Shown here: one piece after another, positions 1 to 23,334 of the stretch
Layout of the letters: the number at the start of each line of letters is the position of its first letter
Position numbering within the stretch: the stretch's first letter is position 1
The notes under the pieces: model-generated
The model's database searches: none
What the model saw: the letters and a program-made list of their open reading frames with translations, nothing else
Told to the model about the DNA's origin: nothing
Position numbers and translations under genes: made by a program
Virus genome (UHGV): UHGV-0335559
Length of the DNA stretch: 23,334 nucleotides
Reading direction: 5' to 3' (one strand)
Source: a virus

Positions 1-300
1 CCCCGCGATCATGACGAAGTTGCCGCCGCCGATCTTCACGTCGCCGACCTCAACGACGGTGTCCTCCGGATGGAACTTGCGGTTGCAGCACTTGAAGGGC
101 TCGCTCACGCGCTTGACGCTGTCGACGATGCCGAGACTCGCGATCAGGTCCATGTCCACGTTGGTCGTGTCGCCGACGAGACCGAGCACGGTCTGATATT
201 CGCCCTCGGAAATGTGGATGACCAGCCCCTGAGCCTTGAGCCAGTCGATGAGCTGCGTGCGCTTTGCCGCTTCCACGCCATGTTTGAGTACGACGATCAT
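1..300 (-). CDS. Partial CDS (5' end only; continues beyond window start). First 100 residues resemble class I-beta DAHP/KDO8P synthase with an N-terminal ferredoxin-like regulatory domain
   Basis: Manual translation of the reverse complement of 1-300 gives MIVVLKHGVEAAKRTQLIDWLKAQGLVIHISEGEYQTVLGLVGDTTNVDMDLIASLGIVDSVKRVSEPFKCCNRKFHPEDTVVEVGDVKIGGGNFVMIAG. The FHPEDTV..GDVKIG.G.F.IAG block matches my recollection of the Thermotoga-type DAHPS N-terminus. ATG at 298-300 has a GGAGG Shine-Dalgarno 8 nt upstream. Not in the supplied ORF track because it is truncated by the window edge. Confidence 0.5.
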   Translation of the reverse strand, partial: MIVVLKHGVEAAKRTQLIDWLKAQGLVIHISEGEYQTVLGLVGDTTNVDMDLIASLGIVDSVKRVSEPFKCCNRKFHPEDTVVEVGDVKIGGGNFVMIAG

Positions 301-340
301 GATGATTACCTCCGATACAATGTTGCAGATTTCTTGGATA

Positions 341-380
341 TCAAAAAGAAAATGCGGCACAGGCTCAACCTGTGCCGCAT
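341..380 (-). terminator. Rho-independent terminator downstream of the tail fibre assembly gene
   Basis: Perfect 12-bp inverted repeat ATGCGGCACAGG (352-363) / CCTGTGCCGCAT (369-380) with a 5-nt loop. On the minus-strand RNA it is followed by a U-rich run (plus strand 341-351 AAAAAGAAAA). Confidence 0.6.
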
Positions 381-399
381 GAAAGCACCGCGCCGGACG

Positions 400-843
400 T
401 CATCTGGCCTGAACTGCCGGAGGCGTAGGCCATTCAATATCTGGCGCACCGGAAGTATCAACCAGTTCCAGTGCGTCCAGATAATCCAGCCATAAATTAT
501 ATTGTTCCAGCTCGTCACCTTTCAGACGACCAATAGCAGCTTTGCCAGGCCACTGATGGGTATTGATGTAGGTATTGACTTCTGAAACCAAAGATATTTT
601 TTTCATTTCAGCCGTCAACACCTCATCCTCTTTTGAAGGTGGTGGGGAATTAATCCATACTGGCCGTCCTGAACTGTCAGCGCCAATTTCTTTCCCTTCT
701 GGATGCAGACCAAGAAATTGCTCATATGTTTCTCTGGTAATTTCAATAACATCATCAGGAAGCGTTCCCGCATCCTCATATTCTGGAAACAATTCTTGCA
801 GATAAAAACTTTTACTCCCGGGTGAAAAGAATACTGAGTTCAT
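400..843 (-). CDS. G: Tail fibre assembly chaperone (P2 gpG-like)
   Basis: 147-aa ORF directly downstream of the tail fibre gene. C-terminal segment ...YNLWLDYLDALELVDTSGAPDIEWPTPP is typical of tail fibre assembly proteins. Position matches P2 gene order. Confidence 0.75.
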   Translation of the reverse strand: MNSVFFSPGSKSFYLQELFPEYEDAGTLPDDVIEITRETYEQFLGLHPEGKEIGADSSGRPVWINSPPPSKEDEVLTAEMKKISLVSEVNTYINTHQWPGKAAIGRLKGDELEQYNLWLDYLDALELVDTSGAPDIEWPTPPAVQAR

Positions 844-845
844 TC

Positions 846-2126
846 TTACCGTCCAATGATTAACGCTGAGACGCTGGTATCTGAAGGAAAGGCTGCATTC
901 AGTGGTTTGTCGACTTTGAATACAATCGTATTATTCCCCCTGACAGCGGCAAAAGAACAAACCGCCGTCGCGTATGAACCTGTAATATTACTGGATACAC
1001 CACCATAAGCTGTTGTTGAGACCAGAGGGATAACGCCCAGTACCTTATTAGGAAATACAAAGGGCAATGTGGCTGTGGCAATATAAGACTTATTAGAACC
1101 TGTAATGGCATAAGCATTATCAGTCATTCCATTCATCGCCACCGGGCCGCTTATACTTACAGTAACCATCTGAATGATTAGCCCGTCAGGTTGACGAATC
1201 ACAAAATTTCCATTGCCACCAGTAACCGTCCAGAAAGACATATCAGGGATTTGGTTTTCCCCGTTGCCCACATTCCGTTTTGCTGCTTCTCCCAAACCAA
1301 GGTATGCGAGAAGACCAGCTACATCCTTTCCACTCAAATGAGTCAGCGTCTCATCCAGTGGCTGCTTACCTGACAGCGCATTGTTAATGGTGGTGCTGAA
1401 TTTCGGGTCATTGTTAATGGCCGCGGCAATTTCTTTCAGTGTGTCCAGCGTGGCAGGCGCACCATTAATCAGAGCGGTAATAGCAGCCTGAACAAACGCA
1501 GTGGTCGCAATCCGCGTGGTGTTATTTCCTGCGGCAGGCGTCGGCGCTTTTGGTTCTCCGGTAAATGTCGGATTATGTTTCTGTGCATACTGGGTATGAG
1601 GATCCTGTGCGGCAATGTGGTTTCTCATCTGGTCATCCACATACAGCCTTAATTCCAGGACTTCATCATCCACGTATTTACGGGTCGCCAGTACCACCGA
1701 CGGGTCGATTTTCAGCGTGATGGCTTCGGTATTCGAGACAACCAGAATCATGCGGATAGTCTGGGTACGACCACTGCCTTCCTGCAACTGCGGTTTGTAC
1801 GTTTCCGGGCAGTTCGCCACCGCAATGAGTACGCCTTCATCATCATAAAGCCCAATCTCACGGATCCAGAATCCGCCCTCGTTCTCAGGGATGATTTGCT
1901 CCGCAATAATCTGGCTCTGGTTGTTCGGGTCAACACTCAGAAGATTCAGCGGCGCGATGCGTTTCTGGTTAATCAGTTTTGTCTGTGCCGGGTCTGGTGT
2001 CGGCAAGACACCATTCGCATCACCAACGGCCATTTGCGTCAGATTCAGCTTACTGCCGAGCATCGTCGCGTTAGCCAGCCGTGCAGCGCCCTGATTAGTC
2101 AGAATGGCGTAGTATTTCACTGTCAT
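846..2126 (-). CDS. H: Tail fibre protein (P2 gpH-like N-terminal domain, divergent C-terminal region)
   Basis: 426-aa ORF. N-terminus MTVKYYAILTNQGAARLANA...MAVGDANGVLP...GGFWIREIGLYDDEGVLIAVAN matches the conserved gpH N-terminal baseplate-attachment domain as I recall it. Overlaps the upstream I gene by 4 nt. Confidence 0.85.
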   Translation of the reverse strand: MTVKYYAILTNQGAARLANATMLGSKLNLTQMAVGDANGVLPTPDPAQTKLINQKRIAPLNLLSVDPNNQSQIIAEQIIPENEGGFWIREIGLYDDEGVLIAVANCPETYKPQLQEGSGRTQTIRMILVVSNTEAITLKIDPSVVLATRKYVDDEVLELRLYVDDQMRNHIAAQDPHTQYAQKHNPTFTGEPKAPTPAAGNNTTRIATTAFVQAAITALINGAPATLDTLKEIAAAINNDPKFSTTINNALSGKQPLDETLTHLSGKDVAGLLAYLGLGEAAKRNVGNGENQIPDMSFWTVTGGNGNFVIRQPDGLIIQMVTVSISGPVAMNGMTDNAYAITGSNKSYIATATLPFVFPNKVLGVIPLVSTTAYGGVSSNITGSYATAVCSFAAVRGNNTIVFKVDKPLNAAFPSDTSVSALIIGR

Positions 2127-2734
2127 GCGTTTACTCTCAGGTTATCAATTAAATGAATGGCCGAGGCCGGGAAATAATCCCCTCCGACAATAATGGCCTC
2201 CGGGGTGTAGGGATAAACCGTCAGGGCGTCGCCGTGATAGCATCCCGCACCGGCAAAAATGTTGCCGGTTGTACTTAAACTGATAGCCAGTCCCGTCAGA
2301 TGGCGGCTTGCCGGTTTTGCATCAGCAACGAGGCGCTCCAGCTCCTGATACATTTCCTCGGTAATACCCTGCTCAAGCACGCCAACAACGATACGGAACG
2401 TCCCCGGCTCCTCGTTGAGTTGCCACCACTCCCTCACCTCAATCAGATAGCCGAGCGGCTCCACCACACGGCGAATCGCACCAATAGTGCCCTTATGGCA
2501 GTGAATGAAATACGCATCGCGGATAACAGCGCGTTTTGTCGCTTCCGGCCACTTATCATCCCAGCGGTCAACCGAAAATGACCACGCCAGCCACGGCAGC
2601 AGATTTGCCGGACAGGTATCCGGGTTCCACAGCTCACGAATACTGACCGGCGTTTTTTCAATTTCCGCACAGGCTTTTGCGGCGGCGACCTCAAGCGGTG
2701 ATGAGCCGGTCGGCAGCAGTCGCGAATCACTCAT
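2123..2734 (-). CDS. I: Baseplate/tail protein gpI
   Basis: 203-aa ORF between J and H in P2 order. Overlaps J by 8 nt (translational coupling). Confidence 0.85.
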   Translation of the reverse strand: MSDSRLLPTGSSPLEVAAAKACAEIEKTPVSIRELWNPDTCPANLLPWLAWSFSVDRWDDKWPEATKRAVIRDAYFIHCHKGTIGAIRRVVEPLGYLIEVREWWQLNEEPGTFRIVVGVLEQGITEEMYQELERLVADAKPASRHLTGLAISLSTTGNIFAGAGCYHGDALTVYPYTPEAIIVGGDYFPASAIHLIDNLRVNA

Positions 2735-3635
2735 CCGAGCCTCCGGTCACGACACGGTATTCAGTACAGAAAGACGCCTGCGTACTGTTGAGCACGATGT
2801 CGGCCAGTGGTGCAGCCAGTTCGACACGCTGCACACCTTCCACATGCAAAGCGGCATAAATGGCAGACAGACGGATGTCACGCCCCAGCCGGTGCTGTGC
2901 CGTGATATACGCTTCCAGTTTTTTCACGGCGGCAGCGCGGATGGGTTCGCTTTCGGGACCAGGGTAAAGGTAAAGCGTGGCGTTTATCTGGTATTCAACA
3001 ATGGCGGCAGACTGCACAGTCACGCGGTCGGCCACCGGCCTGACGTCCTCGCCATTAAGGGCGTTACGCACCGCCGCCAGCAGGTCTTCGGATGCCACAC
3101 CGTTATTTTCACGTGACAGCACGGAGATGGTGACGCAGGCCGGAGACGGACTGGTGACAGAGATATCCGCGACACGCCCGTCGGCACTGCGACCATGATA
3201 CTGATAGGCTCCCACCGACCCGGCGACGCTTAAGCCTTCAAACGCCTGCTGAATACGCAGACGATAATCCGTGTCAGATTCCATCACTGCCGGTGTCGGC
3301 GGGATGGTCGAATCATCTGCCGGGGTGATAATCAGGCGCGTGGTGTTGTAATTGGCACCAATCACATCAAGGTCATTACCGGCGGCACAAGCCAGCATCA
3401 CCGCCCGTGCGGCCTCATTCACACGCTGACGCCAGATAAGCTCACGATAAGCATTTTCCTCCAGCAGTTTGACGAGAGGCTCCGATTCCAGCGTCAGGGT
3501 ACGGGCGACCGCCTCCTGCTGGTCTTCCGGGTAAAGGGAAATCAGTGTCGCCTTGCGTTCGGCAAGAATGGTTTCAAAGTCCAGCTCCTCGACCACATCC
3601 GGTGCGGGTAGCTGGTTCAGGTCGATAATCGGCAT
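2727..3635 (-). CDS. J: Baseplate assembly protein gpJ
   Basis: 302-aa ORF, same length as P2 gpJ as I recall it; position between W and I. Confidence 0.9.
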   Translation of the reverse strand: MPIIDLNQLPAPDVVEELDFETILAERKATLISLYPEDQQEAVARTLTLESEPLVKLLEENAYRELIWRQRVNEAARAVMLACAAGNDLDVIGANYNTTRLIITPADDSTIPPTPAVMESDTDYRLRIQQAFEGLSVAGSVGAYQYHGRSADGRVADISVTSPSPACVTISVLSRENNGVASEDLLAAVRNALNGEDVRPVADRVTVQSAAIVEYQINATLYLYPGPESEPIRAAAVKKLEAYITAQHRLGRDIRLSAIYAALHVEGVQRVELAAPLADIVLNSTQASFCTEYRVVTGGSDE

Positions 3636-3639
3636 GGTT

Positions 3640-3987
3640 TCAACTCATAGGGATGGTTAACGAAAGTGGCTGGCCGGTGTCGTTGTGCTGACCGGTTAAC
3701 GTGACCGTCATTCGCCCGTCAAAACTGCGCGCCGTGGTGACGGATGACAGGGTGACGCGGGGTTCCCATTTCAGCACGGCCATGTAACAGGCGACCTTAA
3801 TCTGCAACTCAAGCGCCGGGGTCTGCGGCTGGTCAATCATTGACGCCAGCAACGAGCCGTAATCACGACGCATCACCCGTGAGCCGACCGGTGTGCGCAG
3901 GATATCGCCGATACTCTGGCTGATATGCTCAAGGTCAGTGACAGTCAGGCCATCACTGCGATTCATTCCGAGATAACGCGCTGTCAT
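3640..3987 (-). CDS. W: Baseplate protein gpW (GPW/gp25 family)
   Basis: 115-aa ORF, length and position match P2 gpW. Confidence 0.9.
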   Translation of the reverse strand: MTARYLGMNRSDGLTVTDLEHISQSIGDILRTPVGSRVMRRDYGSLLASMIDQPQTPALELQIKVACYMAVLKWEPRVTLSSVTTARSFDGRMTVTLTGQHNDTGQPLSLTIPMS

Positions 3988-4619
3988 AGAGGACTCCCGG
4001 TTGTGCCGCCGCTGTCGCCGGGGTGTTTATGGGTATGCAGTACCTTACCGTTTGATGAGAGTTCACCGCCGGTGTGTTCAATGTTGCCGCGCATCGTCCC
4101 GCCCTTCTGCACTTCCAGCGTGCCGGTAATCAGCCTGTTGGTGCAGACCACCTCCGGTGTGTCCAGGGTGATGCGGGTTGATGCTTTCACCATGACCATC
4201 GGCACCGTGGCAGTAACAGAATCAGAAGCCGTCACGCTGGCCGTTTTAATTCCGCTTACCGTGAGTGCACTGGTTTCGGGTTCATACTCAATCACCGCCC
4301 CGTCAGGGAAACGGATATGCAGGGCATCCGCCGACGCAGACGGCGCGTGGTTATCGCCGGAATAAATCCCCGGCAGAACGAATGCCGTGTCGAGTTCACC
4401 GCCCACGGCCAGAATCAGCACCTGTTCCCCCACGGAAGGTGCCCACCATGTGCGCGAACGACCGGCGCGATGGGTCAGCCACTGAAGCCAGTCGGTGCAC
4501 ATGCCGCCGGTCTGCACACGGCAGCGACCGGCGTTAAGGTCGGTTTCGACGATAATGCCGGTGCGGATCATGTTACGCAGTGCGCGCGCGAGTTCCTGAA
4601 TATTTGCGAGAGTGTTCAT
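3984..4619 (-). CDS. V: Baseplate spike/assembly protein gpV
   Basis: 211-aa ORF, length and position match P2 gpV; overlaps W by 4 nt. Confidence 0.9.
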   Translation of the reverse strand: MNTLANIQELARALRNMIRTGIIVETDLNAGRCRVQTGGMCTDWLQWLTHRAGRSRTWWAPSVGEQVLILAVGGELDTAFVLPGIYSGDNHAPSASADALHIRFPDGAVIEYEPETSALTVSGIKTASVTASDSVTATVPMVMVKASTRITLDTPEVVCTNRLITGTLEVQKGGTMRGNIEHTGGELSSNGKVLHTHKHPGDSGGTTGSPL

Positions 4620-4685
4620 AACGGGAAGGATGCCGCCGGGTCATACCGGCGGCAATGTGACGATGAGGTGTCAGGAATGGCACAA

Positions 4686-5138
4686 CTAACGGTCGAGGTG
4701 AGCCAGAATAATCTCTTCAATCATCTGCACATCCTCACCGGTAAAGCCGAGCAGAGGACGCGCCGGATAATCAATTTTCTTACCGTCTTTCCGGTTTTCT
4801 TCCGACAGACCGAACTGATGCACGCTGGCGATTTTCGGTGACTTCCCGCCGTAAAACTCCATTGATGCCTGTTCCGGGCTGGCGCGGATATGCAAAAAAC
4901 GACTGGTGATAAGTTTCGCAAACATTTTTCGCTTAACACGACCAGTCTTTTTTCTGGCGCTCTGCTGCTGGCGTGGCGCGTAGGGTGTACCGTCCGGGGC
5001 TTTCTGAGCCATCACCCGACGCTGCTGACTCTGCCGCAGACGTTTCGCCAGTTCGGCACTCAGTCGCCGACGCCCTGACGGTGACAGCGACTCAATCAGT
5101 CCGGTCAGCCGGTCTTCAAAACGCTTAAACTCATTCAT
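4686..5138 (-). CDS. S: Tail completion / virion morphogenesis protein gpS
   Basis: 150-aa ORF downstream of R; length and order match P2. Confidence 0.85.
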   Translation of the reverse strand: MNEFKRFEDRLTGLIESLSPSGRRRLSAELAKRLRQSQQRRVMAQKAPDGTPYAPRQQQSARKKTGRVKRKMFAKLITSRFLHIRASPEQASMEFYGGKSPKIASVHQFGLSEENRKDGKKIDYPARPLLGFTGEDVQMIEEIILAHLDR

Positions 5139-5598
5139 CCCACTTGCTCACCAGTTCGCCATTGATATAAAGCTTCATCGGGCGGGTGACCGGCTCCGGC
5201 GGCGTGGGTTCCGGGATATTCTTCACATGCAGCGCGCCGTCCACCTCACTGACCAGCGTGCGTTCGGTCAGCATCAGGCTGATGCTGATATCAAAGCTGC
5301 TGTCATTGTTGATGTCTGCATAAAACGTGAAGCCCTTTTTCTGGCCTTCGTCGGTGGTCATGATGTCGGGCTGATTTTCCCGCAGCCACGCCAGCACCGG
5401 CACGATGAGCAGGTCAAAATCACCGGTAAAGTCGGTCACAATCACATTGAGCGTGTAACGCTTTTCGAATGACAGCGACGTCGCCAGTGTGGAGGCAATA
5501 CTCCCGTTATCCACGAATATCCGCAGCATCTCTGGACTGGTTTTCAGCACCGTGACGGCATCAGTCAGCGCCCTGCGCAGGCTGTCGGGTTTGAGCAT
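5131..5598 (-). CDS. R: Tail completion protein gpR
   Basis: 155-aa ORF; length and order match P2 gpR; overlaps S by 8 nt. Confidence 0.85.
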   Translation of the reverse strand: MLKPDSLRRALTDAVTVLKTSPEMLRIFVDNGSIASTLATSLSFEKRYTLNVIVTDFTGDFDLLIVPVLAWLRENQPDIMTTDEGQKKGFTFYADINNDSSFDISISLMLTERTLVSEVDGALHVKNIPEPTPPEPVTRPMKLYINGELVSKWDE

Positions 5599-5851
5599 CG
5601 TTTTCGTCCTGACAGTGTTTAATCATTTTTACCTGGCTGGCACAGCGTGCCAGCGCGTTCTCAAGCTGCCGGATATCGGCACTTAAATCGCCGTTCGTCT
5701 CCGGGTCACTGCCCGGCATCGGGCAAAGACTCACTTTCGGGCAGGCGTTGGCGACAATCACTGGCGTCAGTGCAGGCCGGACGCTGGTGCAACCGGCGCA
5801 CAGCATCAGGCAGGTCAGCGCCGTACCAGCGGCGAAAATCTTCGTTTTCAT
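5561..5851 (-). CDS. lysC: Outer-membrane spanin lipoprotein (LysC/Rz1-like), embedded out of frame in lysB and running into R
   Basis: Internal Met of the 109-aa ORF gives MKTKIFAAGTALTCLMLCAGC..., a signal peptide with lipobox cysteine, followed by a Pro-rich mature part. 96 aa, as I recall for P2 LysC. Start chosen at the internal Met, not the ORF-track start. Confidence 0.7.
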   Translation of the reverse strand: MKTKIFAAGTALTCLMLCAGCTSVRPALTPVIVANACPKVSLCPMPGSDPETNGDLSADIRQLENALARCASQVKMIKHCQDENDAQTRQPAQGAD

Positions 5852-6131
5852 TAAGTAACCTCGTGATGGTTTTCTCGCGCTGTGCTTCACGCTTCGCGGC
5901 GTTCTCCAGTTCCTGACGCAGTGCTACCTGCGCCAGCTCGTTTTTGTCTGCCCTGGTGAGGGCAACATGAAGCTGATTTTTCAGCATGGTGATGGTCGTC
6001 TGCTGCCCGTTGGCGACGTTGCTCGCCCTGTCCAGTGAGGTGCGCAGGCTGGCGTTTTCATGCTTCGCCAGAAACAGACCGGCCACCGCCAGTGATAACA
6101 ACACAACCAGCACAATCATCAGCTTTGACAT
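5706..6131 (-). CDS. lysB: Inner-membrane spanin (LysB/Rz-like)
   Basis: 141-aa ORF with N-terminal TM segment (MSKLMIVLVVLLSLAVAGLFLA) and a coiled-coil-like, charged remainder. Position after lysA. Confidence 0.8.
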   Translation of the reverse strand: MSKLMIVLVVLLSLAVAGLFLAKHENASLRTSLDRASNVANGQQTTITMLKNQLHVALTRADKNELAQVALRQELENAAKREAQREKTITRLLNENEDFRRWYGADLPDAVRRLHQRPACTDASDCRQRLPESESLPDAGQ

Positions 6132-6544
6132 GGTTCCCGCCCCTCAAAACGCTGACGACAGGCCGTGCGTATCAGCCGGAAGAACACCGACGCCACGAGG
6201 TAAATCAGCGCGGTAAAAATCCACCCGGCAGCGACCAGCGAGATAAACGTCGCCACCATCACCACCAGAGCCGCCGCCCGTCTGCGCCACGGCACCGGCT
6301 GCAAAAACAGCGACGCGACAATCTTCACGGCCAGCGATTCCGGCGGCAGCTCCCGCCCGTAGCGTTCCAGCACATACTCAGTGGCATACACGCCGACACC
6401 ACCGGCAACCACACAGATAACCGTCGCCAGAATCGCCCAGGCGGCGACAAAATTGACGGCCACGCTCTGCGGGTAAATCAGGGACAGTGCCAGCATCAGC
6501 GCCAGCGACACGTTCAGCATCAGTGAAAGGGATAATTTCTTCAT
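6119..6544 (-). CDS. lysA: LysA membrane protein (lysis timing/holin-associated)
   Basis: 141-aa ORF with several hydrophobic segments; sits between K and lysB as in P2. Confidence 0.75.
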   Translation of the reverse strand: MKKLSLSLMLNVSLALMLALSLIYPQSVAVNFVAAWAILATVICVVAGGVGVYATEYVLERYGRELPPESLAVKIVASLFLQPVPWRRRAAALVVMVATFISLVAAGWIFTALIYLVASVFFRLIRTACRQRFEGREPCQS

Positions 6545-6558
6545 GGTGTTTACTCCGT

Positions 6559-7056
6559 TTAAGCCGGTACGCCGCCAGCGGTACGCCAGACGGTGACCAG
6601 TTTTTCCAGTGAATGCTCACGCTGACCGTAACCGGCACCCGGCAGGGACGCCCAGATATTGCGACAGCGTGAAATGGCGCGCTCAATGCGTCCCGCCCGG
6701 ATGTCATCCAGTGCACCGCGTTCGCGGATCAACTGAATGGCGAGTCTGTCCTGTGACAACGGGCTGAAATCAGGCAGGGCAAGCTGTTTACGGTAGTGCG
6801 GCCAGAACAGGTAAAGCTGCTGATAGCGACCGGAGGCCGTGGATTTTTCACCGCGACGGTTAAACACCTTCGCCGGTCGGCCATGTGCGAACGGGTGGTC
6901 ACTGTAGTCGGTGAAAATTTCCGGCTTTCCGTCCAGTCCGGTGACTATCACGTCATAGCCCCGGTTTTTCGTCAGCGGATGATTCGCCGTCCCTTCGGAC
7001 ACGGCCAGCATGTCGAGAAAGGCGGCGATATTCTGATGCGTGTTAATTACCGGCAT
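6559..7056 (-). CDS. K: Endolysin (lysozyme-like, P2 gpK)
   Basis: 165-aa ORF MPVINTHQNIAAFLDMLAVSEGT...; phage lysozyme-like N-terminus. Its start overlaps the stop of the holin gene. Confidence 0.9.
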   Translation of the reverse strand: MPVINTHQNIAAFLDMLAVSEGTANHPLTKNRGYDVIVTGLDGKPEIFTDYSDHPFAHGRPAKVFNRRGEKSTASGRYQQLYLFWPHYRKQLALPDFSPLSQDRLAIQLIRERGALDDIRAGRIERAISRCRNIWASLPGAGYGQREHSLEKLVTVWRTAGGVPA

Positions 7057-7337
7057 TACGGTTTCCCCCTGCCCTTAAAACGGCGCTGAATGGCAATCTC
7101 AATCACCTGATAGCCGGCGATACCCAGCATGGAGCCGATGCCGCACACCGCAGGCAGTGACAGGTCAGGAAACTGCACCAGAACAACACCGGCAACCATC
7201 GAGACAAAACCACCGAGCAACATGCGCCCGATAAACAGACGCGGGGTGATGGGTTCACCACCGGCAAGCACCTTGCCGACAACAATCAGCACCCCAATCA
7301 TGAAAAGCGACAGGACGCTTTTTTCTTCTGCTGTCAT
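7056..7337 (-). CDS. Y: Holin (P2 gpY)
   Basis: 93-aa ORF with hydrophobic TM segments and a charged C-terminus; immediately upstream of the endolysin gene. Confidence 0.85.
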   Translation of the reverse strand: MTAEEKSVLSLFMIGVLIVVGKVLAGGEPITPRLFIGRMLLGGFVSMVAGVVLVQFPDLSLPAVCGIGSMLGIAGYQVIEIAIQRRFKGRGKP

Positions 7338-7340
7338 GCG

Positions 7341-7544
7341 TTACTCCCACAGATTGACAGTTTCAGCCACGGGCGCGGTCTGAACGTCGGGCAGTTCGAC
7401 GGCGGTGCCGTGCGGCAGCACCGCACCCAGTTCAGCCAGTCCCGGATTTGCGGCGAGCACGGCCTCGACCACGCCCTCAGTGCGCCCGTAATACCGGACA
7501 CAGATGGCGTCGAGCGTGTCGCCCTGTAGCGCAAAGGTCTTCAT
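7341..7544 (-). CDS. X: Tail protein gpX (LysM-like)
   Basis: Internal start MKTFALQGDTLDAICVRYYGRTEGVV... gives 67 aa. The ATG overlaps the L stop by 1 nt (ATGA). The longer ORF-track start at 7613 was not used. Confidence 0.85.
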   Translation of the reverse strand: MKTFALQGDTLDAICVRYYGRTEGVVEAVLAANPGLAELGAVLPHGTAVELPDVQTAPVAETVNLWE

Positions 7545-8053
7545 CAGATTTGACTCACAATGCAGCGCGGCTTGTCCTGGATTCGCGCCACTGCCCAGCG
7601 CATATCCCGCCACAGCTCATCAATGGTGCTGTCAATGCTGTCGGCCTTCTTGTCGCCTTTCGCACTGGCATCCACGCCGCGATAACGCTCATAAAGCGAT
7701 GCGGTCGCCATCGCACACACGGCGCGCTCGTAGTAAAAAACTTTGATGCTTTCACCGTCGATGTCGTCCGCCGGGACGTCCGCCAGACGCGTAAAACCGG
7801 CGGCAATTTTCTGTTCGCGGTACTCGTACAGCTCCGCATTCGTCTCCGCCATGCCTGACTTGATGGCCTCACGCAGACGGGCGGGGGCGACGGTCTGCTC
7901 AAGGCGCATACGTTCCCGGACGCGCTTCGGGTCGATATCGGGAAAAAAGAACGTGTTTTTAATCACCGGCTCGTCGCCTGCCGGTTGCGGGATGACCACC
8001 GTACCCTCACCGGACACGGGAGCCTCCTTTCGCGGAATAATCAGCGTCATCAT
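7544..8053 (-). CDS. L: Head completion protein gpL
   Basis: Internal start MMTLIIPRKEAPVSGEGT... gives 169 aa, matching P2 gpL as I recall it. The longer ORF-track start at 8113 was not used. Confidence 0.85.
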   Translation of the reverse strand: MMTLIIPRKEAPVSGEGTVVIPQPAGDEPVIKNTFFFPDIDPKRVRERMRLEQTVAPARLREAIKSGMAETNAELYEYREQKIAAGFTRLADVPADDIDGESIKVFYYERAVCAMATASLYERYRGVDASAKGDKKADSIDSTIDELWRDMRWAVARIQDKPRCIVSQI

Positions 8054-8152
8054 GACTACCTCTGAAAAGTCGGGCGGTGGACGCCGGTGCAGTGTCAGGT
8101 GATTCACCGTCACTGACCGGCGTGCCGCCCTGGCGCGGGGCGCATTCGGTTG

Positions 8153-8896
8153 TTAACTGGCTTTCTTTTTCGGGCGTCCACGTTTTGCCGGTGTCACGCT
8201 CCGGGTCTTACGCGGGGCGCGGGGGGACGCTTTGGGCTGCGGCTCCGGCTTCGGTTTCATCTCCCGCTCCAGTCGTTCAATCTCTTTTTTGACGCCTGCC
8301 TGACAGTCGAGCTGTGTCGCACGTTGCAGGTGCGCCAGCGCACCGGCGGCATCACCACCGTCACGCAGAAACAGACCGGTGATTTTGTGCAGCTTTGCGC
8401 GCACTTCATCAGGCATGTCAGCCGTGGCAGTCAGTTCAAGGGTGTCCGTCAGCAGGCGGGTATCCACAGACTCACCGGCAGCGTGGGCGCGCATGGCCGC
8501 AAGTGCCACCTCCTCGGTGAACATGTACGGCGGGGTACGGCGGTGTTTACCCGGCATGGTCAGACCGTATTTCAGGGCATAACGGGCAATCTCCAGCGCA
8601 CCGGCAATATCGCCGGTATCCAGACGCCACAGCATGACCGTCATCAGAATGTCATCCTGTGCACCTTTGCCCTGCTCCAGCACGCCGTTCACCCACGGCA
8701 ACCAGAACGGCAGCAGTTCGCGTTTTTTCGCGGCTTTCAGCTCTTTTGAATAAATCGCTTTCAGTGTGCGCTGGTCTGCGGCCAGCTTGACCAGCATCTG
8801 CTCATAGACAGTTGCATGTCGCAGCGGGGCGGCTTCCCGCTGCGCGGTCATCGCTGCCGAGACCCGCATCATGTGGCGCTGTGCGGGACTCGTCAT
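8153..8896 (-). CDS. M: Terminase endonuclease (small) subunit gpM
   Basis: 247-aa ORF; sequence (MTSPAQRHMMRVSAAMTAQREA...) is very close to P2 gpM as I recall it, with a basic C-terminal tail. Confidence 0.9.
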   Translation of the reverse strand: MTSPAQRHMMRVSAAMTAQREAAPLRHATVYEQMLVKLAADQRTLKAIYSKELKAAKKRELLPFWLPWVNGVLEQGKGAQDDILMTVMLWRLDTGDIAGALEIARYALKYGLTMPGKHRRTPPYMFTEEVALAAMRAHAAGESVDTRLLTDTLELTATADMPDEVRAKLHKITGLFLRDGGDAAGALAHLQRATQLDCQAGVKKEIERLEREMKPKPEPQPKASPRAPRKTRSVTPAKRGRPKKKAS

Positions 8897-8899
8897 CGG

Positions 8900-9973
8900 T
8901 TACGCTCCCGGCTCTGCGGTCGCTTTAGCCGGTGTGGAGAAATCACCGACCTTAATTTTTTCCACCAGACAACCGGCGGCGTAGTCTTCCACCACGTAAT
9001 CAATGTTCATTGACTCGTAGTTCTCCACGCGGTCGAGTTTCGGGTTTTCCTCAATCACGCGGCGATGGCTGTCATCCATGTAGTAGATGGACAGGTTTTC
9101 CAGCTTCGTGATGAGCATCGCATCTGCCGGGAAGTACGGGACGCGCACTGCCGGCAGGTTACCGATGCGTTTCTGGCTGATGATGACGTCAGCGGCCAGC
9201 ATTTCGCTGTTGTCCTGCTCCCTGTTGACGATGGGGAAATACTTGTCCGCCAGTAGCTGACGCCCCACAATCACCACAAGGTCAGGGTCTTCCTGATACC
9301 ACGGCTCAATCAGGTTGTTGGTCGCATCCATCACCAGTGCATCGAGGCTGGCATAATCACCGCCCTTACCCACGCGGATGACCTCAGAGGTCGTGTGACC
9401 TTCCTCGTCAGTAACCTTGCTCATCACGCGCGCCGGGGCTTCATTGCGGTATTTCTGCAGCCAGCCGACCGCCACATCCTGCAGCATCTGGTTACTGCTG
9501 CGGTCAGAGGTTTCGGCACGCCTCACGCCGTTAAAACCGGCCATGATTAAATCAAGGGACTGGCGTTTGATAATGGCGTTACGGACACGGAGCTGGAAAT
9601 CCTGATAACGCGCCCACAGGTCCAGCGTTTTGTAGCGGATATAAAAATCGAAGTTAATCTGGTCGCATTCGTACTTGTTTGACGCCAGCTTCGAGAAGTC
9701 CTTCGGCTGACGCTCGGTGCCACCGGCGGTGTCGGTGGTGCTGGCGATGGAGCCGGTGACACCGATGCCAATTTTTTCCCCTTTCATTTCGCTGACCGGC
9801 ACAATATTGATGCGGGTCAGAAAGTCAGAGGACTCCTGCATGGTGTTCATCAGGGTCTGGGTGACCGACGGTTCAACGGTGAATTTTTTCGACACATCAC
9901 CGGCGTCGATGCCGTTCAGTTCGGCAACACGGGACAGGTAGGCATTAAATTTAAAGCGGGTTTCCTGGCGCAT
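8900..9973 (-). CDS. N: Major capsid protein gpN
   Basis: 357-aa ORF, length and position match P2 gpN. Confidence 0.9.
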   Translation of the reverse strand: MRQETRFKFNAYLSRVAELNGIDAGDVSKKFTVEPSVTQTLMNTMQESSDFLTRINIVPVSEMKGEKIGIGVTGSIASTTDTAGGTERQPKDFSKLASNKYECDQINFDFYIRYKTLDLWARYQDFQLRVRNAIIKRQSLDLIMAGFNGVRRAETSDRSSNQMLQDVAVGWLQKYRNEAPARVMSKVTDEEGHTTSEVIRVGKGGDYASLDALVMDATNNLIEPWYQEDPDLVVIVGRQLLADKYFPIVNREQDNSEMLAADVIISQKRIGNLPAVRVPYFPADAMLITKLENLSIYYMDDSHRRVIEENPKLDRVENYESMNIDYVVEDYAAGCLVEKIKVGDFSTPAKATAEPGA

Positions 9974-10031
9974 AGTTTTTCCTGAAATTAAGGGTTAATC
10001 GTGAAGGTTTTCCCGGACTGGCTGACGCCGG

Positions 10032-10886
10032 TCAGCAGTTCGTCATCAGGGCGTCACCGCCACCACCGGTGGCCTTGCTGCGGCGCTGCTGGGTCAGACT
10101 TTCGGTGTGGTCGAGACTGTTTTTCAGGCGGGTGAATGCCTGGCTGGTTTCATCCGCCCTGTCAGTCACATCCTGCTTAAGTGCGGAAAAAGCGGTTTCC
10201 ATCTCAGCGAGGCGCTGCTCAGTGGCGCTCAGTTTTTCCTGCACATGTTCAGCAACAGCGGTCACCGCTTCATGCACGTCATTCAGACGGGCGTCATCGC
10301 TGGCCTGTTTGCGGCCAAAAATGGACTTCACCTTTTCGGTCAGGGCGGTGAACACGGTTTCAGGCAGGTCTTCAAATTCCAGCTCAACGGGCGTTGCCAC
10401 TGAAATCAGGTTTTCAGGGCTTAATTTGAAGCGGTTCAGGGGGTTGTGTTTTGCCGTGCGGCAGAATTCCAGGTATTCCGTGCCGAGGCTTGCCGGGTCA
10501 TCGGTGACGGCCAGACCCACCAGATAACATTTGCCGGTGTTGGCAAAGTTCGGCTGAATTTCCATTGAGGTGTAGACCTTCTGCGCGGCCTTGTTCATCG
10601 CGATAAGGTCATCGGTCGGGGTGATTTTCGCAAACAGCGCCCATTTGCCTTTCAGCGCCGAATCATCGTCAATCTTTTCGGCCTTCAGTTCGACCACATC
10701 GCCATAACGCTTAAAAATACCGTCAGGCAGGATGCCGCGCAGATGTTCCAGGTTAATGCGGCAACCATAGACTCGCGGGTCAAAGGTTTCGGCCATTTCC
10801 TGAATATCCTGCGCACTGATGACACGCCCGTCACAGGTGTCACCCTCAACGCCGATACGAAAGAATTTTGATGCTTTTTTTGCCAT
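10032..10886 (-). CDS. O: Capsid scaffolding protein gpO
   Basis: Start set at internal MAKKASKFFRIGVEGDTCDGRVISAQDIQEM..., the P2 gpO N-terminus as I recall it, giving 284 aa. The ORF-track start at 10952 is an upstream in-frame extension. Confidence 0.9.
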   Translation of the reverse strand: MAKKASKFFRIGVEGDTCDGRVISAQDIQEMAETFDPRVYGCRINLEHLRGILPDGIFKRYGDVVELKAEKIDDDSALKGKWALFAKITPTDDLIAMNKAAQKVYTSMEIQPNFANTGKCYLVGLAVTDDPASLGTEYLEFCRTAKHNPLNRFKLSPENLISVATPVELEFEDLPETVFTALTEKVKSIFGRKQASDDARLNDVHEAVTAVAEHVQEKLSATEQRLAEMETAFSALKQDVTDRADETSQAFTRLKNSLDHTESLTQQRRSKATGGGGDALMTNC

Positions 10887-11059
10887 TGTCAGGAGTCCTG
10901 AATAGTGATTAGAGGAGTCACATGTCGGCATCAGTTTCCCGACGATGCGCATCCTCCGCCATCAGTCCCGGATGGCTTATCACTGACACAACAGCACCTT
11001 AGCGAATCGCGGGACGCGACTCAGTAGCCTTGCCGTGTATTCATCACGGCGAGGTATTC
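10887..11059. promoter_or_regulatory. Divergent late-promoter region between O and P
   Basis: 173-bp gap between divergently transcribed O and P, as in P2 where the Ogr-activated late promoters lie. I could not find a clean TGT-N12-ACA dyad by eye, so exact elements are unassigned. Confidence 0.35.
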
Positions 11060-12829
11060 ATGACCATCACCACAGACACCACTCTTTTACACGACCCGCG
11101 TCGTCAGGCGGCGCTGCTGTACTGGCAGGGGTTTTCCGTGCCGCAGATTGCCGCCATGTTGCAGATGAAACGCCCGACGGTGCAGAGCTGGAAACAGCGC
11201 GACGGCTGGGACAGCGTTGCCCCCATCAGCCGTGTCGAAATGAGTCTGGAAGCGCGGCTGACCCAGCTCATCATCAAACCGCAGAAAACCGGCGGTGACT
11301 TCAAGGAAATTGACCTGCTCGGACGCCAGATTGAACGACTGGCACGGGTCAACCGTTACAGTCAGACCGGCAACGAGGCAGACCTTAATCCGAACGTCGC
11401 TAACCGCAACAAAGGCGGGCGTCGCAAACCGAAAAAGAATTTTTTCAGTGACGAGGCCATCGAAAAGCTGGAGCAGATTTTCTTTGAGCAGTCTTTCGAA
11501 TATCAGTTGCACTGGTATCGCGCCGGGCTTGAGCACCGCATCCGCGATATCCTGAAATCCCGCCAGATTGGCGCAACGTTTTATTTTTCCCGCGAGGCGC
11601 TGCTGCGCGCCCTGAAAACCGGTCATAACCAGATTTTTCTGTCGGCCAGTAAAACGCAGGCGTATGTGTTCCGCGAATACATCATCGCCTTTGCCCGGCT
11701 GGTTGACGTTGACCTGACCGGTGACCCGATTGTCCTGGGCAATAACGGCGCAAAACTGATTTTTCTCGGCACCAACTCCAACACCGCACAGAGCCATAAC
11801 GGTGACCTGTACGTCGACGAGATTTTCTGGATCCCGAATTTTCAGGTACTGCGTAAGGTGGCATCAGGTATGGCCTCACAGAGTCACCTGCGCTCGACCT
11901 ATTTCTCCACCCCGTCCACGCTGGCGCACGACGCCTATCCGTTCTGGTCGGGTGAACTGTTCAACCGGGGACGCGCCAGCGCCGCCGAACGCGTGGAAAT
12001 CGACGTCAGTCATAACGCCCTTGCCGGTGGGCTTCTCTGTGCGGACGGCCAGTGGCGGCAGATTGTCACCATTGAGGACGCCCTGAAAGGTGGCTGCACG
12101 CTGTTCGACATTGAGCAGCTTAAACGCGAAAACAGCGCCGACGATTTTAAAAACCTGTTCATGTGTGAATTTGTTGACGACAAGGCGTCGGTATTCCCGT
12201 TCGAGGAGCTGCAGCGCTGCATGGTCGATGTGATGGAGGAATGGGAGGACTTTGCCCCGTTCGCCGACCATCCGTTCGGCTCTCGTCCTGTCTGGATTGG
12301 CTACGACCCGTCACACACCGGCGACAGTGCCGGGTGCGTCGTGCTCGCGCCGCCGGTGGTCTCTGGTGGCAAGTTCCGCATGCTGGAGCGCCACCAGTGG
12401 AAGGGCATGGATTTTGCAGCACAGGCAGAGGGCATCCGCAAGCTGACCGAGAAATACAACGTCGAATACATCGGCATTGACGCAACCGGCCTCGGTCTCG
12501 GCGTGTTCCAGCTGGTGCGCTCATTTTACCCGGCGGCACGCGGCATCCGTTACACACCTGAAATGAAAACCGCAATGGTACTCAAGGCGAAAGACACCAT
12601 TCGCCGTGGCTGTCTGGAGTACGACGCCGGAGCAACCGACGTCACGCAGTCGTTTATGTCCATCCGCAAAACCATGACCAGCAGCGGGCGCTGCGCCACC
12701 TATGAGGCCAGCCGCACCGAGGAAGCCAGCCACGCCGATATCGCATGGGCGACCATGCACGCCCTGTTAAACGAACCGCTTTCTGCCGGTAGCGGCATGC
12801 AGCCTAAATCTATTCTGGAGTTCAACTAA
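11060..12829 (+). CDS. P: Terminase ATPase (large) subunit gpP
   Basis: Start set at MTITTDTTLLHDPRRQAALLYWQGF... with GAGG 7 nt upstream, giving 589 aa. The ORF-track start at 11030 lacks a ribosome binding site. Confidence 0.9.
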   Translation: MTITTDTTLLHDPRRQAALLYWQGFSVPQIAAMLQMKRPTVQSWKQRDGWDSVAPISRVEMSLEARLTQLIIKPQKTGGDFKEIDLLGRQIERLARVNRYSQTGNEADLNPNVANRNKGGRRKPKKNFFSDEAIEKLEQIFFEQSFEYQLHWYRAGLEHRIRDILKSRQIGATFYFSREALLRALKTGHNQIFLSASKTQAYVFREYIIAFARLVDVDLTGDPIVLGNNGAKLIFLGTNSNTAQSHNGDLYVDEIFWIPNFQVLRKVASGMASQSHLRSTYFSTPSTLAHDAYPFWSGELFNRGRASAAERVEIDVSHNALAGGLLCADGQWRQIVTIEDALKGGCTLFDIEQLKRENSADDFKNLFMCEFVDDKASVFPFEELQRCMVDVMEEWEDFAPFADHPFGSRPVWIGYDPSHTGDSAGCVVLAPPVVSGGKFRMLERHQWKGMDFAAQAEGIRKLTEKYNVEYIGIDATGLGLGVFQLVRSFYPAARGIRYTPEMKTAMVLKAKDTIRRGCLEYDAGATDVTQSFMSIRKTMTSSGRCATYEASRTEEASHADIAWATMHALLNEPLSAGSGMQPKSILEFN

Positions 12830-12830
12830 A

Positions 12831-13877
12831 ATGGGTAAACAAAAATCCCGTAAAGCCAACGCACAAAAGGCCAGCAAACCACAACAACTGACCGCCAGCG
12901 CACCGCCAAAAACGACAGCGTTCACCTTCGGCGAGCCGGTGCCGGTACTCGATAAGCGCGACATTCTGGATTACGTCGAGTGCATCAGTAACGGCAAATG
13001 GTACGAGCCGCCGGTCAGCTTCTCAGGGCTGGCAAAGAGCCTGCGCTCTGCCGTGCATCACAGCTCGCCAATTTATGTTAAGCGTAACGTGCTCGCGAGC
13101 ACCTACATTCCGCACCCGTTGTTATCCCGTCAGGATTTCAGCCGCTTTGCGCTCGATTATCTGGTGTTCGGTAACGCCTTTCTTGAGCAGCGCCACAGCG
13201 TCACCGGCCAGTTAATCAAACTGCTGGCCTCGCCAGCCAAATACACCCGACGCGGAGTCGACGATTCGATTTTCTGGTTTGTGGAAAACTTCACCCAGCC
13301 GCACGAGTTCGCGCCTGATACCGTGTTTCACCTGCTGGAGCCCGACATTAATCAGGAGATTTACGGTCTGCCGGAATATCTCAGCGCGCTTAATTCCGCT
13401 TGGCTGAATGAATCCGCGACGCTGTTCCGCCGCAAGTATTATCAGAACGGCGCGCACGCAGGCTACATCATGTATGTGACTGACCCGGCGCAGAGCGCGA
13501 CCGACGTCGAATCGCTGCGCGAGGCGATGCGCAACTCAAAAGGGCTCGGCAACTTTAAGAACCTGTTTTTCTACGCTCCCGGCGGAAAACCGGACGGCAT
13601 CAAAATCGTGCCACTGAGCGAGGTCGCCACAAAGGATGACTTTTTCAACATCAAGAAGGCCAGTGCCGCCGATCTGATGGACGCGCACCGCGTACCGTTC
13701 CAGCTCATGGGCGGCAAGCCCGAGAATATCGGTTCACTCGGTGATGTTGAGAAGGTGGCAAAGGTATTTGTGCGCAACGAGCTGTCGCCGCTACAGGACA
13801 GGTTCAGGGAGGTAAATGACTGGCTCGGCATGGAGGTCATCAGATTCAAAGAGTACACCCTCGACAACCCAGAATAA
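12831..13877 (+). CDS. Q: Portal (capsid vertex) protein gpQ
   Basis: 348-aa ORF starting 2 nt after the P stop; position and size match P2 gpQ. Confidence 0.9.
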   Translation: MGKQKSRKANAQKASKPQQLTASAPPKTTAFTFGEPVPVLDKRDILDYVECISNGKWYEPPVSFSGLAKSLRSAVHHSSPIYVKRNVLASTYIPHPLLSRQDFSRFALDYLVFGNAFLEQRHSVTGQLIKLLASPAKYTRRGVDDSIFWFVENFTQPHEFAPDTVFHLLEPDINQEIYGLPEYLSALNSAWLNESATLFRRKYYQNGAHAGYIMYVTDPAQSATDVESLREAMRNSKGLGNFKNLFFYAPGGKPDGIKIVPLSEVATKDDFFNIKKASAADLMDAHRVPFQLMGGKPENIGSLGDVEKVAKVFVRNELSPLQDRFREVNDWLGMEVIRFKEYTLDNPE

Positions 13878-13907
13878 CTTAGGCCGCCACAATCTCTGCG
13901 CTCATTA

Positions 13908-13936
13908 TTGAAGATGCAATCTGCGAAAGCTATAGT
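13908..13936 (+). promoter_or_regulatory. Candidate sigma-70 promoter for the cargo gene
   Basis: TTGAAG (13908-13913), 17-bp spacer, TATAGT (13931-13936); about 18 bp upstream of the ATG at 13955. No clear Shine-Dalgarno, so the mRNA would have a short leader. Confidence 0.45.
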
Positions 13937-13954
13937 GCATCGAATATCAAAACA

Positions 13955-14959
13955 ATGGGCGCGGAGATTAATATTTTGGAAACTGATTTTAAAATAACCC
14001 TCGAAGGTTTCGCTACTGAGCAAGAAGCAAATAATATCGGTAATTTCACACTAGAAGCTATCCGAGCTTTAACAAAAAATCTCAATCTTGATATCTCCAA
14101 ATTAAAATGCGTGATTGTTTCCTATAACTTCAGTGAAGCTCTTCAAAAGGTAACATCCTCTTACCAACACAAATCCCCTAGTTCATTTACCAATAGCAAA
14201 CAGGGCGCAGCCGTCGGGCAGTTAGTAACAAAAATTGGCAATGATGGGCTATGTGAAGAATATACCCTTGTGCTATCGATTGATTTTTTTGTTGAGCTTT
14301 TCAATGATGGTAGCTTCTTAAAACTGAAAGAAGAAGGATACCTCGCAGTCATCCATCGCATTCACCATGAATTAGTGCACGTACATGAAAAAAACTTACT
14401 AACATGCTTAGCCCAAAACTTTACAGTCAACGAGTATGGTAGCGCGCTTCTTATCTCAGCCACGCGTGCATGGTCTGAATATCTCGCTAATTACATGTCT
14501 TCGGGGTCTGCCCCTCAAGAAACTATCGATTTATTTTTAGAGAATCTTGACACTGTTGTAAATGAAGTATCTGACGAGATTGAAAAACTCATCTGGGGTT
14601 ATAAGTACGGTAATATTTCTCTGAATGACATGTATCTTGAAGTAAAAAAACGTATCAGGCTAATCATCAACTCTTATGCTTATGCGATGGGTTATGTCCA
14701 TTCTCTAAACATCAATATTAAAGAATACGATCCAAAGCTATCCCTTACACTATCCAACTCAAAGATAAGATATCAATTATCAGAATTAGGCATTGCTTTT
14801 CAGAATCTTTATGGGAAGTTTAATGACCAGCACATTACAGGTTTTGGTGATTTTCGGGAGATAACAATAATCATTGATGAAATATTCAAGCAGTTTGGGC
14901 TTGTTTTAGAGTGTCCCGATTGGTCTGGCGACGGTGAACTCTACATACATGTAAATTAG
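13955..14959 (+). CDS. Hypothetical cargo protein, 334 aa, HExxH motif (IHRIHHELVHVHEKN); no recognisable family
   Basis: Long uninterrupted ORF in an island of about one-third G+C (flanking phage genes are well above 50%). Sits between the portal gene and cos, where P2 as I recall it has only about 100 bp. No Walker A, no TM segment, no HTH that I can see. Confidence 0.6.
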   Translation: MGAEINILETDFKITLEGFATEQEANNIGNFTLEAIRALTKNLNLDISKLKCVIVSYNFSEALQKVTSSYQHKSPSSFTNSKQGAAVGQLVTKIGNDGLCEEYTLVLSIDFFVELFNDGSFLKLKEEGYLAVIHRIHHELVHVHEKNLLTCLAQNFTVNEYGSALLISATRAWSEYLANYMSSGSAPQETIDLFLENLDTVVNEVSDEIEKLIWGYKYGNISLNDMYLEVKKRIRLIINSYAYAMGYVHSLNINIKEYDPKLSLTLSNSKIRYQLSELGIAFQNLYGKFNDQHITGFGDFREITIIIDEIFKQFGLVLECPDWSGDGELYIHVN

Positions 14960-15178
14960 TTTAATCATAGTAGAAACATAATTAGCAGTTTGAATCCTGC
15001 CACTCCTGTAAAGCCGCTGCTCCTGGTGGCTTTTCCATGCACACCACCATCACGCATCAGATGCGTCTCACGCGCACGAACACACTCGACCACCAACGAA
15101 CCAGCAGCGACCACGACAGCGCCATCACGACGCGCTCAGAGGATAATTTTTATTATTACGCATCACTGCTGGCGCGCA

Positions 15179-15197
15179 ATGCTTTCCCCGCCACGCC
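15179..15197 (-). other. cos-like site (19-nt cohesive-end sequence of P2/186-type phages)
   Basis: Minus strand reads GGCGTGGCGGGGAAAGCAT, matching the 19-nt cohesive end as I recall it for 186 (P2: GGCGAGGCGGGGAAAGCAC). Its orientation relative to Q is the same as at the P2 left end. Confidence 0.55.
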
Positions 15198-15353
15198 TGC
15201 CCGCTTTATGGGGCGGTTTTAATGCAGTTGCATGACAACTCTGGATCCGCGCTAGCTCTGGCGGCGCACGGACAGAACGGGCAAGACTGACGCATGCAAA
15301 ACCATGCACCTAATGCATGCACGACTAAAAAACGGGAAATTCGCGGAAAAATG

Positions 15354-15390
15354 GCATAAAAAAACCGGCATTCAGGGTGCCGGTTTTAGT
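15354..15390. terminator. Bidirectional rho-independent terminator
   Basis: A-tract (15356-15364), 7-bp stem ACCGGCA (15364-15370) / TGCCGGT (15378-15384) with a 7-nt loop, then TTTT. U-runs follow the hairpin on both strands; it would end the minus-strand tum-like operon before cos. Confidence 0.55.
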
Positions 15391-15523
15391 CTGGTTTTGT
15401 CGCGATTAATGGCCGCGCAATGCGCCAATAACACTGTTGAGGCACATGCTGGCAACAATCATCAGAAAAATCGTCGTCCACGGATTTTCATAAACGATAG
15501 ATAACATATTTATATAGTTCCTC

Positions 15524-15808
15524 TTATTTGCGCATTCTGATGTGATTTAACAGGTGTTTGATAACGACTGATAGCTCATCTTTACCGGCCTGCTCGACCA
15601 TTTTTGCGGTGTAGCTTTCCACCTCGCGAGAGCTCAGGTCGTTATTTAAAGCCATTAAAGTCAGATTCTTTGCCCAATCGGCAAACGGGTCATTTTTCGA
15701 TGAAAGGGGATTTTGCATGTACAAAAACCTCGAATTATTTAACCAGCAGACGGTTGAAGTATTTGCGACGCTATGACCGGCTAACGCCTCGCGTAGCTCG
15801 TTGTTCAA
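15524..15808 (-). CDS. Hypothetical small protein (last gene of the SOS operon); start uncertain
   Basis: 94-aa ORF whose first codons lie inside repeat A. An internal Met at 15718 (MQNPLSSKND...) with GAGG upstream is the more likely start (64 aa). No recognisable family. Confidence 0.35.
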   Translation of the reverse strand: MNNELREALAGHSVANTSTVCWLNNSRFLYMQNPLSSKNDPFADWAKNLTLMALNNDLSSREVESYTAKMVEQAGKDELSVVIKHLLNHIRMRK

Positions 15809-15849
15809 CCCCGCCAGACCTGAAAGCGAGTTTCAGCTCCGGCGGCGTT
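15785..15849. repeat. 65-bp direct repeat, copy A (contains hairpin CTGAAA-GCGAG-TTTCAG)
   Basis: Aligns with 16190-16254 at roughly 85% identity, including identical blocks TTGTTCAACCCCGCCAG and CCGGCGGCGTT. Begins 2 nt after the stop of the 69-aa ORF on the minus strand. Confidence 0.75.
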
Positions 15850-15851
15850 AT

Positions 15852-16061
15852 CTATGGTCGACGTGGTGGCGGTGAGTAATGTGTCGGCTTGCTGATGCTA
15901 TCCAGCTTGCCGTAATTATCCCTGACTATTTCGGCACACCCGACCAGCTCGGCGGGTGTCAAATTCTCATTGACCATTATCTGCTGCAGACGATGAACGA
16001 TGGCCATCAGTTTGATGCTTTTAGTTTTGTGCTGCGGAATTTTGCCCGGTAGTCGATGCAT
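15852..16061 (-). CDS. Hypothetical 69-aa protein flanked by the two direct repeats
   Basis: ORF with GAGGG Shine-Dalgarno 7 nt upstream of the ATG at 16061. No recognisable family. Confidence 0.4.
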   Translation of the reverse strand: MHRLPGKIPQHKTKSIKLMAIVHRLQQIMVNENLTPAELVGCAEIVRDNYGKLDSISKPTHYSPPPRRP

Positions 16062-16189
16062 ATTATCGCCCTCAATGAATTTTATTTAGCGCTGCCACAG
16101 CGCCACTATAAAACCCGCTAAGGTAACGTCCCATTCATCACTGGTGTGTAACCAATAAAACATCGAGAAACTTTGAGAGGAAGAACTAG

Positions 16190-16254
16190 CGCCTCGCGGT
16201 GCGAGTTGTTCAACCCCGCCAGCACTGAAAGCAAGTTTCAGCACCGGCGGCGTT
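16190..16254. repeat. 65-bp direct repeat, copy B (contains hairpin CTGAAA-GCAAG-TTTCAG)
   Basis: Partner of 15785-15849; begins 2 nt after the stop of the DinI-like gene on the minus strand. Confidence 0.75.
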
Positions 16255-16256
16255 TG

Positions 16257-16490
16257 TTAATGCAGCCAGCTATCGTCCTCCCATACCTGCTGCATGATTT
16301 CCATTACTCGTTTTTTATCTTCGTCCAGTTTCAAACCGCTTAGTTCAACGCCATTAGCGGAGCCCTTGCGAATTCGGATAGCAGTCTTTGGGTAAATAGG
16401 TTGAAGATTGCGGTACAGTTCAGCCTCAAGTGCATCCAATGTTGCCTGACTAATTTTTTGCTCTTTATCCAACGTGATATTGATTCTCAT
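16257..16490 (-). CDS. DinI-like protein (DinI / 186 Tum C-terminal domain family)
   Basis: 77 aa, MRINITLDKEQKISQATLDALEAELYRNLQPIYP...VMEIMQQVWEDDSWLH; resembles E. coli DinI (MRIEVTIAK...ALAGELSRRIQ...) in pattern and length. Weak Shine-Dalgarno; the ATG is one codon after the in-frame stop of the upstream ORF. Confidence 0.75.
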   Translation of the reverse strand: MRINITLDKEQKISQATLDALEAELYRNLQPIYPKTAIRIRKGSANGVELSGLKLDEDKKRVMEIMQQVWEDDSWLH

Positions 16491-16493
16491 AAT

Positions 16494-16676
16494 CTAATCA
16501 GCCTTATAAAAATTATCATCTTCGGTTTCGTTATTTTCGCTGTTTGCTAGGTCTGCAATGAGAGTGAGCGCGAGCTTTAAGTCTGATGGCTTGCAGTTTG
16601 CAATCAGAGATACCTCGGCAATAAATTGCACACAAGCCCACTTTTGCTGCGTTCGGCTGAAATGTTCGCCAACCAT
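16494..16676 (-). CDS. Small protein, possible N-terminal (antirepressor) part of a Tum-like protein
   Basis: 60-aa ORF with strong Shine-Dalgarno (GGGAGGG) and a LexA box just upstream. Same reading frame as the DinI-like ORF, separated from it by a single TAG. Confidence 0.5.
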   Translation of the reverse strand: MVGEHFSRTQQKWACVQFIAEVSLIANCKPSDLKLALTLIADLANSENNETEDDNFYKAD

Positions 16677-16695
16677 GAAATCCCTCCCACAGGGT

Positions 16696-16715
16696 TACTG
16701 TATATTTATACAGTA
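16696..16715. promoter_or_regulatory. LexA box (SOS operator) overlapping the promoter of the tum/DinI-like operon
   Basis: TACTGTATATTTATACAGTA: CTGT (16698-16701), 8 nt, ACAG (16710-16713), one central mismatch to the consensus TACTGTATATATATACAGTA. Lies about 20 nt upstream of the start codon at 16676. Confidence 0.75.
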
Positions 16716-16789
16716 GCACGTATTGGCAAAAGATGGGAAGAAAAAAAACGAATAGAGCGATTGCTGTATGTGCATGATATGGATATGAA

Positions 16790-19012
16790 TTACCCATGTA
16801 TTGGTTTTGATGCTTCAGCCATCGCCGCAACACGATTAAGGATTTTCCGAGCTTTAGCCTCATGCGATGGTGCTGCGGAAAATATTTCTCCTTTGGCCGT
16901 TCCGCGTAGCCATTTACCATCAAAACAACTTTTACCACCGGCCATCAGGTGCAGGGCTTCGCCCCGGCTGATATTAATGCCGGTTGTCAGATGTATCTCA
17001 TCGATAGTTTTAGCTATAGCTGCGTTTTGCTCATCCGTTCCGTGGATGAATTTTCGCCGTGCTGCTGGCTTTTGCTTCCTGAGTCGGTTGGTCAATTCTC
17101 GTCTTTCACGCCGACTCAGTGGTTTTGTTAAATCCAGTATCGGTGGATCGCTTTCGCTTCCCGTACAGTTATTGACAGAACTCCGAGGGACGGCTTTGCC
17201 GTCCTGAAGGTCAACGGCCAAATCAACAGCACGCTTCGGAACAATCTTCCACTGAGTGAGCCGGGTTAAAATCGGGCTTCCTGCACCTATGGAGGAATCG
17301 TAGACCCCCTTAATACATACCGTTTCCTCACCGTACTGATTAAGCTCGGTGCGCGGTTCATACAGTGTGCGCACCTGTAAATCATCGCGACGGACAAACG
17401 GCCCACCCTGAGCATTAACATAACCAGCCCAGTCACCAGCGTCGGCGGCATCATGGACGGCGGCAAACTCAACGCTCAGACCGTGCGCGGTTTCGGTATC
17501 AGCGAGGCGACGCAACTCACGGTAAACCGTCACCGGCGCACCACCAATAAACTGAAACTGACGGATGTGCCAGCGCGCAGCCCATGCTGAAACGGCGGGG
17601 GCTGTCTCTTTCAGCAGCTCACCGCTTTCATCATCGGTTTCACCATCGAGAGCATAACCGTCGATATTTTTTGAAATGTATTTAGCAACATAGCCGGTTG
17701 CGCTGCCTTTCTCCGGGTCAATGGACTCGGCGTGGAAACGTGCTTTTTTGGATTTATCGCTTTTCAGTTCGTGGCGGTCTTCTTTCCATGCGTATTTACG
17801 GACGATGGAGCGAACATATTCAACATCTTCCGGCAGCATGAACATCAGCATGTGCCAGTGTGGAGTGCCGTCGTGATGGGGCTCGGCGACACGAATACCG
17901 AAAATACGGACATCTTCCCGATGTAGTTTGGCACGGATACGCGCCCAGATACCGGTTAGATAGTTTTGCGTGTCAGCCGGGCTGGCACCGCTCCATTTGC
18001 TGTTACGGTAACCGGCTTTAGTCGTGGCGTGATATTTTGACGGCGCGGTTAGAGTGTAAAACTCACCGACATAACCGAGCTCATTACAGATGTTTTCAAA
18101 CCCACGAATGCGGGTCATGAGCTCACAGCGGCGAATCGCAGGGTTAGCAACTGAGCCATCATATTTTTCAATTAGGCTGATACGGTTGCCGTCTTCGTCT
18201 TCGAGATCCAGACCTTTGAGAAATTCACGAGTGCGGCGCTTTTGTTCACGCCAGTCAGTCACGCAGTTTTTACTCGCGTAAGTGTTTTTTTTCTTACTGA
18301 CGTTGCCGACTGCAATTTGCAGGTGTTCGCGCCACGTAGCTGCAACACGGCGCAAACGACCGCGCCACCACCCATCGTTAAACATTTTGGCGATAGCCGG
18401 TGCGATTTCATCCGCACCGACATATTTTTTTTCAACCCGCTCCCAATGTGGTGGGATAACGTTGAATTGGAGGGAAATAAAGCCAGCACGAATATACCAG
18501 GTGTACAGCGTTTTAAGCTCGCCGAATCCGTGGTCATTAATGTTGGCAAGTTCACCACGAATGAAATTAGCAATATCAGCGGCCAACAGGTCAACATCAG
18601 CGCGCGACATGTCCGGGAGACGGTTATATTGGGCGACCATATTAACCATGCGTGACGACAGATATTGCATTTGCTGAGTATCAAAATGACTTCCAAAAAC
18701 AGCGGTTGATACCTTGCTGTTGATACCAGCGCATTCGTATTTTTTTGCGACCAGTTCAAGACGCGGCAATGCCTTTTTGCAGAAGCTGATTAAAAATGCA
18801 TTGGCTCGTTGACTACCCTGATTTTGCTCCAGCACCGCAGCAGTGCGATAAACATCTAACCGCACGCAGTCGGGCTGGAGAGAAAGCACCTTTTTTGCAT
18901 GCAGCAAAGCCGCGAACATACGGTCGCGGCGATGCTGTTGCTCATAAGTAAGGTATGGGCTGGAGATTGCCGACCGTGGGACGTTCCACGGATAAGCGAA
19001 TTGAACAGCCAA
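16790..19012 (-). CDS. A: Replication initiation endonuclease gpA (rolling-circle initiator)
   Basis: 740-aa ORF with HUH-type motif (EPHHDGTPHWHMLMF) and a tyrosine region (GYVAKYISKNIDGYALDG), as in the P2 A protein family. Confidence 0.9.
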   Translation of the reverse strand: MAVQFAYPWNVPRSAISSPYLTYEQQHRRDRMFAALLHAKKVLSLQPDCVRLDVYRTAAVLEQNQGSQRANAFLISFCKKALPRLELVAKKYECAGINSKVSTAVFGSHFDTQQMQYLSSRMVNMVAQYNRLPDMSRADVDLLAADIANFIRGELANINDHGFGELKTLYTWYIRAGFISLQFNVIPPHWERVEKKYVGADEIAPAIAKMFNDGWWRGRLRRVAATWREHLQIAVGNVSKKKNTYASKNCVTDWREQKRRTREFLKGLDLEDEDGNRISLIEKYDGSVANPAIRRCELMTRIRGFENICNELGYVGEFYTLTAPSKYHATTKAGYRNSKWSGASPADTQNYLTGIWARIRAKLHREDVRIFGIRVAEPHHDGTPHWHMLMFMLPEDVEYVRSIVRKYAWKEDRHELKSDKSKKARFHAESIDPEKGSATGYVAKYISKNIDGYALDGETDDESGELLKETAPAVSAWAARWHIRQFQFIGGAPVTVYRELRRLADTETAHGLSVEFAAVHDAADAGDWAGYVNAQGGPFVRRDDLQVRTLYEPRTELNQYGEETVCIKGVYDSSIGAGSPILTRLTQWKIVPKRAVDLAVDLQDGKAVPRSSVNNCTGSESDPPILDLTKPLSRRERRELTNRLRKQKPAARRKFIHGTDEQNAAIAKTIDEIHLTTGINISRGEALHLMAGGKSCFDGKWLRGTAKGEIFSAAPSHEAKARKILNRVAAMAEASKPIHG

Positions 19013-19013
19013 T

Positions 19014-19235
19014 TTATACCCCCCGATAGTGTTTGTTTTTTAGCTCTGCTATTTGCTGGCAGGTTATGCAAAAAGCCACGCCCGGAATCGCAATGCGGCG
19101 AGCTTCCGGGATTGGTGTGTCACATTCCTCGCAAAGAAAACGGGAAGGTGCAGCGATACGGGTGCGTGCGTTGCTGATGTGGCGTTCGCGGTCTTCCTGC
19201 TCGCGCAGTTGTGCTAAATCCATTGCGTCGGCCAT
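19014..19235 (-). CDS. DksA/TraR-family C4 zinc-finger protein
   Basis: 73 aa with CEEC-N17-CITC. Start overlaps the upstream stop by 1 nt (TAATG). Confidence 0.7.
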   Translation of the reverse strand: MADAMDLAQLREQEDRERHISNARTRIAAPSRFLCEECDTPIPEARRIAIPGVAFCITCQQIAELKNKHYRGV

Positions 19236-19462
19236 TAGTGCAGCTCCTGTGATTCATTCTCAAAGCGGGTTGCTTCACGGCGCAGCAGTTCGGCAGCTTC
19301 GGTGCCGCTCATACCCTCTCTGGTAATATGAATAGCCAGCGCCTCAAGGCGGATGGAAACAGCGAGCGCGCGGTCTTTACGCTCTTCTTTTTTTGCATCG
19401 GTCAGCAATACGGCCAGCGCATCGCTATCAGTGTTAAAACTACGGATTTCGGTATTACGCAT
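19235..19462 (-). CDS. Hypothetical early-operon protein (75 aa)
   Basis: ORF in the early operon between the cII-like gene and A, coupled to the next gene by TAATG. No family recognised. Confidence 0.45.
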   Translation of the reverse strand: MRNTEIRSFNTDSDALAVLLTDAKKEERKDRALAVSIRLEALAIHITREGMSGTEAAELLRREATRFENESQELH

Positions 19463-19529
19463 AATTAACTCTCCTGCTTTCGGGCAATAAGATGCCCGGC
19501 GGGTTTACGCCATTAAATTTCTGTTTGGA

Positions 19530-19868
19530 TTAATTCGGCATGGTTAGCCGTTTGGGAAATAAGCTCACTACTGCACGAAAATGATTCATCGCTGTAATAA
19601 GCGCCTTTTTCTCGTCAGTAGTCAGCTCACTTAATTCGAGTTCATGACGAGCCGCCGGTATTTTTGCCAGAAAGAAAATAGCGGCCAGCGCCCGATTATT
19701 TTCTTCAAATTGTGGGTCACGTTTATCGCGCATATCATCGACAAAACGTTCAACCTCTTTCCAGCTATCGCCCCAATATCTCGCGCGCAATTCGGCAACA
19801 TGATTGAGACCGGCCAGACGTTCACCCGCTTTTAGCGGAACAGTCGCGGAAACAGCTTCGATAGCCAT
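19530..19868 (-). CDS. Hypothetical early-operon protein (112 aa)
   Basis: ORF in the early operon at roughly the position of the fil/dhr accessory genes of 186; identity not established. Confidence 0.45.
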   Translation of the reverse strand: MAIEAVSATVPLKAGERLAGLNHVAELRARYWGDSWKEVERFVDDMRDKRDPQFEENNRALAAIFFLAKIPAARHELELSELTTDEKKALITAMNHFRAVVSLFPKRLTMPN

Positions 19869-20038
19869 GATTCCCCCCGCTTTTGAGTAGAGAGGCCAGC
19901 CAGTAAATCAGCCTGCGAGTGGCTCGGGTGCCAGCGCTTGCCGTCCTTACCTGCGATCCAGCCGTGGCCGTAGTGCATGCCGGGGCTTTGCTTAACGAGC
20001 AGCGATGCGAATGACGGTTCACTTTTCAGCATACGCAC
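19832..20038 (-). CDS. Possible small early protein (68 aa), low confidence
   Basis: ORF directly downstream of the cII-like gene, overlapping the next ORF by 37 nt. An alternative frame (19822-20022) exists, so coding status is uncertain. Confidence 0.25.
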   Translation of the reverse strand: MRMLKSEPSFASLLVKQSPGMHYGHGWIAGKDGKRWHPSHSQADLLAGLSTQKRGESWLSKLFPRLFR

Positions 20039-20039
20039 C

Positions 20040-20549
20040 TCAAATCAGACCAAACGATGCGCCAATACCGCTCATGGTATCGACCACGCTCGACATAGCT
20101 GGATTAGTCTGCAGACGTGCATGCAGCGCCAGAGCCGACAATGACAACATGCGAATGCCGGAGTTAACGCTTTCAATCATGTTGTGCTTACGGGCAGTGG
20201 TCAGACGTTCATCAGATACCGCGCCGCTCGCCAGTTCGCCGAGTTCACGCATCGCGCGCATGACATAAGACTGCAATTTGTCTTTAGCCAACTCATTAAC
20301 CGGCACGCATGGTAGGCAGTGAATCTGCGCTAAAAAACCATCAATGAGGGTTGAGTCTTCGGTCAGGTCAGTCAGCAGCCACAATTCAGGCGGCGTGAAC
20401 TGGTGAGGCTGTTCCGGGTTGAGCTTGTTACGTAACGTTTGAACGTTCATACCTGCACGCTCGGCCAGCTTCGCCATGTTGTGACGCTGTGCGAAAATGC
20501 GGCATGCTTCGTCATAGTGGGGATGTTTGGAAACCTGAAAATCAAACAT
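20040..20549 (-). CDS. cII: CII-like HTH transcriptional activator (lysogeny establishment, 186 type)
   Basis: Start set at MFDFQVSKHPHYDEACRIFAQRHNMAKLAERAGMNVQTLRNKL... with GAGGG upstream. Resembles the 186 CII N-terminus as I recall it. Follows the apl-like gene, as in 186. Confidence 0.7.
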   Translation of the reverse strand: MFDFQVSKHPHYDEACRIFAQRHNMAKLAERAGMNVQTLRNKLNPEQPHQFTPPELWLLTDLTEDSTLIDGFLAQIHCLPCVPVNELAKDKLQSYVMRAMRELGELASGAVSDERLTTARKHNMIESVNSGIRMLSLSALALHARLQTNPAMSSVVDTMSGIGASFGLI

Positions 20550-20581
20550 GGTTAAATTCCCTCTAACTTGCATAATCAAAT

Positions 20582-20953
20582 TCAGTTAAGAGCGGTGCGC
20601 TGGTCGATGTAGCGACAATCAATCGCTTGTTGAGTCAGCTTATCGCGCCATGCTTTTACATTTACGAGGGTTCGGCTTCGTTTAGCAGCTTCCTCTTTGT
20701 TGGAAAAGTCTTTGGTCGGAGCTTTGAGAAGGACTCCCTCATCGAGCCATTGCCAGACCAGACGCTCGCTAACACCGCGAGTAGCGGCGAAGTCTTTCAC
20801 AGTCATCGTGTCTGACATAGCGGAGCGAATCATTGTCTGTAGAGCTGGCAGCATGGCGGTAACGATGGCATCAAACTGTGTTGGGTCTAGCAGCACAGTT
20901 TGATTTTGTGAGTTTTGCGAGTCGTGCGTCGAGATTGATTTTGCATCTGACAT
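20582..20953 (-). CDS. Apl/Cox-like excisionase and lytic-switch regulator; start codon uncertain
   Basis: HTH-like core TVKDFAATRGVSERLVWQWLDEGVLLKAP; first gene of the early operon facing cI. The ATG at 20953 has an AGGAGA Shine-Dalgarno, but internal starts would give a protein of 78-90 aa, closer to the size I recall for Apl. Confidence 0.55.
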   Translation of the reverse strand: MSDAKSISTHDSQNSQNQTVLLDPTQFDAIVTAMLPALQTMIRSAMSDTMTVKDFAATRGVSERLVWQWLDEGVLLKAPTKDFSNKEEAAKRSRTLVNVKAWRDKLTQQAIDCRYIDQRTALN

Positions 20954-21066
20954 ATCGCATTATCTCCTGTTGTTTGAAATGTAGTGCAGTGGTGTGCATC
21001 TTGGTCGGTGAGCACCAATATAGATCGCTAAATTTTGGTTGTAAACAAAATTCTTGTTGGTGTCAT
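20954..21066. promoter_or_regulatory. Immunity switch region (lytic/lysogenic promoters and operators)
   Basis: Intergenic region between the divergent apl-like and cI-like genes. Contains TTGAAA (20974-20979) and the dyad TTGGT-N8-ACCAA (21001-21018), plus a further TTGGT half-site near 21055. Promoter assignment not resolved. Confidence 0.4.
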
Positions 21067-21912
21067 ATGTCTAAAAATGATGTTAATGCGTCTGCCGCAT
21101 TGGAACGTGTCCTTTCTGCATACGGCTTTAAGCAGCAAAAGGAACTAGCCGAAAGGCTTGGCATACATGCAAACAACGTGAGTAGCTGGCTTGCTAGAAA
21201 CGTAATCCCTAGCAACGTTTTCGTTGAGTGTGCTCTTGATACTGGAGCTGACCTGCGATGGCTAATTAATGGTGAGCTTGCAAATGCAAGATTTGAAGTG
21301 GTGAAAACTAAGCTTAAAGGTAAGCAACTCTATGATGAAATCATGGCAAATGGAGGGAGGGCGGTTCTGCGTCGGATTCTCGATGCGTATGGTTTTACTC
21401 TGCAAAAAGAGCTTGGAGATTTATTAGGTATATCTTCCGGCACTATAAGCACTTGGGTTAGACGCGATTTTTTCCCCGGTGACGTGGTTGTCACTTGCGC
21501 CCTTGATACTGGCGTATCGTTAGAATGGTTATCAACCGGAAAAGGCCAGATGCGTAACAGTAATGATGGTGAACCGGCAAATGCTTTAACGATTAGAAAG
21601 TGCCGCCTCGAGGCTGGCGAACTCAAAGATATCGGACGCTGGACTCCTGATATATCTATGGTTCCATCAAATACTGATGATTTAGTGTTTATTGATGGTG
21701 TGAGCACATCTTGGCTTGTTGATAGTTCTAACTCGAAGATAGGAAATGGTCGCTGGCTTATTGGTATTGATGGCGCACTCGATGTTTTTGACGTAATCAG
21801 GTTGCCAGGCGGAAAGGTAAGGTTATCAAATAAGTCTGCTGAGTTTGAATGTAATATTTCAGATATCACACCATCAGGTGCGGTTATTTTTACTTTGGAA
21901 AAGCATGTTTAA
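21067..21912 (+). CDS. cI: CI-type immunity repressor with tandemly duplicated N-terminal HTH domain
   Basis: Start set at MSKNDVNASAALERVLSAYGF... (281 aa). Two homologous ~85-aa repeats (...AYGFKQQKELAERLGI...CALDTGADLRWLINGE / ...AYGFTLQKELGDLLGI...CALDTGVSLEWLSTGK), then a C-terminal domain (...RLPGGKVRLSNKSAEFECNISDI...) resembling the 186 CI C-terminal domain as I recall it. Confidence 0.75.
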   Translation: MSKNDVNASAALERVLSAYGFKQQKELAERLGIHANNVSSWLARNVIPSNVFVECALDTGADLRWLINGELANARFEVVKTKLKGKQLYDEIMANGGRAVLRRILDAYGFTLQKELGDLLGISSGTISTWVRRDFFPGDVVVTCALDTGVSLEWLSTGKGQMRNSNDGEPANALTIRKCRLEAGELKDIGRWTPDISMVPSNTDDLVFIDGVSTSWLVDSSNSKIGNGRWLIGIDGALDVFDVIRLPGGKVRLSNKSAEFECNISDITPSGAVIFTLEKHV

Positions 21913-21921
21913 GGAGCAGTA

Positions 21922-22260
21922 ATGAAAAAGTTTATATTTGCGATAGTCTGCATTGCACTTTCTTCCTCAGCCATAGCCGCTGAGAAGTTTAAAGAGATAG
22001 ACGGCGCTGCATATGGTGACAAGTGGCCTCTAACCTTTGAAAAGGCAAAGGTATCATGTGTTAACCGTGCTTATGCTTTTGTGTATGACATCAAAACTGA
22101 TGATAGATATCCTCTGAATGGCATGGCGGTAGATGCTGTTAAATCAGGAAAGCTGGAGGGGTCTAACTTAGATGACGTATGGAAGGATGACCCTGAGTAT
22201 GACGGCGTTAAAATTTCAATTTCACCGGTGATTGATGCCGCTACAGCCCTTTGTAATTAA
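21922..22260 (+). CDS. Small secreted protein (112 aa) between cI and int; possible lysogenic-conversion gene
   Basis: AAGGAG Shine-Dalgarno 7 nt upstream; N-terminal signal peptide MKKFIFAIVCIALSSSAIAAEKF; one Cys near each end of the mature part. Confidence 0.6.
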   Translation: MKKFIFAIVCIALSSSAIAAEKFKEIDGAAYGDKWPLTFEKAKVSCVNRAYAFVYDIKTDDRYPLNGMAVDAVKSGKLEGSNLDDVWKDDPEYDGVKISISPVIDAATALCN

Positions 22261-22284
22261 TTTTCTTTTAGCCTCGGTATCGCA

Positions 22285-23334
22285 ATGACTGTAAGTAAAC
22301 AAAAAAGTGGAAAATGGTTGTGTGAACTCTATCCAAATGGTCGAGAAGGGCGGCGTATACGTCGGCAGTTCAATACCAAAGGTGAGGCCGAGGCATTTGA
22401 AGCATTTACCAAAAGCGAGAGTGAAGATAAGCCGTGGCTCGGCAAGAAAGAAGACCGCCGACGCTTAAGCGAGATTATTCAGCTTTGGCACAATTTGCAC
22501 GGTCAAGCGTTAGTCGCCAGTAAGTCGAGATTTGCAAAGCTTCAAATCGTATGTAATGGACTTGGCGACCCGATTGCATCTCGCCTTACCGCGAAAGACT
22601 GGGCTCATTATCGTGACCGTCGATTACGTGGTGAAATAGACAATGGTTATCATAAAGACCCCTCGAAATGGATCGCCAAACCTATAACCGTCAATCGCGA
22701 ACAACAATACCTAGAAGCAGTGTTTAATGAGCTCCGCCGGTTAGGGGAGTGGAGCCTACCCAATCCACTTGATGGGATCCGAGTATTCAAAGAAGCTGAG
22801 AAAGAAATGTCCTGGCTAACTTTGTCTCAGCTCCCGGAGCTGTTTCGAGCCTGCGAGCAATACGGCAAAGAAGACCTCACCATGATTGTTAAGGTGTGCC
22901 TTGCAACCGGCGCTCGATGGGGGGAAGCGGAGAGATTGACCCGACCTCAACTTTCTCCATATAAACTAACGTTCACCAAAACCAAAGGTAAGAAGAATCG
23001 CACAGTTCCTATTCCTAAATGGCTGTACGACGAGTTGTCCGTACGTCAAGGCAGAATGTTTAAACCCTGCTATCAGGAGTTTAAAAAGATGCTCAAACTA
23101 ACGAATATTGAATTGACGGAAGGGCAGAAGACGCACGTTTTGCGTCATACTTTTGGTGCGCATTTTATGATGAACGGAGGGAATATACTGGTGCTGCAGA
23201 AAATTCTCGGACATGCCAATATTCGAGAAACAATGAAGTATGCGCACTTTGCTCCTGACCACCTTGAACAAGCTGTAACCCTCAATCCGTTATCGCTGTA
23301 TGTTGGCGACAATGTGGCGGCAGAGGTTGCATAA
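22285..23334 (+). CDS. int: Tyrosine integrase (P2/186 family)
   Basis: 349-aa ORF ending at the window edge with a stop codon. C-terminal catalytic region HVLRHTFGAHFMMNGGNILVLQKILGHANIRETMKYAHF carries the H-x-x-R ... Y signature. Confidence 0.9.
   Translation: MTVSKQKSGKWLCELYPNGREGRRIRRQFNTKGEAEAFEAFTKSESEDKPWLGKKEDRRRLSEIIQLWHNLHGQALVASKSRFAKLQIVCNGLGDPIASRLTAKDWAHYRDRRLRGEIDNGYHKDPSKWIAKPITVNREQQYLEAVFNELRRLGEWSLPNPLDGIRVFKEAEKEMSWLTLSQLPELFRACEQYGKEDLTMIVKVCLATGARWGEAERLTRPQLSPYKLTFTKTKGKKNRTVPIPKWLYDELSVRQGRMFKPCYQEFKKMLKLTNIELTEGQKTHVLRHTFGAHFMMNGGNILVLQKILGHANIRETMKYAHFAPDHLEQAVTLNPLSLYVGDNVAAEVA

Follow-up and report, generated by a model that had tools for sequence, protein, structure and literature searches.

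The 23,334-nucleotide stretch of DNA analysed here (the window) combines sequence from two unrelated gut bacteria of different phyla. Positions 1-384, which hold the start of a DAHP synthase (DAHPS) gene, read as part of the chromosome of a human-gut Oscillospiraceae species (Bacillota) that has not been cultured, and the remainder comes from an E. coli P2/186-like prophage of ordinary make-up that has an invertible tail-fibre cassette. Read literally, the window would present a temperate coliphage with a shikimate-pathway enzyme inserted at a P2 hotspot, a striking example of an auxiliary metabolic gene. As a biological arrangement, the placement of DAHPS after the tail fibre assembly gene tfa is most likely spurious, and we infer, with a probability of about 0.9, that the join is an artefactual chimera and not a phage-borne metabolic gene. 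Since the window is a composite of two genomes, the DAHPS gene is not phage cargo, and the "missing" tail genes merely lie outside this piece of sequence.

The DAHPS frame occupies positions 1-300 on the minus strand. It comprises exactly 100 codons (MIVVLKHGVEAAKRTQ...VKIGGGNFVMIAG), starts with an ATG at 300-298 and exits the window at the left end, where 100 residues of an enzyme of about 334 residues are visible. A ribosome binding site, GGAGGT, is located at 313-308 (minus strand), 7 nt 5′ of the ATG, and the earlier note was thus right in placing a gene start with a good ribosome binding site at 300. The full model of the DAHP synthase ferredoxin-like domain (PF18152, model positions 1-67 of 67) is covered by this frame with an E-value of 4.8e-21 and a score of 74.8 bits against a cut-off of 27, and residues 1-100 align to residues 1-100 of the Thermotoga maritima-type DAHP synthases 1RZM/3PG9, 1VR6 and 4GRS (E about 6e-22). 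The visible part is therefore annotated, from the PF18152 match, the PDB matches and the identity to its closest orthologue, as the start of a class I-beta DAHPS that consists of the ferredoxin-like regulatory domain and the beginning of the catalytic barrel.

Only about 33 residues of the barrel lie inside the window, and the catalytic domain (PF00793) was read from the orthologue at locus L001 (uncultured Clostridiales UMGS596). This protein of 334 amino acids, identical to the fragment over the visible 100, contains both PF18152 and PF00793, the latter with an E-value of 2e-74, and it exceeds the cut-offs of two NCBIfam DAHPS models, NF006421 (485.9 bits; cut-off 335) and TIGR01361 (393.2 bits; cut-off 267.75). 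For the orthologue an identity as KDO8P synthase was rejected, as it scores 105-107 bits with the corresponding models against cut-offs of 242-314. The earlier identification of the fragment as the start of a class I-beta DAHPS with a ferredoxin-like domain was right, with matches far outside what chance would give. As far as its 100 residues show, the fragment belongs to the Thermotoga-type class I-beta DAHPS family.

The chromosomal background of this gene was sought by scanning the 100-residue fragment against one genome per bacterial species, which returned 351 relatives, 80 of whose loci (L001-L080) were kept. These loci come from gut and rumen metagenome-assembled genomes and from isolates; their labels are nearly all Clostridiales, Oscillospiraceae or Ruminococcaceae, and none of the 80 carries an Enterobacteriaceae label. 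The comparison with sequence collections that had been suggested for the fragment gave a DAHPS match, the best relative (L001) being 100% identical at the protein level over the 100 residues. At the DNA level the identity of positions 1-384 is 98.7% with L001 and 98.2% with L002. A 40-mer at 345-384 is present in 69 metagenome contigs, and where these have descriptive names they are human-gut assemblies; each of the 69 aligns with the window up to position 384, and the best are 98.9-99.7% identical.

At L001 the DAHPS gene is followed by genes for prephenate dehydrogenase, 3-dehydroquinate synthase and EPSP synthase, in the order DAHPS-tyrA-aroB-aroA, and upstream of DAHPS the first kilobase or more of L001 is collinear with L002-L005. 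Because it heads a native operon with tyrA, aroB and aroA, the DAHPS gene is a core biosynthetic gene, the head of an aromatic amino acid operon in its native Firmicute, and not an accessory gene. No phage-like content was detected when positions 385-23334 and eleven phage proteins were compared with the 80 Firmicute loci, and no P2-like proteins were found within 10 kb of DAHPS in the orthologous loci. Positions 1-383, searched with 11-base words against 5,426 complete E. coli genomes, gave no match.

The phage side of the window has an equally well-defined parent. When the first 1,500 bases were searched against the same 5,426 E. coli genomes, matches started only at base 384. Positions 384-1500 are 99.3% identical to E. 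coli PCP06021, positions 384-12126 form a gapless 97.8% match to an E. coli prophage contig (L084), and positions 16186-23334 match a further locus (L082) at 99.3%; overall, 384-23334 is wholly covered by E. coli P2/186-like prophages. The first phage feature is a 3′ stub of tfa′ on the plus strand (384-428), which retains the last 14 codons and the stop. Its translation, STAPDVIWPELPEA followed by the stop, is identical to the C-terminus of the 200-amino-acid tfa′ product in PCP06021. The gene is cut at codon 187 of 200, and the window contains none of its first 186 codons. On the minus strand follow tfa, a P2 G-like tail fibre assembly gene of 147 amino acids (400-843; PF02413, E = 2.7e-27), and a P2 H-like tail fibre gene of 426 amino acids (846-2126; PF12571, E = 1e-62), both as they had been described from the sequence at first reading.

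The surroundings of these genes elsewhere are consistent. The exact Tfa protein occurs in 929 blocks of a public gene collection, with a convergent tfa′ as the next gene in all ten of the places shown, and for this protein and the exact tail fibre protein alike all places shown are intact E. coli prophages that continue with tfa′, an invertase and the sheath gene. In the nearest E. coli prophages a convergent tfa′ of 200 codons comes after tfa and overlaps its 3′ end; beyond this second gene are an alternative tail-fibre C-terminus and a resolvase-family invertase, and beyond the invertase are the sheath, tube, E, tape measure, U, D and ogr genes. The same tfa/tfa′ cassette was also found in Mu-like and cryptic E. 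coli prophages.

A 27-nt crossover site for inversion of the Cin/Gin/Pin type (CTTCTCCCAAACCAAGGTATGCGAGAA) lies inside the tail fibre gene at 1286-1312. It was placed by gapless alignment to L084, where a 27-nt inverted repeat (10815-10841 and 12795-12821) flanks an invertible cassette beside a resolvase-family gene. The window holds one of the two inversion sites; its partner (12795-12821 in L084) and the invertase are missing. In intact relatives the partner site, the alternative fibre C-terminus, tfa′ and the resolvase-family invertase are all present. As the intact relatives possess the partner site and the invertase, this phage lineage switches tail fibres by inversion, instead of carrying the P2 Z/fun locus after G.

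The rest of the prophage (2123-23334) was annotated from the L084 and L082 matches, E. coli annotations and Pfam. It consists of baseplate, tail-completion, lysis and head genes on the minus strand, the terminase and portal genes on the plus strand, a cargo region (13955-16100), and then DinI, replication gene A, genes of the CII/Fil/Apl side, the CI repressor, DUF2511 and the integrase, with Pfam hits for DinI, CI, DUF2511 and integrase. The integrase gene (22285-23334) ends with a stop codon that coincides with the end of the window (23332-23334). The window stops just short of the attachment site, and both prophage-host junctions are out of view; in E. coli TW10598 the matching prophage adjoins yfiB/dgcN.

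Some features of this region can be recorded in their own right. After the portal gene, at the position of the P2 old/tin cargo hotspot, there is an AT-rich block (34-41% G+C) that encodes a 334-amino-acid protein on the plus strand (13955-14959; PHROG 11743, function unknown) and small ORFs up to about 16100. The protein has no Pfam match and no PADLOC match, the block recurs at about 99.9% identity in 26 of the 5,426 E. coli genomes, and the gene is regarded as an uncharacterised candidate for superinfection exclusion or defence. The V/S intergenic gap (4619-4686) is a second cargo hotspot of the phage lineage; it is free of any insert in the window, and in close relatives (L083, 6283-7362; L082, 13036-13872) it holds a RelA/SpoT-domain or pentapeptide-repeat gene. 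The longest ORF of the CI-type repressor (20878-21912, plus strand) has 344 codons with a GTG start and overlaps a divergent gene (20582-20953), and the homologue annotated in E. coli TW10598 has 281 amino acids with two PF07022 stretches and PF16452. Because of this overlap and the shorter homologue, the true start of CI is probably an internal ATG.

The point at which the two parents meet was resolved by a three-way alignment of the window, L001 and an E. coli locus (L081). The window reads ...CCTGTGCCGCATGAAA up to 384 and GCACCGCGCCGGACG... from 385. L001 matches through 384 and then goes on with CAAACCCGAT..., and PCP06021 matches from 384/385, its preceding bases being ...GATACCA. The junction is blunt, the overlap of the two parents amounting to a single nucleotide, the A at 384. 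All Firmicute alignments (80 loci and 69 metagenome contigs) end at or before about 384, and all E. coli alignments begin at 384. The native leader (CAAACCCGAT...) follows position 384 in 69 of the 69 metagenome contigs and E. coli sequence in none of them, and the closest five of the 80 Firmicute loci likewise run on natively past the break. A 30-mer that spans the junction is absent from IMG/VR and from the metagenome contig collection, and the junction was not found in any of the 5,426 E. coli genomes.

The break falls inside a functional unit on either side, tfa′ on the phage side and a transcription attenuator on the Firmicute side. No recombination site or mobile-element end was found at 384. 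A repeat-mediated graph misjoin was considered and set aside, there being no inverted or direct repeat at 384 and no shared k-mer, and site-specific inversion was rejected as the cause, since the crossover site at 1286-1312 is 900 bp from the junction. The suggestion that the prophage is truncated or rearranged here is half right: the phage does stop at 384, inside tfa′, but what follows is DNA of another phylum, which is neither E. coli chromosome nor rearranged phage.

An artefact of this kind would arise during human-gut metagenome sequencing or assembly, through a read or template that is itself chimeric, through misassembly, or because two contigs were written one after the other. Two pieces, the Oscillospiraceae DNA of 1-384 and the E. 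coli prophage of 385-23334, would thereby have been placed end to end illegitimately. Chimeric contigs are far commoner than cross-phylum joins of this kind. What counts against an artefact is that a blunt overlap of 1 nt is unlike a de Bruijn-graph misassembly at a shared repeat; a join like this one has to come from a chimeric template or read, from scaffolding or concatenation, or from a molecule that really exists. Because there is no shared k-mer at the breakpoint, and an overlap of 1 nt only, a chimeric read or concatenation is favoured over a simple graph misjoin at a repeat.

The junction could also represent a real molecule formed by illegitimate recombination, either a piece of E. 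coli prophage in an Oscillospiraceae chromosome or Oscillospiraceae DNA in an E. coli prophage, in which case a very recent transfer between Pseudomonadota and Bacillota, before any amelioration, would have to be assumed. The human gut is the habitat of both organisms, and blunt joins with 0-2 nt of microhomology are typical both of illegitimate (end-joining-like) recombination and of artefacts. However, each flank still matches its native lineage at 98-99% identity and shows no amelioration, the junction occurs in no other public sequence searched, Oscillospiraceae-like DAHPS DNA is found in no E. coli genome and P2-like genes in none of the 80 Firmicute loci. In addition, the join costs the phage a working tfa′ and its tail module, and the aro operon ends up behind a terminator that has lost its antiterminator. 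With this evidence on the two sides, a real molecule is considered improbable.

Less probable still is a prophage remnant in an enterobacterial chromosome, in which a deletion of the tail genes would have fused the prophage to a host DAHPS gene. The phage is indeed truncated here, and the earlier note had foreseen host chromosome on the left. Yet E. coli has no DNA similar to 1-383, aroF, the DAHPS gene annotated in E. coli close to this attachment site, is unrelated, and an Enterobacteriaceae label is missing from the kept loci; such a remnant is therefore regarded as very improbable.

The reading of DAHPS as an auxiliary metabolic gene that the phage really carries, at the P2 Z/fun hotspot after tfa, draws on the orientation of the gene, which runs in the direction of the late genes, on its own ribosome binding site, and on the P2 region after gene G being a known accessory-gene hotspot. 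Among phage-derived sequences the gene has no near kin: IMG/VR encodes no close relative of the fragment, and the phage collection yields five short, unannotated records with at most 60% amino-acid identity. The plasmid records that were matched are large replicons of non-enteric bacteria or misfiled chromosomes, with at most 51% identity, and a literature search on phage-borne DAHP synthase found nothing directly relevant. The right flank of DAHPS is Firmicute leader and its left flank lies outside the window. Phage cargo is hardly credible given that at 384 the sequence switches to 99%-identical Firmicute chromosome, including the 84 nt of non-coding leader to the right of the gene, that the phage is severed within a gene (codon 187 of 200 of tfa′) and not at a module boundary, and that in related prophages this position is taken up by the invertible cassette and the invertase, followed by the sheath gene. 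The earlier proposal of a metabolic gene at the P2 accessory hotspot is contradicted by the near-identity of the gene and the 84 nt upstream of it to an Oscillospiraceae chromosomal aro operon. The elevated G+C that had been noted for the gene is real with respect to its neighbourhood (61% in 1-300 against 43-49% in 301-1500) but does not set it apart from the phage as a whole, most of which (2400-13800) has 52-63%.

The window preserves, on its Firmicute side, part of a regulatory element. Positions 301-384 (minus strand) are a remnant of the leader of the Firmicute aro operon, recognized from a terminator scan, L001 and the 69 contigs, and include, besides the ribosome binding site, a hairpin (380-352) and a U-run (351-342). 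The hairpin is a perfect 12-bp helix (13 pairs in the terminator scan, 8 of them G-C) that is followed by TTTCTTTTTG, and together with its T-run it is the sole terminator-like site within positions 1-1000. A strong terminator had been claimed between tfa and DAHPS, and the hairpin with its T-run at 352-380 bears this out; as a terminator of tfa it does not qualify, since it lies on the non-phage side of 384. The hairpin is predicted to be the terminator of a ribosome-mediated Tyr/Phe leader-peptide attenuator. The window retains regions 3 and 4 of the attenuator only, the leader ORF and region 2 (the antiterminator strand) being missing and replaced by E. coli DNA. The anatomy of the element was hence read from orthologous Firmicute loci, the window showing just the terminator half.

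The complete element spans positions 9806-9955 of L001 and occupies the equivalent position in most of L001-L080. A short leader ORF rich in Tyr and Phe was recognized in 56 of the 74 loci tested, typically with 15-20 codons of which 4-10 specify Phe, Tyr or Trp; examples are MNMNRSFYFAYAYYFTMLQ in L001 and MKSIFVFAYYYYFTMDS in L023, each followed by a stop, with Tyr/Phe runs such as ...FAYYYYFT.... The last codons of the leader ORF form the 5′ arm of the region 1:2 hairpin. Region 2 contains the conserved sequence GGnUrAUUUGUGrUGCA and is followed by the G+C-rich hairpin with a U-run (3:4). RNAalifold recovers both the 1:2 hairpin and the terminator, and region 2 pairs with the 5′ arm and loop of the terminator at -12 to -21 kcal/mol in all 58 of 58 leaders. 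Compensatory changes between region 2 and the terminator loop were observed (GGAUAA-UUAUCC, GGGUAA-UUACgCC and GGCUAA-UUAGaCC). By analogy with the trp and phe attenuators, ribosome stalling at the Tyr/Phe codons would free region 2 to form the antiterminator.

Other classes of leader were considered for this element. An Rfam scan of one locus (L001, 9500-10100; E ≤ 1) gave no family match; a riboswitch was rejected, the only hits being at chance level (RsaF, L20 leader and PtaRNA1; E 0.12-0.58) and far below gathering scores, and a T-box was dropped in favour of the leader-peptide attenuator visible in the orthologous sequences. The attenuator, a by-product of the analysis, is the only new biology encountered here; DAHPS itself is nothing unusual, a core biosynthetic gene in a Firmicute that is common in the gut. 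The window also carries a general warning, in that wherever "metabolic cargo" is encountered at the edge of a phage contig, the positions at which nucleotide similarity to each parent lineage ends should be checked.

The components of the window can be compared with several known systems. The DAHPS fragment shares with the Thermotoga maritima-type enzymes (1RZM, 3PG9, 1VR6; NF006421) the same ferredoxin-like domain and an end-to-end alignment of the visible part, and the ferredoxin-like (ACT-like) regulatory domain is N-terminal in these enzymes and likewise in the fragment; the window differs in that it holds 100 of about 334 residues, with the rest of the barrel outside the view. Enzyme activity and feedback inhibition by Tyr/Phe are predicted from homology to 1RZM/3PG9.

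The phage portion resembles the E. coli P2/186-like prophages with a Cin/Gin/Pin-type cassette (PCP06021 and TW10598), to which it is 97.8-99.3% identical in DNA where aligned. The gene order is shared as well: tfa, tail fibre, I, J, W, V, S, R, lysis, L, M, N, O, P, Q, cargo, DinI, A, ... CI, DUF2511 and int. In contrast to these prophages, the window is without the rest of tfa′, the alternative fibre C-terminus, the invertase, FI, FII, E, E′, T, U, D and ogr, and foreign DNA stands in place of all these. The join itself has the properties of chimeric metagenome contigs, namely near-identical flanks from different phyla in one habitat, a break within genes or regulatory units, and a junction that is unreproduced in other data sets; it differs from chimeric contigs that stem from a graph misjoin by having no shared k-mer at the breakpoint.

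Ribosome-mediated leader-peptide attenuators of the E. coli pheL-pheA and trpL type are well documented in Proteobacteria; in Firmicutes this role usually falls to T-boxes. His-leader attenuators have been reported for the his operons of some Firmicutes (PMC9413887); apart from that paper, a literature search on aromatic leader-peptide attenuation in Clostridia found nothing directly relevant. The Oscillospiraceae aro leader is probably a newly seen instance of a known regulator type. It has the same parts as the pheL-pheA and trpL attenuators, that is a leader ORF (of about 17 codons), a 1:2 hairpin, a 2:3 antiterminator and a 3:4 terminator, and it differs from these and from the His-leader attenuators in the operon that it would control, DAHPS-tyrA-aroB-aroA.

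Follow-up and report, generated by a model that had tools for sequence, protein, structure and literature searches.

The window analysed here, a 23,334-nt stretch of DNA, is a 186/P2-type prophage that carries a cargo gene directly 3′ of its portal gene (Table 1). As the sequence-only reading had proposed, an AT-rich block with a single gene lies between the portal gene and cos, and the portal end, the cos site and the ORF are where that reading placed them. The 3′ end of the portal gene is 95% identical to phage 186 at the nucleotide level up to position 13877, where BLAST homology stops; it is back at 15024 by BLAST and, in a multiple alignment, at the AAGCCGC terminator stem near 15010. The intervening 1.13 kb cassette, which holds one gene between the portal stop (13877) and the late terminator and cos, takes the place of about 20 bp that in 186 separate the portal stop codon from the tW stem. 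From the portal stop to cos we measured 1301 bp, as compared with 176 bp in 186, in agreement with the earlier estimate of about 1.3 kb.

The equivalent of the 186 late terminator tW is retained and now lies 3′ of the cargo gene; it consists of a 9-bp stem followed by a U run (−11.7 kcal/mol, z = −2.8). Further to the right is the 19-mer ATGCTTTCCCCGCCACGCC; the phage 186 record, read in the orientation of the window, ends with this very sequence and annotates it as cos. The foreign composition claimed for the block was borne out by measurement, with a G+C content of 37.5% in the cargo gene and 37.7% in the cassette, against 55.7% in the portal gene and 52.5% in the window as a whole. Third codon positions follow the same pattern (GC3 of 36% in the cargo gene vs 71% in the portal gene). 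Genes for a CI repressor and a DinI/Tum-like protein are also present in the prophage.

Table 1. Features of the cargo cassette and its surroundings in the window
Feature	Position	Strand	Basis or remark
Portal gene (P2 Q / 186 W homologue)	12831–13877	+	ORF; Pfam Phage_portal; left insertion boundary
AT-rich cargo cassette, absent from phage 186	13878–15009		BLAST vs 186 and multiple alignment
Sigma-70-like promoter candidate, TTGAAG-17-TATAGT	13908–13936	+	9/12 consensus positions
Longest ORF, 334 aa, gluzincin-like protein	13955–14959	+	Probable CDS 13976–14959 (327 aa, TTG)
Shine-Dalgarno GGAG, 9 nt 5′ of TTG 13976	13963–13966	+	Read from sequence; invariant in 11 diverged copies
Codons H138-E139-L-V-H142 (HExxH: predicted zinc ligands and catalytic base)	14366–14380	+	Predicted helix 126–148
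Codon E175 (WSEY), predicted third zinc ligand	14477–14479	+	Next predicted helix 160–185
Late terminator corresponding to 186 tW, retained 3′ of the cargo gene	15010–15035	+	Aligns with annotated 186 tW
cos cohesive-end 19-mer, right-hand landmark	15179–15197		Identical to annotated 186 cos
GPA gene	16790–19012	−	

Gene start and transcription

The ORF of 334 codons exists as previously described, but its first codons are probably not translated: the TTG at 13976 is the more probable start and would give a protein of 327 aa. This is the form annotated by PGAP, most distant homologues also begin there, and residues 1–7 of the 334-aa structural model have a pLDDT below 50.

Two statements about expression had gone too far. 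The first was that the gene has a near-consensus promoter. Promoter-like matches in the AT-rich stretch number 5, compared with 3.4 ± 2.0 in shuffled sequences, and as the match to consensus is thus not above chance we relied only on its conservation. Across 11 copies differing by about 10%, the −35 hexamer shows no change and the −10 hexamer only one, to TATAGA in a single copy, while neighboring positions of the leader vary. The second was that the gene could be expressed in the lysogen independently of the late operon. The cassette is part of the late transcription unit of the portal gene and precedes tW; it has no terminator of its own, and the + strand has no terminator-like site before it, so the cargo gene is probably also transcribed late in lytic growth. 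Such expression would fit a role in the service of the phage and counts against a role in defense of the lysogen.

A predicted gluzincin-type metallopeptidase

The HELVH motif singled out by the sequence-only reading is present and proved to be the family-invariant catalytic motif of a predicted zincin fold. The AlphaFold model (pLDDT 90.7, pTM 0.89) shows the arrangement of a zincin catalytic domain, a mixed beta-sheet followed by the active-site helices, in which HExxH falls on a predicted alpha-helix and E175, the predicted zinc ligand, on the following 'glutamate helix'. HExxH is invariant in 33 close and 76 distant members of the family, and among the latter, which share 16–50% identity, just four columns never vary: both His and the Glu of HExxH, and the Glu of WSEY. 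With this invariant tetrad in a modeled zincin fold, the protein is very probably a gluzincin-type metallopeptidase, for which fold and motif predict zinc binding and proteolysis. The model is a compact soluble globule, and no hydrophobic N-terminal stretch was seen by eye.

The description of the protein as unrecognized held up when HMM and Foldseek searches were run, which assigned it to no described family. Pfam and NCBIfam scans of the query gave nothing above any curated cut-off, so that no housekeeping family was matched, and PADLOC had no meaningful model match for the protein or for any of its 76 relatives. In PHROGs, only families of 'unknown function' were matched (11743, plus two corresponding to fragments). 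When the 76 distant relatives were compared with family models, matches were scattered and at chance level, with 2 of the 76 marginal to Peptidase_Mx1 (E = 0.0025). Searches of PDB sequences with profiles A1 and A2 returned coiled-coil noise and no peptidase; Foldseek found nothing significant in PDB (best E 0.09) and one marginal match in BFVD, named 'Peptidase' (E 0.012). The helical C-terminal half (about residues 188–334) had no significant structural match in either database. Literature searches on zinc-metalloprotease or gluzincin defense systems yielded nothing on this family, and the source names of the members seen are all "hypothetical" or "uncharacterised". The gluzincin-like family is previously undescribed.

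Relationship to known proteases

Lit, from the cryptic prophage e14, is the textbook abortive-infection protease, cleaving EF-Tu when the Gol peptide of T4 appears. Like Lit (Peptidase_U49, PF10463), the protein described here is the product of a single prophage-borne HExxH gene with no partner, is about 300 aa long and would be a cytoplasmic zinc protease, an activity that for our protein is predicted. Lit is its closest functional analogue and serves as the model for the mechanism proposed below. The host element and insertion site differ. When K-12 Lit was compared with our family profile in hhalign, the alignment covered no more than 19 columns around HExxH, with a probability of 16%, and Lit matches PF10463 at 1.7e-112 while the query and its 76 relatives do not match that model. 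Since only the HExxH helix aligns, and given the absence of a PF10463 or PADLOC match, we rejected membership in the Lit family.

In M1 and M4 peptidases, 18–19 residues separate HExxH from the downstream Glu; here the spacing is 32. Sequence identity to described gluzincins of clan MA(E) (M1 aminopeptidases, M4 thermolysin, M9 collagenase, M30 hyicolysin/lugdulysin) is 9–12%, their Pfam models are not matched, and inspection of the two family consensus sequences showed no evident GxMEN, the exopeptidase motif of M1. The protein also differs from them in being small, predicted to be cytoplasmic, and solo, with a helical C-terminal half lacking a significant structural counterpart. A further HExxH metallopeptidase, of the M78 type, comes from the same hotspot (described below) in the 'Peptidase + TM' cassette of pFR104. 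It is a 160-aa protein with the motif HELAHH and a transmembrane partner, in contrast to the partnerless protein of about 327 aa described here, and was rejected as a relative. Membership in ImmA/IrrE (Peptidase_M78) was likewise rejected, as no M78 model matched and no HTH neighbor is conserved.

Selection and distribution

The gene is real and under purifying selection (dN/dS = 0.17–0.30). Its exact sequence was found on more than 800 contigs, and it is accessory rather than core, as had been anticipated: carriers make up 26 of 5426 complete E. coli genomes (26 of the 253 that match the region) and 1 of 50,697 phage records (1 of the 38 that match the region). Disrupted copies are fairly common. 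The family comprises at least 355 clusters at 50% identity and ranges from Enterobacteriaceae to marine gammaproteobacteria and alphaproteobacteria. Copies that are 88–100% identical all start 80 bp 3′ of the portal gene. Homologues with 51–59% identity, from P2-like phages, also come after the portal gene (plus ogr/delta); the portals in question are no more than 33–35% identical.

Occupancy of the insertion site

The gpA-gpQ interval of P2-like phages is a documented defense hotspot, which also holds non-defense cargo such as partition systems and toxins (PMC9122126; Rousset et al. 2022). Our cargo gene lies within this interval, between the portal and GPA genes and adjoining cos. Comparison of 186/P2-like elements supported the suggestion that the Q-to-cos interval is a variable insertion site. 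It is empty in phages 186, PSP3, SEN1 and EtG, in Yersinia phages and in many prophages, and in sibling E. coli prophages with an identical portal protein it is either empty or occupied by DUF2188, an nSTAND1 NTPase or two unknown genes.

The site is the portal-proximal edge of the hotspot in PMC9122126, and so is not a new location. Known P2 hotspot cargo (old, tin, DUF4238 and DprA-PRTase, among others; Rousset et al. 2022) shares with our gene the cos-adjoining interval, the pattern of presence and absence, and a compact size. Its placement differs: our gene precedes both the late terminator and cos, on the portal side, whereas old and tin of P2 are on the gpA side, and the sequences that were cloned from hotspots of the P2 type run from the portal end through the terminator and cos to the cargo. 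The family is absent from the P2-hotspot systems that Rousset et al. 2022 (PMC9122126) put to the test, and accession and contig searches of the accessible parts of their supplementary tables gave no match to it. The best explanation of the cassette is that it represents a mobile, one-gene 'moron' at the portal-proximal edge of the P2/186 gpQ-gpA hotspot.

Genomic neighborhoods of homologues

Beyond the P2 gpQ-gpA hotspot, the family recurs in defense islands and at the edges of mobile elements. Homologues were found in a type I R-M island; with a CAP12-PCTIR TIR protein and Shedu SduA_C; with NERD; with a resolvase and HEPN; with TPR-GreAB-C-PIN, a STAND-like ATPase and the PADLOC candidate PDC-S32; with an NB-ARC STAND and HEPN; and, on a ParAB element, with a retron-like RT/PRTase, AAA_21 and HEPN-MNT. 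Other contexts are uninformative or housekeeping, as for a Bradyrhizobium member and for a Marinarcus member beside PutA. In Serratia and Kosakonia the gene is near T6SS-related genes (Hcp, DUF4225, Tlde1 domain), and in Paracoccus its divergent upstream neighbor encodes a 290-aa HTH_3 protein.

An all-against-all comparison of ORFs within 3 kb of the gene at 20 loci revealed only P2 core genes in common and no partner gene, and no HTH neighbor was conserved across contexts in these loci. HEPN_Swt1-like neighbors, present at two loci, have only a 41-residue HEPN-motif stretch in common and were rejected as a conserved partner on this basis.

Discussion

The gene described here is a real feature of the prophage and a good candidate for a new one-gene phage-defense system. 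Its most likely role, to which we would assign an even chance, is that of a stand-alone anti-phage defense protease made in the lysogen, a function we infer only from the contexts in which the family recurs. Guilt by association is a weak guide to the function of any single gene.

As we envisage it, H138 and H142 of HExxH together with E175 would bind zinc, E139 would act as the catalytic base, and the cytoplasmic enzyme would stay latent in the lysogen until a competing phage infects. The protease would then cut either a protein that the host cannot do without, so that the infection aborts in the way known from Lit and EF-Tu, or a protein of the infecting phage. For a sensing or gating part, the helical half at the C terminus (about residues 188–334) is the obvious candidate. 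That the mechanism is abortive in the specific manner of Lit is possible but doubtful.

Two other roles for a protease at this site have to be weighed. The gene could be accessory cargo that has nothing to do with phage conflict: it might benefit the lysogen in some other way, with a cytoplasmic protease or peptidase that helps, for instance, in protein turnover or stress tolerance, or it might be selfish and toxic, or encode an inter-bacterial effector. P2 hotspots do hold non-defense genes, T6SS-related genes lie near the Serratia and Kosakonia homologues, and the frequency of disrupted copies suggests that the gene has a cost. We nonetheless consider this role unlikely: the compact, soluble model with no hydrophobic N-terminal stretch discernible by eye and the absence of a conserved, adjacent, immunity-like partner at the 20 loci argue against it, and recognizable defense-domain neighbors recur across unrelated taxa too often to ignore.

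The protease could instead serve the phage itself, being co-transcribed with the late terminase-portal operon and acting in lytic growth, where it might, for example, degrade host defense proteins, take over host functions, or attack a co-resident competitor, such as a P4-type satellite with which the phage has cos and capsid in common. The position of the cassette, between the portal stop and the retained tW and with no terminator-like site before it on the + strand, is what such a role would call for; the portal-adjacent position is kept across P2-like lineages with highly divergent portals, and the cos region is all that P2 and P4 share (PMC9122126). Against this, many homologues reside in chromosomal defense islands or non-phage elements with no late operon nearby, late expression would be poorly timed against host defenses, and most 186/P2-like phages lack the gene. 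On balance we regard a phage-serving function as quite unlikely.

It is improbable that the zincin fold here belongs to a hydrolase other than a protease, for example a YbeY-like metal-dependent nuclease or an amidase. HExxH proteases with HTH repressor partners are common on mobile elements, and an ImmA/IrrE (M78)-like protease that controls induction or transfer by cutting a repressor or an antirepressor might be imagined here, given the HTH_3 neighbor in Paracoccus and the CI and DinI/Tum-like genes of this prophage, but it is highly improbable: no HTH partner is conserved across contexts, most 186-like prophages regulate normally without the gene, neither the query nor its 76 relatives resemble M78 models, and a protein of about 320 aa with a large helical domain contrasts with the M78 peptidase of about 160 aa cloned from a P2 hotspot.

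Returning to the stand-alone defense protease, a more general proposition can be put forward, tentatively and at somewhat less than even chances: solo gluzincins may be a widespread and hitherto unrecognized family of one-protein anti-phage sensors and effectors, of an origin independent of Lit, in which a C-terminal helical domain reads a phage cue and unlocks the protease. Stand-alone, infection-sensing proteases are, to our knowledge, rare among characterized bacterial defenses, and for decades the main example has been Lit, whose family is narrow. A second zincin family, unrelated to Lit, is now available that is broad and compact (about 1 kb), with a confident model and four residues to mutate. 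If it proves protective, it would add a new type of effector and sensor to the catalogue of defenses, offer an easy system in which to look for a phage trigger and a protease target not seen before, and account for some of the P2-hotspot cargo, much of which has no annotation. Otherwise, the gene is one more hypothetical moron in a hotspot known to vary. Because the portal-side, pre-terminator position is kept in divergent P2-like phages, a helper phage may also use the protease late in its own cycle, with co-infecting phages or P4-type satellites that share its cos as the targets.

A foreign one-gene cassette between the portal gene and the late terminator

The window comes from a 186-like prophage of the P2 family, and the AT-rich, single-gene island that a sequence-only reading had placed between the portal gene and cos is indeed there. 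G+C content in sliding windows falls sharply over the cargo ORF, to 0.34-0.42, from about 0.55-0.58 in the portal gene. Over its length the cargo gene has 37.5% G+C (GC3 36%), the portal gene 55.7% (GC3 71%) and the window 52.5%. By BLAST, phage 186 is 95% identical to the window as far as 13877, where the portal gene ends, and homology picks up again at 15024 and continues to cos. From this break and the position of the late terminator hairpin (tW) in the alignment with 186, we delimit the cassette as 13878 to about 15009. In 186 itself, the annotated tW lies at most 9 nt, and cos 176 bp, past the portal stop codon.

Features of the window and alternative occupants of the site in sibling prophages
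Feature	Position	Strand	Remark
Terminase gene	11030-12829	+	
Portal gene	12831-13877	+	
Cargo ORF, 334 aa	13955-14959	+	Sole long ORF from portal stop codon to cos
tW equivalent	about 15010-15035 (also L002:1785-1808, a compared locus)		9-bp stem, then U run
cos 19-mer	15179-15197		Exact match to the annotated 19-nt cohesive end of phage 186
DinI/Tum-like gene	16257-16490		
Replication gene (GPA family)	16790-19012	-	
nSTAND1 NTPase, 404 aa	L044:4326-5543 (E. coli 52F4)	opposite	52F4 portal protein identical
Unknown gene pair, 240 and 271 aa	L045:6309-7849 (E. coli 40EC)	opposite	No Pfam match

Multiple alignment of 186 and diverged copies shows the tW hairpin (AAGCCGC...GCGGCTTTT) kept in the window, downstream of the cargo gene. 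Its folding energy is -11.7 kcal/mol (z = -2.8); the 186 hairpin is stronger, at -15.1 kcal/mol. No terminator-like site was found on the + strand ahead of the cassette. With the portal stop codon on one side and the late terminator on the other, the cargo forms part of the late terminase-portal transcription unit. Late transcripts should therefore read through it, a prediction from sequence that goes beyond the earlier reading. That reading had proposed a near-consensus promoter for the gene. The candidate, TTGAAG-17-TATAGT at 13908-13936, agrees with the consensus at 9 of 12 positions, and among 11 copies with otherwise variable leaders the -35 hexamer is invariant and the -10 hexamer identical in 10. 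Conservation of the hexamers thus stands; the quality of the match does not distinguish the site, since such matches are not above chance (5, vs 3.4 +/- 2.0 in shuffles).

GGAG (13963-13966) and the TTG at 13976 are also conserved in these 11 copies. Four lines of evidence favour this TTG, giving 327 aa, as the real start. No ribosome-binding site accompanies the ATG at 13955, distant homologues begin at the equivalent position, PGAP annotates the 327-aa form, and residues 1-7 are disordered in the structural model.

On the gpA side of cos (15198-16789), beside the DinI/Tum-like gene, are only small minus-strand ORFs of 93, 68 and 59 aa without Pfam matches; no recognisable defence gene was found in this interval of the prophage. 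Terminator-like hairpins occur at 15197-15216, directly past cos, and at 15361-15387.

The cassette occupies a variable site in P2-like phages

The cargo gene is accessory. It occurs in 26 of 5426 complete E. coli genomes, counted out of the 253 that match the flanking portal-cos sequences, and its sole carrier among 50,697 phage records is Escherichia phage vB_EcoM-613R3, so that it is no conserved core gene. No insert separates portal and cos in phages 186, PSP3, SEN1 and EtG or in a group of Yersinia phages. When the portal-to-cos interval was compared across 186/P2-like prophages, as the sequence-only reading had suggested, it proved variable: sibling E. coli prophages, some with an identical portal protein (WP_000517961.1), have the site empty or occupied by a DUF2188 gene, an nSTAND1 NTPase or two unknown genes.

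Copies that are 88-100% identical, in genomes and IMG/VR contigs, all start exactly 80 bp past the portal gene. Homologues with 51-59% identity hold an equivalent place, with the portal gene and ogr/delta before them and the replication gene after, in P2-like phages with a portal and a terminase just 33-40% identical to those of the window. This shared site in divergent phages indicates that the cassette moved among lineages while keeping its position. The Ogr/Delta-type late activator between the portal and zincin genes (L039:7619-7945, L042:7627-7953, L036:9639-9965 and L038:8862-9188) marks a divergent P2-like lineage from Yersinia and metagenomes, and its place is unusual relative to P2.

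The location is a known hotspot and not a new site: Rousset et al. 2022 (PMC9122126) describe a defence hotspot that takes in the whole gpA-gpQ interval. The cargo gene fits this hotspot but stands on the portal side of cos, whereas the sequences cloned from P2-type hotspots read portal end, terminator, cos, cargo. Insertion ahead of the terminator is a new geometry. The 'Peptidase + TM' P2 cassette tested by Rousset et al. encodes a 160-aa protein unrelated to the cargo protein.

The cargo protein probably represents a new gluzincin-type family

HMM and structure searches, which the sequence-only reading had proposed, were run. No Pfam, NCBIfam or PADLOC model matches the protein, and Foldseek gave no significant match in PDB or BFVD, so any kinship to known structures is distant. 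The family is PHROGs entry 11743, 'unknown function'. A word-indexed search brought up 78 relatives (42-100% identity), which come from Enterobacterales, Shewanella and Psychromonas, and the source names seen were all "uncharacterised" or "hypothetical". When 1.84 billion cluster representatives were searched exhaustively with a profile, 355 clusters came up at E <= 1e-3, mostly single-domain proteins of about 310-340 aa.

Invariant residues of the close family include H137, H138, E139, H142, E145, N147 and W173-S174-E175-Y176. When 76 members sharing 16-50% identity are aligned, just four columns never vary, and the HExxH motif singled out from the sequence supplies three of them (H, E, H); the fourth is the Glu of WSEY. 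An AlphaFold model built from the family alignment (pLDDT 90.7, pTM 0.89) places this active site in a fold with an N-terminal beta-sheet region, an HExxH helix (126-148) and a long E175 helix (160-185); the helical C-terminal half has no counterpart in PDB or BFVD by Foldseek. HExxH with a Glu on the following helix defines the gluzincins (clan MA). The cargo protein has this sequence signature and fold and lies outside every described family, and we conclude with high confidence that it represents a new, unannotated family of gluzincin-type zinc peptidases, which would bind metal and be catalytic.

Genomic context points to a candidate solo defence protein

Outside P2-like phages, the gene is found in a type I R-M island (Psychromonas marina), adjoining a CAP12-PCTIR TIR protein with a Shedu SduA_C protein near (Colwellia), with a NERD protein (Shewanella), with a resolvase and a HEPN protein (Serratia fonticola), and with conflict genes in Vibrio. 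In Vibrio sp. ES.051 (L018:792-9738), the genes directly upstream encode an 813-aa STAND-like ATPase and the proteins (1384 and 622 aa) of a predicted TPR-GreAB-C-PIN conflict system, and those downstream encode the PADLOC candidate PDC-S32 and a group II intron reverse transcriptase. Distant member P0233 accompanies an NB-ARC STAND protein and a HEPN protein; distant member P0257 is on a ParAB element with a retron-like RT/PRTase, AAA_21 and HEPN-MNT. Other settings are a prophage edge with a YafO toxin (Kosakonia), a mobilisable element (Paracoccus) and a prophage (Gilliamella); those in Bradyrhizobium and Marinarcus, the latter beside PutA, are uninformative or housekeeping. Apart from P2 core genes, no neighbour recurs from one context to another, which argues that the cargo gene works alone.

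Zot-type genes lie no more than 3 kb from two marine homologues, at loci L006 (about 42% identical) and L016 (about 49%), which suggests that the cassette also travels with filamentous phages or sits where they integrate. At L006:3948-9376 a CTX-like filamentous prophage module (RstA/Rep_trans, RstB, Zot) stands immediately upstream of the gene, and there is an integrase farther along; at L016:13029-14117 the filamentous context is read solely from a Zot homologue downstream. Resolvases lie near the very distant homologues at L041:7042-10627 (59% identical) and L046:8001-14922 (about 24%), as do 430-445-aa proteins with a weak HEPN_Swt1 match. These two loci are possibly a common type of resolvase-borne island; the HEPN proteins were rejected as a conserved partner, having only a 41-residue motif stretch in common (E = 0.005).

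These findings favour a zinc protease that acts alone in the cytoplasm and is carried as cargo of the defence type. The earlier defence-gene reading is largely borne out, in that the gene is foreign, accessory and in a hotspot. Fold, active site, mobility and context are shown; the proposed function itself is read from context. Accessory cargo with a non-defence role is unlikely. Position ahead of the terminator would suit a late protease serving the phage; the many non-phage contexts speak against this quite unlikely reading. Motif and fold point to proteolysis; a zincin hydrolase of another kind is very unlikely. An ImmA-like regulatory protease is most improbable, as there is no conserved HTH partner; the protein is not an M78 peptidase.

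We give roughly an even chance to a stand-alone anti-phage protein that would be made in the lysogen, with infection unleashing the protease. Lit of prophage e14, which cleaves EF-Tu upon appearance of the T4 Gol peptide, is the precedent; the cargo family may be alike in outline of working, and an abortive mechanism is proposed by analogy with it. The unmatched C-terminal helical domain would be a natural candidate for sensing or gating. Membership in the Lit family was rejected: profile comparison aligns just the HExxH helix (probability 16%), and PF10463, which Lit matches, does not match the cargo family. The gene thus joins other defence candidates that consist of a single gene in a prophage hotspot, and Lit is its functional analogue. 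New is the family of solo gluzincins itself, which is undescribed and keeps a consistent neighbourhood of conflict systems; a search of non-subscription literature found no paper on it. The candidate is clean and cheap to test and will hardly surprise specialists.

Selection, decay and origin

Purifying selection acts on the cargo gene, with dN/dS of 0.17-0.30 against copies with dS 0.07-0.34. The adjacent portal gene has 0.01-0.05, so that constraint on the cargo gene is looser.

The clade at >=40% identity has 27-39% G+C in every host. In a comparison of L003, L004, L010, L015-L018 and L021 with L005, L013, L027, L036, L039 and L042, its composition is much like that of marine gammaproteobacterial and Gilliamella genomes (34-41%) and stands apart by 13-17 points in enterobacterial prophages, in keeping with descent from a low-GC gene pool. 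Among distant members, those from alpha-proteobacteria have 52-61% G+C.

Disrupted copies recur. PHROG 28537 and 30021 correspond to the N-terminal 112 aa and C-terminal 154 aa, and a 113-aa fragment (WP_000500607.1) is on 40 contigs. In TW10598 (NZ_CP035846.1) the match lacks one base relative to the query and is annotated as two genes, and one IMG/VR copy (L032:10001-11002) has an indel. Such repeated inactivation may mean that the gene is costly. In E. coli MB06232 (L001:15285-16086), with a 100% identical cassette, the prophage has decayed, its major capsid and tail assembly genes truncated and fused as pseudogenes, and the zincin gene is intact.

Follow-up and report, generated by a model that had tools for sequence, protein, structure and literature searches.

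Genomic context and insertion site

The window analysed here, i.e., the whole stretch of 23,334 nt of the virus genome UHGV-0335559, is a member of the P2 family (Peduoviridae) of the 186/PSP3 type, read in the reverse direction of the 186 map. Its order is tail and head genes, terminase, portal, a low-GC open reading frame (ORF; 13955–14959), cos, and an SOS operon with DinI, followed by replication gene A (16790–19012, minus strand), CII, the CI repressor, and the integrase. The terminase ORF spans 11030–12829, related loci call a protein of 589 aa, and the true start is probably ATG 11060, which would give this length. The portal annotation is also found in ON470592 and RefSeq. The low-GC ORF, hereafter the cargo gene, and the features around it are listed in Table 1; all of these positions were determined in silico, as were hexamer conservation, the choice of start codon, the site of insertion, and whether terminator hairpins are present or absent.

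Table 1. Features between the portal gene and cos in the window
Feature	Position	Strand	Evidence or remark
Portal gene (P2 Q/186 W homologue), last gene of the terminase–portal late operon	12831–13877	+	Pfam Phage_portal
GCCGCCA, relic of the tW left arm at the upstream insertion junction	13883–13889	+	Alignment with 81EVA and 186
AATCTCTGC block upstream of the −35 hexamer (about −52 to −44)	13891–13899	+	Invariant in nine P2-context loci
−35 hexamer TTGAAG	13908–13913	+	Sequence reading and promoter scan
−10 hexamer TATAGT	13931–13936	+	17-nt spacer from the −35 hexamer; sequence reading and scan
Predicted transcription start	13943–13944	+	A residues 7–8 nt past the −10 hexamer; placed by the typical −10 to +1 distance
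Annotated in-frame ATG; probably not where translation begins	13955–13957	+	No upstream Shine-Dalgarno sequence
Shine-Dalgarno sequence GGAG	13963–13966	+	9 nt before TTG
Cargo coding sequence from the conserved TTG	13976–14959	+	327 aa; GC about 37%
tW-like intrinsic terminator	15010–15036	+	AAAGCCGCU/GGUGGCUUU hairpin followed by UUCC
cos cohesive-end 19-mer	15179–15197	−	Differs from P2 cos at two positions, with no such match expected by chance; also aligned to 186 cos

In phage 186, tW begins 8 nt after the stop codon of the portal gene (W) and is followed by cos (annotation of U32222), and the portal stop and tW/cos are also adjacent in PSP3, Yersinia phages, and E. coli 81EVA. The 3′ end of the portal gene, the tW-like hairpin, a CA-rich tract, and cos all align between 186 and the window; the window differs in a foreign insert of approximately 1.13 kb that separates the portal stop from tW, and in the hairpin sequence, which has changed. 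Alignment with 186 and the cargo-less E. coli 81EVA placed this AT-rich insertion within the tW hairpin. The inserted cassette is bounded at about 13878 and 15010 and has a GC content of about 37%; cassette values of 32–42% compare with 54–58% in the phage. At the upstream junction, the relic of the left arm is decayed in other P2-context loci (those with the gene at the same place in a P2-type phage), and no hairpin forms at this position. The downstream hairpin is a complete variant, has a U-run, and corresponds in position to the phage's own tW, and a cleaner terminator, AAGCCGCT-N7-AGCGGCTTTT, is present in other P2-context loci; in the window, the hairpin is predicted to end both the cassette transcript and the late operon. 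The position of the cos 19-mer places the cargo gene on the portal side of cos.

A hairpin scan and folding detected no terminator-like hairpin between the portal stop and the cargo gene, so late read-through into the cargo is to be expected. An earlier reading of the sequence alone (the sequence-only reading) had proposed that the cargo is expressed independently of the late operon. An additional promoter belonging to the gene itself has comparative support, as described below, whereas independence in the strict sense does not agree with the expected read-through.

Other features were recorded in the same part of the genome and near the repressor. The 61-aa 'hypothetical protein' annotated by GenBank and RefSeq at 15037–15222 (WP_000557532) spans the tract from tW to cos together with the cos 19-mer, and is probably a spurious gene call. 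On the gpA side of cos, at 15361–15387, AAAACCGGCA-N-TGCCGGTTTT forms a strong hairpin of 12 bp that is bordered by A- and T-runs and looks like a terminator acting in both directions. A near-perfect LexA box, TACTGTATATTTATACAGTA, with one mismatch to the consensus and none expected by chance, lies at 16696–16715 between replication gene A and a minus-strand operon comprising a 60-aa ORF (16494–16676) and a DinI-family gene (16257–16490); this layout matches the annotated SOS-controlled p95/tum arrangement of phage 186. A 112-aa DUF2511 ORF (21922–22260) is located between the CI repressor gene (ends at 21912) and the integrase gene (starts at 22285), co-oriented with both, and looks like a second accessory gene within the lysogenic cI–int transcript. 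It has no room for a promoter of its own, in contrast to the cargo gene at 13976–14959.

Putative promoter hexamers and their chance expectation

The combined match of the two hexamers to the sigma-70 consensus is 9 of 12 positions. TTGAAG agrees with TTGACA at four of six positions, TTG included, and TATAGT agrees with TATAAT at five of six, with T1, A2, and T6 all present. The coordinates and the 17-bp spacer reported for the pair in the sequence-only reading (13908–13936) are all correct, and the distances hold as well: the −35 hexamer begins 31 bp past the portal (Q/W) stop, and the annotated ATG lies 18 nt after the −10 hexamer. The site has no TG extended −10 and no obvious UP element.

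The hexamer match by itself is not rarer than chance and is weak evidence when taken alone. A scan of 7 kb found five comparable sites, compared with 7.4 ± 2.8 in shuffled sequences, and 8.8% of dinucleotide shuffles of the 98-nt upstream region contained one or more such sites in the correct orientation, a rate that falls to 1% once the 17-nt spacer and TTG are demanded. These figures are in line with an alternative in which the hexamers are an inactive chance match and the only transcript to cover the cargo comes from the late terminase–portal operon, as its 3′ part, a route that the lack of a terminator after the portal stop would also permit.

Other kinds of signal were sought at the same site. 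Rfam and tRNA scans of the window returned nothing, with no known RNA element at the promoter site, and folding of 13870–13960 (z = −0.23) and of the leader at 13943–14000 (z = +0.65) gave no significant structure; a terminator, attenuator, or riboswitch at the promoter or leader was rejected on the basis of this folding. A 6-bp inverted repeat flanking the spacer, GATGCA (13912–13917)/TGCATC (13936–13941), was considered as an operator and rejected, being broken in Salmonella and Klebsiella and missing from the island homologues described below. Literature searches retrieved no paper describing the cargo protein or its promoter.

Conservation of the hexamers among P2-context loci

DNA of cargo homologues was gathered from genomes, assemblies, and viral contigs for comparison of the upstream regions. 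TTGAAG-17-TATAGT is invariant in nine diverged P2-context loci from E. coli, Citrobacter, Salmonella, Pectobacterium, Klebsiella, and Serratia (S. marcescens), in which the gene sits at the same place and the cargo proteins are 80–100% identical. Substitutions avoid the hexamers within this group, which argues against a chance match: none of the 12 hexamer columns varies, compared with 28 of the 86 other upstream columns (P about 0.009), and the only fully invariant registers (4 of 70) are adjacent and centred on the promoter site. Among further viral contigs, 12 of 13 agree with the same arrangement, so that both hexamers are kept in all but one of the P2-context loci overall (about 20), an invariance that is partly phylogenetic inertia, as these loci share descent. 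The sole P2-context locus with an altered hexamer, L037 (IMGVR_UViG_2880015946_000003, upstream of 2022), has TATAGA as its −10 hexamer; it thereby loses the critical −7 T and is a natural candidate for a promoter-down variant.

The AATCTCTGC block upstream of the −35 hexamer shows one variant each in L033 and L036, and occurs only in P2-context loci, being absent from the island-context homologues. It may be a candidate regulator site, a UP-like site, or a relic of the junction.

Homologues in resolvase-linked islands and other phages

Island homologues in Enterobacter, Buttiauxella, and Serratia fonticola encode cargo proteins that are 59–63% identical to that of the window. Here the gene lies in a non-phage element, divergent from a resolvase (serine recombinase) gene, and thus needs its own promoter, because no read-through from the upstream neighbour is possible. 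In each of the three loci, the best sigma-70 match within 200 nt upstream of the gene is the site homologous to the window hexamers, making it the best promoter candidate there. The −35 hexamers are TTGAGG, TTGAGA, and TTGAAA, followed after 17, 17, and 18 nt, respectively, by TATAGT, so that all spacers, including that of the window, fall within the 16–18 nt expected of such promoters. The −10 hexamer ends 39, 39, and 37 nt before the TTG start codon, respectively, and 39 nt before it in the window.

The hexamers and the surrounding DNA differ sharply in their similarity between the two contexts. TATAGT(G) is identical between P2-context and island-context loci, and the hexamers of the islands match those of the window at 11/12 and 10/12 positions against a background of 33% (binomial P = 3.7e-5 and 4.4e-4), values that come from three loci forming two lineages. 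In the spacer, only 4–5 of 17 positions match, and the homology between P2-context and island-context loci starts almost exactly at the −35 block. Hexamers conserved in register amid unrelated DNA are the footprint to be expected of a functional promoter that moves with its gene. The claim of the sequence-only reading that the promoter is dedicated to the cargo gene is supported by the retention of the hexamers with the gene in two unrelated genomic contexts.

A further phage lineage bears on the same question from the other side. In this second arrangement, found in L025 (Yersinia; 2619–3987) and in the viral loci L042 (1639–2996) and L044 (1624–2984), the portal gene is followed by an overlapping 108-aa Ogr/Delta zinc-finger gene and, about 50 nt on, by the cargo homologue. 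Promoter hexamers were not found in the upstream regions of these three loci, in which GGAG-TTG is kept. The gene in this Ogr/Delta-linked lineage thus can do without the promoter, and co-transcription from a late-operon position is viable, as the chance-match alternative would have it for the window as well. That alternative nevertheless leaves the in-register hexamers of the islands to coincidence, beside unrelated spacers and flanks and in loci with no co-oriented upstream gene to read through from, and we regard it as unlikely. From the two arrangements, the gene family appears to have entered P2-like phages at least twice, at different points. The distant marine homologues (L006–L012) were uninformative, as their upstream regions could not be aligned and showed no common promoter.

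Downstream of the cargo homologues in the Enterobacter island L023 (about 4035–4060) and the Yersinia phage L025 (about 4035–4065), a common hairpin was observed, TGGAGAT(G/A)CCA...GTATCTC(T/C)ATTA, which suggests that the cassette also carries a terminator of its own in these lineages.

The conserved blocks, ATTGA(A/G) plus TATAGTG, could also be something other than a promoter, namely, a binding or recombination site, such as one for a recombinase or regulator at the boundary of the cassette, that is retained for the sake of mobility or of regulation. The −35 block does lie at the cassette edge, where the homology between the two contexts begins; the island copies adjoin a serine recombinase/resolvase gene; and a further invariant block is present at 13891–13899. 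Against this, the two blocks match sigma-70 hexamers at the optimal spacing of 17–18 nt and stand 37–39 nt from a start codon preceded by a Shine-Dalgarno sequence, which is a sensible distance for a promoter. Moreover, the phage context has no resolvase, and the two blocks are neither inverted nor direct repeats of each other; the 6-bp repeat that flanks the spacer is the GATGCA/TGCATC pair already rejected above. We consider a boundary site very unlikely.

We consider it likely, based on the comparison of loci, that the hexamers constitute a working sigma-70 promoter of a mobile single-gene cassette. This conclusion is drawn because the hexamers are conserved across contexts, and not because of the match to the consensus itself.

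Start codon and leader of the cargo gene

GenBank and RefSeq annotate ATG 13955 as the start of the cargo gene. In the family alignment, however, most homologues start at codon 8 of the annotated ORF (ME.D/LE.D), which corresponds to TTG 13976. GGAG-N9-TTG is also present in the islands, in Yersinia, and in an Alteromonadaceae locus of 53% identity, and GGAG, GAGG, or AGGAG is found at the Shine-Dalgarno position in most enterobacterial loci and several marine ones. Enterobacter and Yersinia lack the upstream ATG, and in Buttiauxella this codon is not in frame. In the AlphaFold model of the cargo protein (pLDDT 90.4), residues 1–7 are the sole low-confidence or disordered part (pLDDT below 50). 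The true start is thus probably TTG 13976, the database annotation being seven codons too long.

With this start and a transcription start near 13943, the leader would be about 33 nt long and would carry a Shine-Dalgarno sequence. The very short 5′ leader without a Shine-Dalgarno sequence that had been proposed earlier followed from taking ATG 13955 as the start, and is not supported. The weak TTG start is conserved in nearly all enterobacterial homologues and in one from Alteromonadaceae, the other marine homologues having ATG; this conservation may reflect selection for low translation.

Cargo protein and the P2 hotspot

The cargo protein contains the invariant motifs HHExxH and WSEYxAN. H138, E139, and H142 are invariant in 27 sequences and lie on helix 126–148 of the AlphaFold model, while E175 (of WSEY), also invariant and a candidate for the third zinc ligand, is on helix 160–181; E145 is invariant as well. 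The protein is predicted to be a gluzincin-like zinc metallopeptidase. It has in common with the gluzincins (the catalytic domain of M1 aminopeptidases, M30, M9, and M4) the HHExxH motif with a downstream invariant Glu and a fold similar to that of the known catalytic domains, and differs from them in a sequence identity of only about 10% and in an extra C-terminal helical half. Searches of Pfam, PADLOC, NCBIfam, and PDB sequences with the cargo protein gave no match, those of PHROGs matched only families of unknown function, and the BFVD viral fold search gave weak zincin-type matches only.

Members of the cargo family stand alone, as single genes, in phages, in resolvase islands, and at chromosomal sites; conflict-system genes are found next to some of them. 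The homologue clusters P0010 and P0011 are each present on at least 1000 Salmonella contigs. In L018 (Pectobacterium polaris), genes with AAA_23, MC5, and CTD9 domains, of the conflict-system type, lie at 4378–7005 on the other side of the cargo, and the hotspot in this locus stacks several cargo units.

Systems from the gpA–gpQ hotspot of P2 have been cloned with their native promoters, and more than one-third of the tested ones were anti-phage (PMC9122126). The cargo of the window is likewise located between gpQ and gpA, next to cos; in P2, the genes old and tin occupy the gpA side of cos, whereas the cassette lies on the portal side, inside tW. An identical protein is listed in Table S5B of that study as System #76, with no domain and with 51 occurrences among E. 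coli loci of the P2 hotspot (Rousset et al. 2022, PMC9122126), and System #76 is not in Table S2 of the evaluated systems (PMC9122126). The tested 'Peptidase + TM' system pFR104 (E. coli TA280) was considered as a possible equivalent of the cargo and rejected: the pFR104 insert is absent from all compared loci, and cargo peptides occur in Table S5 only, not in Table S2. A defence role for the cargo is plausible.

Proposed expression of the cassette

From the arrangement described above, we infer that the promoter is active, where exactly transcription starts, that the gene is expressed in the lysogen, and that late transcription reads through, as follows. RNA polymerase with sigma-70 would initiate at about 13943 and produce an mRNA whose leader of about 33 nt carries the GGAG Shine-Dalgarno sequence. 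Translation would begin at the conserved weak TTG 13976, which probably holds the level of the predicted zinc peptidase low, and the transcript would stop at the tW-like hairpin, before cos. During lytic growth, the cargo would also form the 3′ end of the terminase–portal late transcript. The gene would thus have two inputs, a constitutive promoter of its own (presumably active in the lysogen) and late read-through.

In enterobacteria, H-NS often silences AT-rich DNA of horizontal origin, and promoter activity in the lysogen could therefore be low. In the more extreme case, the promoter would be real but silent in the lysogen through H-NS or another repressor, firing under particular conditions only. 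The low GC content of the cassette relative to the phage is typical of H-NS targets, the conserved weak TTG hints at selection that keeps a possibly toxic peptidase at low levels, and the invariant block at 13891–13899 may be where a regulator binds. However, the surroundings of the promoter contain no operator-like repeat that is shared between contexts, and no regulator gene accompanies the cassette in any context examined; complete silencing in the lysogen appears improbable to us. A promoter that contributes constitutively remains the reading we prefer.

Morons, in the concept of Juhala and Hendrix, are reportedly autonomous units of promoter, gene, and terminator located between genes that are adjacent in related phages. 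The cassette of the window resembles them in being a single gene of deviating base composition, in lying between two sites, portal and cos, that are adjacent in 186, PSP3, and E. coli 81EVA, and in having a conserved sigma-70-type promoter in front and an intrinsic terminator behind. It differs in that the insertion is within the late terminator, so that the unit is not insulated from late transcription, and in that the terminator may be the phage's own tW rather than one borne by the cassette. Overall, the cassette is built like a classical moron and occupies a known hotspot; such an arrangement is ordinary, and these findings do not alter how phage gene regulation is currently understood.

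Implications

For the annotation of this family, the analysis provides a corrected start codon, TTG 13976, for a protein probably annotated seven residues too long. It also fixes the limits of the cassette, supplies a fragment with the native promoter from which the candidate System #76 could be cloned, and locates the cassette within the late terminator, to the portal side of cos, where late transcription would be expected to reach the cargo too.

A broader and more tentative interpretation, which we think possible but hold with some doubt, is that the promoter, the TTG-start gene, and the terminator form a minimal mobile defence cassette, i.e., a new single-protein anti-phage system in which the peptidase is kept at a low level, that hops among phages, islands, and the chromosome with two-input expression. 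If this is true, the cassette would move among resolvase-linked islands, sites in the chromosome, and P2/186-type phages, which it enters at two different points close to the portal gene, and its insertion in the late terminator would give constitutive expression in the lysogen that is boosted in the lytic phase of the prophage. If the promoter is active, the gene would be a lysogen-expressed accessory function of widespread enterobacterial P2/186-type prophages.

Follow-up and report, generated by a model that had tools for sequence, protein, structure and literature searches.

The window, i.e., the whole 23,334-nt stretch of DNA analysed here, encodes the packaging, head, tail, lysis, replication and regulatory functions of a P2/186-type prophage, all as intact open reading frames with strong family matches. 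Intact copies of gpM, gpP, Q, N, O and L are present, and homologues of the capsid, scaffold, head-completion, gpA, CI and integrase proteins are encoded. A 99.9% identical locus is found in E. coli 1008S13, where it lies inside a complete P2/186-type prophage adjoining yfiB. The small, endonuclease terminase subunit is a gpM homologue encoded on the minus strand at 8153-8896 (Pfam Phage_term_smal, E = 3.6e-48), which PGAP names 'terminase endonuclease subunit' at the near-identical 1008S13 locus. The large subunit is a gpP homologue on the plus strand at 11030-12829 (Pfam Terminase_6N, Terminase_6C and Terminase_5), for which the start annotated in the near-identical genome corresponds to position 11060. 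It is followed on the same strand by the portal gene, a gpQ/186 W homologue hereafter called Q (12831-13877; Pfam Phage_portal; PGAP 'phage portal protein' in 1008S13). A homologue of the replication gene A occupies the minus strand at 16790-19012 (Pfam Phage_GPA, E = 2.4e-130). Between Q and A lie a 334-aa open reading frame of foreign appearance, hereafter the cargo gene (13955-14959, plus strand), and a 19-mer at 15179-15197 that has the sequence of a phage cohesive end (cos). Gene A forms the conserved right-end-side boundary of the accessory hotspot discussed below and lies 1592 nt from cos, with a DinI gene (Pfam) and small open reading frames in between. Elsewhere in the window, a DUF2511 gene (21922-22260, plus strand) sits between the CI repressor and integrase genes; this interval is likely another accessory-gene slot, and the integrase side is described as a minor hotspot in a 2026 NAR study (PMC13586616).

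Reading the minus strand from 15197 down to 15179 gives GGCGTGGCGGGGAAAGCAT, the plus strand at 15179-15197 being ATGCTTTCCCCGCCACGCC. This is the only match to GGCGTGGCGGGGAAAGCAT in the window when both strands are searched with up to three mismatches; dinucleotide-preserving shuffles return a mean of 0.01 matches, and the chance expectation for an exact 19-mer under a uniform model over 2 x 23,334 positions is 1.7e-7. A previous, sequence-only reading of this DNA had pointed to the 19-mer on this strand and had identified it with the cohesive end of 186-type phages. Both claims are borne out: nucleotides 1-19 of phage 186 (U32222.1 / NC_001317) are the same 19 bases, annotated as 'cos; cohesive end; top strand cut at 5' end and bottom strand cut at 3' end', and the PSP3 and EtG records annotate their own ends as identical to the 186 cos. 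The alignment to published termini proposed in that reading was run and gives full identity with 186 and two mismatches with the cosL of P2 (GGCGAGGCGGGGAAAGCAC; NC_001895), and the 19-mer matches the P2/186-family cohesive-end pattern GGCG(A/T)GGCGGGGAAAGCA(C/T). Megablast aligns the window from 15197 down to 15024 (minus strand) with bases 1-175 of 186, PSP3, SEN1 and EtG at 85-88% identity, and the published end of these four phage records, which start at cos, falls exactly on the first G of the 19-mer. On the strength of its identity to the 186, PSP3 and EtG ends, the segment 15179-15197 (minus strand) is assigned as the cohesive-end 19-mer, equivalent to cosN. By transfer from the 186 annotation, the minus strand is predicted to be nicked at 15198/15197 and the plus strand at 15179/15178, leaving 19-nt 5' overhangs.

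The site lies between A and Q with its GGCG end toward Q, as in the P2 and 186 maps. When the minus strand is read from GGCG, the cargo gene is met first and then Q, both antisense, and the order in P2 and 186 is likewise cosL, then Q; the orientation toward Q that had been proposed by analogy with the P2 left end is therefore correct. A P4-like satellite cos was also considered and rejected, since Q, P, M and A all flank the site. Across the family, the type of cos tracks the portal/packaging lineage, the median identity to the Q of the window being 93.7% in loci with a 186-type cos and 77.4% in those with a P2-type cos. A hybrid cohesive end, GGCGAGGCGGGGAAAGCAT, which has the P2 base at position 5 and the 186 base at position 19, was seen in 10 of 196 loci (L013, L030, L031, L038, L042, L043, L050, L078, L103 and L126); most of these loci lack a Q close by and are possible satellites.

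The 19-mer belongs to a 55-bp cos core (15172-15226, minus strand; -29 to +26 from the first cos base). A 55-bp core common to the P2-family phages and the satellite P4 was described by Ziermann and Calendar in 1990, as cited in the phiRSY1 paper (PMC5694545). The core of the window shows two mismatches with 186, five with P2 and six with P4, and the two differences from 186, at positions -16 and -6, are both at positions that vary across the family. A comparison set of 185 distinct cos regions, taken from collections of genomes and viral contigs, has 40 columns that are at least 95% conserved; the window carries the consensus base at all of them, 26 having been preset by the search pattern while the remainder fall in the -29 to -1 block. 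Beyond approximately +40 nt, the ungapped alignment loses its register because of indels and is uninformative on the left arm, for which pairwise blast was used. The homology of the window that is anchored on cos then extends to +188, and the left arm, a non-coding spacer at 15024-15178 (minus strand) homologous to nucleotides 20-175 of 186, is intact; over 175 nt, the identity to 186 is 86%.

On the opposite side, a four-way alignment of circularised junctions matches the last ~190 nt of 186 with 15198-15390 of the window. The right arm of cos (15198-15330, minus strand) is marked by a cluster of seven TGCAT/ATGCA motifs in 133 nt, against 0.34 expected from their density over the whole window; counted from cos on the minus strand, the cluster runs from -124 to -29. 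These blocks are 60-95% conserved among the 185 cos regions and are present in both 186 and P2. They are candidate terminase-recognition repeats and may be the terminase-binding part of cos. The whole region is framed by terminator-like hairpins. On the Q side, a hairpin followed by TTTT (15010-15033, plus strand; terminator-like match, 9-bp stem by RNA folding) corresponds in position to tW of 186 (nt 164-187) and tQ of P2 (160-181), and is assigned as the terminator of the P-Q transcript, cargo gene included. On the A side, a symmetric hairpin with a 12-bp stem lies between an A-run and a T-run (15361-15387, minus strand; terminator-like match) and aligns with the 186 region annotated as t95b; this t95b equivalent would end the DinI/Tum-side transcript ahead of cos.

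A 61-aa open reading frame (15037-15222, plus strand) traverses cos, and the 19-mer might be conserved as a mere part of a protein gene that has no role in packaging. RefSeq PGAP annotates the frame as a hypothetical protein (WP_000557532.1), it is annotated as well in the phage record vB_EcoM-613R3, and 123 of 191 related loci have an ATG-initiated frame of at least 50 codons across cos. Against this stand the other 68 relatives, in which the DNA is conserved and no such frame exists, and the curated records of 186, P2 and PSP3, which place no gene across cos. Searches of Pfam and NCBIfam assigned the 61-aa product to no family, the region is bracketed by terminators on both sides, and its conservation is already explained by identity to experimentally defined cohesive ends. 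A coding origin of the 19-mer is thus extremely improbable, and the frame is probably a spurious call on conserved non-coding DNA.

The cargo gene is carried on a module of 1146 bp with 38% GC (13878-15023, plus strand), the limits of which were set by blastn breakpoints against five cargo-free 186-type relatives. Homology to these relatives stops at the Q stop codon (13877-13879) and resumes at ~15021-15025, inside the terminator hairpin. With breakpoints at these two points, the module takes the place of only ~20 bp, which extend from the Q stop codon to the 3' half of the terminator. The start of the gene is ambiguous: the ATG at 13955 has no obvious Shine-Dalgarno sequence, and an alternative TTG at 13988, preceded 9 nt upstream by GGAG, would give a protein of 323 aa and is the position at which many homologues begin. 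Given that the 19-mer is a 186-type cos, a distance of 238 nt separates the stop codon of the cargo gene from the predicted left end of the virion DNA, which supports the earlier proposal that this is the gene nearest one end of the packaged molecule. The companion proposal, that the gene lies across cos from the place where P2 carries old and tin, holds as well, since old and tin are located between A and cosR.

The cargo is foreign DNA, as its low GC content, its patchy presence and its homologues in non-phage islands attest. The module has a GC fraction of 0.38 vs 0.57 for P and Q together. The gene is absent from 186, PSP3 and most relatives, and was found in 26 of 5426 complete E. coli genomes and in a single one of 50,697 phage records, vB_EcoM-613R3 (ON470592.1). 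The same cargo occupies the cos-Q slot in Citrobacter amalonaticus (L014, 95%) and in a viral contig (L194, 91%), and partial copies occur in three more loci. More distant homologues were detected outside P2-like phages, in Shewanella (L203, 3998-4969, 43%) and Serratia fonticola (L204, 6001-7011, 59%). The former has NERD and CSD-Excalibur genes as neighbours and the latter resolvase and HEPN-like genes, and both neighbourhoods resemble defence islands. In vB_EcoM-613R3 (L003), the Q-side cargo protein is 100% identical to that of the window, while the A side next to cos holds a different gene of 313 aa (4950-5891) where the window has small open reading frames only. The two elements share the Q-side cargo and differ on the A side, which indicates that the two sub-slots vary independently.

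Altogether, these observations of sequence identity, context, conservation, breakpoints and frequency of the arrangement point to 15179-15197 being the cos of a complete 186-like (Eganvirus-type) E. coli prophage, with the cargo gene as the first gene from the left end, a reading to which we give a probability of roughly 90%. A functional cos would be the simplest interpretation, and cleavage at this site is predicted. After induction, terminase formed by gpM (8153-8896) and gpP (11030-12829) would recognise the 55-bp core and its arms and introduce staggered nicks 19 nt apart, one in the minus strand (15198/15197) and one in the plus strand (15179/15178). At its left end, the resulting virion DNA would carry GGCGTGGCGGGGAAAGCAT as a 5' single strand, with the left arm next to it, then the operon terminator, and then the cargo gene and Q. 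The low-GC module of 1146 bp was inserted downstream of the Q stop codon and ahead of the P-Q operon terminator, and it occupies the left-end sub-slot of the cos-proximal gpA-gpQ accessory hotspot. Against this reading, the additional 1.1 kb has to fit the capsid. Cleavage and the nick positions are predicted from identity and context, and the expression and function of the cargo are likewise presumed.

The same conservation could be a matter of descent, with a relic cos in a prophage that is no longer induced or packaged and whose virion left end would be only notional. The sole record with the same cargo in the phage collection is labelled 'partial genome', and the 55-bp core carries the two substitutions relative to 186. 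Against decay stand the intact packaging, head, tail, lysis, replication and regulatory frames listed above, with their strong family matches, and the preservation of both cos arms and of every highly conserved core column. Copies of the cargo-cos arrangement in Citrobacter and in viral contigs are moreover 91-99% identical, suggesting that it spread horizontally in recent times. We therefore consider decay improbable and retain a functional 186-type cos as the preferred reading.

The position of the module raises the question of how the cargo gene is expressed. It is co-oriented with P-Q and precedes the operon terminator, beyond which the left arm of cos is intact throughout. The 77-bp spacer between Q and the cargo gene contains no terminator-like hairpin, and it holds a promoter-like site, TTGAAG-17-TATAGT, at 13908-13936, although such matches are no commoner than in shuffled sequence. 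From the shared orientation, the terminator-free spacer and the promoter-like site, one can presume that the gene could be read through from the late operon and could also be expressed alone. A stronger claim would be that the position itself matters, the cargo being a late lytic gene recruited into the P-Q operon and expressed together with the packaging genes, and not a passive lysogenic-conversion gene in a permissive slot. The common strand, the spacer free of hairpins and the retention of the operon terminator downstream of the cargo all speak for such recruitment. In addition, cargo frames in other Q-side slots are mostly on the opposite strand, convergent with Q, so that the wiring of the window is the less common one. 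The promoter-like site in the spacer, its unexceptional frequency notwithstanding, argues the other way. So do the patchy distribution of a gene that is dispensable for 186, PSP3 and most relatives, the homologues outside phages, and the presence elsewhere in the slot of defence systems that are expressed from prophages. On balance, recruitment as a late lytic gene appears rather unlikely, yet it deserves more weight than the decay of cos considered above.

The cargo protein has no match in Pfam, PADLOC or NCBIfam. The gene matches phrog_11743, which is annotated as unknown function, and the 78 homologues found are all named 'hypothetical'. A profile of the family returned only noise against the PDB sequences. 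In 29 homologues, down to 42% identity, the residues H137, H138, E139, H142 and E145 (HHExxHxxE) are invariant, with H138-E139-x-x-H142 on a predicted helix at 126-148; W173-S-E175-Y is invariant as well and lies on a helix at 160-185. Alignment and helix prediction leave E175 and E145 as two alternative candidates for the third zinc ligand. The AlphaFold2 model is confident (mean pLDDT 90.6), and its comparison with the PDB by Foldseek returned nothing significant. The predicted fold resembles that of gluzincin-type zinc metallopeptidases with solved structures. With no sequence-family match and two candidates for the third ligand, the protein is called peptidase-like in fold and is not assigned to a named family. 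It is tempting to go further and to regard it as the founding member of an unannotated HExxH gluzincin-fold family and as a new single-gene anti-phage or counter-defence effector, which would be wired into the late P-Q operon and made both in the lysogen and during late lytic growth. Members of this putative family would be found in Enterobacterales, Shewanella and Psychromonas, both in prophage hotspots and in chromosomal islands with NERD, HEPN and resolvase genes as neighbours. We put this proposal forward as a speculation with perhaps slightly less in its favour than the late-gene scenario.

The location of the cargo has several precedents. The slot between cos and the portal gene has been reported since the 1990s to attract insertions in P2-like phages, and the cos-Q interval is the hotspot suggested in the phiRSY1 paper (PMC5694545), with reference to Dodd and Egan 1996 and Nakayama 1999. 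In Rousset 2022 (PMC9122126), everything from gpA to gpQ counts as one defence hotspot, 'adjacent to the cos site', and the 2026 NAR study (PMC13586616) likewise defines gpA-gpQ as the hotspot. The cargo of the window falls inside this locus, which both studies take as one and leave unsplit at cos; the Table S5 rows examined in Rousset 2022 pool genes from both sides of cos (PMC9122126). The cargo gene of the window was not found in the rows of that study's supplementary tables that were examined.

The survey of how the slot is used covered 76 genome loci and 120 viral loci with a located cos core, for which the distance from cos to the Q stop codon was measured. Among all 133 loci in which Q was found, this distance is at most 200 nt in 109, 201-600 nt in 6 and more than 600 nt in 18. 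In the subset of 67 loci with at least 4.5 kb downstream, the corresponding counts are 49, 5 and 13, so that 19% of them carry a large insertion. The gaps longer than 600 nt have 34-48% GC and hold at least 14 unrelated modules; PADLOC recognises Avs5, DRT2, a type I-C RT-Toprim retron, PD-T4-4/HEC-02-like ATPases and PDC-S02 in the slot. The sequence-only reading had implied that a cargo between cos and Q is unusual. This is unsupported, the slot being documented and occupied in 13 of the 67 surveyed elements. Both the 186-type cos and the cos-Q insertion slot are already known, and the layout is real but ordinary; as the site is a published cos and the slot is documented and commonly used, the finding is not new.

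What varies among the occupied slots is the amount of left arm that is kept. Homology anchored on cos extends to +188 in the window and in two loci that share its cargo (L014 and L194), and ends between +27 and +73 in the other 15 loci with a gap of more than 600 nt. The cargo loci with a short left arm, reaching 27-73 nt past the first cos base, are L015, L019, L037, L042, L058, L063, L072, L077, L095, L105, L111, L117, L151, L163, L192 and L200. In the window, the insertion landed behind the operon terminator, and the left arm was thereby preserved. The other side of cos varies as well: the median distance from A to cos is 1.5 kb (n = 12) for loci in which cos and Q are more than 0.6 kb apart and 3.0 kb (n = 71) for those with an empty Q side, and the A side is a minimal 547-588 nt in four 186-type loci that carry Q-side cargo. 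A trade-off between the two sides of cos is possible.

Comparison with well-described systems places the window close to 186, PSP3 and EtG, with which it shares the 19-mer, its orientation to the portal gene and the terminators on both sides. It differs from 186 in the distance between the portal stop codon and cos, which is 176 nt in 186 and 1301 nt in the window, where 1146 bp of foreign DNA intervene, and in its right-end side, which carries a PSP3-like set of DinI and small open reading frames in place of the tum-orf97 of 186. The P2 region is similar in its A ... cos ... Q order, its 19-nt end, its 55-bp core and the tQ terminator before cos. However, P2 has tin and old between A and cosR, and its cosL-Q interval of 167 nt is empty, so that the occupancy by large cargo in the window is the reverse of that in P2. 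In phage phiCTX (NC_003278), the ctx gene (362-1222) lies between cosL (1-21) and the Q homologue (1417-2469), and is cited as marking the cos-Q insertion hotspot (PMC5694545). As in the window, a horizontally acquired cargo is the first gene from the left cohesive end. In contrast to the cargo of the window, which is co-oriented with Q and shares the operon terminator, ctx is convergent with Q and has its own annotated promoter and terminators, and the cohesive end of phiCTX measures 21 nt where 19 nt are predicted here.

Retrons offer a further parallel. According to the title of Dodd and Egan 1996, as cited in PMC5694545, the retrons Ec67 and Ec86 replace the DNA between cos and a terminator in 186-related prophages. 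These are likewise cases of foreign defence DNA adjoining cos in a 186-type prophage, but the window keeps the cos-terminator spacer and has its insertion on the Q side of the terminator. One of the surveyed loci (L200) also has a type I-C RT-Toprim retron gene between a 186-type cos and Q, and keeps its left arm only to ~+32 nt. In the satellite P4, the genes gop, beta and cII come directly after cos (1-19), on the left-end side that holds the cargo in the window.

The current understanding of P2/186 packaging is unaffected by these results. Fixing cos at 15179-15197 does give the true map of the packaged chromosome of this prophage, and it divides the well-known gpA-gpQ hotspot at cos into a pair of sub-slots that are physically distinct. 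The left-end sub-slot is occupied in about one-fifth of P2/186-like elements, recognised defence systems being among its contents. Most cos-Q insertions delete the left arm past about +27 to +73 nt, whereas that of the window spares it; if the elements with a short arm still package, most of the ~170-nt cos-Q spacer would be dispensable. The position of cos is thus of use for delimiting cargo in the discovery of defence genes and for judging how much of the DNA flanking cos is dispensable.

Follow-up and report, generated by a model that had tools for sequence, protein, structure and literature searches.

The 23,334-nucleotide stretch analysed here (UHGV virus genome UHGV-0335559, hereafter the window) is a P2-family prophage of the 186/PSP3 type, similar to Eganvirus. 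Its replication gene A and early/SOS operon carry the following features, given from gene A downstream:

16790-19012, minus strand: replication gene A
17166-17187, minus strand: CTCGGAGTTCTGTCAATAACTG, inside gene A, identical to the 186/P2 A-protein origin nick region
16698-16713, no strand assigned: LexA-box-like palindrome CTGTATATTTATACAG in the window sequence, upstream of the SOS operon
16494-16676, minus strand: TumA-like 60-aa ORF, first gene of the SOS operon
16257-16490, minus strand: DinI-family (TumB-like) gene, 77 aa (Pfam DinI, E=7e-24)
16186-16254, minus strand: element copy B, after the DinI/TumB-like gene
16212-16254, minus strand: hairpin 1 of copy B
16186-16211, minus strand: tail of copy B with mini-hairpin 2 in its Watson-Crick form, CUCGC-ACC-GCGAG
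15852-16061, minus strand: 69-aa ORF between copies B and A, homologue of PSP3 gp37 (phrog_11386)
15781-15849, minus strand: element copy A, after the 69-aa gp37-like ORF
15807-15849, minus strand: hairpin 1 of copy A
15781-15806, minus strand: tail of copy A with mini-hairpin 2 in its tandem G.A form, CGAGC-UAC-GCGAG
15524-15721, minus strand: 65-aa ORF (phrog_2454) past copy A, part of one of the alternative downstream modules, of which there are at least 26
~15354-15390, minus strand: GC hairpin followed by a T-run, the real intrinsic terminator of the operon, from a terminator scan

By analogy with the annotation of phage 186, the region of the LexA-box-like palindrome would be a p95-type SOS promoter region. 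A 33-aa ORF is also found on the minus strand between copy A and the terminator. The origin nick sequence in gene A lies on the same strand as both copies of the element, which are located downstream of it at ~0.9 kb (copy B) and ~1.3 kb (copy A).

A sequence-only reading of this locus had described two 65-bp direct repeats of ~85% identity, each starting 2 nt past a stop codon. The repeats are real. A repeat search returned 15781-15849 and 16186-16254 as the sole family in the window, with two copies of 69 nt that are 87% identical and 405 nt apart, and the 65-nt coordinates fall inside them. On the minus strand, copy B was confirmed to start 2 nt past the stop of the 77-aa DinI-family ORF, and copy A 2 nt past the stop of the 69-aa ORF. 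Exactly two occurrences of the 17-mer TTGTTCAACCCCGCCAG were counted in the window, against 0.06 expected at ≤3 mismatches, and two were reached in none of 100 shuffles. A chance or low-complexity repeat is excluded by the repeat search and this shuffle test. With the covariance model R1, copy B scored 93.3 bits and copy A 90.8 bits. B-type and A-type copies form separate conserved lineages, hence the duplication is old.

Read in the operon sense, the element (~72 nt in total) is composed of a TRR triplet, which is mostly the stop codon of the upstream ORF, 2 nt, an imperfect hairpin of 19-20 bp (hairpin 1), and a near-invariant 26-nt tail that contains a mini-hairpin (mini-hairpin 2). The consensus of hairpin 1 is AAC-g-CCGCCGGUGCUGAAA [CUYGY] UUUCAGUGCUGGCGG-g-GUU. 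That of the tail is GAACAACGAGC-NNN-GCGAGGCGUUAG, with GAACAACGAGC-NNN-GCGAGGCGTTAG as core motif. The short CTGAAA-N5-TTTCAG hairpin with an outer stem, seen in the earlier reading, thus extends to the full 19-20 bp stem. Folded as RNA, the operon-sense strand gave -38 kcal/mol (z about -4). Folding as DNA gave -21 to -24 kcal/mol for the same strand (z -4 to -6), and a comparison of both DNA strands gave -20 to -24 kcal/mol for the sense against -13 to -16 kcal/mol for the antisense.

Covariation was tested on an alignment (A3) of 84 distinct aligned copies. In the 18 pairs of hairpin 1, 95% of the cells were paired, compared with ~40% in slid-register controls, and 13 of the 18 pairs showed changes on both sides. 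There were 85 doubly changed cells where 14 were expected, and a number as high was not reached in any of 500 shuffles. In distant copies the entire stem sequence has been swapped with the pairing retained. Among the non-Watson-Crick cells, counted on the operon-sense strand, 188 were G.U versus 29 C.A, and the sense strand was favored by 73 of the 84 sequences; from this asymmetry it can be deduced that the fold is selected on the operon-sense strand only. Mini-hairpin 2 (C-GA-GC / GC-GA-G, 5 bp) has a 3-nt loop that is wholly free, with 30 different triplets. Its tandem G.A pairs are replaced by U-A and C-G in 13 copies, window copy B among them, and in the copy on a Pseudomonas plasmid its G-C pair is flipped to C-G, a compensatory change.

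Two further pairings were considered and rejected. A closing stem AACGCC/GGCGTT had no compensatory support, and position 11 co-varies with its hairpin partner instead. A pseudoknot between loop and tail (loop CUCGC with GCGAG) is suggested by a striking double change in one locus (L047), yet several copies disrupt it, and the competing mini-hairpin 2 is better supported. Conserved coding sequence as the source of the similarity, which the earlier reading had named as a way in which it could fail, does not apply: the free 3-nt loop, the pairing-restoring GAG to UCG double change and the differing flanks all favor structure. We conclude that the element is a conserved non-coding cis element in which the hairpin sequence is free, the pairing is maintained and the tail is near-invariant.

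The element was compared with several known kinds of repeat and site. It has the GC-rich hairpin of an intrinsic terminator (the 19-20 bp stem), but the stem is followed 3' by GAACAACGAGC and not by a U/T-tract, and a terminator scan was negative at both copies. This agrees with the earlier view that the repeats are not classical terminators; the operon terminator lies further downstream. REP/BIME sequences share with the element an imperfect GC-rich palindrome just past stop codons inside operons, and possible interactions in mRNA stability or with gyrase or polymerase are common to both. The element, however, is not chromosomally dispersed and is unrelated in sequence to the REP consensus. 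In E. coli, 452 of 5426 complete genomes carried a copy that was 83-87% identical (median 1 per carrying genome, maximum 2), and all the contexts examined were P2-type prophages, including P2-like prophages on IncC plasmids. This disposes of REP/BIME and, more generally, of the widespread host intergenic repeat that the first reading had set out as a refutation. A MITE was rejected since the element is not dispersed in enterobacterial genomes, a duplicate of the A-protein origin because the tail is unlike the nick sequence TCGGAGTYCTGTCAA, and a Tn3-family inverted repeat (GGGG...ACGYTAAG) because the GGGG is not conserved in plasmid copies. Inspection by eye gave no convincing match to XerCD/dif, IHF, P2/186 Int arm sites, P4 alpha iterons or boxA.

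More than 150 distinct variants of the element were found in P2/186/PSP3-like phages and prophages of Enterobacterales. Pattern scans recovered it from more than 120 viral contigs or loci and from ~35 Enterobacterales species genomes, which include Citrobacter, Enterobacter, the Klebsiella group, Pantoea, Serratia, Erwinia and Mixta. In the P2-type prophages examined in E. coli the gene order is A, DUF3850 (orf91-like), small ORF, element, variable genes and portal gene Q, and the P2-like prophages on IncC plasmids agree with this. Phage 186 has one copy; it follows orf97 directly, and the mapped terminator t95b comes 25 nt later. Single copies account for ~85% of the loci. The two-copy arrangement of the window recurs in Salmonella phages SW9, SI22, SEN1 and PSP3, in which the ORF between the copies is PSP3 gp37, and all of the ~19 two-copy loci have a spacing of ~405 nt, which indicates that they bracket the same gp37-like ORF. 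That the element is family-wide, is normally present once per phage and marks the boundary of the P2 cargo hotspot had been missed in the initial reading.

The upstream side of the element is constant. Over 146 copies, the upstream ORFs belonged to four families only; the ORF ending at the element was gp37-like in 58, DinI/Tum in 35, Orf97-like in 33 and a 66-aa ORF in 4, and in 86 of the 146 the stop codon was exactly 5 nt before the AAC. In P2-type prophages the small ORF before the element is a homologue of the 69-aa ORF of the window, and ORF and element therefore form a constant pair; in P2-EC67 this pair has moved behind an extra gene. In all relatives, P2-type prophages included, a copy of the element directly follows the gp37-like ORF. 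The two copies of the window are explained in the same way: the gp37-like ORF brings its own copy, and it has been placed behind a DinI gene whose end carries a copy too. The bracketed ORF always being accompanied by its own copy was likewise overlooked at first.

The downstream side is variable. Among the 300-nt stretches past the GTTAG, 26 unrelated clusters can be told apart; many of these are AT-rich and have a new gene beginning within 20-40 nt. One downstream cluster occurs joined to all four upstream families. The site of the element is the left edge of the P2 tin/old ('TO') defence hotspot, where the conserved genes of the rightward early/SOS operon end and the variable cargo starts. 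Both window copies belong to this family of junction elements, having hairpin 1 and the tail, a gp37-like, DinI or Orf97 gene before them and variable cargo behind. Canonical phage P2 lacks the element, and it replicates and grows well. It lost the gp37-like ORF together with the element to the tin/old insertion, and its normal growth implies that the function of the element is dispensable.

The TO region was reportedly sequenced by Nilsson et al. 2004 (MBE 21:1) and Odegrip et al. 2006. Their GenBank records, AM157368 and AM157369, have no annotation at the element; the papers themselves might describe a conserved sequence there. Among reservoirs of anti-phage defence systems, the region that separates gene A from the portal gene in P2-like phages is one of the best known. 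Two recent large studies give the mechanism of its rapid cargo turnover as unknown, and invoke cos ends or homology of the flanking genes (PMC9122126; PMC13586616). Term searches of the text of both papers returned no repeat, hairpin or conserved intergenic element at the hotspot boundary. The element appears to be a previously unannotated, structured sequence at the boundary of a much-studied defence hotspot, with relatives on plasmids. As a strand-specific structure at this boundary, with at least one crossover inside it, it offers a handle for the delimitation of the hotspot in annotation pipelines and for experiments on the movement of defence cassettes.

One relative (L096) gives direct information on exchange at this site. 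Up to the end of the DinI gene and over 11 nt more, at the start of copy B, its sequence is identical to that of the window; it then continues with copy A and its downstream ORF. Hence, L096 differs from the window in lacking exactly one repeat body and the bracketed ORF, with the breakpoint inside the repeat. Recombination between two copies removes the bracketed ORF, as in L096, and the element has been used at least once as a crossover joint. Since the element is the sole conserved sequence at the junction, it serves as the joint. The search of P2/186-like relatives that the sequence-only reading had proposed thus turned up the repeat both with and without the ORF, with L096 as the recombinant, and the idea of recombination scars delimiting a cassette is partly borne out. 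Boundary or linker sequences are said to have been described by Clark et al. 2001 at the module junctions of mosaic lambdoid phages. Like these linkers, the element is a short conserved joint for homologous recombination between modules, of which L096 is a direct example; unlike them, it is under selection for a strand-specific fold and is common to plasmids, which makes it more than passive homology.

The tail alone was scanned against one genome per species. Matches in Gemmatimonadaceae and Muribaculaceae were coding coincidences (NELGEAL / NERSEAL) and were discarded. The full hairpin-plus-tail was present in a Kushneria plasmid, which has two inverted copies ~1 kb apart with an ORF between them, in a 3.7-kb plasmid deposited under Streptomyces, in the Pseudomonas plasmid pBYT5-6, and in several metagenomic plasmids of 2.8-4.6 kb. 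In addition, one Acidobacteria MAG contains a multi-copy repeat family of ~302 nt bearing the same tail. The covariance model derived from the phages aligned end to end with the non-phage copies (24-37 bits, E 1e-5 to 1e-9). This sharing of the tail with small plasmids was a further point absent from the earlier account.

The plasmid copies lie near ori/mob intergenic regions. In L195 the element is directly 3' of a ColE2-like ori motif, in L195 and L196 it is just upstream of mobC-relaxase, and in L188 the divergent genes for a MobA/MobL relaxase and a MobC-like protein leave a gap of ~100 nt, in which it lies. In RepL plasmids it shares its strand with rep and precedes that gene by 300-550 nt. 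The carrier plasmids differ in their replication proteins (RepL; ColE2-type Replicase/PriCT) and in their relaxases (MobA_MobL, Relaxase (PF03432), Mob_Pre-like, or none), and neither the phages, the Kushneria plasmid nor pBYT5-6 has a relaxase. The plasmid copies are thus independent of the replicon's own proteins, which points to a signal read by the host. Among the enterobacterial ColE2-like plasmids examined the exact tail motif was absent, and pDETEC52 alone gave a diverged model match of 26 bits. Three small RepL-related E. coli/Klebsiella plasmids of pIGRK-like size had no tail motif and nothing significant.

How might such an element act? We tentatively favor a folded single-strand cis signal that is linked to replication, resembles an ssi and doubles as the crossover joint; this reserve is meant for the reading as a whole, together with the parts shown above. 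A host factor would read the element as folded single-stranded nucleic acid, most likely as single-stranded DNA (ssDNA) on the strand displaced during rolling-circle replication. Its role would be that of an accessory, non-essential signal for single-strand initiation (ssi-like) or strand handling. Because the A-protein nick is on the same strand, 0.9-1.3 kb upstream, rolling-circle replication would expose the element early and in the polarity in which it folds. It is this early exposure as displaced ssDNA, together with the origin-proximal position of plasmid copies, that leads us to prefer an accessory ssi-like signal, and the presence of the same hairpin-plus-tail beside the origins or rep genes of plasmids with unrelated Rep and Mob proteins supports it.

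A parallel exists in the pHW126/pIGRK plasmids, for which the literature describes, ahead of rep, an 'ssi-like palindrome plus ~20-bp conserved region'; the region is non-essential, its deletion leads to multimers, and the Rahnella study tentatively grouped the family with pSN2-like plasmids (PMC6854812; bioRxiv 10.1101/2022.12.05.519187). The element shares with ssi signals and with this region strand-specific hairpin(s) on the displaced strand near the origin, independence of the replicon's Rep type and a non-essential, accessory character. Furthermore, it shares with the pHW126/pIGRK region the layout of a hairpin plus a short conserved stretch (PMC6854812). The case for an ssi function is positional (same strand as the nick and 0.9-1.3 kb downstream of it, origin-proximal in plasmids), and canonical P2 does without the element.

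Several observations argue against the ssi-like reading. Nothing similar to the tail was seen in the G4 complementary-strand origin (G4 3860-4030, read directly), which has three hairpins and a CTG start 3' of stem-loop I. The exact tail is missing from the enterobacterial ColE2-like and RepL-related plasmids examined, the latter being the three of pIGRK-like size. Any replication role must be dispensable, since canonical P2 replicates well without the element. It is not obvious why replication would call for two copies at a distance of 405 nt, and the ~302-nt repeats of the Acidobacteria MAG are unexplained by a priming-site model. Finally, the strict stop-codon spacing and the G.U-rich stem would suit an RNA role equally well.

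That RNA role is the main rival, possible if rather doubtful. The element would be an RNA structure in the 3' UTR or intercistronic region, either an RNase III-type processing site or a barrier to 3'-exonucleases, and as such it would determine how stable the upstream cistron is and shield expression of the cargo from operon read-through. The earlier suggestion of a structured RNA element stands with regard to structure, operon-strand specificity and compensatory changes, and RNA as the acting form competes with ssDNA. On the mRNA a long hairpin would form right after the terminating ribosome; the element is always co-oriented with the upstream ORF and abuts it, with the TRR triplet conserved 5 nt before the stem, and the wobbles on the mRNA-sense strand are G.U. 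The near-continuous 19-20 bp helix, with the RNA fold energy given above, roughly reaches the ~20 bp or more of dsRNA associated with RNase III. In phage 186 the copy is inside a mapped transcript, between orf97 and t95b, but with a genuine terminator only 25 nt further on a 3'-end protector would be redundant. The T7 intercistronic sites and lambda sib similarly present a ~20-bp mismatched helix between or after cistrons on phage mRNA with no U-tract; unlike the element, they have no conserved 26-nt tail and do not occur in plasmid intergenic regions. A tail that is invariant over distant taxa is unusual for a stability hairpin. Searches of Rfam gave no match at the gathering threshold over the window, and over 15300-16700 noise only, with no family match even at E<=10. 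The plasmid modules are not tied to ORF ends, as seen in L188, where the element lies between divergent genes, and in the RepL plasmids, where it is several hundred nt upstream of rep. An RNA role therefore accounts for the stop-codon spacing and not for the plasmid contexts. Whether acting in replication or in RNA processing, the element is possibly an unrecognised signal in a classic model phage family, and its covariance model can be used as it stands for a family that Rfam lacks.

A broader proposal, which we consider unlikely, is that hairpin and 26-nt tail form a portable cross-replicon module that is read in single-stranded form by a conserved host or mobile protein and that, in P2-like phages, makes the tin/old locus a hotspot by anchoring exchange there. 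Cargo would then be captured or exchanged by a structure-directed, integron-like or replication-coupled process and not by homology of the flanking genes. The cross-replicon range comprises P2-family phages, plasmids of Pseudomonas, Halomonadaceae and uncultured bacteria, and the repeats of the Acidobacteria MAG.

Less probable still is a site-specific recombination site of the attC type, in which a recombinase would recognise the folded strand with its AAC...GTT ends, each ORF with its element would make up a cassette, and GTTAG would mark the precise point behind which cargo is inserted. Like attC, the element closely follows an ORF whose stop codon abuts it, direct copies can bracket an ORF, and it is a strand-specific imperfect palindrome, conserved in structure rather than in sequence, with AAC...GTT ends. 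More than 20 unrelated cargos begin within a few nt of GTTAG, the ORF between same-orientation copies is polymorphic for presence and absence, and the Kushneria plasmid has its inverted copies around an ORF. The consensus of the attC R' box is GTTRRRY, into which GTTGAAC, at the hairpin closed by AAC/GTT, fits. The 5' box, (A/G)(G/A)CAAAC or AGAGAAC, fits RYYYAAC only in the AAC and is not complementary to the 3' box, so that complementary R''/R' boxes are lacking, and covariation backs a simple hairpin, not an R''/R' closing stem. The long invariant tail has no counterpart in attC. Arrays next to IntI and attI are lacking as well: no dedicated recombinase was identified, and an annotation look-up of related phage records found no IntI. 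The ~85% of loci with a single copy, most cargos having no second copy at their far end, and the gp37-like ORF being the only gene ever bracketed also speak against cassettes. As for L096, its crossover falls within 11 identical nt, and homologous recombination would account for it just as well.

An orphan oriT mimic, in which a conjugative relaxase would bind hairpin and tail and nick there, so that small plasmids and even P2-like prophage DNA could hitch-hike on conjugation, is very improbable: an inverted repeat plus a conserved single-stranded stretch is the architecture of HUH relaxase sites and the element is beside mob genes in L188 and L195/L196, but the carriers encode three relaxase families or none while nic sequences are family-specific, phages have no relaxase, the Kushneria plasmid holds two inverted copies, and to our knowledge the tail is unlike the nic regions of RSF1010, RP4, F, R388 and pMV158.

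Two minor observations concern the coding capacity around copy A. The 69-aa gp37-like ORF is predicted to form a two-helix hairpin with no family match, and is uninformative as a functional clue. A 94-aa ORF (15524-15808) is readable from a TTG within the tail of copy A.

The final ~20 nt of the gp37-like ORF (window 15855-15875), which lie beside the element, are conserved at the nucleotide level, with homologous positions in the compared loci L005 and L130. This stretch encodes PPPRR followed by the stop codon, and the C-terminal region of the gp37-like protein that precedes it is variable. The gp37-linked copies of the element may extend 5′ beyond the stop codon.

The corresponding junction of phage P2 (NC_001895, 30316-31445) carries neither the element nor the gp37-like ORF. 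There, AT-rich tin/old, which lies on the opposite strand, comes immediately after a truncated orf91. Since both the element and the ORF are missing, and the shortened orf91 abuts tin/old, the laboratory reference phage is atypical at this junction.

Three further features of the window were recorded:
16698-16713, LexA-box-like perfect palindrome CTGTATATTTATACAG, upstream of the TumA-like ORF
15406-15507, minus strand, 33-aa strongly hydrophobic ORF, MLSIVYENPWTTIFLMIVASMCLNSVIGALRGH, just ahead of the operon terminator
13955-14959, plus strand, 334-aa ORF (phrog_11743), between the portal gene and the cos region

By analogy with phage 186, the palindrome is the predicted counterpart of the p95 SOS promoter/operator. 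The 33-aa ORF, for which no match was found in Pfam or PHROG, could code for a small membrane peptide or a toxin. The 334-aa ORF is probably cargo, located on the other side of cos.

Copies of the element were also observed on small plasmid-like contigs. A Kushneria phyllosphaerae contig with a period of 3751 nt, which looks like a 3.75-kb plasmid in tandem assembly, carries two inverted copies spaced by ~1 kb with a 146-aa ORF in between, as well as a sar-RNA-like match in Rfam and 24-nt repeats that resemble iterons. Two identical 3731-nt contigs, L166 and L179, are labeled Streptomyces hayashii and S. hilarionis, respectively, and code for a small Rep along with a relaxase that is Mob_Pre-like. 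Because they resemble a small plasmid of the Gram-negative type, they may represent contamination of the Streptomyces assemblies.

In the Escherichia coli plasmid pDETEC52 (L204 3150-3223, minus strand) a diverged match to the element model was detected at 26 bits. It begins directly after the stop codon of a small hypothetical ORF, and its tail contains a GCGAAGC mini-hairpin. This match may be a distant relative, carried by an enterobacterial ColE2-like plasmid.

Finally, the Acidobacteria metagenome-assembled genome (MAG) p16x33bins.48 carries a family of ~302-nt repeats, with copies that are 90% identical (contigs L144, at 1-530, L150, L140 and L132). The repeats occur in both orientations and on many contigs, commonly as tandem pairs, and they contain a GC hairpin together with the tail TGAACAACGAGCGGAGCGAGGCGTTAG, identical to that of the element.

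Follow-up and report, generated by a model that had tools for sequence, protein, structure and literature searches.

The in-frame amber codon that separates two small open reading frames in this DNA is the normal boundary of two long-established genes, tumA and tumB, in a 186/PSP3-like prophage of E. coli. The window, i.e., the whole 23,334-nucleotide stretch that was analyzed (UHGV virus genome UHGV-0335559), most probably carries at this place (we would put the probability at about 0.85) a two-gene SOS operon of a 186/PSP3-like (Eganvirus-type) prophage of the P2 family, in which TumA would act as an antirepressor and TumB would be produced by translational coupling. This arrangement is already known, being annotated in phage PSP3 and treated in the literature (GenBank annotation in 2002; in print in 2002 and 2011). 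The "amber-split Tum" of the first-pass annotation is what the tumA/tumB operon normally looks like in PSP3-type prophages and, as posed, matters little.

Organization of the tumA-tumB locus

The features of the locus are collected in Table 1. On the minus strand, the junction reads ...GCT GAT TAG ATT ATG AGA..., with GAT at positions 16499-16497 and the ATG at positions 16490-16488. The 60-aa and 77-aa open reading frames are in the same frame and are separated by TAG plus one codon, exactly as first described. Since two adjacent open reading frames share a frame by chance in one case out of three, the shared frame alone says little, and the feature of the junction that exceeds chance is its conservation.

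Table 1. Positions of the elements of the tumA-tumB locus and of associated genes in the window
Feature	Position	Strand	Basis
cI, immunity repressor of the 186/PSP3 type, presumed target of TumA	21067..21912	+	Pfam PF07022 twice and PF16452
A replication gene	16790-19012		tumA is located downstream of A
-35 hexamer TTCCCA of the putative p95-like SOS promoter	16734..16739	-	Positional homology to the annotated 186 p95 -35 (TTCACA)
-10 hexamer TACTGT of the putative p95-like promoter, within the LexA box	16710..16715	-	Identical to the annotated 186 p95 -10
LexA box TACTGTATAAATATACAGTA (CTGT-N8-ACAG, perfect)	16696..16715	-	Sequence; aligns with the annotated 186 LexA site
Shine-Dalgarno sequence of tumA, GGAGG, 6 nt 5' of the ATG	16683..16687	-	Anti-Shine-Dalgarno duplex of -10.7 kcal/mol
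tumA, predicted 60-aa antirepressor, TAG stop at 16496-16494	16494..16676	-	Homology to PSP3 TumA and to the N terminus of 186 Tum
ATT, the only codon separating the TAG of tumA from the ATG of tumB	16491..16493	-	Read from the sequence
tumB, 77-aa DinI-family protein, without an effective Shine-Dalgarno sequence	16257..16490	-	Pfam DinI; PDB 1GHH
Strong hairpin 3' of tumB, where 186 has its partial terminator t95a	16212..16254	-	RNA folding

TumA is 98% identical to PSP3 TumA and matches phrog_1993 (E = 1e-31), a family that is also matched by residues 1 to 70 of 186 Tum (E = 1.5e-23). Smith-Waterman alignment of TumA with 186 Tum gave a score of 60, compared to 21.8 ± 4.0 for shuffled sequences (0/5,000 shuffles reached the score), with homology spanning residues ~13 to 52 of Tum. 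Comparison with the N terminus of 186 Tum, which had been suggested as a check, thus revealed that the two sequences are related, and the N-terminal homology argues for membership of TumA in the Tum/TumA family of 186-like phages (phrog_1993). BLASTP did not align the two proteins, a false negative overruled by the shuffled Smith-Waterman scores and the PHROG profile matches. TumA homologs form 208 clusters, mostly of 60 to 61 aa, with a near-invariant core, and are distributed over ~15 enterobacterial genera. The dN/dS ratios of 0.06 to 0.13 overall and of 0.007 to 0.04 in the core, obtained with saturating dS values, indicate that tumA is under strong purifying selection. An AlphaFold2 model of the protein consists of a helical hairpin of 45 residues (pLDDT, ~70). 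PADLOC returned no matches for TumA or for the neighboring genes.

PGAP and PHROGs still give the 60-aa gene as "hypothetical" or of "unknown function," the latter being the PHROGs label of the TumA family. The gene is also often miscalled with an N-terminal extension that runs through the LexA box, so that both its label and its start leave room for correction in annotation pipelines.

The 77-aa product was recognized as DinI-like in the first-pass annotation, and profile searches bear this out. TumB matches Pfam PF06183 (DinI) over residues 15 to 76 (E = 7.4e-24; 84.3 bits for a cutoff of 24.2) and phrog_189 (E = 3e-30). Its full length aligns with E. coli DinI (PDB 1GHH; E = 2.6e-9), residues 1 to 75 being placed on residues 1 to 77 of the chain in an alignment that takes in the acidic C-terminal helix. 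TumB is also 47% identical to residues 71 to 145 of 186 Tum, and its ATG aligns with the GTG start codon of 186 Tum95.5. Profile and structural similarities both point to TumB being a member of the DinI family.

The promoter was placed by homology to the annotated elements of 186, and the hairpin was located by folding and 186 homology, since a strict σ70 consensus scan and a strict terminator scan of positions 16100 to 16850 called nothing. In the alignment, the 18-nt spacer between the -35 and -10 hexamers is equal to that of 186 p95. A CTGT-N8-ACAG box is found 35 to 41 nt 5' of the tumA ATG in 31 of 32 homologous loci, and tumA is predicted to be expressed from a LexA-repressed promoter whose -10 element is overlapped by the SOS box. 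Downstream of tumB, the hairpin folds at -29.9 kcal/mol (z = -4.5; 0/200 shuffles were as stable). It was missed by the strict scan because it is not followed by a long U-tract, and termination at this site may therefore be partial.

The window encodes CII (PF06892) and a CI repressor (PF07022 and PF16452), i.e., the components of a 186-type switch, and its gene order matches that of PSP3 and 613R3. CI contains two tandem HTH domains and a CI C-terminal domain, and PSP3 CI, with 286 aa, is of the same large type. Thus, tumA lies downstream of A in a prophage with a CI/Apl/CII switch of the 186 type. A CI of this type accompanies TumA in ~18 of the 20 loci for which the region was covered. The TumA core is ~93% identical across loci, whereas the partner CIs are only 46 to 79% identical. 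By domain, mean pairwise identities are 0.87 for CI HTH2, 0.61 for HTH1, and 0.58 for the C-terminal domain, versus 0.93 for the TumA core.

Survey of homologous loci and search for fused proteins

The position of the tumA stop codon was conserved in 32 homologous loci, the codon being TAG in 22 of them, TAA in 7, and TGA in 3. A stop, rather than a sense codon, is hence what relatives carry at this position, a comparison that the first-pass annotation had proposed. A dinI gene follows tumA in 12 of the 32 loci and is absent from the remaining 20. Where tumA stands alone, the next element is a terminator or an unrelated gene. The junction formed by the stop codon, 3 nt, and an ATG is identical in 10 of the 12 surveyed loci that carry both genes. 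The PSP3-type lineage shows no variation in TAG or in the frame (10/10 surveyed loci), and all 61 genuine junctions in IMG/VR viral contigs contain TAG. The 3-nt spacing is combined with TAA at a diverged Atlantibacter locus (L022), and dinI is out of frame with the upstream gene in L030, L034, and Fels-2.

Three candidates were discarded in the course of the survey. A match in IMG/VR with the sense codon TCA at the junction (L065) is a chance match to a 652-codon open reading frame of an unrelated AT-rich phage. In L014, the apparent open reading frame that begins 3 nt after the stop codon of tumA is not a genuine gene. A UmuD-like motif, seen by eye in the open reading frame that follows tumA in L032, had no Pfam support.

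Three large searches, among them a profile search of 1.84 billion representatives and a search with a query spanning the junction, did not find any fused protein of the PSP3 type. Long matches to the TumA profile (P0144, 109 aa, and P0149, 137 aa) are not fusions, since their C-terminal extensions are not DinI-like, and long matches to TumB (P0277, P0282, and P0286) are C-terminal frameshift variants rather than N-terminal fusions. Fused forms occur only in the diverged 186-type subfamily, with fused genes in 42 of 5,426 complete E. coli genomes. The frequency of fused and split forms was taken from this genome search and not from the matches to the 186-type N terminus, the best 120 of which comprised only truncated fused forms and standalone forms, with no full-length entry of 146 aa.

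The antirepressor and DinI modules are separable units found in four states in the survey, namely, fused (186), abutting in frame (PSP3 and the window), adjacent but out of frame with a Shine-Dalgarno sequence of its own for the second gene (Fels-2), and antirepressor alone (most lineages). The common state is the two-gene or antirepressor-only layout and not the textbook fused Tum.

Proposed mechanism and alternative readings

In the mechanism that we propose, LexA would repress the p95-like promoter, the -10 element of which lies within the perfect LexA box. Cleavage of LexA following DNA damage would lead to transcription of tumA and tumB up to the hairpin located just past tumB. The strong Shine-Dalgarno sequence of tumA should direct synthesis of a 60-aa two-helix protein, the 186 homolog of which is the N-terminal half of Tum. 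Going by this homology and by the result reported for PSP3, TumA would bind the prophage CI and block its binding to the operators, thereby inducing the prophage. Ribosomes would end at the TAG and most likely reinitiate at the tumB ATG, 3 nt further on, to give a separate 77-aa DinI-like protein. In 186, TumB would correspond to Tum95.5, which is initiated internally. The SOS response is modulated by E. coli DinI, a protein that binds RecA filaments, and a modulating effect on RecA and on this response is likewise expected of TumB.

Translation of tumB by termination-reinitiation coupled to tumA is the most likely mode, because the ATG lies 3 nt past the TAG and no usable Shine-Dalgarno sequence precedes it. 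A 3-nt stop-to-start gap and a downstream gene lacking an effective Shine-Dalgarno sequence are what is looked for in coupled pairs. Pairing of the tumB leader with the anti-Shine-Dalgarno sequence amounts to -3.8 kcal/mol, which places it at the 25th percentile when compared to random 20-mers from the window. The weak ribosome binding site noted in the first-pass annotation is thus real and fits coupling. The two-protein arrangement with restart at the adjacent ATG, one of the three options that were raised there, is the one that stood, in view of the tumA/tumB layout of PSP3, the conservation of the pair, the purifying selection, and the weak Shine-Dalgarno sequence. It is unlikely, in our judgment, that tumB is instead initiated de novo or barely translated. 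A weak AAGG is present 12 nt upstream of tumB, the junction is A/U-rich and unstructured, which can favor a start independent of a Shine-Dalgarno sequence, and tumB modules have been swapped by recombination independently of tumA. However, 12 nt is a poor spacing, the pairing is at background level, and AAGGCTGA is also conserved in loci that carry only tumA, where it simply codes for K-A-E/D. The lineages with a longer gap or a fusion, in contrast to the junctions with a stop and 3 nt (-3.8 kcal/mol), all have a real Shine-Dalgarno sequence (-6.9 for Fels-2, -9.1 for L034, and -12.1 kcal/mol for 186 Tum95.5), as expected if a tight junction replaces it.

The two other options treated the TAG as an accident or as a leaky signal. 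We regard as very improbable that programmed or suppressor-dependent readthrough produces a 139-aa TumA-X-I-TumB fusion as a functional equivalent of full-length 186 Tum and that the spacing is kept for this purpose, even though the open reading frames are in frame with one codon between them and 186 makes a fused protein of comparable architecture. Invariance of TAG and of the frame in the PSP3-type lineage (10/10 loci and 61/61 IMG/VR junctions) also speaks for readthrough but carries little weight, since a closely related lineage provides too few mutational events. Against it stand the TAA with 3-nt spacing in L022, the use of TAA (7 loci) and TGA (3 loci) in the family, the out-of-frame dinI genes of L030, L034, and Fels-2, and the 20 of 32 loci without dinI. 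No fused PSP3-type protein was found, and the window contains no suppressor tRNA, indeed no tRNA gene, and no Rfam family. RNA structure at the junction is not significant (z = -0.87; 36/200 shuffles folded as well). The combination of a conserved leaky stop and frame, a stimulatory RNA, and fused orthologs that is sought for programmed readthrough was thus not observed. Furthermore, of the three stop codons, UAG leaks least in wild-type E. coli, and supE is an allele of laboratory strains. Retention of the in-frame TAG for low-level readthrough into a regulatory TumA-TumB fusion is likewise very improbable. The remaining option, a nonsense mutation in a once-fused tum, of which a decaying N-terminal fragment and a remnant of the DinI part would be left, could appeal to the single 146-aa gene at the homologous place in 186 and to the fused genes of the 42 E. 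coli genomes, but it is effectively refuted by the conservation data. The length and sequence of the 60-aa product are maintained over ~15 genera with dN/dS well below 1, all three stop codons are used at the constant stop position, and tumA has its own strong Shine-Dalgarno sequence and LexA box, is often found alone, and is carried by phages that form plaques and are UV inducible, such as PSP3. Within the PSP3-type lineage, homologous prophages uniformly encode two separate genes, which is the pattern that the first-pass annotation itself had named as telling against a split tum.

TumA is probably the antirepressor of the prophage CI. 186 Tum is a CI antirepressor (Shearwin et al. 1998, as cited in PMC3121763). 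An SOS-linked role of TumA other than antirepression of CI, for instance with a host target, would account for the much higher conservation of its core (~93%) compared to that of the CIs (46 to 79%), and databases list the family as being of unknown function. We nonetheless find such a role improbable. The homolog of TumA in 186 is the N-terminal half of Tum, the only part of a proven CI antirepressor that is not DinI-like, TumA co-occurs with 186-type CI switches, and the highly conserved CI HTH2 (0.87) offers a conserved docking surface. Antirepressor activity has moreover been reported for PSP3 TumA, according to the account in PMC3121763.

Retaining TumA as a CI antirepressor, we tentatively raise the possibility that it is of broad specificity and docks on the conserved HTH2 of the double-HTH CI of PSP3-type prophages. 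If this were true, one SOS-induced prophage could cross-induce heteroimmune relatives. With HTH2 docking, 186 Tum would be a derived fusion, the linker of which would correspond to a translated former intergenic ribosome-binding site. The coconservation of TumA and CI HTH2 provides a testable handle on the recognition of repressors by such antirepressors.

Comparison with known systems

The locus of the window is 95% identical in DNA sequence to that of PSP3 (AY135486, NC_005340), in which the junction is the same base for base (GCT GAT TAG ATT ATG AGA). PSP3 TumA (60 aa) and TumB (77 aa) are 98% and ~99% identical, respectively, to the proteins of the window. The annotation of 2002 describes tumA as "similar to 5' end 186 tum; UV induction of prophage" and tumB as "similar to dinI and 3' end of 186 tum." PSP3 also shares the LexA box, the position after the A replication gene, and the large double-HTH CI. 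The two-gene arrangement has been described, with antirepressor activity residing in the upstream gene (Lemire et al. 2011, PMC3121763, citing Bunny et al. 2002). As relayed in that article, the antirepressor assignment of PSP3 TumA goes back to a personal communication of Christie in Bunny et al. 2002 and is thus second-hand. The window differs from PSP3 in being a prophage of an E. coli chromosome (strain 1008S13 matches it at 100%), with ~5% DNA divergence at the locus, and in having P2-like late genes. In the feature itself, there is no difference.

The SOS operon of 186, transcribed from p95, encodes Tum, Tum95.2, Tum95.4, and Tum95.5. As stated in the first-pass annotation, Tum is a protein of 146 aa with a DinI-like C-terminal half. 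Like the window, 186 has a LexA-controlled p95-type promoter after gene A, an aligned gene order, and a DinI-only product, the start codon of which falls exactly on the tumB ATG in the alignment. Unlike in the window, the two modules are fused via 12 extra codons that include a strong internal Shine-Dalgarno sequence (AAGGAGG), and the DinI-only product has no gene to itself but arises by internal initiation at a GTG. In the 186 record, Tum95.5 carries the annotation "modulates SOS induction" and t95a that of a partial terminator. 186 CI has one HTH domain and 192 aa, and orf97, which comes next in 186, is absent at this place in the window.

In Salmonella Fels-2, a 62-aa open reading frame is followed by a DinI gene (STM2728/STM2726.1), behind LexA boxes and after gene A. 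The 62-aa product belongs to the same superfamily as TumA, with a weak match to phrog_1993 and a strong match to phrog_698. Unlike the window, Fels-2 has a TGA stop, a 10-nt spacer with its own Shine-Dalgarno sequence (GAGGTG), genes that are out of frame, and a CI with a single HTH. Since its genes are out of frame and the second has its own Shine-Dalgarno sequence, the Fels-2 pair is not simply split by a stop codon. Unlike E. coli DinI, TumB is phage-borne, is encoded second in an operon, and lacks a Shine-Dalgarno sequence of its own. Finally, the dinI-gfoA/gftA operons of Gifsy-1/2/3 are described in PMC3121763 as LexA-controlled operons that combine a DinI homolog with a small antirepressor inactivating a noncleavable repressor. 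They differ from the tumA/tumB operon of the window by having dinI in first position, by antirepressors and repressors of unrelated sequence, and by residing in lambdoid prophages.

The tumA-tumB operon and its prophage

Reading of the minus strand over 16100-16900 and translation of 16676-16254 gave the junction ...TAT AAG GCT GAT TAG ATT ATG AGA ATC..., in which tumA (60-aa ORF) and tumB (77-aa ORF) lie in one frame, separated only by the stop and one ATT codon. The in-frame TAG reported between the two ORFs in the first-pass annotation was therefore borne out, as was the DinI-like nature of the downstream ORF, which matched Pfam family PF06183 (E=7.4e-24) and showed full-length similarity to the DinI of E. 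coli (PDB 1GHH; E=2.6e-9). A Pfam search returned no family for the tumA product.

The window, a P2-family prophage of an E. coli chromosome, matches E. coli strain 1008S13 at 100%. Its late genes are P2-like and its early region is 186/PSP3-like, with the minus-strand order Apl-position ORF, CII (PF06892), B-like, Orf80-like, TraR-type zinc finger, A, tumA, and tumB, and with the CI repressor, a DUF2511 protein, and the integrase on the plus strand. A 334-aa ORF (13955-14959, plus strand) adjoins the portal gene at a P2 cargo hotspot; it is "hypothetical" in phage 613R3 and had no Pfam or PADLOC match. Counterparts of this 650-bp region, 94-96% identical, were located by blastn among phage records, namely in Salmonella phages SEN1, PSP3, SI22, and SW9, Klebsiella phage RCIP0057, and Escherichia phage Midge. 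In the annotation of PSP3 (AY135486), the upstream ORF is tumA ("similar to 5' end 186 tum; UV induction of prophage") and the downstream ORF is tumB ("similar to dinI and 3' end of 186 tum"). The 146-aa Tum of phage 186 resembles an antirepressor fused to DinI (Lemire, Figueroa-Bossi, Bossi, PLoS Genet 2011, PMC3121763); the same article, citing Bunny et al. 2002, describes the PSP3 arrangement and assigns the antirepressor activity to the upstream gene. Binding to CI with a block of operator binding has been demonstrated for 186 Tum, and PSP3 TumA is reported to act likewise. The UV inducibility of 186, PSP3, Fels-2, and SopEphi has been attributed to tum (Lavigne et al. 2009, PMC2771037). 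Thus, the feature is the known, already annotated tumA/tumB SOS operon of PSP3-type prophages.

Features of the tumA-tumB region and of the CI gene
Feature	Position	Strand	Basis or remark
CI repressor, PSP3 type	21067-21912	+	PF07022 twice (tandem Phage_CI_repr HTH) and Phage_CI_C
Replication gene A	16790-19012	-	Precedes tumA
p95-like -35, TTCCCA	16739-16734	-	DNA alignment with 186
p95-like -10, TACTGT	16715-16710	-	DNA alignment with 186; 18-nt spacer from -35
LexA box, TACTGTATAAATATACAGTA	16715-16696	-	Perfect CTGT-N8-ACAG, by sequence reading; kept relative to 186
tumA Shine-Dalgarno (SD), GGAGG	16687-16683	-	-10.7 kcal/mol, strong
tumA (60 aa)	ATG 16676-16674, TAG 16496-16494	-	Sequence reading
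tumB (77 aa)	ATG 16490-16488, TAA 16259-16257	-	Sequence reading
Stable hairpin after tumB	16254-16212	-	-29.9 kcal/mol, z=-4.5; position of 186 t95a
phrog_11386, PSP3 gp37 homolog, function unassigned	15852-16061	-	PHROG match
phrog_2454, function unassigned	15524-15808	-	PHROG match

The operon is preceded by a p95-type promoter whose -10 is overlapped by the LexA box. No effective SD was found for tumB (-3.8 kcal/mol, at the 25th percentile of 20-mers drawn at random from the window); SDs of DinI starts in spaced or fused layouts reached -6.9 (Fels-2), -9.1 (locus L034), and -12.1 kcal/mol (186 Tum95.5). On DNA damage, LexA would be cleaved and tumA-tumB transcribed. TumA, whose model (pLDDT about 70) is a hairpin of two helices plus an acidic tail, would bind CI and stop its operator binding, as demonstrated for its 186 counterpart and reported for that of PSP3. 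Ribosomes would end at the TAG and reinitiate 3 nt downstream to produce TumB, which would modulate RecA and SOS activity like DinI and 186 Tum95.5. Two small conserved phage ORFs lie on the same strand downstream of the tumB hairpin and could be expressed by read-through of the SOS transcript should this hairpin be only a partial terminator, as annotated for t95a in the 186 record (U32222).

The stop codon and the TumA family

We surveyed 32 loci from the window, phage records, E. coli genomes, and 25 genome contigs. The tumA stop was at the same position in all 32 (TAG in 22, TAA in 7, and TGA in 3). A DinI gene followed tumA in only 12 loci, 10 of which had the in-frame junction of stop, 3 nt, and ATG, one with TAA (an Atlantibacter locus); the DinI gene was out of frame in the other two (L030, 2-nt gap; L034, 17-nt gap). 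A terminator or unrelated genes (such as gpX or cytosine methyltransferases) followed tumA in the other 20. The Fels-2 junction, AAT TGA GGTGACTTTT ATG, differs by its TGA stop and a 10-nt spacer with its own SD, leaving the genes out of frame. A LexA box was located 35-41 nt before the tumA ATG in 31/32 loci. The exception, E. coli LR-21-1 (L008), had no LexA box found upstream of tumA, and an ISKox3 transposase lies there between gene A and tumA (L008 192-1700); this prophage has probably lost SOS inducibility. Downstream of its tumA, TAG GTT ATG TAA preserves what is left of the tumB start, beyond which the DNA is unrelated. In Escherichia sp. ESNIH1 (L032), a 129-aa ORF follows tumA after a 9-nt gap (L032 6190-6579) and displays by eye a putative UmuD-like "GFPSPAQDY" motif; the ORF had no Pfam match. 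A true UmuD relationship would make it a further SOS-linked partner substituting for DinI.

Searching 5.8 billion proteins yielded 208 clusters of TumA, with members in Escherichia, Salmonella, Klebsiella, Citrobacter, Cronobacter, Enterobacter, Yokenella, Kluyvera, Pluralibacter, Atlantibacter, Kosakonia, Buttiauxella, and other genera. Among the matches listed (120 of the 208), 102 clusters were of 60-61 aa and all homologs shared the end point ...Y-K/E-A/V-E/D. Residues 10-47 were near-invariant and the acidic tail was variable. Relative to the window, dN/dS was 0.06-0.13 for the whole gene and 0.007-0.04 for the core, with dS from 0.6 up to saturation. Gene calls commonly begin at an in-frame start codon further upstream and so gain 14-33 aa at the N-terminus (P0001, P0002, P0010, P0018, P0027, P0028, P0077, and other proteins; window 16676-16740). 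We rejected these longer entries as start-codon miscalls that span the promoter and the LexA box, translated as "LLYKYTV"; 186-type Tum proteins show the same artefact ("ILYVYTV"). Two contigs with non-enterobacterial labels, L015 (a MAG, Bacillota) and L018 (Chryseobacterium sp. 18061), have tumA loci of the usual enterobacterial P2-like kind, with TumA 84-90% identical to that of the window; mis-binning or contamination is the probable cause. PGAP calls TumA a "hypothetical protein" (RefSeq WP_000232651.1 and relatives) and PHROGs give it "unknown function" (phrog_1993), a gap that persists despite the PSP3 annotation and the published antirepressor assignment; the N-terminal half of 186 Tum has been absorbed into the DinI PHROG (phrog_189).

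The first-pass annotation had considered a nonsense-split tum, stop-codon readthrough in a suppressor host, and two proteins with a restart at the adjacent ATG. A nonsense-split tum is contradicted by the conserved stop position, the 60-61 aa length, selection on tumA, and the existence of standalone tumA. The comparison of TAG with sense codons in relatives, proposed in the first-pass annotation, uncovered only stops at genuine junctions: besides the 32 loci, an IMG/VR scan with the stop position left free recovered TAG in 61/61, and a single TCA match was discarded since it sits in an unrelated gene. Readthrough, which the shared frame and one-codon spacing of the ORFs would favour, is opposed by the use of TAG, TAA, and TGA and by the out-of-frame loci. 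No fused PSP3-type form was found by searching a TumA profile against 1.84 billion representatives (36 matches, essentially all of 46-87 aa; the extensions of two longer ones are not DinI), and a query joining the TumA C-terminus, Q, I, and the TumB N-terminus matched nothing spanning both halves (maximum coverage, 53%). Recoding signals were likewise lacking, with no tRNA gene or Rfam family found in the window and no significant RNA structure at the junction (z=-0.87). Together, the length, conservation, selection, survey, fusion, and signal tests exclude a recent nonsense lesion and lend no support to a conserved readthrough mechanism. Two genes make up the locus, the second of them optional, and the two-protein variant with restart is the only one of the three readings supported.

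The CI repressor as presumed target

CI of the window, the presumed TumA target, is of the same type as the 286-aa PSP3 CI, whereas 186 CI has 192 aa and one HTH domain. The double-HTH type accompanied TumA in about 18 of the 20 loci in which the region was covered. The CIs of 186 and Fels-2, in contrast, are single-HTH and only about 30% identical to that of the window, and their N-terminal Tum modules have diverged. Across 14 TumA-bearing prophages, CI identity was only 46-79% overall. Mean pairwise identity was 0.87 in the second HTH domain (residues 99-163), rising to 0.95 near residues 136-150, versus 0.61 in the first HTH domain and 0.58 in the C-terminal domain; the TumA core (0.93) parallels the second HTH domain. 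This high conservation, and the retention of the second domain in the L017 CI, which is devoid of the first, suggest that the second HTH domain is a candidate docking surface for TumA, although shared ancestry alone could account for part of the pattern. Sequence comparison also suggests that TumA could act across heteroimmune relatives. The residual value of the locus lies in annotation of the TumA family and in this testable TumA/CI idea.

Module exchange and comparison with phage 186 tum

E. coli genomes and phage 613R3 combine the same tumA and junction with a different, more 186-like tumB; the DinI module is therefore exchanged by recombination independently of tumA. The mosaic breakpoint falls about 40 nt inside tumB (window 16450-16490 and loci L002, L006, L007, and L011), and the recombinant class is present in many E. 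coli prophages, in which the probe match is confined to query positions 1-351. A 651-nt probe covering the PSP3-type locus had some match in 111 of 5426 complete E. coli genomes, including 37 full-length matches and some short matches only to the terminator end. The fused 186-type gene was present in 42/5426, always as one "DinI family protein" CDS. The 186-type N-terminal subfamily includes in-frame fusions as well as standalone forms of 63-78 aa, some of which bear the name "Tum protein". Four arrangements of the modules thus exist: a fusion, abutting genes in one frame, neighbouring genes in different frames, and the antirepressor by itself. The fusion familiar from textbooks is not the most frequent of them.

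BLASTP reported no alignment between TumA and 186 Tum, a result that we rejected as a heuristic miss since two other comparisons were positive. The Smith-Waterman score was 60 versus 21.8+-4.0 for shuffles (0/5000 reached it), TumA 15-56 aligning with Tum 13-52 via a common C..D..LALxLIAxxA motif, and the match to the phrog_1993 profile had E=1e-31 for TumA and E=1.5e-23 for residues 1-70 of 186 Tum. The homology of the 60-aa peptide to the Tum N-terminus, a premise of the first-pass annotation, was therefore right. For TumB, identity to residues 71-145 of 186 Tum was 47% (E=5e-28). In the 186 record, p95 has -35 TTCACA and -10 TACTGT, the latter overlapped by the LexA site, and the 146-aa tum has three in-frame internal starts, including the GTG of Tum95.5, a 76-aa DinI-only product annotated "modulates SOS induction". 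The tumB ATG of the window aligns exactly with this GTG. In place of GAT TAG ATT, 186 has 36 extra nucleotides (12 codons), which hold the strong SD AAGGAGG used for Tum95.5; this linker was found only in fused 186 Tum (L004, phage 186, 3257-3295, …PPVGETFAKEGK). By its sequence, the linker looks like a translated former intergenic ribosome-binding site, suggesting that the fused gene of 186 arose from two genes.

Follow-up and report, generated by a model that had tools for sequence, protein, structure and literature searches.

In phage 186, the promoter p95 lies between gene A and cos. It has a -35 hexamer TTCACA and a -10 hexamer TACTGT at 29044-29049, and a LexA site occupying 29044-29063 starts at this -10 hexamer. 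Behind the LexA site follow tum, the partial terminator t95a, orf97 and t95b, which terminates the p95 transcript. According to PMC7708051, the LexA site acts on an SOS-dependent promoter. Work cited in PMC7708051 and PMC3121763 has Tum binding the CI repressor and blocking its binding to operators, with tum being needed for induction by UV or mitomycin C. The 186 Tum is a single 146-aa protein, and internal starts in its gene also give a DinI-only product.

The Salmonella phage PSP3 (GenBank AY135486), which belongs with its relatives SW9, SI22 and SEN1 to the genus Eganvirus, provides a variant of this arrangement. In PSP3 and in Fels-2 a stop codon splits the tum coding region (Lemire et al. 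2011, PMC3121763). The PSP3 record annotates tumA as 'similar to 5' end 186 tum; UV induction of prophage' and tumB as 'similar to dinI and 3' end of 186 tum'. The assignment of the antirepressor in PSP3 to the upstream gene is attributed to a personal communication in Bunny et al. 2002, which is relayed second-hand in PMC3121763. For a P2-like prophage of E. coli HS, either deletion of tum or a non-cleavable lexA abolished induction by mitomycin C (preprint PMC11195241). The Gifsy proteins GfoA and GftA represent a further case, in which LexA represses a small antirepressor of a non-cleavable repressor and a dinI homologue is part of the same operon (PMC3121763). The same logic of a LexA-controlled antirepressor applies to AntC of N15 and to the locus described here, but the antirepressor and repressor families of Gifsy and N15 are unrelated to those that we encountered, and these phages are of the lambdoid or N15 type and not P2-like.

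In P2 itself (genus Peduovirus), the interval from gene A to cos is occupied by orf91, tin and old. P2 has neither a tum gene nor a LexA box, and its repressor is the 99-aa C protein, which is accompanied by Cox. Phage P2 is not UV-inducible.

Here we analysed a stretch of viral DNA of 23,334 nucleotides (23.3 kb; hereafter the window). We read its region between gene A and cos as the operon for SOS induction of a temperate prophage of E. coli, in which P2-type late genes are joined to a 186/PSP3-type early region, and assign to this reading a probability of roughly 0.85. By analogy with 186, PSP3 and the E. coli HS prophage we infer that LexA binds at this locus, that TumA interacts with CI and that the prophage is inducible. 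The split tumA/tumB arrangement is already present in GenBank and in the literature, and the mechanism is familiar from the studies of 186 and PSP3. The features of the region, in the order in which they occur on the minus strand, are as follows.

16790-19012, minus strand: replication gene A, P2 gpA/186 A family (PF05840, 2.4e-130; 83% nucleotide identity to 186 gene A).
16734-16739, minus strand: predicted -35 hexamer TTCCCA of a p95-like promoter, placed by homology to TTCACA of 186.
16710-16715, minus strand: predicted -10 hexamer TACTGT, positioned from the homologous 186 p95, where the hexamer is identical.
16696-16715, TACTGTATAAATATACAGTA on the minus strand: predicted LexA operator (SOS box), from its consensus match and conservation.
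16682-16688, minus strand: Shine-Dalgarno sequence GGGAGGG, separated by 5 nt from the ATG of tumA.
16494-16676, minus strand: tumA, 60 aa, ending in TAG (phrog_1993, hhalign and identity to PSP3 TumA).
16257-16490, minus strand: tumB, 77 aa, DinI family (PF06183, 186 Tum, structure 1GHH and the PSP3 TumB annotation).
15852-16061, minus strand: 69-aa ORF of the PSP3 gp37 family (phrog_11386, 1e-46; annotated in PSP3, SI22 and RefSeq).
15524-15718, minus strand: 64-aa ORF (phrog_2454, 1.5e-39; a RefSeq CDS).
15406-15507, minus strand: unannotated hydrophobic ORF of 33 aa, MLSIVYENPWTTIFLMIVASMCLNSVIGALRGH, closest of the ORFs to the terminator.
15358-15387, minus strand: intrinsic terminator with the stem AAAACCGGCA/TGCCGGTTTT and a 7-T run, homologue of 186 t95b.
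15179-15197, minus strand: cohesive end of cos, GGCGTGGCGGGGAAAGCAT, identical to bases 1-19 of phage 186, where they are annotated as cos.

As in 186, the box and operon are located between gene A and cos and are transcribed away from gene A, with all genes on the minus strand. The RefSeq annotation places the start of gene A at 18919 and names its product 'replication endonuclease'. On the minus strand gene A is followed by a T-rich stretch and the promoter region, and its stop codon is situated 75 nt upstream of the LexA box.

The sequence-only reading had described TACTGTATATTTATACAGTA at 16696-16715 as a near-consensus LexA box of the form CTGT-N8-ACAG, and a sequence check of the window recovered exactly this 20-mer at these positions. 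It is the single occurrence of CTGT-N8-ACAG in the 23.3-kb window. Compared with the full LexA consensus TACTGTATATATATACAGTA, as used in PMC8072944, the box matches at 19 of 20 positions; the one mismatch is central and both arms are perfect. The start codon at 16676 was likewise said to lie about 20 nt from the box behind a ribosome binding site, and we measured 19 nt from the end of the box to the tumA ATG (16676-16674) and found GGGAGGG at 16688-16682.

The loose CTGT-N8-ACAG pattern has a chance expectation of 0.21 in the window and was found in 21 of 100 shuffles. This frequency, together with the placement of a palindromic box just after gene A, would be compatible with an AT-rich inverted repeat that arose by chance or serves another use, such as a gene A terminator, and that has no LexA role. 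However, none of the 100 shuffles contained a site with three or fewer mismatches to the 20-mer consensus TACTGTATATATATACAGTA, and an AT-rich 8-bp stem with a 4-nt loop and no T-run after it would make a poor terminator. The distribution of the box also argues against this explanation. Among 79 TumA-encoding loci from IMG/VR (TumA relatives at 78-100% identity), 78 carry CTGT-N8-ACAG at -39 to -42 from the tumA start, and the lone exception has a single mismatch in one arm of the box. Across the 69 unique upstream sequences, conservation is 90% or higher in both arms, with most arm positions invariant, and the centre and flanks of the box are variable. The box also occurs upstream of Tum genes in species genomes across Enterobacterales. 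Since the site is in addition homologous to the LexA site on the SOS-dependent promoter of 186, we consider a palindrome without a LexA role to be hardly credible.

The comparison with 186 extends over the whole promoter. From the T-run through TTTTGCCAATACGTGCTACTGTAT and ATACAGTA the two sequences are almost identical, the arms of the box are the same and only its central bases differ. Judged from sequence, the site is thus the homologue of the LexA operator on phage 186 p95, and the palindrome is confirmed as a near-perfect LexA (SOS) operator, with predicted LexA binding, on the promoter of a small antirepressor gene. The box covers the homology-placed -10 hexamer and hence overlaps the predicted core promoter, so that bound LexA would occlude this hexamer. 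The -35 hexamer TTCCCA is weak (4/6), and with TACTGT it amounts to 7/12 consensus positions, compared with 8/12 in the proven 186 p95. A generic sigma-70 promoter scan of 15000-17200 at a threshold of 9/12 called no promoter; we do not count this against the promoter, because the proven 186 p95 (TTCACA/TACTGT, 8/12) also falls below that threshold. An alternative promoter, formed by TTGCCA at 16729-16724 and AAATAT 16 nt downstream, was considered as well, and with either promoter the box would overlap the -10 region.

The two genes directly behind the operator correspond to the two parts of 186 Tum. The tumA and tumB reading frames are in the same frame and are separated by the TAG stop codon of tumA (16496-16494) and one ATT codon. 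TumA aligned end to end with phrog_1993 (1e-31), which is also matched by residues 1-61 of 186 Tum (2e-23). In an hhalign comparison, TumA matched an alignment of the N-terminal part of 186 Tum that was built from fetched loci (E = 6e-6, 85% probability). The shared core comprises a hydrophobic helix, a cysteine and acidic residues, followed by (L/I)AL-x-LIA-x-(L/I)A. BLASTP produced no alignment between TumA and 186 Tum, so the homology was seen only by PHROG profiles and hhalign. TumA belonged to no Pfam or NCBIfam family and matched no solved structure, neither TumA nor the small ORFs gave a hit in Pfam, NCBIfam or PADLOC, and RefSeq labels TumA a hypothetical protein.

TumB is readily recognized as a member of the DinI family. 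It matched positions 2-63 of the 63 in PF06183 (7e-24; 84.3 bits at a cut-off of 24.2), shares 47% identity with residues 71-145 of 186 Tum and matched the structure of E. coli DinI (1GHH, 2.6e-9). Its score of 52 bits against the NCBIfam equivalog for chromosomal DinI is below the cut-off of 111 bits, indicating a DinI paralogue and not DinI itself. The profile and hhalign matches of TumA and the identity of TumB to 186 Tum together identify the two ORFs as the two halves of 186 Tum.

Both the N-terminal and the DinI-like part of Tum are therefore present in 186 and in the window, but relative to 186 the window tum has lost a 36-nt linker and gained a stop codon between the halves. The earlier proposal that the locus follows the tum arrangement of 186 holds for the p95 homology, the position, the Tum-related genes and the 186-type CI. 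It needs refining for Tum itself, which in 186 is a single polypeptide fused to a DinI-like domain and in the window is split into TumA and TumB, as in the PSP3/Fels-2 variant. PSP3 has the same tumA-TAG-ATT-ATG-tumB layout behind a single LexA box, and its TumA is 98.3% identical to that of the window; across these phages TumA is 98-100% identical. Nucleotide identity to the PSP3 group is 92-93% over the promoter, box, tumA, tumB and gp37-like ORF (92.6% for PSP3 tumA/tumB). The best phage matches were the Salmonella phages SI22 and SW9 (92.4% over 15400-17000), SEN1 and PSP3. PSP3 differs in having gp38 before cos, where the window has other ORFs, and in its late genes, which in the window are P2-type. 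Its host is Salmonella, compared with E. coli for the window element.

The 186 antirepressor is the full-length 146-aa fusion, which raises the question of whether antirepression requires the DinI-like part, either in a 186-like full-length Tum made by read-through of the TAG or as TumB itself. The conservation of the junction could be taken in this sense: in 47 of 48 loci the DinI-like gene starts in frame, 6 or 9 nt past the tumA stop, and the tumA stop is TAG in every locus with a visible DinI-like ATG just after it. However, the shared reading frame can be explained by common descent of close relatives. TumA behaves as an independent module: each of the 79 loci encodes it as a separate ORF of ~60 aa, with a DinI gene behind it in 48 of them, and in the other 31 TumA and the LexA box occur with no DinI gene. 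This pattern fits TumA, and not DinI, as the essential induction function. It also agrees with the literature, which assigns antirepressor activity to the upstream gene of PSP3 (PMC3121763).

The E. coli HS prophage provides further evidence on this point. The primers given in PMC11195241 map to a 62-aa ORF behind the LexA box, so that the deletion abolishing induction was confined to this small upstream ORF and spared the dinI-like gene behind it. The HS locus resembles that of the window in its Tum of ~60 aa, its LexA box, its separate dinI-like gene and the hairpin plus box element described below. HS Tum nevertheless represents a different subfamily (phrog_698) that is linked to the window TumA mainly through 186 Tum: hhalign related HS Tum to the 186 Tum N-terminus with E = 4e-6, compared with E = 0.004 and 8% probability for HS Tum and TumA directly. 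In addition, the box of HS-type loci is at -61 instead of -39, and between tum and dinI lie a TGA stop and 10 nt instead of a single in-frame TAG. Taking these observations together, we think it very improbable that the DinI-like part is needed for antirepression, and favour TumA alone as the putative antirepressor.

The presumed target of TumA is encoded on the opposite strand.

21067-21912, plus strand: immunity repressor CI (PF07022 twice, 1.5e-47; PF16452, 4.6e-19).

This CI combines a tandem pair of 186-type HTH domains with the C-terminal domain of 186 CI, and it matched the 186 CI structures 2FJR (4e-21) and 2FKD. It is of the same family as 186 CI but only 32% identical to it, and differs in its duplicated HTH domain; the two-HTH type is common to the PSP3 group and the window. 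A 186-type CII is also present. The domain search found no S24 peptidase (Peptidase_S24) domain in CI, and for a CI lacking this self-cleaving domain an antirepressor is the expected route of induction.

The identity of CI is 74% to PSP3 CI and 91.5% to SI22 CI, so immunity may differ from that of PSP3. These values, set beside the 98-100% identity of TumA, leave room for a LexA-controlled operon that works without inducing the prophage, either because TumA does not recognize this CI or because the prophage is defective elsewhere. The SOS response would then do no more than turn on small cargo genes and a DinI-like modulator. The element is moreover a recombinant of P2-type and 186/PSP3-type parts, the window covers only part of the prophage, and in the Salmonella P2-like prophage BTP5 tum was expressed but no infectious phage was obtained (PMC7067206). 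The phage collection speaks for a matched pair. It holds exactly 10 records with this TumA and exactly 10 with a CI at least 60% identical, and a comparison of names showed 7 of them to be the same phages; in all 10 phage records that have either TumA or this CI type the two occur together, and several of these are isolated, viable phages. The early region from CI through tum is also contiguous and of a single PSP3/SW9-like origin. As to defects elsewhere, the window region is 100% identical to part of a prophage adjoining yfiB in E. coli 1008S13 (NZ_CP147053), which has a full P2-type gene set annotated in the portion of the annotation covered. We hence regard an operon that operates without prophage induction as unlikely, and retain prophage induction as the probable function of the operon. 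The pairing of TumA in this mosaic with a CI that is 74% identical to PSP3 CI is a predicted match and not a proven one.

The mosaic make-up itself is clear from local blastn comparisons. The late genes (2298-13866) are P2-type and not 186-type, with 94-95% identity to P2 and 70-79% to 186. Conversely, identity to 186 is 83-95% in gene A, cII, the tum promoter and the cos flanks, and blastn gave no match of these segments to P2. The end of the operon follows the same pattern: 15198-15387 is 88% identical to 30434-30624 of 186, which contains t95b, identity is 86-88% over the final terminator and the flanks of cos, and the cos sequence does not differ. A strong terminator just before cos had been noted from the sequence, and it is borne out by the 7-T hairpin and by GGCGTGGCGGGGAAAGCAT at 15197-15179, which is identical to the 186 cos. 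These blastn identities, and the different locus and repressor of P2, show that the description of the element as P2-like head and tail genes combined with a 186-type induction circuit was correct. The tum region was matched in 260 of 5,426 complete E. coli genomes.

On this basis the following sequence of events can be proposed. In an undamaged lysogen host LexA would occupy the operator at 16715-16696 and, as the operator covers the -10 hexamer of the p95-type promoter, keep the operon silent. DNA damage would activate RecA, leading to self-cleavage of LexA and firing of the promoter. TumA would then bind the 186-family CI and stop it from binding its operators, and the resulting derepression of the early lytic promoter would allow prophage excision and lytic growth. 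TumB, the DinI homologue, most likely modulates the activity of the RecA filament and so tunes the SOS signal, and would not be the inducer. Transcription would continue through the three small ORFs to the t95b-type terminator just before cos.

It is predicted that E. coli prophages of this family, unlike P2, are inducible by DNA-damaging agents including quinolones and mitomycin C. This reading correctly identifies a known system, and its value is practical rather than conceptual. It exposes an annotation gap: with TumA absent from Pfam and NCBIfam and labelled 'hypothetical protein' in RefSeq, genome annotation alone misses the inducibility of these prophages.

Downstream of tumA the sequence-only reading had listed a DinI-like gene, which we recovered, and two small ORFs, of which there are three (69, 64 and 33 aa). 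This cargo differs from that of 186, where orf97 occupies the corresponding part of the transcript. The 33-aa ORF is retained with conservative substitutions in phage SI22 and is present in 16 of the 79 related loci.

A 69-nt direct repeat was observed in this part of the operon. Its two copies are 87% identical and follow the stop codons of tumB and of the 69-aa ORF.

16186-16254, minus strand: copy A, with its hairpin and GTTGAACAAC...GCGAGGCG box, immediately behind the stop codon of tumB.
15781-15849, minus strand: copy B, a hairpin plus box, directly after the stop codon of the 69-aa ORF.

On the tum strand the element forms a predicted AAC...GTT-closed hairpin of ~18 bp (a stem of ~15 bp plus the closing pairs; ~-37 kcal/mol). 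The hairpin is followed by a box of 30 nt, the invariant GTTGAACAAC-(GAGC/TCGC)-N3-5-GCGAGGCGTTAG, and neither window copy has a U-tract after the stem. In an alignment of 51 diverse copies the sequence of the stem varied freely while pairing was kept. Compensatory double changes were found at 16 of the 24 predicted pairs, all 16 of them inside the 18-pair hairpin. On the tum strand 97 G-U pairs were counted compared with 14 A-C pairs, an excess suggesting that selection acts on the tum transcript as RNA. The element is also strand-specific, with 59 copies on the tum strand and 1 on the other.

Judged from recognizable neighbour genes, the element is located 3' of gene A and the Tum/DinI genes and 5' of the portal gene on the opposite strand in nearly all of 100 further viral loci and in 28 of 29 species genomes across Enterobacterales. 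Phage 186 contains one unannotated copy between orf97 and t95b. Rfam gave no hit in the whole window at gathering thresholds and two chance-level matches only in 15300-16800 at E up to 1, and a full-text literature search for the element sequence returned only unrelated primer sequences.

Several known kinds of element were considered as candidates. An integron attC-like site is unlikely: AAC...GTTGAAC fits GTTRRRY, but the 5' side does not fit RYYYAAC, the annotated part contains no integron integrase gene, and the G-U asymmetry is further evidence against it. The same asymmetry argues against an antisense small RNA and against an antisense terminator.

We tentatively propose that the small cistrons of the LexA-driven transcript are exchangeable and form an array, punctuated by a structured RNA element not described before, although we hold this with well under even confidence. 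As part of this still doubtful array, the 33-aa ORF would be one cargo gene, encoding a membrane peptide made under SOS control. The element could possibly act as a signal for RNA processing, stabilization or attenuation that sets the output of downstream genes after SOS induction; alternatively, it may be a junction for swaps of cargo genes in the A-cos hotspot. In ~20 of the 51 aligned copies an ATG occurs within a few bases of GCGAGGCGTTAG, whose GAGG may therefore serve as a ribosome-binding site.

A conserved hairpin plus box element was found between cistrons of the minus-strand tum operon, the predicted LexA-controlled transcript between gene A and cos; it is present twice in the window and also in phage 186:

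16186-16254, minus strand: conserved intercistronic copy of the element
15781-15849, minus strand: conserved intercistronic copy of the element
30340-30419 of phage 186: the 186 copy

Each element consists of an approximately 18-bp hairpin closed by AAC...GTT, followed by the invariant box GTTGAACAAC-(GAGC/TCGC)-N3-5-GCGAGGCGTTAG. In an alignment of 51 copies the stem covaried strongly, with double compensatory changes at 16 of the 24 predicted pairs, and all 16 fell inside the 18-pair hairpin. The element is strand-specific; when read on the tum strand its pairs included 97 G-U as against 14 A-C. Wherever the neighbouring genes could be identified, it lay in the gene A-cos interval of P2/186-like prophages across Enterobacterales. 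Rfam holds no family for the element, and a literature search returned no match.

Within the same operon we examined the junction between tumA and the DinI-like gene tumB, where the tumA stop codon occupies 16494-16496. Among the 48 related loci that retain a DinI-like gene after tumA, all but one (47/48) have the two genes in one frame with a single stop and one (or two) sense codons between them, and this stop was TAG in every locus with a DinI-like start visible directly after it. No good Shine-Dalgarno sequence lies upstream of tumB, so ribosomes terminating on tumA probably go on to translate it. Read-through of the stop at a low level might also yield some TumA-TumB fusion resembling the single Tum protein of 186.

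Two further features lie in the gene A-cos interval:

15406-15507, minus strand: unannotated 33-aa hydrophobic ORF, MLSIVYENPWTTIFLMIVASMCLNSVIGALRGH
16755-16789, minus strand: conserved block of about 30 nt, TTCATATCCATATCATGCACATACAG, immediately 3' of the gene A stop codon

The 33-aa ORF is the final cistron ahead of the t95b-like terminator. Phage SI22 and 16 of the 79 loci encoding a TumA relative retain it with substitutions of the I/V/L type, and it could encode a small membrane peptide made upon SOS induction. The block after gene A has no obvious hairpin and is highly conserved among relatives including 186, where it is not annotated.

Two plus-strand ORFs follow portal gene Q:

13955-14959, plus strand: 334-aa ORF inserted between portal gene Q and cos
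15037-15222, plus strand: 61-aa 'hypothetical protein' WP_000557532.1 (RefSeq annotation)

The first occupies the region where P2-like phages carry variable cargo, and an HExxH motif (HHELVH) is present in it. It had no hit in Pfam, NCBIfam or PADLOC, its sole match being PHROG 11743, a family whose function is unknown. A role as a cargo or defence gene of metallopeptidase-like type is possible. WP_000557532.1 spans cos on the opposite strand and is probably a spurious gene call.

Farther along the plus strand are encoded:

21067-21912, plus strand: CI repressor
21922-22260, plus strand: secreted or lipoprotein-like DUF2511 protein of 112 aa, between cI and int

In CI the 186-type HTH DNA-binding domain is tandemly duplicated (PF07022 twice), N-terminal to the CI C-terminal domain. 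PSP3 CI shares this arrangement, whereas 186 CI has one HTH domain. The cI-int interval is a typical place for a lysogenic-conversion gene, and the DUF2511 protein is equivalent in position to PSP3 gp28.

Follow-up and report, generated by a model that had tools for sequence, protein, structure and literature searches.

The window, by which we mean the whole stretch of 23,334 nucleotides analysed here (UHGV virus genome UHGV-0335559), belongs to a PSP3-like prophage of E. coli (Eganvirus; 186-like, P2 family). In the near-identical E. coli strain MB06232, the prophage lies between rplS and yfiB, and carries A, DksA-like, DUF2732, DUF5347, fil, cII and apl-position genes in that order on one strand, and cI, DUF2511 and int on the other. 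The position of the cI gene in the genetic switch is that of a 186-type CI, divergent from the apl-position gene and cII and upstream of int. The genes, domains, predicted promoters and candidate operators discussed below are collected in Table 1.

Table 1. Features of the immunity region and of the tumA region, in window coordinates.
Feature	Position	Strand	Description
DinI-family gene	16257-16490		
tumA homologue	16494..16676	-	60 aa; SOS-controlled antirepressor expected to inactivate the window CI
LexA box CTGTATATTTATACAG	16698..16713	.	Perfect; upstream of tumA and the dinI-like gene
cII	20040..20549	-	Phage_CP76
FR-like palindrome copy CTTGCATAATCAAA	20567..20580	.	Degenerate; between apl-like stop and cII start; conserved in relatives
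Apl/Cox-position gene	20582..20953	-	123 aa; without Pfam family; first in the pR operon
Candidate weak pL (cI maintenance promoter)	20935..20963	+	TTGATT-17-CATTAT; found by eye, missed by the scan
Predicted lytic promoter pR	21017..21045	-	-35 TTTACA (21045..21040), 17-bp spacer, -10 TATATT (21022..21017); sigma-70 scan; position conserved in relatives
22-bp palindrome AATTTTGGTTGTAAACAAAATT	21031..21052	.	Centred on the pR -35; inside the DNA block covarying with HTH1
cI gene	21067..21912	+	281 aa + stop; PSP3-type double-HTH immunity repressor
HTH1	21091..21273	+	Residues 9-69; variable Phage_CI_repr copy; inferred immunity-specificity head
Inter-HTH linker	21274..21357	+	Residues 70-97; 72-83 disordered, 85-95 helix
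Palindrome CTTGCAAATGCAAG	21277..21290	.	Perfect, 14 bp; inside cI, codons L71-A74, inter-HTH linker
HTH2	21358..21540	+	Residues 98-158; highly conserved copy
186-type CI C-terminal (oligomerisation) domain	21592..21909	+	Residues 176-281

The uninterrupted open reading frame at 21067-21912 on the plus strand encodes a protein of 281 residues, with two non-contiguous matches to the Pfam family PF07022 (Phage_CI_repr; E 1.5e-47) and one to PF16452 (Phage_CI_C; residues 176-269, E 4.6e-19). When one half is compared with the other by BLASTP, residues 10-70 align with residues 98-158 without gaps and with 31 of the 61 positions identical (51%, E 1e-23). The two PF07022 stretches and this alignment confirm the tandem duplication of the N-terminal helix-turn-helix (HTH) domain that the first-pass annotation had read from the translation, and the similarity of the halves survives a check of its significance. 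The first of the two repeat intervals given there, 10-70, stands; the second, given as 95-155, has to be shifted by three residues. The single 186-CI-like C-terminal domain that was said to follow the HTHs is equally well supported, both by the PF16452 match and by structure prediction: the predicted C-terminal domain superposes on that of 186 CI (2fkd) with a TM score of 0.88 and an rmsd of 1.7 A (Foldseek). The structure of 186 CI (2fjr), a protein that the first-pass annotation put at about 190 residues and that has 192, aligns to residues 100-274 only, that is, to HTH2 and the C-terminal domain. The window CI is thus a complete 186-type CI plus an additional N-terminal HTH domain.

AlphaFold2 predicts HTH1 and HTH2 each as a separate five-helix domain with a pLDDT of about 85-90, with a disordered stretch (residues 72-83) tethering one to the other; another floppy segment, residues 161-171, leads into the beta-rich C-terminal domain. 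The placement of the domains relative to each other was not obtained with confidence, the pTM being 0.44-0.45 for both the full protein and residues 1-165. At the DNA level, no in-register repeat was found between the HTH1 and HTH2 segments, and the duplication is visible in the protein only, from which we conclude that it is old.

That two neighboring genes have been joined by a sequencing or assembly error, or by a frameshift, can be given virtually no weight. This objection, which the first-pass annotation had itself raised, fails because the same continuous 281-residue gene is found at 99% or higher DNA identity in 17 complete E. coli genomes. The frame is likewise continuous and of the same length in many independent genomes and in cultured phages including PSP3, SW9, SI22, SEN1 and Midge. 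The comparative data already refute such an artifact, and we found nothing in its favor.

Repressors of the 186 type have one DNA-binding domain per monomer; the window CI has two (residues 9-69 and 98-158), and is a variant architecture within the 186-type CI family. No Peptidase_S24 match is found in the protein with Pfam, so by that criterion it is not of the LexA/lambda CI class, and its C-terminal domain bears only a distant fold resemblance to that of LexA (Foldseek, E about 1e-4). It fits what we informally call the PSP3-type double-HTH CI group, whose members have the order HTH1, linker, HTH2, C-terminal domain, a length of 276-289 residues, SSGTISTWVRRDFFPGDVV as the conserved recognition helix of HTH2, and linker codons that contain a palindrome.

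Distribution and relatives of the double-HTH repressors

The gene had been treated as unusual, which it is not: PSP3-type (Eganvirus) phages have it as their standard repressor, and it is common in the Enterobacteriaceae. The architecture is present in more than 100 protein clusters of 276-289 residues from many enterobacterial genera, among them Escherichia, Salmonella, Klebsiella, Enterobacter, Citrobacter, Cronobacter and Kosakonia, and PSP3-type double-HTH CIs are found in hundreds of enterobacterial prophages. The closest named relatives are the CIs of the Salmonella phages SW9 and SI22 (91.5% identity), followed by PSP3 cI (NP_958086, 286 aa; 73%) and the E. coli phage Midge (67%). These repressors and that of SEN1 are 67-92% identical to the window CI; all have two HTHs and the same neighboring genes, with the palindrome likewise present in cI and at ogr, and the window gene belongs with them. 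SW9 and SI22 have the same immunity type as the window; PSP3 and Midge differ from it in the HTH1 helix and in the DNA next to pR, and so represent other immunity types.

A survey of relatives for single- versus double-HTH repressors, which the first-pass annotation had called for, finds both kinds. Among the best 150 matches in a set of 50%-identity cluster representatives, together with five reference CIs, 73 proteins have one HTH plus the C-terminal domain and 17 have two, four of these 17 being the window CI and three reference phage CIs. Two proteins that gave many-stretch matches (P0224 and P0252) were set aside as generic HTH_3 arrays that are not CI proteins. HTH2 shares 79% identity with the only HTH in a single-domain CI from Rahnella (P0132). 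The closest relatives of HTH1 outside its own kind are HTH2-type domains, at 51% identity, as against 36-38% to the HTHs of 186 or of the Klebsiella phage 4LV2017. P0135 is a further single-domain relative; a search for its locus gave double-domain relatives only.

Two PF07022 domains followed by PF16452 are also found in the CI of 4LV2017 (313 aa) and in a group comprising P0180 and P0194. In a neighbor-joining tree of the HTH domains, built on 61 residues, the heads of these proteins group with each other or with other single-domain CIs (62-84% identity) rather than with the window domains (21-51%), which points to independent origins. Tandem HTHs thus seem to have arisen at least three times in the 186-type CI family, a count that such a short alignment makes only indicative. 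Operator-like GTTCAC repeats are found in the linker of the 4LV2017-type CI, where three of five copies cluster, but overall they are not significantly enriched, the same level being attained in 17 of 200 shuffles.

In the accessible literature on PSP3 CI, tandem HTHs and PF07022, we found no description of the duplication. A comparative paper puts the extra length of PSP3 CI down to a "longer C-terminal domain" (PMC3448106). Among curated families, there is none in NCBIfam for a double-HTH CI, and PHROGs offers a generic repressor family only. The duplication is best described as a known but unremarked architecture, the sequences having been public since the deposition of PSP3 and annotated simply as CI. 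The unequal evolution of the heads, the two classes of operator and the operator within the linker codons appear to be new inferences.

Unequal evolution of the two heads and the covarying DNA at pR

The two heads have evolved very differently. Across 26 aligned homologues, the mean pairwise identity is 62% in HTH1, 90% in HTH2 and 68% in the C-terminal domain. In eight representative genes (Nei-Gojobori), pN/pS is 0.33 for HTH1, 0.09 for HTH2 and 0.22 for the C-terminal domain, with pN values of 0.26, 0.07 and 0.16, respectively, and a near-equal, saturated pS of about 0.78 in all three. As pS is equally saturated across the parts, the conservation of HTH2 reflects strong purifying selection and not recent recombination. 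The HTH signature of PF07022 is complete in HTH2. Constraint is evident in HTH1 as well, where 15 residues of the core are invariant and the differences fall mainly in and around the recognition helix.

Variation in this helix is mirrored in the DNA upstream of cI. The predicted pR reads into the apl-position gene and is the counterpart of 186 pR. We compared 84 loci, namely the window, PSP3, SW9, Midge and 80 viral contigs. In all of them the intergenic region next to cI has essentially the same left half; a block of approximately 50 bp, running from near the pR start site up to the cI ATG, sorts by the type of recognition helix in HTH1. In a further 78 loci of the double-HTH kind, more distantly related, at least 15 types of HTH1 helix are seen, with the HTH2 helix essentially constant (IS[ST]GT[IV]STW[VI]RR.[YF]FPGD). 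Such covariation is the pattern expected of an immunity cassette, but it may partly reflect linkage, since the putative operator adjoins HTH1.

In several immunity types, the 17-bp spacer of pR contains a palindrome of 12-14 bp with the same layout in each case and a different spelling (ATCGCAAATGCGAT, ATCCAAATGGAT, CACAAATGTG and CACAATTGTG). No palindrome of this 6-2-6 form was found in the pR spacer of the window's own type, where the best candidate for an HTH1-specific operator is the 22-bp palindrome AATTTTGGTTGTAAACAAAATT. The candidate pL faces pR and is placed relative to the start of the apl-like gene as is pL in 186; it overlaps TTGCATCTGACA (20941-20952), which has two mismatches to the 14-bp palindrome described below.

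A conserved palindrome in the linker codons and the probable origin of the duplication

The linker between the heads is encoded by DNA that contains a perfect palindrome, CTTGCA-N2-TGCAAG. The core TTGCANNTGCAA is found in perfect form once in the whole window, at 21278-21289 within cI. In L001, an E. coli relative, as well as in PSP3 and SW9, perfect copies number exactly two, the first within cI and the second between ogr and D; Midge has a single perfect copy, at ogr. These four span three different HTH1 types. The window does not extend to the ogr end of the prophage, so the ogr-D copy is known from these close relatives only; it overlaps a good ogr promoter (TTGCAA, 16-17 bp, TATTAT) on its -35.

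Within cI, the palindrome is present with at most one mismatch in 81 of the 84 loci. The codons that spell it, CTT GCA AAT GCA, are near-fixed at synonymous positions, with a minority having GCG or TCA as the last codon, unlike the nearby Gly, Glu, Val and Leu codons, which vary freely. In Midge-type genes, the palindrome is gone from its usual place and has been rebuilt 9 bp downstream in a different reading frame, and in some lineages the peptide has changed from ANA to AFA with the palindrome kept and its spacer flipped from AA to TT. The near-fixed synonymous positions, together with the site being kept or rebuilt in this way, indicate that selection on the palindrome acts at the DNA level. 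Ten loci in which HTH2 has a GTMSAW helix carry altered sites at the same place, for example CTTAAAAATGTAAG (CTTAAA..TGTAAG); this may be a weak hint of covariation between head and site, confounded by shared ancestry.

In 186, CI binds at pR, at FL inside cI, at FR between apl and cII, and at pB. Judged by sequence alone, sites in analogous places exist here: the palindrome in cI, its degenerate copy near cII, and, in relatives, the ogr -35. The consensus itself differs, being ATTCAC-N5-GTGAAT (17 bp) for the distal sites of 186 and CTTGCA-N2-TGCAAG (14 bp) in the PSP3-type group. We infer that CTTGCAAATGCAAG within cI is an intragenic operator, the counterpart of 186 FL and also of an ancestral pR operator.

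The second part of this proposal comes from the single-domain relatives. Prophages of Rahnella and Ewingella encode a 196-residue CI (P0132) that shares the C-terminal domain and lacks HTH1. Its sole HTH has an HTH2-type recognition helix, SSGTISTWVRR[ND]YFPGDVV. Here the palindrome is non-coding: CTTGCATTTGCAAG lies 53 nt upstream of the cI ATG, and the palindrome takes up the -35/-10 interval of the divergent promoter (minus strand, TTGACA-A-CTTGCAAATGCAAG-TT-TAGATT). The region read upstream of the Rahnella cI contains neither an apl-like gene nor cII, so an Apl-like protein or CII is unlikely to be the reader of the palindrome. The Rahnella promoter is the strongest evidence, though indirect, that an HTH2-type domain may recognize the palindrome.

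The distance between site and head is also shared. Among the 17 single-domain loci with a detectable site, 16 have the palindrome 191 nt from the [FY]FPG[DE] codons, and the same distance is modal in double-domain genes (47 of 81 and 22 of 60). In a MAFFT alignment, the palindromes of single- and double-domain loci fall in the same columns. In the protein, the repeat recurs every 88 residues, which corresponds to 264 nt. This arrangement is most simply explained by a tandem duplication of a segment of about that length, which would have run from the ancestral operator of pR, with its leader, to the end of the HTH. The old leader and operator would have been read through to become the inter-head linker (residues 70-97), leaving the operator in coding DNA. 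The upstream copy of the operator and HTH1 would then have diverged jointly into many immunity types, and the downstream copy and HTH2 would have stayed unchanged. On this view, the linker would derive from what was once the leader and N-terminus of an ancestor with a single domain, and the single-domain CI of Rahnella and Ewingella resembles the state before the duplication or one closely related to it.

A proposed division of labor: two heads for two operator classes

We consider it reasonably probable that HTH1 reads the immunity-specific operators at pR and HTH2 the ancestral class of palindrome. Conservation and covariation, on which this assignment of heads to sites rests, suggest two classes of operator, each symmetric and each read by a pair of like domains. 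Pairs of HTH1 would bind the immunity-specific operators over pR, and pairs of HTH2 the palindromes at the ogr promoter, within cI, and near cII. The 186-type C-terminal domain would provide dimerization and possibly higher assembly, a DNA-wrapping 14-mer wheel being characteristic of 186-type CI. With four heads, a CI dimer could hold the pR operator and a distal palindrome together, the distal sites being 242 and 468 bp away, and CI would repress both pR and ogr, a task that 186 CI performs with a single head. A tentative extension, which may well turn out otherwise, is that the duplicated HTH has been subfunctionalized, HTH1 having become a swappable immunity cassette with its own pR operators and HTH2 a pan-group head for the shared ogr and intragenic operators.

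Induction would proceed via the LexA-controlled antirepressor TumA, as is typical of 186-type CI, and not by RecA-mediated cleavage. The tumA gene of PSP3 has been reported to encode an antirepressor (PMC3121763), and the window has a tumA homologue behind a perfect LexA box (Table 1). TumA is 98-100% identical across all ten PSP3-type phage records, whatever their HTH1 type. Because TumA is near-invariant across HTH1 types, its target is probably a conserved part of CI, possibly HTH2.

This raises the question of whether HTH2 is conserved for its binding to the near-invariant TumA, as it could be, rather than for binding to DNA. In the extreme case, HTH2 would not read DNA at all, but would be a structural spacer or a dock for TumA, with HTH1 the sole operator head and some other conserved factor reading the palindrome. 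That HTH2 is the most conserved part of CI, and that the target of TumA is probably itself conserved, agree with such a role. We nevertheless think it unlikely that HTH2 has given up DNA reading: it retains the full PF07022 signature, the palindrome is a promoter-spacer operator where CI has an HTH2-type head alone with neither apl-like gene nor cII upstream in the region read, and the GTMSAW helix variants carry altered sites, although this last point is weak and lineage-confounded. Reading DNA and docking TumA are, besides, not mutually exclusive. The converse proposal, that HTH1 is a decaying or regulatory appendage that does not bind DNA and that HTH2 does all the operator binding, draws on the faster evolution of HTH1 and on the fact that HTH2 and the C-terminal domain alone make up a complete 186-type CI. 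It seems very improbable given the purifying selection on HTH1 (pN/pS 0.33, with its 15 invariant core residues) and variation that is centred on the recognition-helix region and tracks the pR DNA. Moreover, most immunity types are without an HTH2-type palindrome at pR, which would be left unrepressed.

In engineered single-chain 434 repressors, DNA-binding domains are covalently linked so that one polypeptide has two HTHs, both of which sit on one operator. These proteins are artificial, whereas the window CI is natural and its heads appear to serve different operator classes. A natural equivalent, with both heads of a monomer side by side on a composite operator, one half-site each, is the rival closest to what the first-pass annotation had in mind in proposing that two HTHs per monomer would change operator layout and immunity specificity. 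The direction of that proposal stands; the seating of one monomer on two adjacent half-sites is not favored. The flexible tether of about 16-28 residues could permit such seating, and the immunity type YANNISSWLARD has at pR the sequence TTGCAATGGCAA with AT-rich inverted arms, which resembles an inner HTH2-type site with outer, type-specific arms. However, the conserved sites are symmetric palindromes, as suits two like heads and not HTH1 plus HTH2; most immunity types have no TTGCA half-site at pR; and the recognizable type-specific elements at pR are also palindromic. A single-chain arrangement is, on this evidence, an improbable one, and we retain the reading in which like domains pair, HTH1 at pR and HTH2 on the palindromes.

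The window CI and its surroundings share with coliphage 186 the PF07022 HTH family and the C-terminal fold (186 CI, 192 aa; PDB 2FJR, 2FKD; TM 0.88), and the gene order of cII, the apl-position gene, and then cI and int on the opposite strand. The predicted pR and the weak candidate pL would face each other as do the lytic and lysogenic promoters of 186, and the LexA box and the tumA homologue would correspond to its LexA-controlled Tum-type antirepressor. The two systems differ in that Tum is split here into tumA and a dinI-like gene, in that the Apl-position protein is unrelated to that of 186, and in that 186 CI has one HTH per monomer and the window CI has two. According to Shearwin et al. 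(2002), as cited in PMC3675496, the single HTH of 186 CI recognizes two different DNA sequences. FL and FR of 186 assist the repression of pR and modulate pL (PMC3675496).

186 CI serves as the model of one repressor that coordinates several promoters by wrapping and looping DNA, and its use of one HTH for two operator sequences is an oddity of long standing. PSP3-type repressors may show the alternative, two heads with one class of operator each. If this is true, immunity types would diversify by exchanging HTH1 and about 50 bp of pR DNA while the distal sites stay fixed genome-wide, and a single dimer could bridge two different operators. The old operator would persist as linker coding sequence, a record of the route that the duplication took, making the gene a worked example of how duplicating a domain can bring a regulatory site into coding sequence, and also a natural scaffold for two-specificity repressors in synthetic circuits. 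For the phages themselves, the model predicts cross-repression of late genes between heteroimmune relatives: a resident prophage would partly exclude heteroimmune PSP3-type phages, its HTH2 shutting their ogr promoters.

Possible operator sequence in the linkers of other repressors

The cI linker of one viral contig carries an expanded form of the intragenic palindrome, TTTGCAAATGCAAATGCAAATGCAAATG, which encodes FANANANAN; the operator seems to have been copied repeatedly within the coding sequence. In Klebsiella phage 4LV2017 (L005 2402-2805), GTTCAC motifs, comparable with the 186 half-site ATTCAC, lie directly upstream of cI and occur twice in the DNA of the linker between the two HTH domains. 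They are spaced about 21-23 bp apart. This arrangement, which is not statistically significant alone, hints that linker operator capture may have occurred in this phage too.

The Apl/Cox position and its repeats

Neither Pfam nor NCBIfam assigns a family to the protein encoded at the Apl/Cox position. Its PHROGs match is phrog_3554, a group of unknown function, and its residues 47-109 give only a weak match to Cox-like excisionases (E 8e-5). Its PSP3 counterpart was a singleton in a 2011 survey. Inverted and direct repeats within the 5' part of the gene (see table) may be sites for its product, or part of the control of pL, the weak candidate cI promoter (repeats at 20870-20943). The second copy of the AG(T/A)TTGATTTTG repeat and its flank are identical or near-identical in the few related phages compared.

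At the other end of this gene, by its stop and the start of cII, two direct repeats, AATCAAACATGGTTAA and AATCAAATTCAGTTAA, are placed 34 bp apart (20540-20589), the second of them overlapping the FR-like palindrome. In 186, the matching place holds pE and the CII site, and the repeats are a possible CII binding site.

Features of the window outside cI
Feature	Position	Strand	Remarks
DinI-family gene	16257-16490	minus	
tumA homologue	16494-16676	minus	60 aa
LexA box, CTGTATATTTATACAG	16698-16713		perfect; upstream of tumA homologue and DinI-family gene
Inverted repeat ATCAAACTGTGTTG / CAGCACAGTTTGAT	20870-20904		within 5' part of apl-like gene
AG(T/A)TTGATTTTG, two copies	20897-20908, 20932-20943		35 bp apart; within 5' part of apl-like gene
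Apl/Cox-position (apl-like) gene	20582-20953	minus	123 aa
DUF2511 gene	21922-22260	+	between cI and int, lysogenic operon

SOS, lysogenic and presumed late genes

The stretch at 16257-16713 is an SOS module. Whereas tum is one gene in 186, its counterpart here is divided in two, the tumA homologue and the DinI-family gene. TumA is 98-100% identical across all ten PSP3-type phage records, and a tblastn search of 186 (E 1e-3) returned no match to it. The DUF2511 gene, whose product has an apparent signal peptide, MKKFIFAIVCIALSSSAIAAE, is shared with PSP3, SW9 and Midge but not with 186, and is likely a lysogenic-conversion (moron) gene.

The closely related prophage of E. coli MB06232 is degraded, with a deletion fusing capsid and tail-assembly pseudogenes (L001 8663-9464). 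Its alignment with the window starts only at 9417; upstream of the aligned region, window positions 1-9417 hold extra long ORFs, presumably late genes.

A single-domain-CI element in Rahnella

In Rahnella victoriana (L087 3372-4591), the genes that diverge directly from cI, with no apl or cII in between, are a small DUF5347-like gene, a DksA-like gene and replication gene A. This element, whose CI has a single domain, is a pared-down switch of the 186/P2 type, and might merit separate study.

Follow-up and report, generated by a model that had tools for sequence, protein, structure and literature searches.

YebY of E. coli and MlbQ of Microbispora, which share the DUF2511 fold, and Glo of the Vibrio phage K139, which does not belong to that family, are among the described systems closest to the gene considered here. 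YebY (7N0J) is encoded in the yobA-yebZ-yebY, or AZY, operon. Cell fractionation places it in the periplasm, and it contains a disulfide (PMC8689200); it reduces the copper uptake that depends on YebZ, and its operon influences mar activation as well as antibiotic resistance (PMC11923076). MlbQ (2MVO, 6QFP), a lantibiotic self-resistance protein, has been proposed to bind NAI-107 directly (PMC8689200). As for K139, a P2-like phage (Longwoodvirus), its GenBank record gives the order cI-orf2-glo-int and annotates Glo as "periplasmic protein; involved in phage exclusion"; Glo is also described as a virulence factor.

Phage-borne members of the family have also been recorded. YebY genes between a phage CI repressor and a recombinase were remarked on earlier in the YebY structure paper (PMC8689200), and PSP3 gp28 and the DUF2511 proteins of SEN1, SW9, SI22, Midge, RCIP0057 and vB_EcoM-613R3 (PHROG 2950) are products of the same gene, in the same position and of the same length. 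They are 63-84% identical in amino acids to the protein studied here (66% for PSP3 gp28), and the difference from these PSP3-like Eganvirus genes is one of allele only. In these phages the order is always cI-gene-int, the Midge protein is annotated "putative periplasmic protein", and the gene is present in 10/10 records of phages with a PSP3-type CI. C and int are neighbours in the P2 record and no feature is annotated in between, as the preliminary description of this DNA had supposed, and the 186 record likewise has cI and int abutting, with no gene at this position. Literature searches for experiments on phage-borne DUF2511/YebY proteins or on PSP3 gp28 found none. Existing annotation or publications already cover the gene, its family and predicted location, and its place between cI and int; what we add is its fixed position in the lineage, its deep linkage to repressors, the positional parallel with Glo, and the mosaicism of its alleles.

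The gene between cI and int and its product

The window, by which we mean the whole stretch of 23,334 nucleotides analysed (UHGV virus genome UHGV-0335559), is part of a P2/186-like (Peduoviridae, Eganvirus-like) enterobacterial prophage. The features that concern us are the following, in order of position.

20936 to 20964, plus strand: candidate promoter pL (TTGATT, 17 nt, CATTAT; 8/12 consensus positions), assigned by eye
21017 to 21045, minus strand: pR-like promoter (TTTACA, 17 nt, TATATT; 10/12), directing the cox-like and cII genes
21067 to 21912, plus strand: cI immunity repressor of PSP3 type, 281 aa, with two PF07022 HTH domains and Phage_CI_C
21911 to 21916, plus strand: Shine-Dalgarno AAGGAG, 5 nt 5' of the DUF2511 ATG, overlapping the cI stop
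21922 to 22260, plus strand: gene of a DUF2511/YebY-family pre-protein (PSP3 gp28 homologue), 112 aa
21922 to 21981, plus strand: predicted Sec signal peptide, residues 1-19 or 1-20 (rule-based check)
22285 to 23334, plus strand: tyrosine integrase gene int, P2/186 type, presumed last gene of the lysogenic operon

The ORF at 21922-22260, whose translation starts MKKFIFAIVCIALSSSAIAAEKF, has the position, the length and the AAGGAG ribosome binding site that had been given for it. It is a real gene, because it combines Pfam and PHROG matches with a recognised fold and a dN/dS of about 0.12. The homology search that the preliminary description proposed returned matches of three kinds: to PF10709, scoring 67.8 bits where the gathering cutoff is 21 and covering positions 5-87 of the 87 in the profile (E=1.1e-18); to PHROG 2950, listed as "unknown function", over residues 1-112 of 112 (E=1.8e-55); and to the sequence of E. 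coli YebY (7N0J), at E=3.8e-8 and about 30-34% identity, in an alignment that pairs both cysteines. The protein is also 100% identical to a RefSeq "DUF2511 domain-containing protein". A profile search of the ORF against NCBIfam gave no family, and a search of the whole window against Rfam gave no match.

An AlphaFold2 model of the ORF, built on 22 homologues and with a mean pLDDT of 79, has as its best match in the PDB YebY itself (7N0J; E=8e-7, target-normalised TM 0.84, rmsd 2.8 A), followed by the two MlbQ structures 2MVO and 6QFP (Foldseek probability 1.0, TMq 0.56-0.60); among the viral structures of BFVD, the model matches nothing at E<0.001. By its sequence the ORF is thus placed in the PF10709 family, and by its model it is predicted to have the YebY/MlbQ fold. 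In an alignment of 106 sequences, all family-wide conserved residues (W35, C46, Y63, N66, G67, A69, W87, P91, P102 and C111) are present in the ORF; C46 and C111, which align with the cysteines of YebY, are 100% conserved in that alignment and probably form a disulfide. In a few alleles (L064/L065 and P0009), Trp replaces the conserved Cys at the C-terminal end (ALWE vs ALCE), a change that would abolish the disulfide of the family.

The codon evolution of the gene is purifying. Computed on 66 distinct nucleotide alleles, dN/dS is about 0.12 in the mature part and 0.43 in the signal peptide, with values of 0.08-0.14 for cI and 0.03 for int; gene-wide positive selection is not seen in the DUF2511 gene (dN/dS 0.12-0.23).

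The predicted signal peptide owes the charge of its n-region to Lys2 and Lys3, its most hydrophobic stretch of 10 residues averages 3.3 on the Kyte-Doolittle scale, and the predicted cleavage motif is A-I-A/A-E-K, with the cut after AIA or IAA and before (A)EK. By the same rule-based check, the charged n-region and hydrophobic core are kept in 59/59 distinct alleles. Residues 1-20 fit a cleaved leader, because dN/dS is relaxed there and pLDDT is low for residues 1-20 of the model; the predicted mature protein has about 92 aa, a mass of 10.2 kDa, a pI of 4.6 and 2 Cys. A reading of the protein as a lipoprotein was rejected: the lipobox is absent and Cys13 is not conserved. The claim of a signal peptide made from the first reading of this DNA finds its rule-based features present and a family member, YebY, experimentally periplasmic (PMC8689200), and we infer, with good support, that the protein would be exported to the periplasm.

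The presumed lysogenic operon

The repressor gene cI is presumed to be the first gene of the lysogenic operon. A cox/apl-like gene and a 186-type cII lie on the opposite strand from cI. Their pR-like promoter is conserved in all aligned loci, and it is faced by the candidate pL. Like the pL of 186, this candidate overlaps the beginning of the cox-like gene. The assignment of this candidate would be a weak one, at 8/12 positions; its hexamers are conserved across diverged loci. The face-to-face geometry is the same as that of the annotated pL/pR of 186, Pc/Pe of P2 and PL/PR of K139, and in these three records the lysogenic promoter has both repressor and int on its downstream side, in one lysogenic operon. 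Because the geometry of the operon is like theirs, expression of the DUF2511 gene in the lysogen is likely, and this prediction is well supported.

The gene is packed between its neighbours as first described: the gap is 9 nt on the cI side and 24 nt on the int side, and neither junction has a promoter-like or terminator-like site, hits elsewhere in the region being at chance level. It is not a classical phage moron, with its own promoter and terminator: it is embedded in the cI-int unit. The GC content of the ORF is 42%, that of cI 43.5%, and the window average 52.5%. The stop codon of cI, TAA at 21910-21912, is overlapped by the Shine-Dalgarno of DUF2511, and a motif TA(A/G)GG(A/G), 8-9 nt 5' of the DUF2511 ATG, is kept in nearly all of 85 loci. 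Because this strong Shine-Dalgarno overlaps the cI stop, the protein would be made whenever the repressor is made, that is, in the lysogen. In the mechanism that we propose, cI, DUF2511 and int would be co-transcribed from the lysogenic pL and from the cII-dependent establishment promoter.

At the downstream end of the unit, int has no recognisable Shine-Dalgarno in its upstream region (22261-22284 and its equivalents in L001-L087). Even loci that are no more than 55-65% identical in their DUF2511 genes share a conserved GCCTCGGT motif, 7-10 nt 5' of the int ATG, and it may be a translational control element for int; the RNA folding of the ORF-int junction, considered as an explanation of the motif, is no more stable than that of shuffled sequence (z=+1.0). 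At the upstream end, the cox-cI intergenic region (20936-21066, in L001-L087), which takes in pR as well as the candidate pL, reaches at least 80% conservation at most positions, and this holds even between prophages with CI proteins only 55-70% identical: such conservation is unexpected if operator specificity defines immunity types.

Position and alleles among relatives

The same order, with cII and cox in one direction and cI, DUF2511 and int in the other, is found in 83/83 relatives, namely 80 IMG/VR contigs and 3 species-representative genomes. The preliminary description took the ORF for an unusual extra; it is instead a fixed, annotated feature of the whole PSP3-like lineage, and a homologue of host YebY. 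The cI-ORF-int segment is matched in 68/5426 genomes, or about 1% of complete E. coli genomes, with an identity of at least 99% in 15 complete E. coli genomes and of 100% in E. coli MB06232. The prophage of this last strain (NZ_CM129885, 3715-22435) is only a remnant of about 19 kb, in which the major capsid and tail assembly genes are both truncated and are fused to each other by a deletion; its cI-DUF2511-int module is intact and 100% identical to that of the window.

An exhaustive HMMER search yielded 867 DUF2511 clusters at 50% identity, the close clade being a single cluster. The nine next best-scoring relatives, 35-40% identical, were checked, and all lie in regulatory regions of temperate, mostly P2-like, elements. 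In six of the nine, DUF2511 comes directly after a repressor: it stands between a 186-type CI and Int (P0026), between a long CI and Int (P0027), after CI (P0030), between CI and a bPH/SHOCT protein in a rearranged remnant adjoining host copD-yebY (P0025), and after P2 C-like HTH repressors (P0028 and P0031). As for the others, P0032 and P0035 lie beside the ogr/gpD end of P2-like genomes, and P0033 follows a BRCT/WYL-like protein, where in K139 glo follows the BRCT protein orf2. The CI-DUF2511-bPH/SHOCT remnant with the P0025 allele (CP134152.1; L091/L092, 1-4339) is about 3.5 kb from host copD-yebY, so that a phage-type and a host-type paralogue, with 32% identity, lie close together there.

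The 59 distinct DUF2511 proteins of the 85 loci fall into at least six groups, with 50-65% identity between groups, and alleles of several groups, about 63-100% identical, circulate within E. coli alone. Between the window and loci L036-L039, L047 and L048, CI is 98-99% identical and Int 98%, but DUF2511 only 64-65%. At the nucleotide level, the identity is 96-98% in cI, drops to about 50% at 22127-22247, and is 98% again in the 3' half of int. The DUF2511 alleles reassort without regard to cI and int. Recombination within the gene seems to have produced the window allele, which resembles group C in its signal-peptide part and group A in its mature part. The cI-int slot is a cargo site; in the Klebsiella phage 4LV2017, it holds a 349-aa hypothetical protein.

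Some loci have further genes in or near this slot. A second secreted protein of 134 aa, with signal peptide MKRSIFALVLLTSFAVHA and no Pfam match, lies between cI and DUF2511 in some PSP3-like prophages, namely in L016 (3570-3974) and L005. A bPH_3 + SHOCT protein of 166-168 aa lies between DUF2511 and int in L025 (4355-4861), L024, L026 and L030; L024-L026 and L030 also have a different, short Cox-like protein. In L091-L094, a bPH_3 + SHOCT protein is found 3' of the P0025 allele, and no int follows. Elsewhere in the window, a 334-aa ORF with no Pfam match comes after the portal gene (13955-14959, plus strand), and a run of small ORFs precedes the replication gene (14960-16790). In a related E. 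coli prophage, the region equivalent to 13955-16790 codes for hypothetical proteins and for a member of the DinI family that may be a Tum-like antirepressor; 13955-16790 is likely an accessory or hotspot region.

Possible functions of the DUF2511 protein

Genes co-expressed with a prophage repressor are a classic site of traits that a prophage gives its host: exclusion, defence, virulence. The DUF2511 gene is a fixed accessory gene in the immunity operon of PSP3-like, 186-related (Eganvirus) prophages. We propose that its product, of about 10 kDa and with the YebY/MlbQ fold and a putative disulfide, would be exported by Sec to the periplasm, where it would be soluble and would protect the lysogen as a small binding protein. 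This protection would most probably take the form of superinfection exclusion, incoming phages being hindered when they cross the envelope or inject their DNA.

Superinfection exclusion, or envelope-level protection, is the function that we tentatively rank first, above a YebY-like effect on copper or the envelope. The ranking follows from these considerations: the product is predicted to be small, acidic, soluble and periplasmic, to have a binding-type fold, and to be made together with the repressor; its alleles are autonomous of cI and int, and its linkage to P2-like immunity operons holds across deep divergence; and its slot is also that of Glo, an unrelated periplasmic exclusion protein. 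Both genes encode a small periplasmic protein, predicted in our case, between cI and int in the lysogenic operon of a P2-like phage. However, Glo is an analogue by position and compartment, not a homologue: BLASTP finds no similarity at E<=100, Glo has no PF10709 match, and the two proteins share no Pfam family.

There are also results that count against exclusion. The ORF matches 0 families of the PADLOC-DB 2.0 defence models at E<=1, no DUF2511 protein is known to have an exclusion or other phage phenotype, and dN/dS gives no sign of gene-wide positive selection. Arms-race proteins often show positive selection. Finally, the only homologues studied by experiment do not act against phages: YebY has its role in copper import (PMC11923076) and MlbQ in lantibiotic self-resistance.

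The first of these activities suggests another function, possible though on balance unlikely: the DUF2511 protein could be a lysogenic conversion factor with YebY-like activity, modulating copper import by YobA/YebZ (CopC/CopD) and changing periplasmic/cytoplasmic copper, mar induction and NDH-2 activity in the lysogen. The protein is indeed a true homologue of YebY, with which it has in common PF10709, the fold (TM 0.84), a signal peptide (predicted in the phage protein), two Cys and every family-wide residue, even if the two are only about 30-34% identical. That YebY lowers YebZ-dependent uptake is a finding of 2025, and the E. coli, Salmonella, Klebsiella and Enterobacter hosts carry AZY operons (PMC11923076); one prophage remnant, as we saw, adjoins host copD-yebY. 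However, YebY has copC/copD as its context and the window gene a phage immunity operon: across deep divergence, the linkage is to the P2-like repressor operon, not to copper genes. An AZY-type context, with copD/yebZ and copC/yobA as neighbours, is absent, and the window gene is not filed as a component of an AZY operon because cI and int flank it, in the window and in 83/83 relatives. Very different alleles (about 63-100%) within E. coli would face a presumed host partner that is conserved, and the GC content of 42% matches cI, not the host. Moreover, the binding of copper by YebY is weak, and its authors think that it is probably not physiological (PMC8689200). A recent capture of host yebY was rejected, given the identity of about 30% and the phage-like GC.

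The second activity leads to a more doubtful proposal, an immunity like that of MlbQ, in which the protein would bind or sequester in the periplasm a toxic peptide or small ligand (bacteriocin, microcin, antimicrobial peptide) and protect the lysogen from competitors. The proposed direct binding of NAI-107 by MlbQ (PMC8689200) and the fold match between the two proteins speak for it, as does the diversity of alleles, which is common among immunity proteins; both would be extracytoplasmic protective binding proteins with the DUF2511 fold. Yet MlbQ is an actinobacterial, Gram-positive lipoprotein encoded beside ABC transporter genes and about 20% identical to the window protein, and in the loci examined there is no toxin, bacteriocin or transporter gene beside DUF2511. 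Lantibiotics, furthermore, are not a typical threat to enterobacteria.

It is likewise improbable that the gene serves the phage's own life cycle, in lysogeny establishment, integration control or envelope sensing. Such a role would agree with a cI-int position that is invariant in the lineage and with translation signals tightly coupled to cI, but a periplasmic location is hard to square with DNA transactions, 186 and P2 do without the gene with the same switch type and integrase, and the alleles do not co-vary with cI or int. As to a chance ORF or a decaying, functionless remnant, small size alone speaks for it, and its probability is negligible: it is refuted by the Pfam and PHROG matches, the fold and the dN/dS of 0.12, and by 59 distinct intact alleles in 85 loci with conserved Shine-Dalgarno and predicted signal peptide.

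A wider conjecture can be formulated, to which we give rather little credence: repressor-linked YebY paralogues would form a widespread, unrecognised class of periplasmic proteins of exclusion or host manipulation in P2-like phages. For example, a YebY mimic might dock on YebZ/CopD and close a route of DNA entry, or rewire copper signalling, and the divergent alleles would then set specificity. The host protein YebY, homologous to that of the phage, has lately been linked to copper import and to antibiotic resistance, and a function found for the phage protein would annotate a sizeable branch of DUF2511 and might show what the YebY fold binds.
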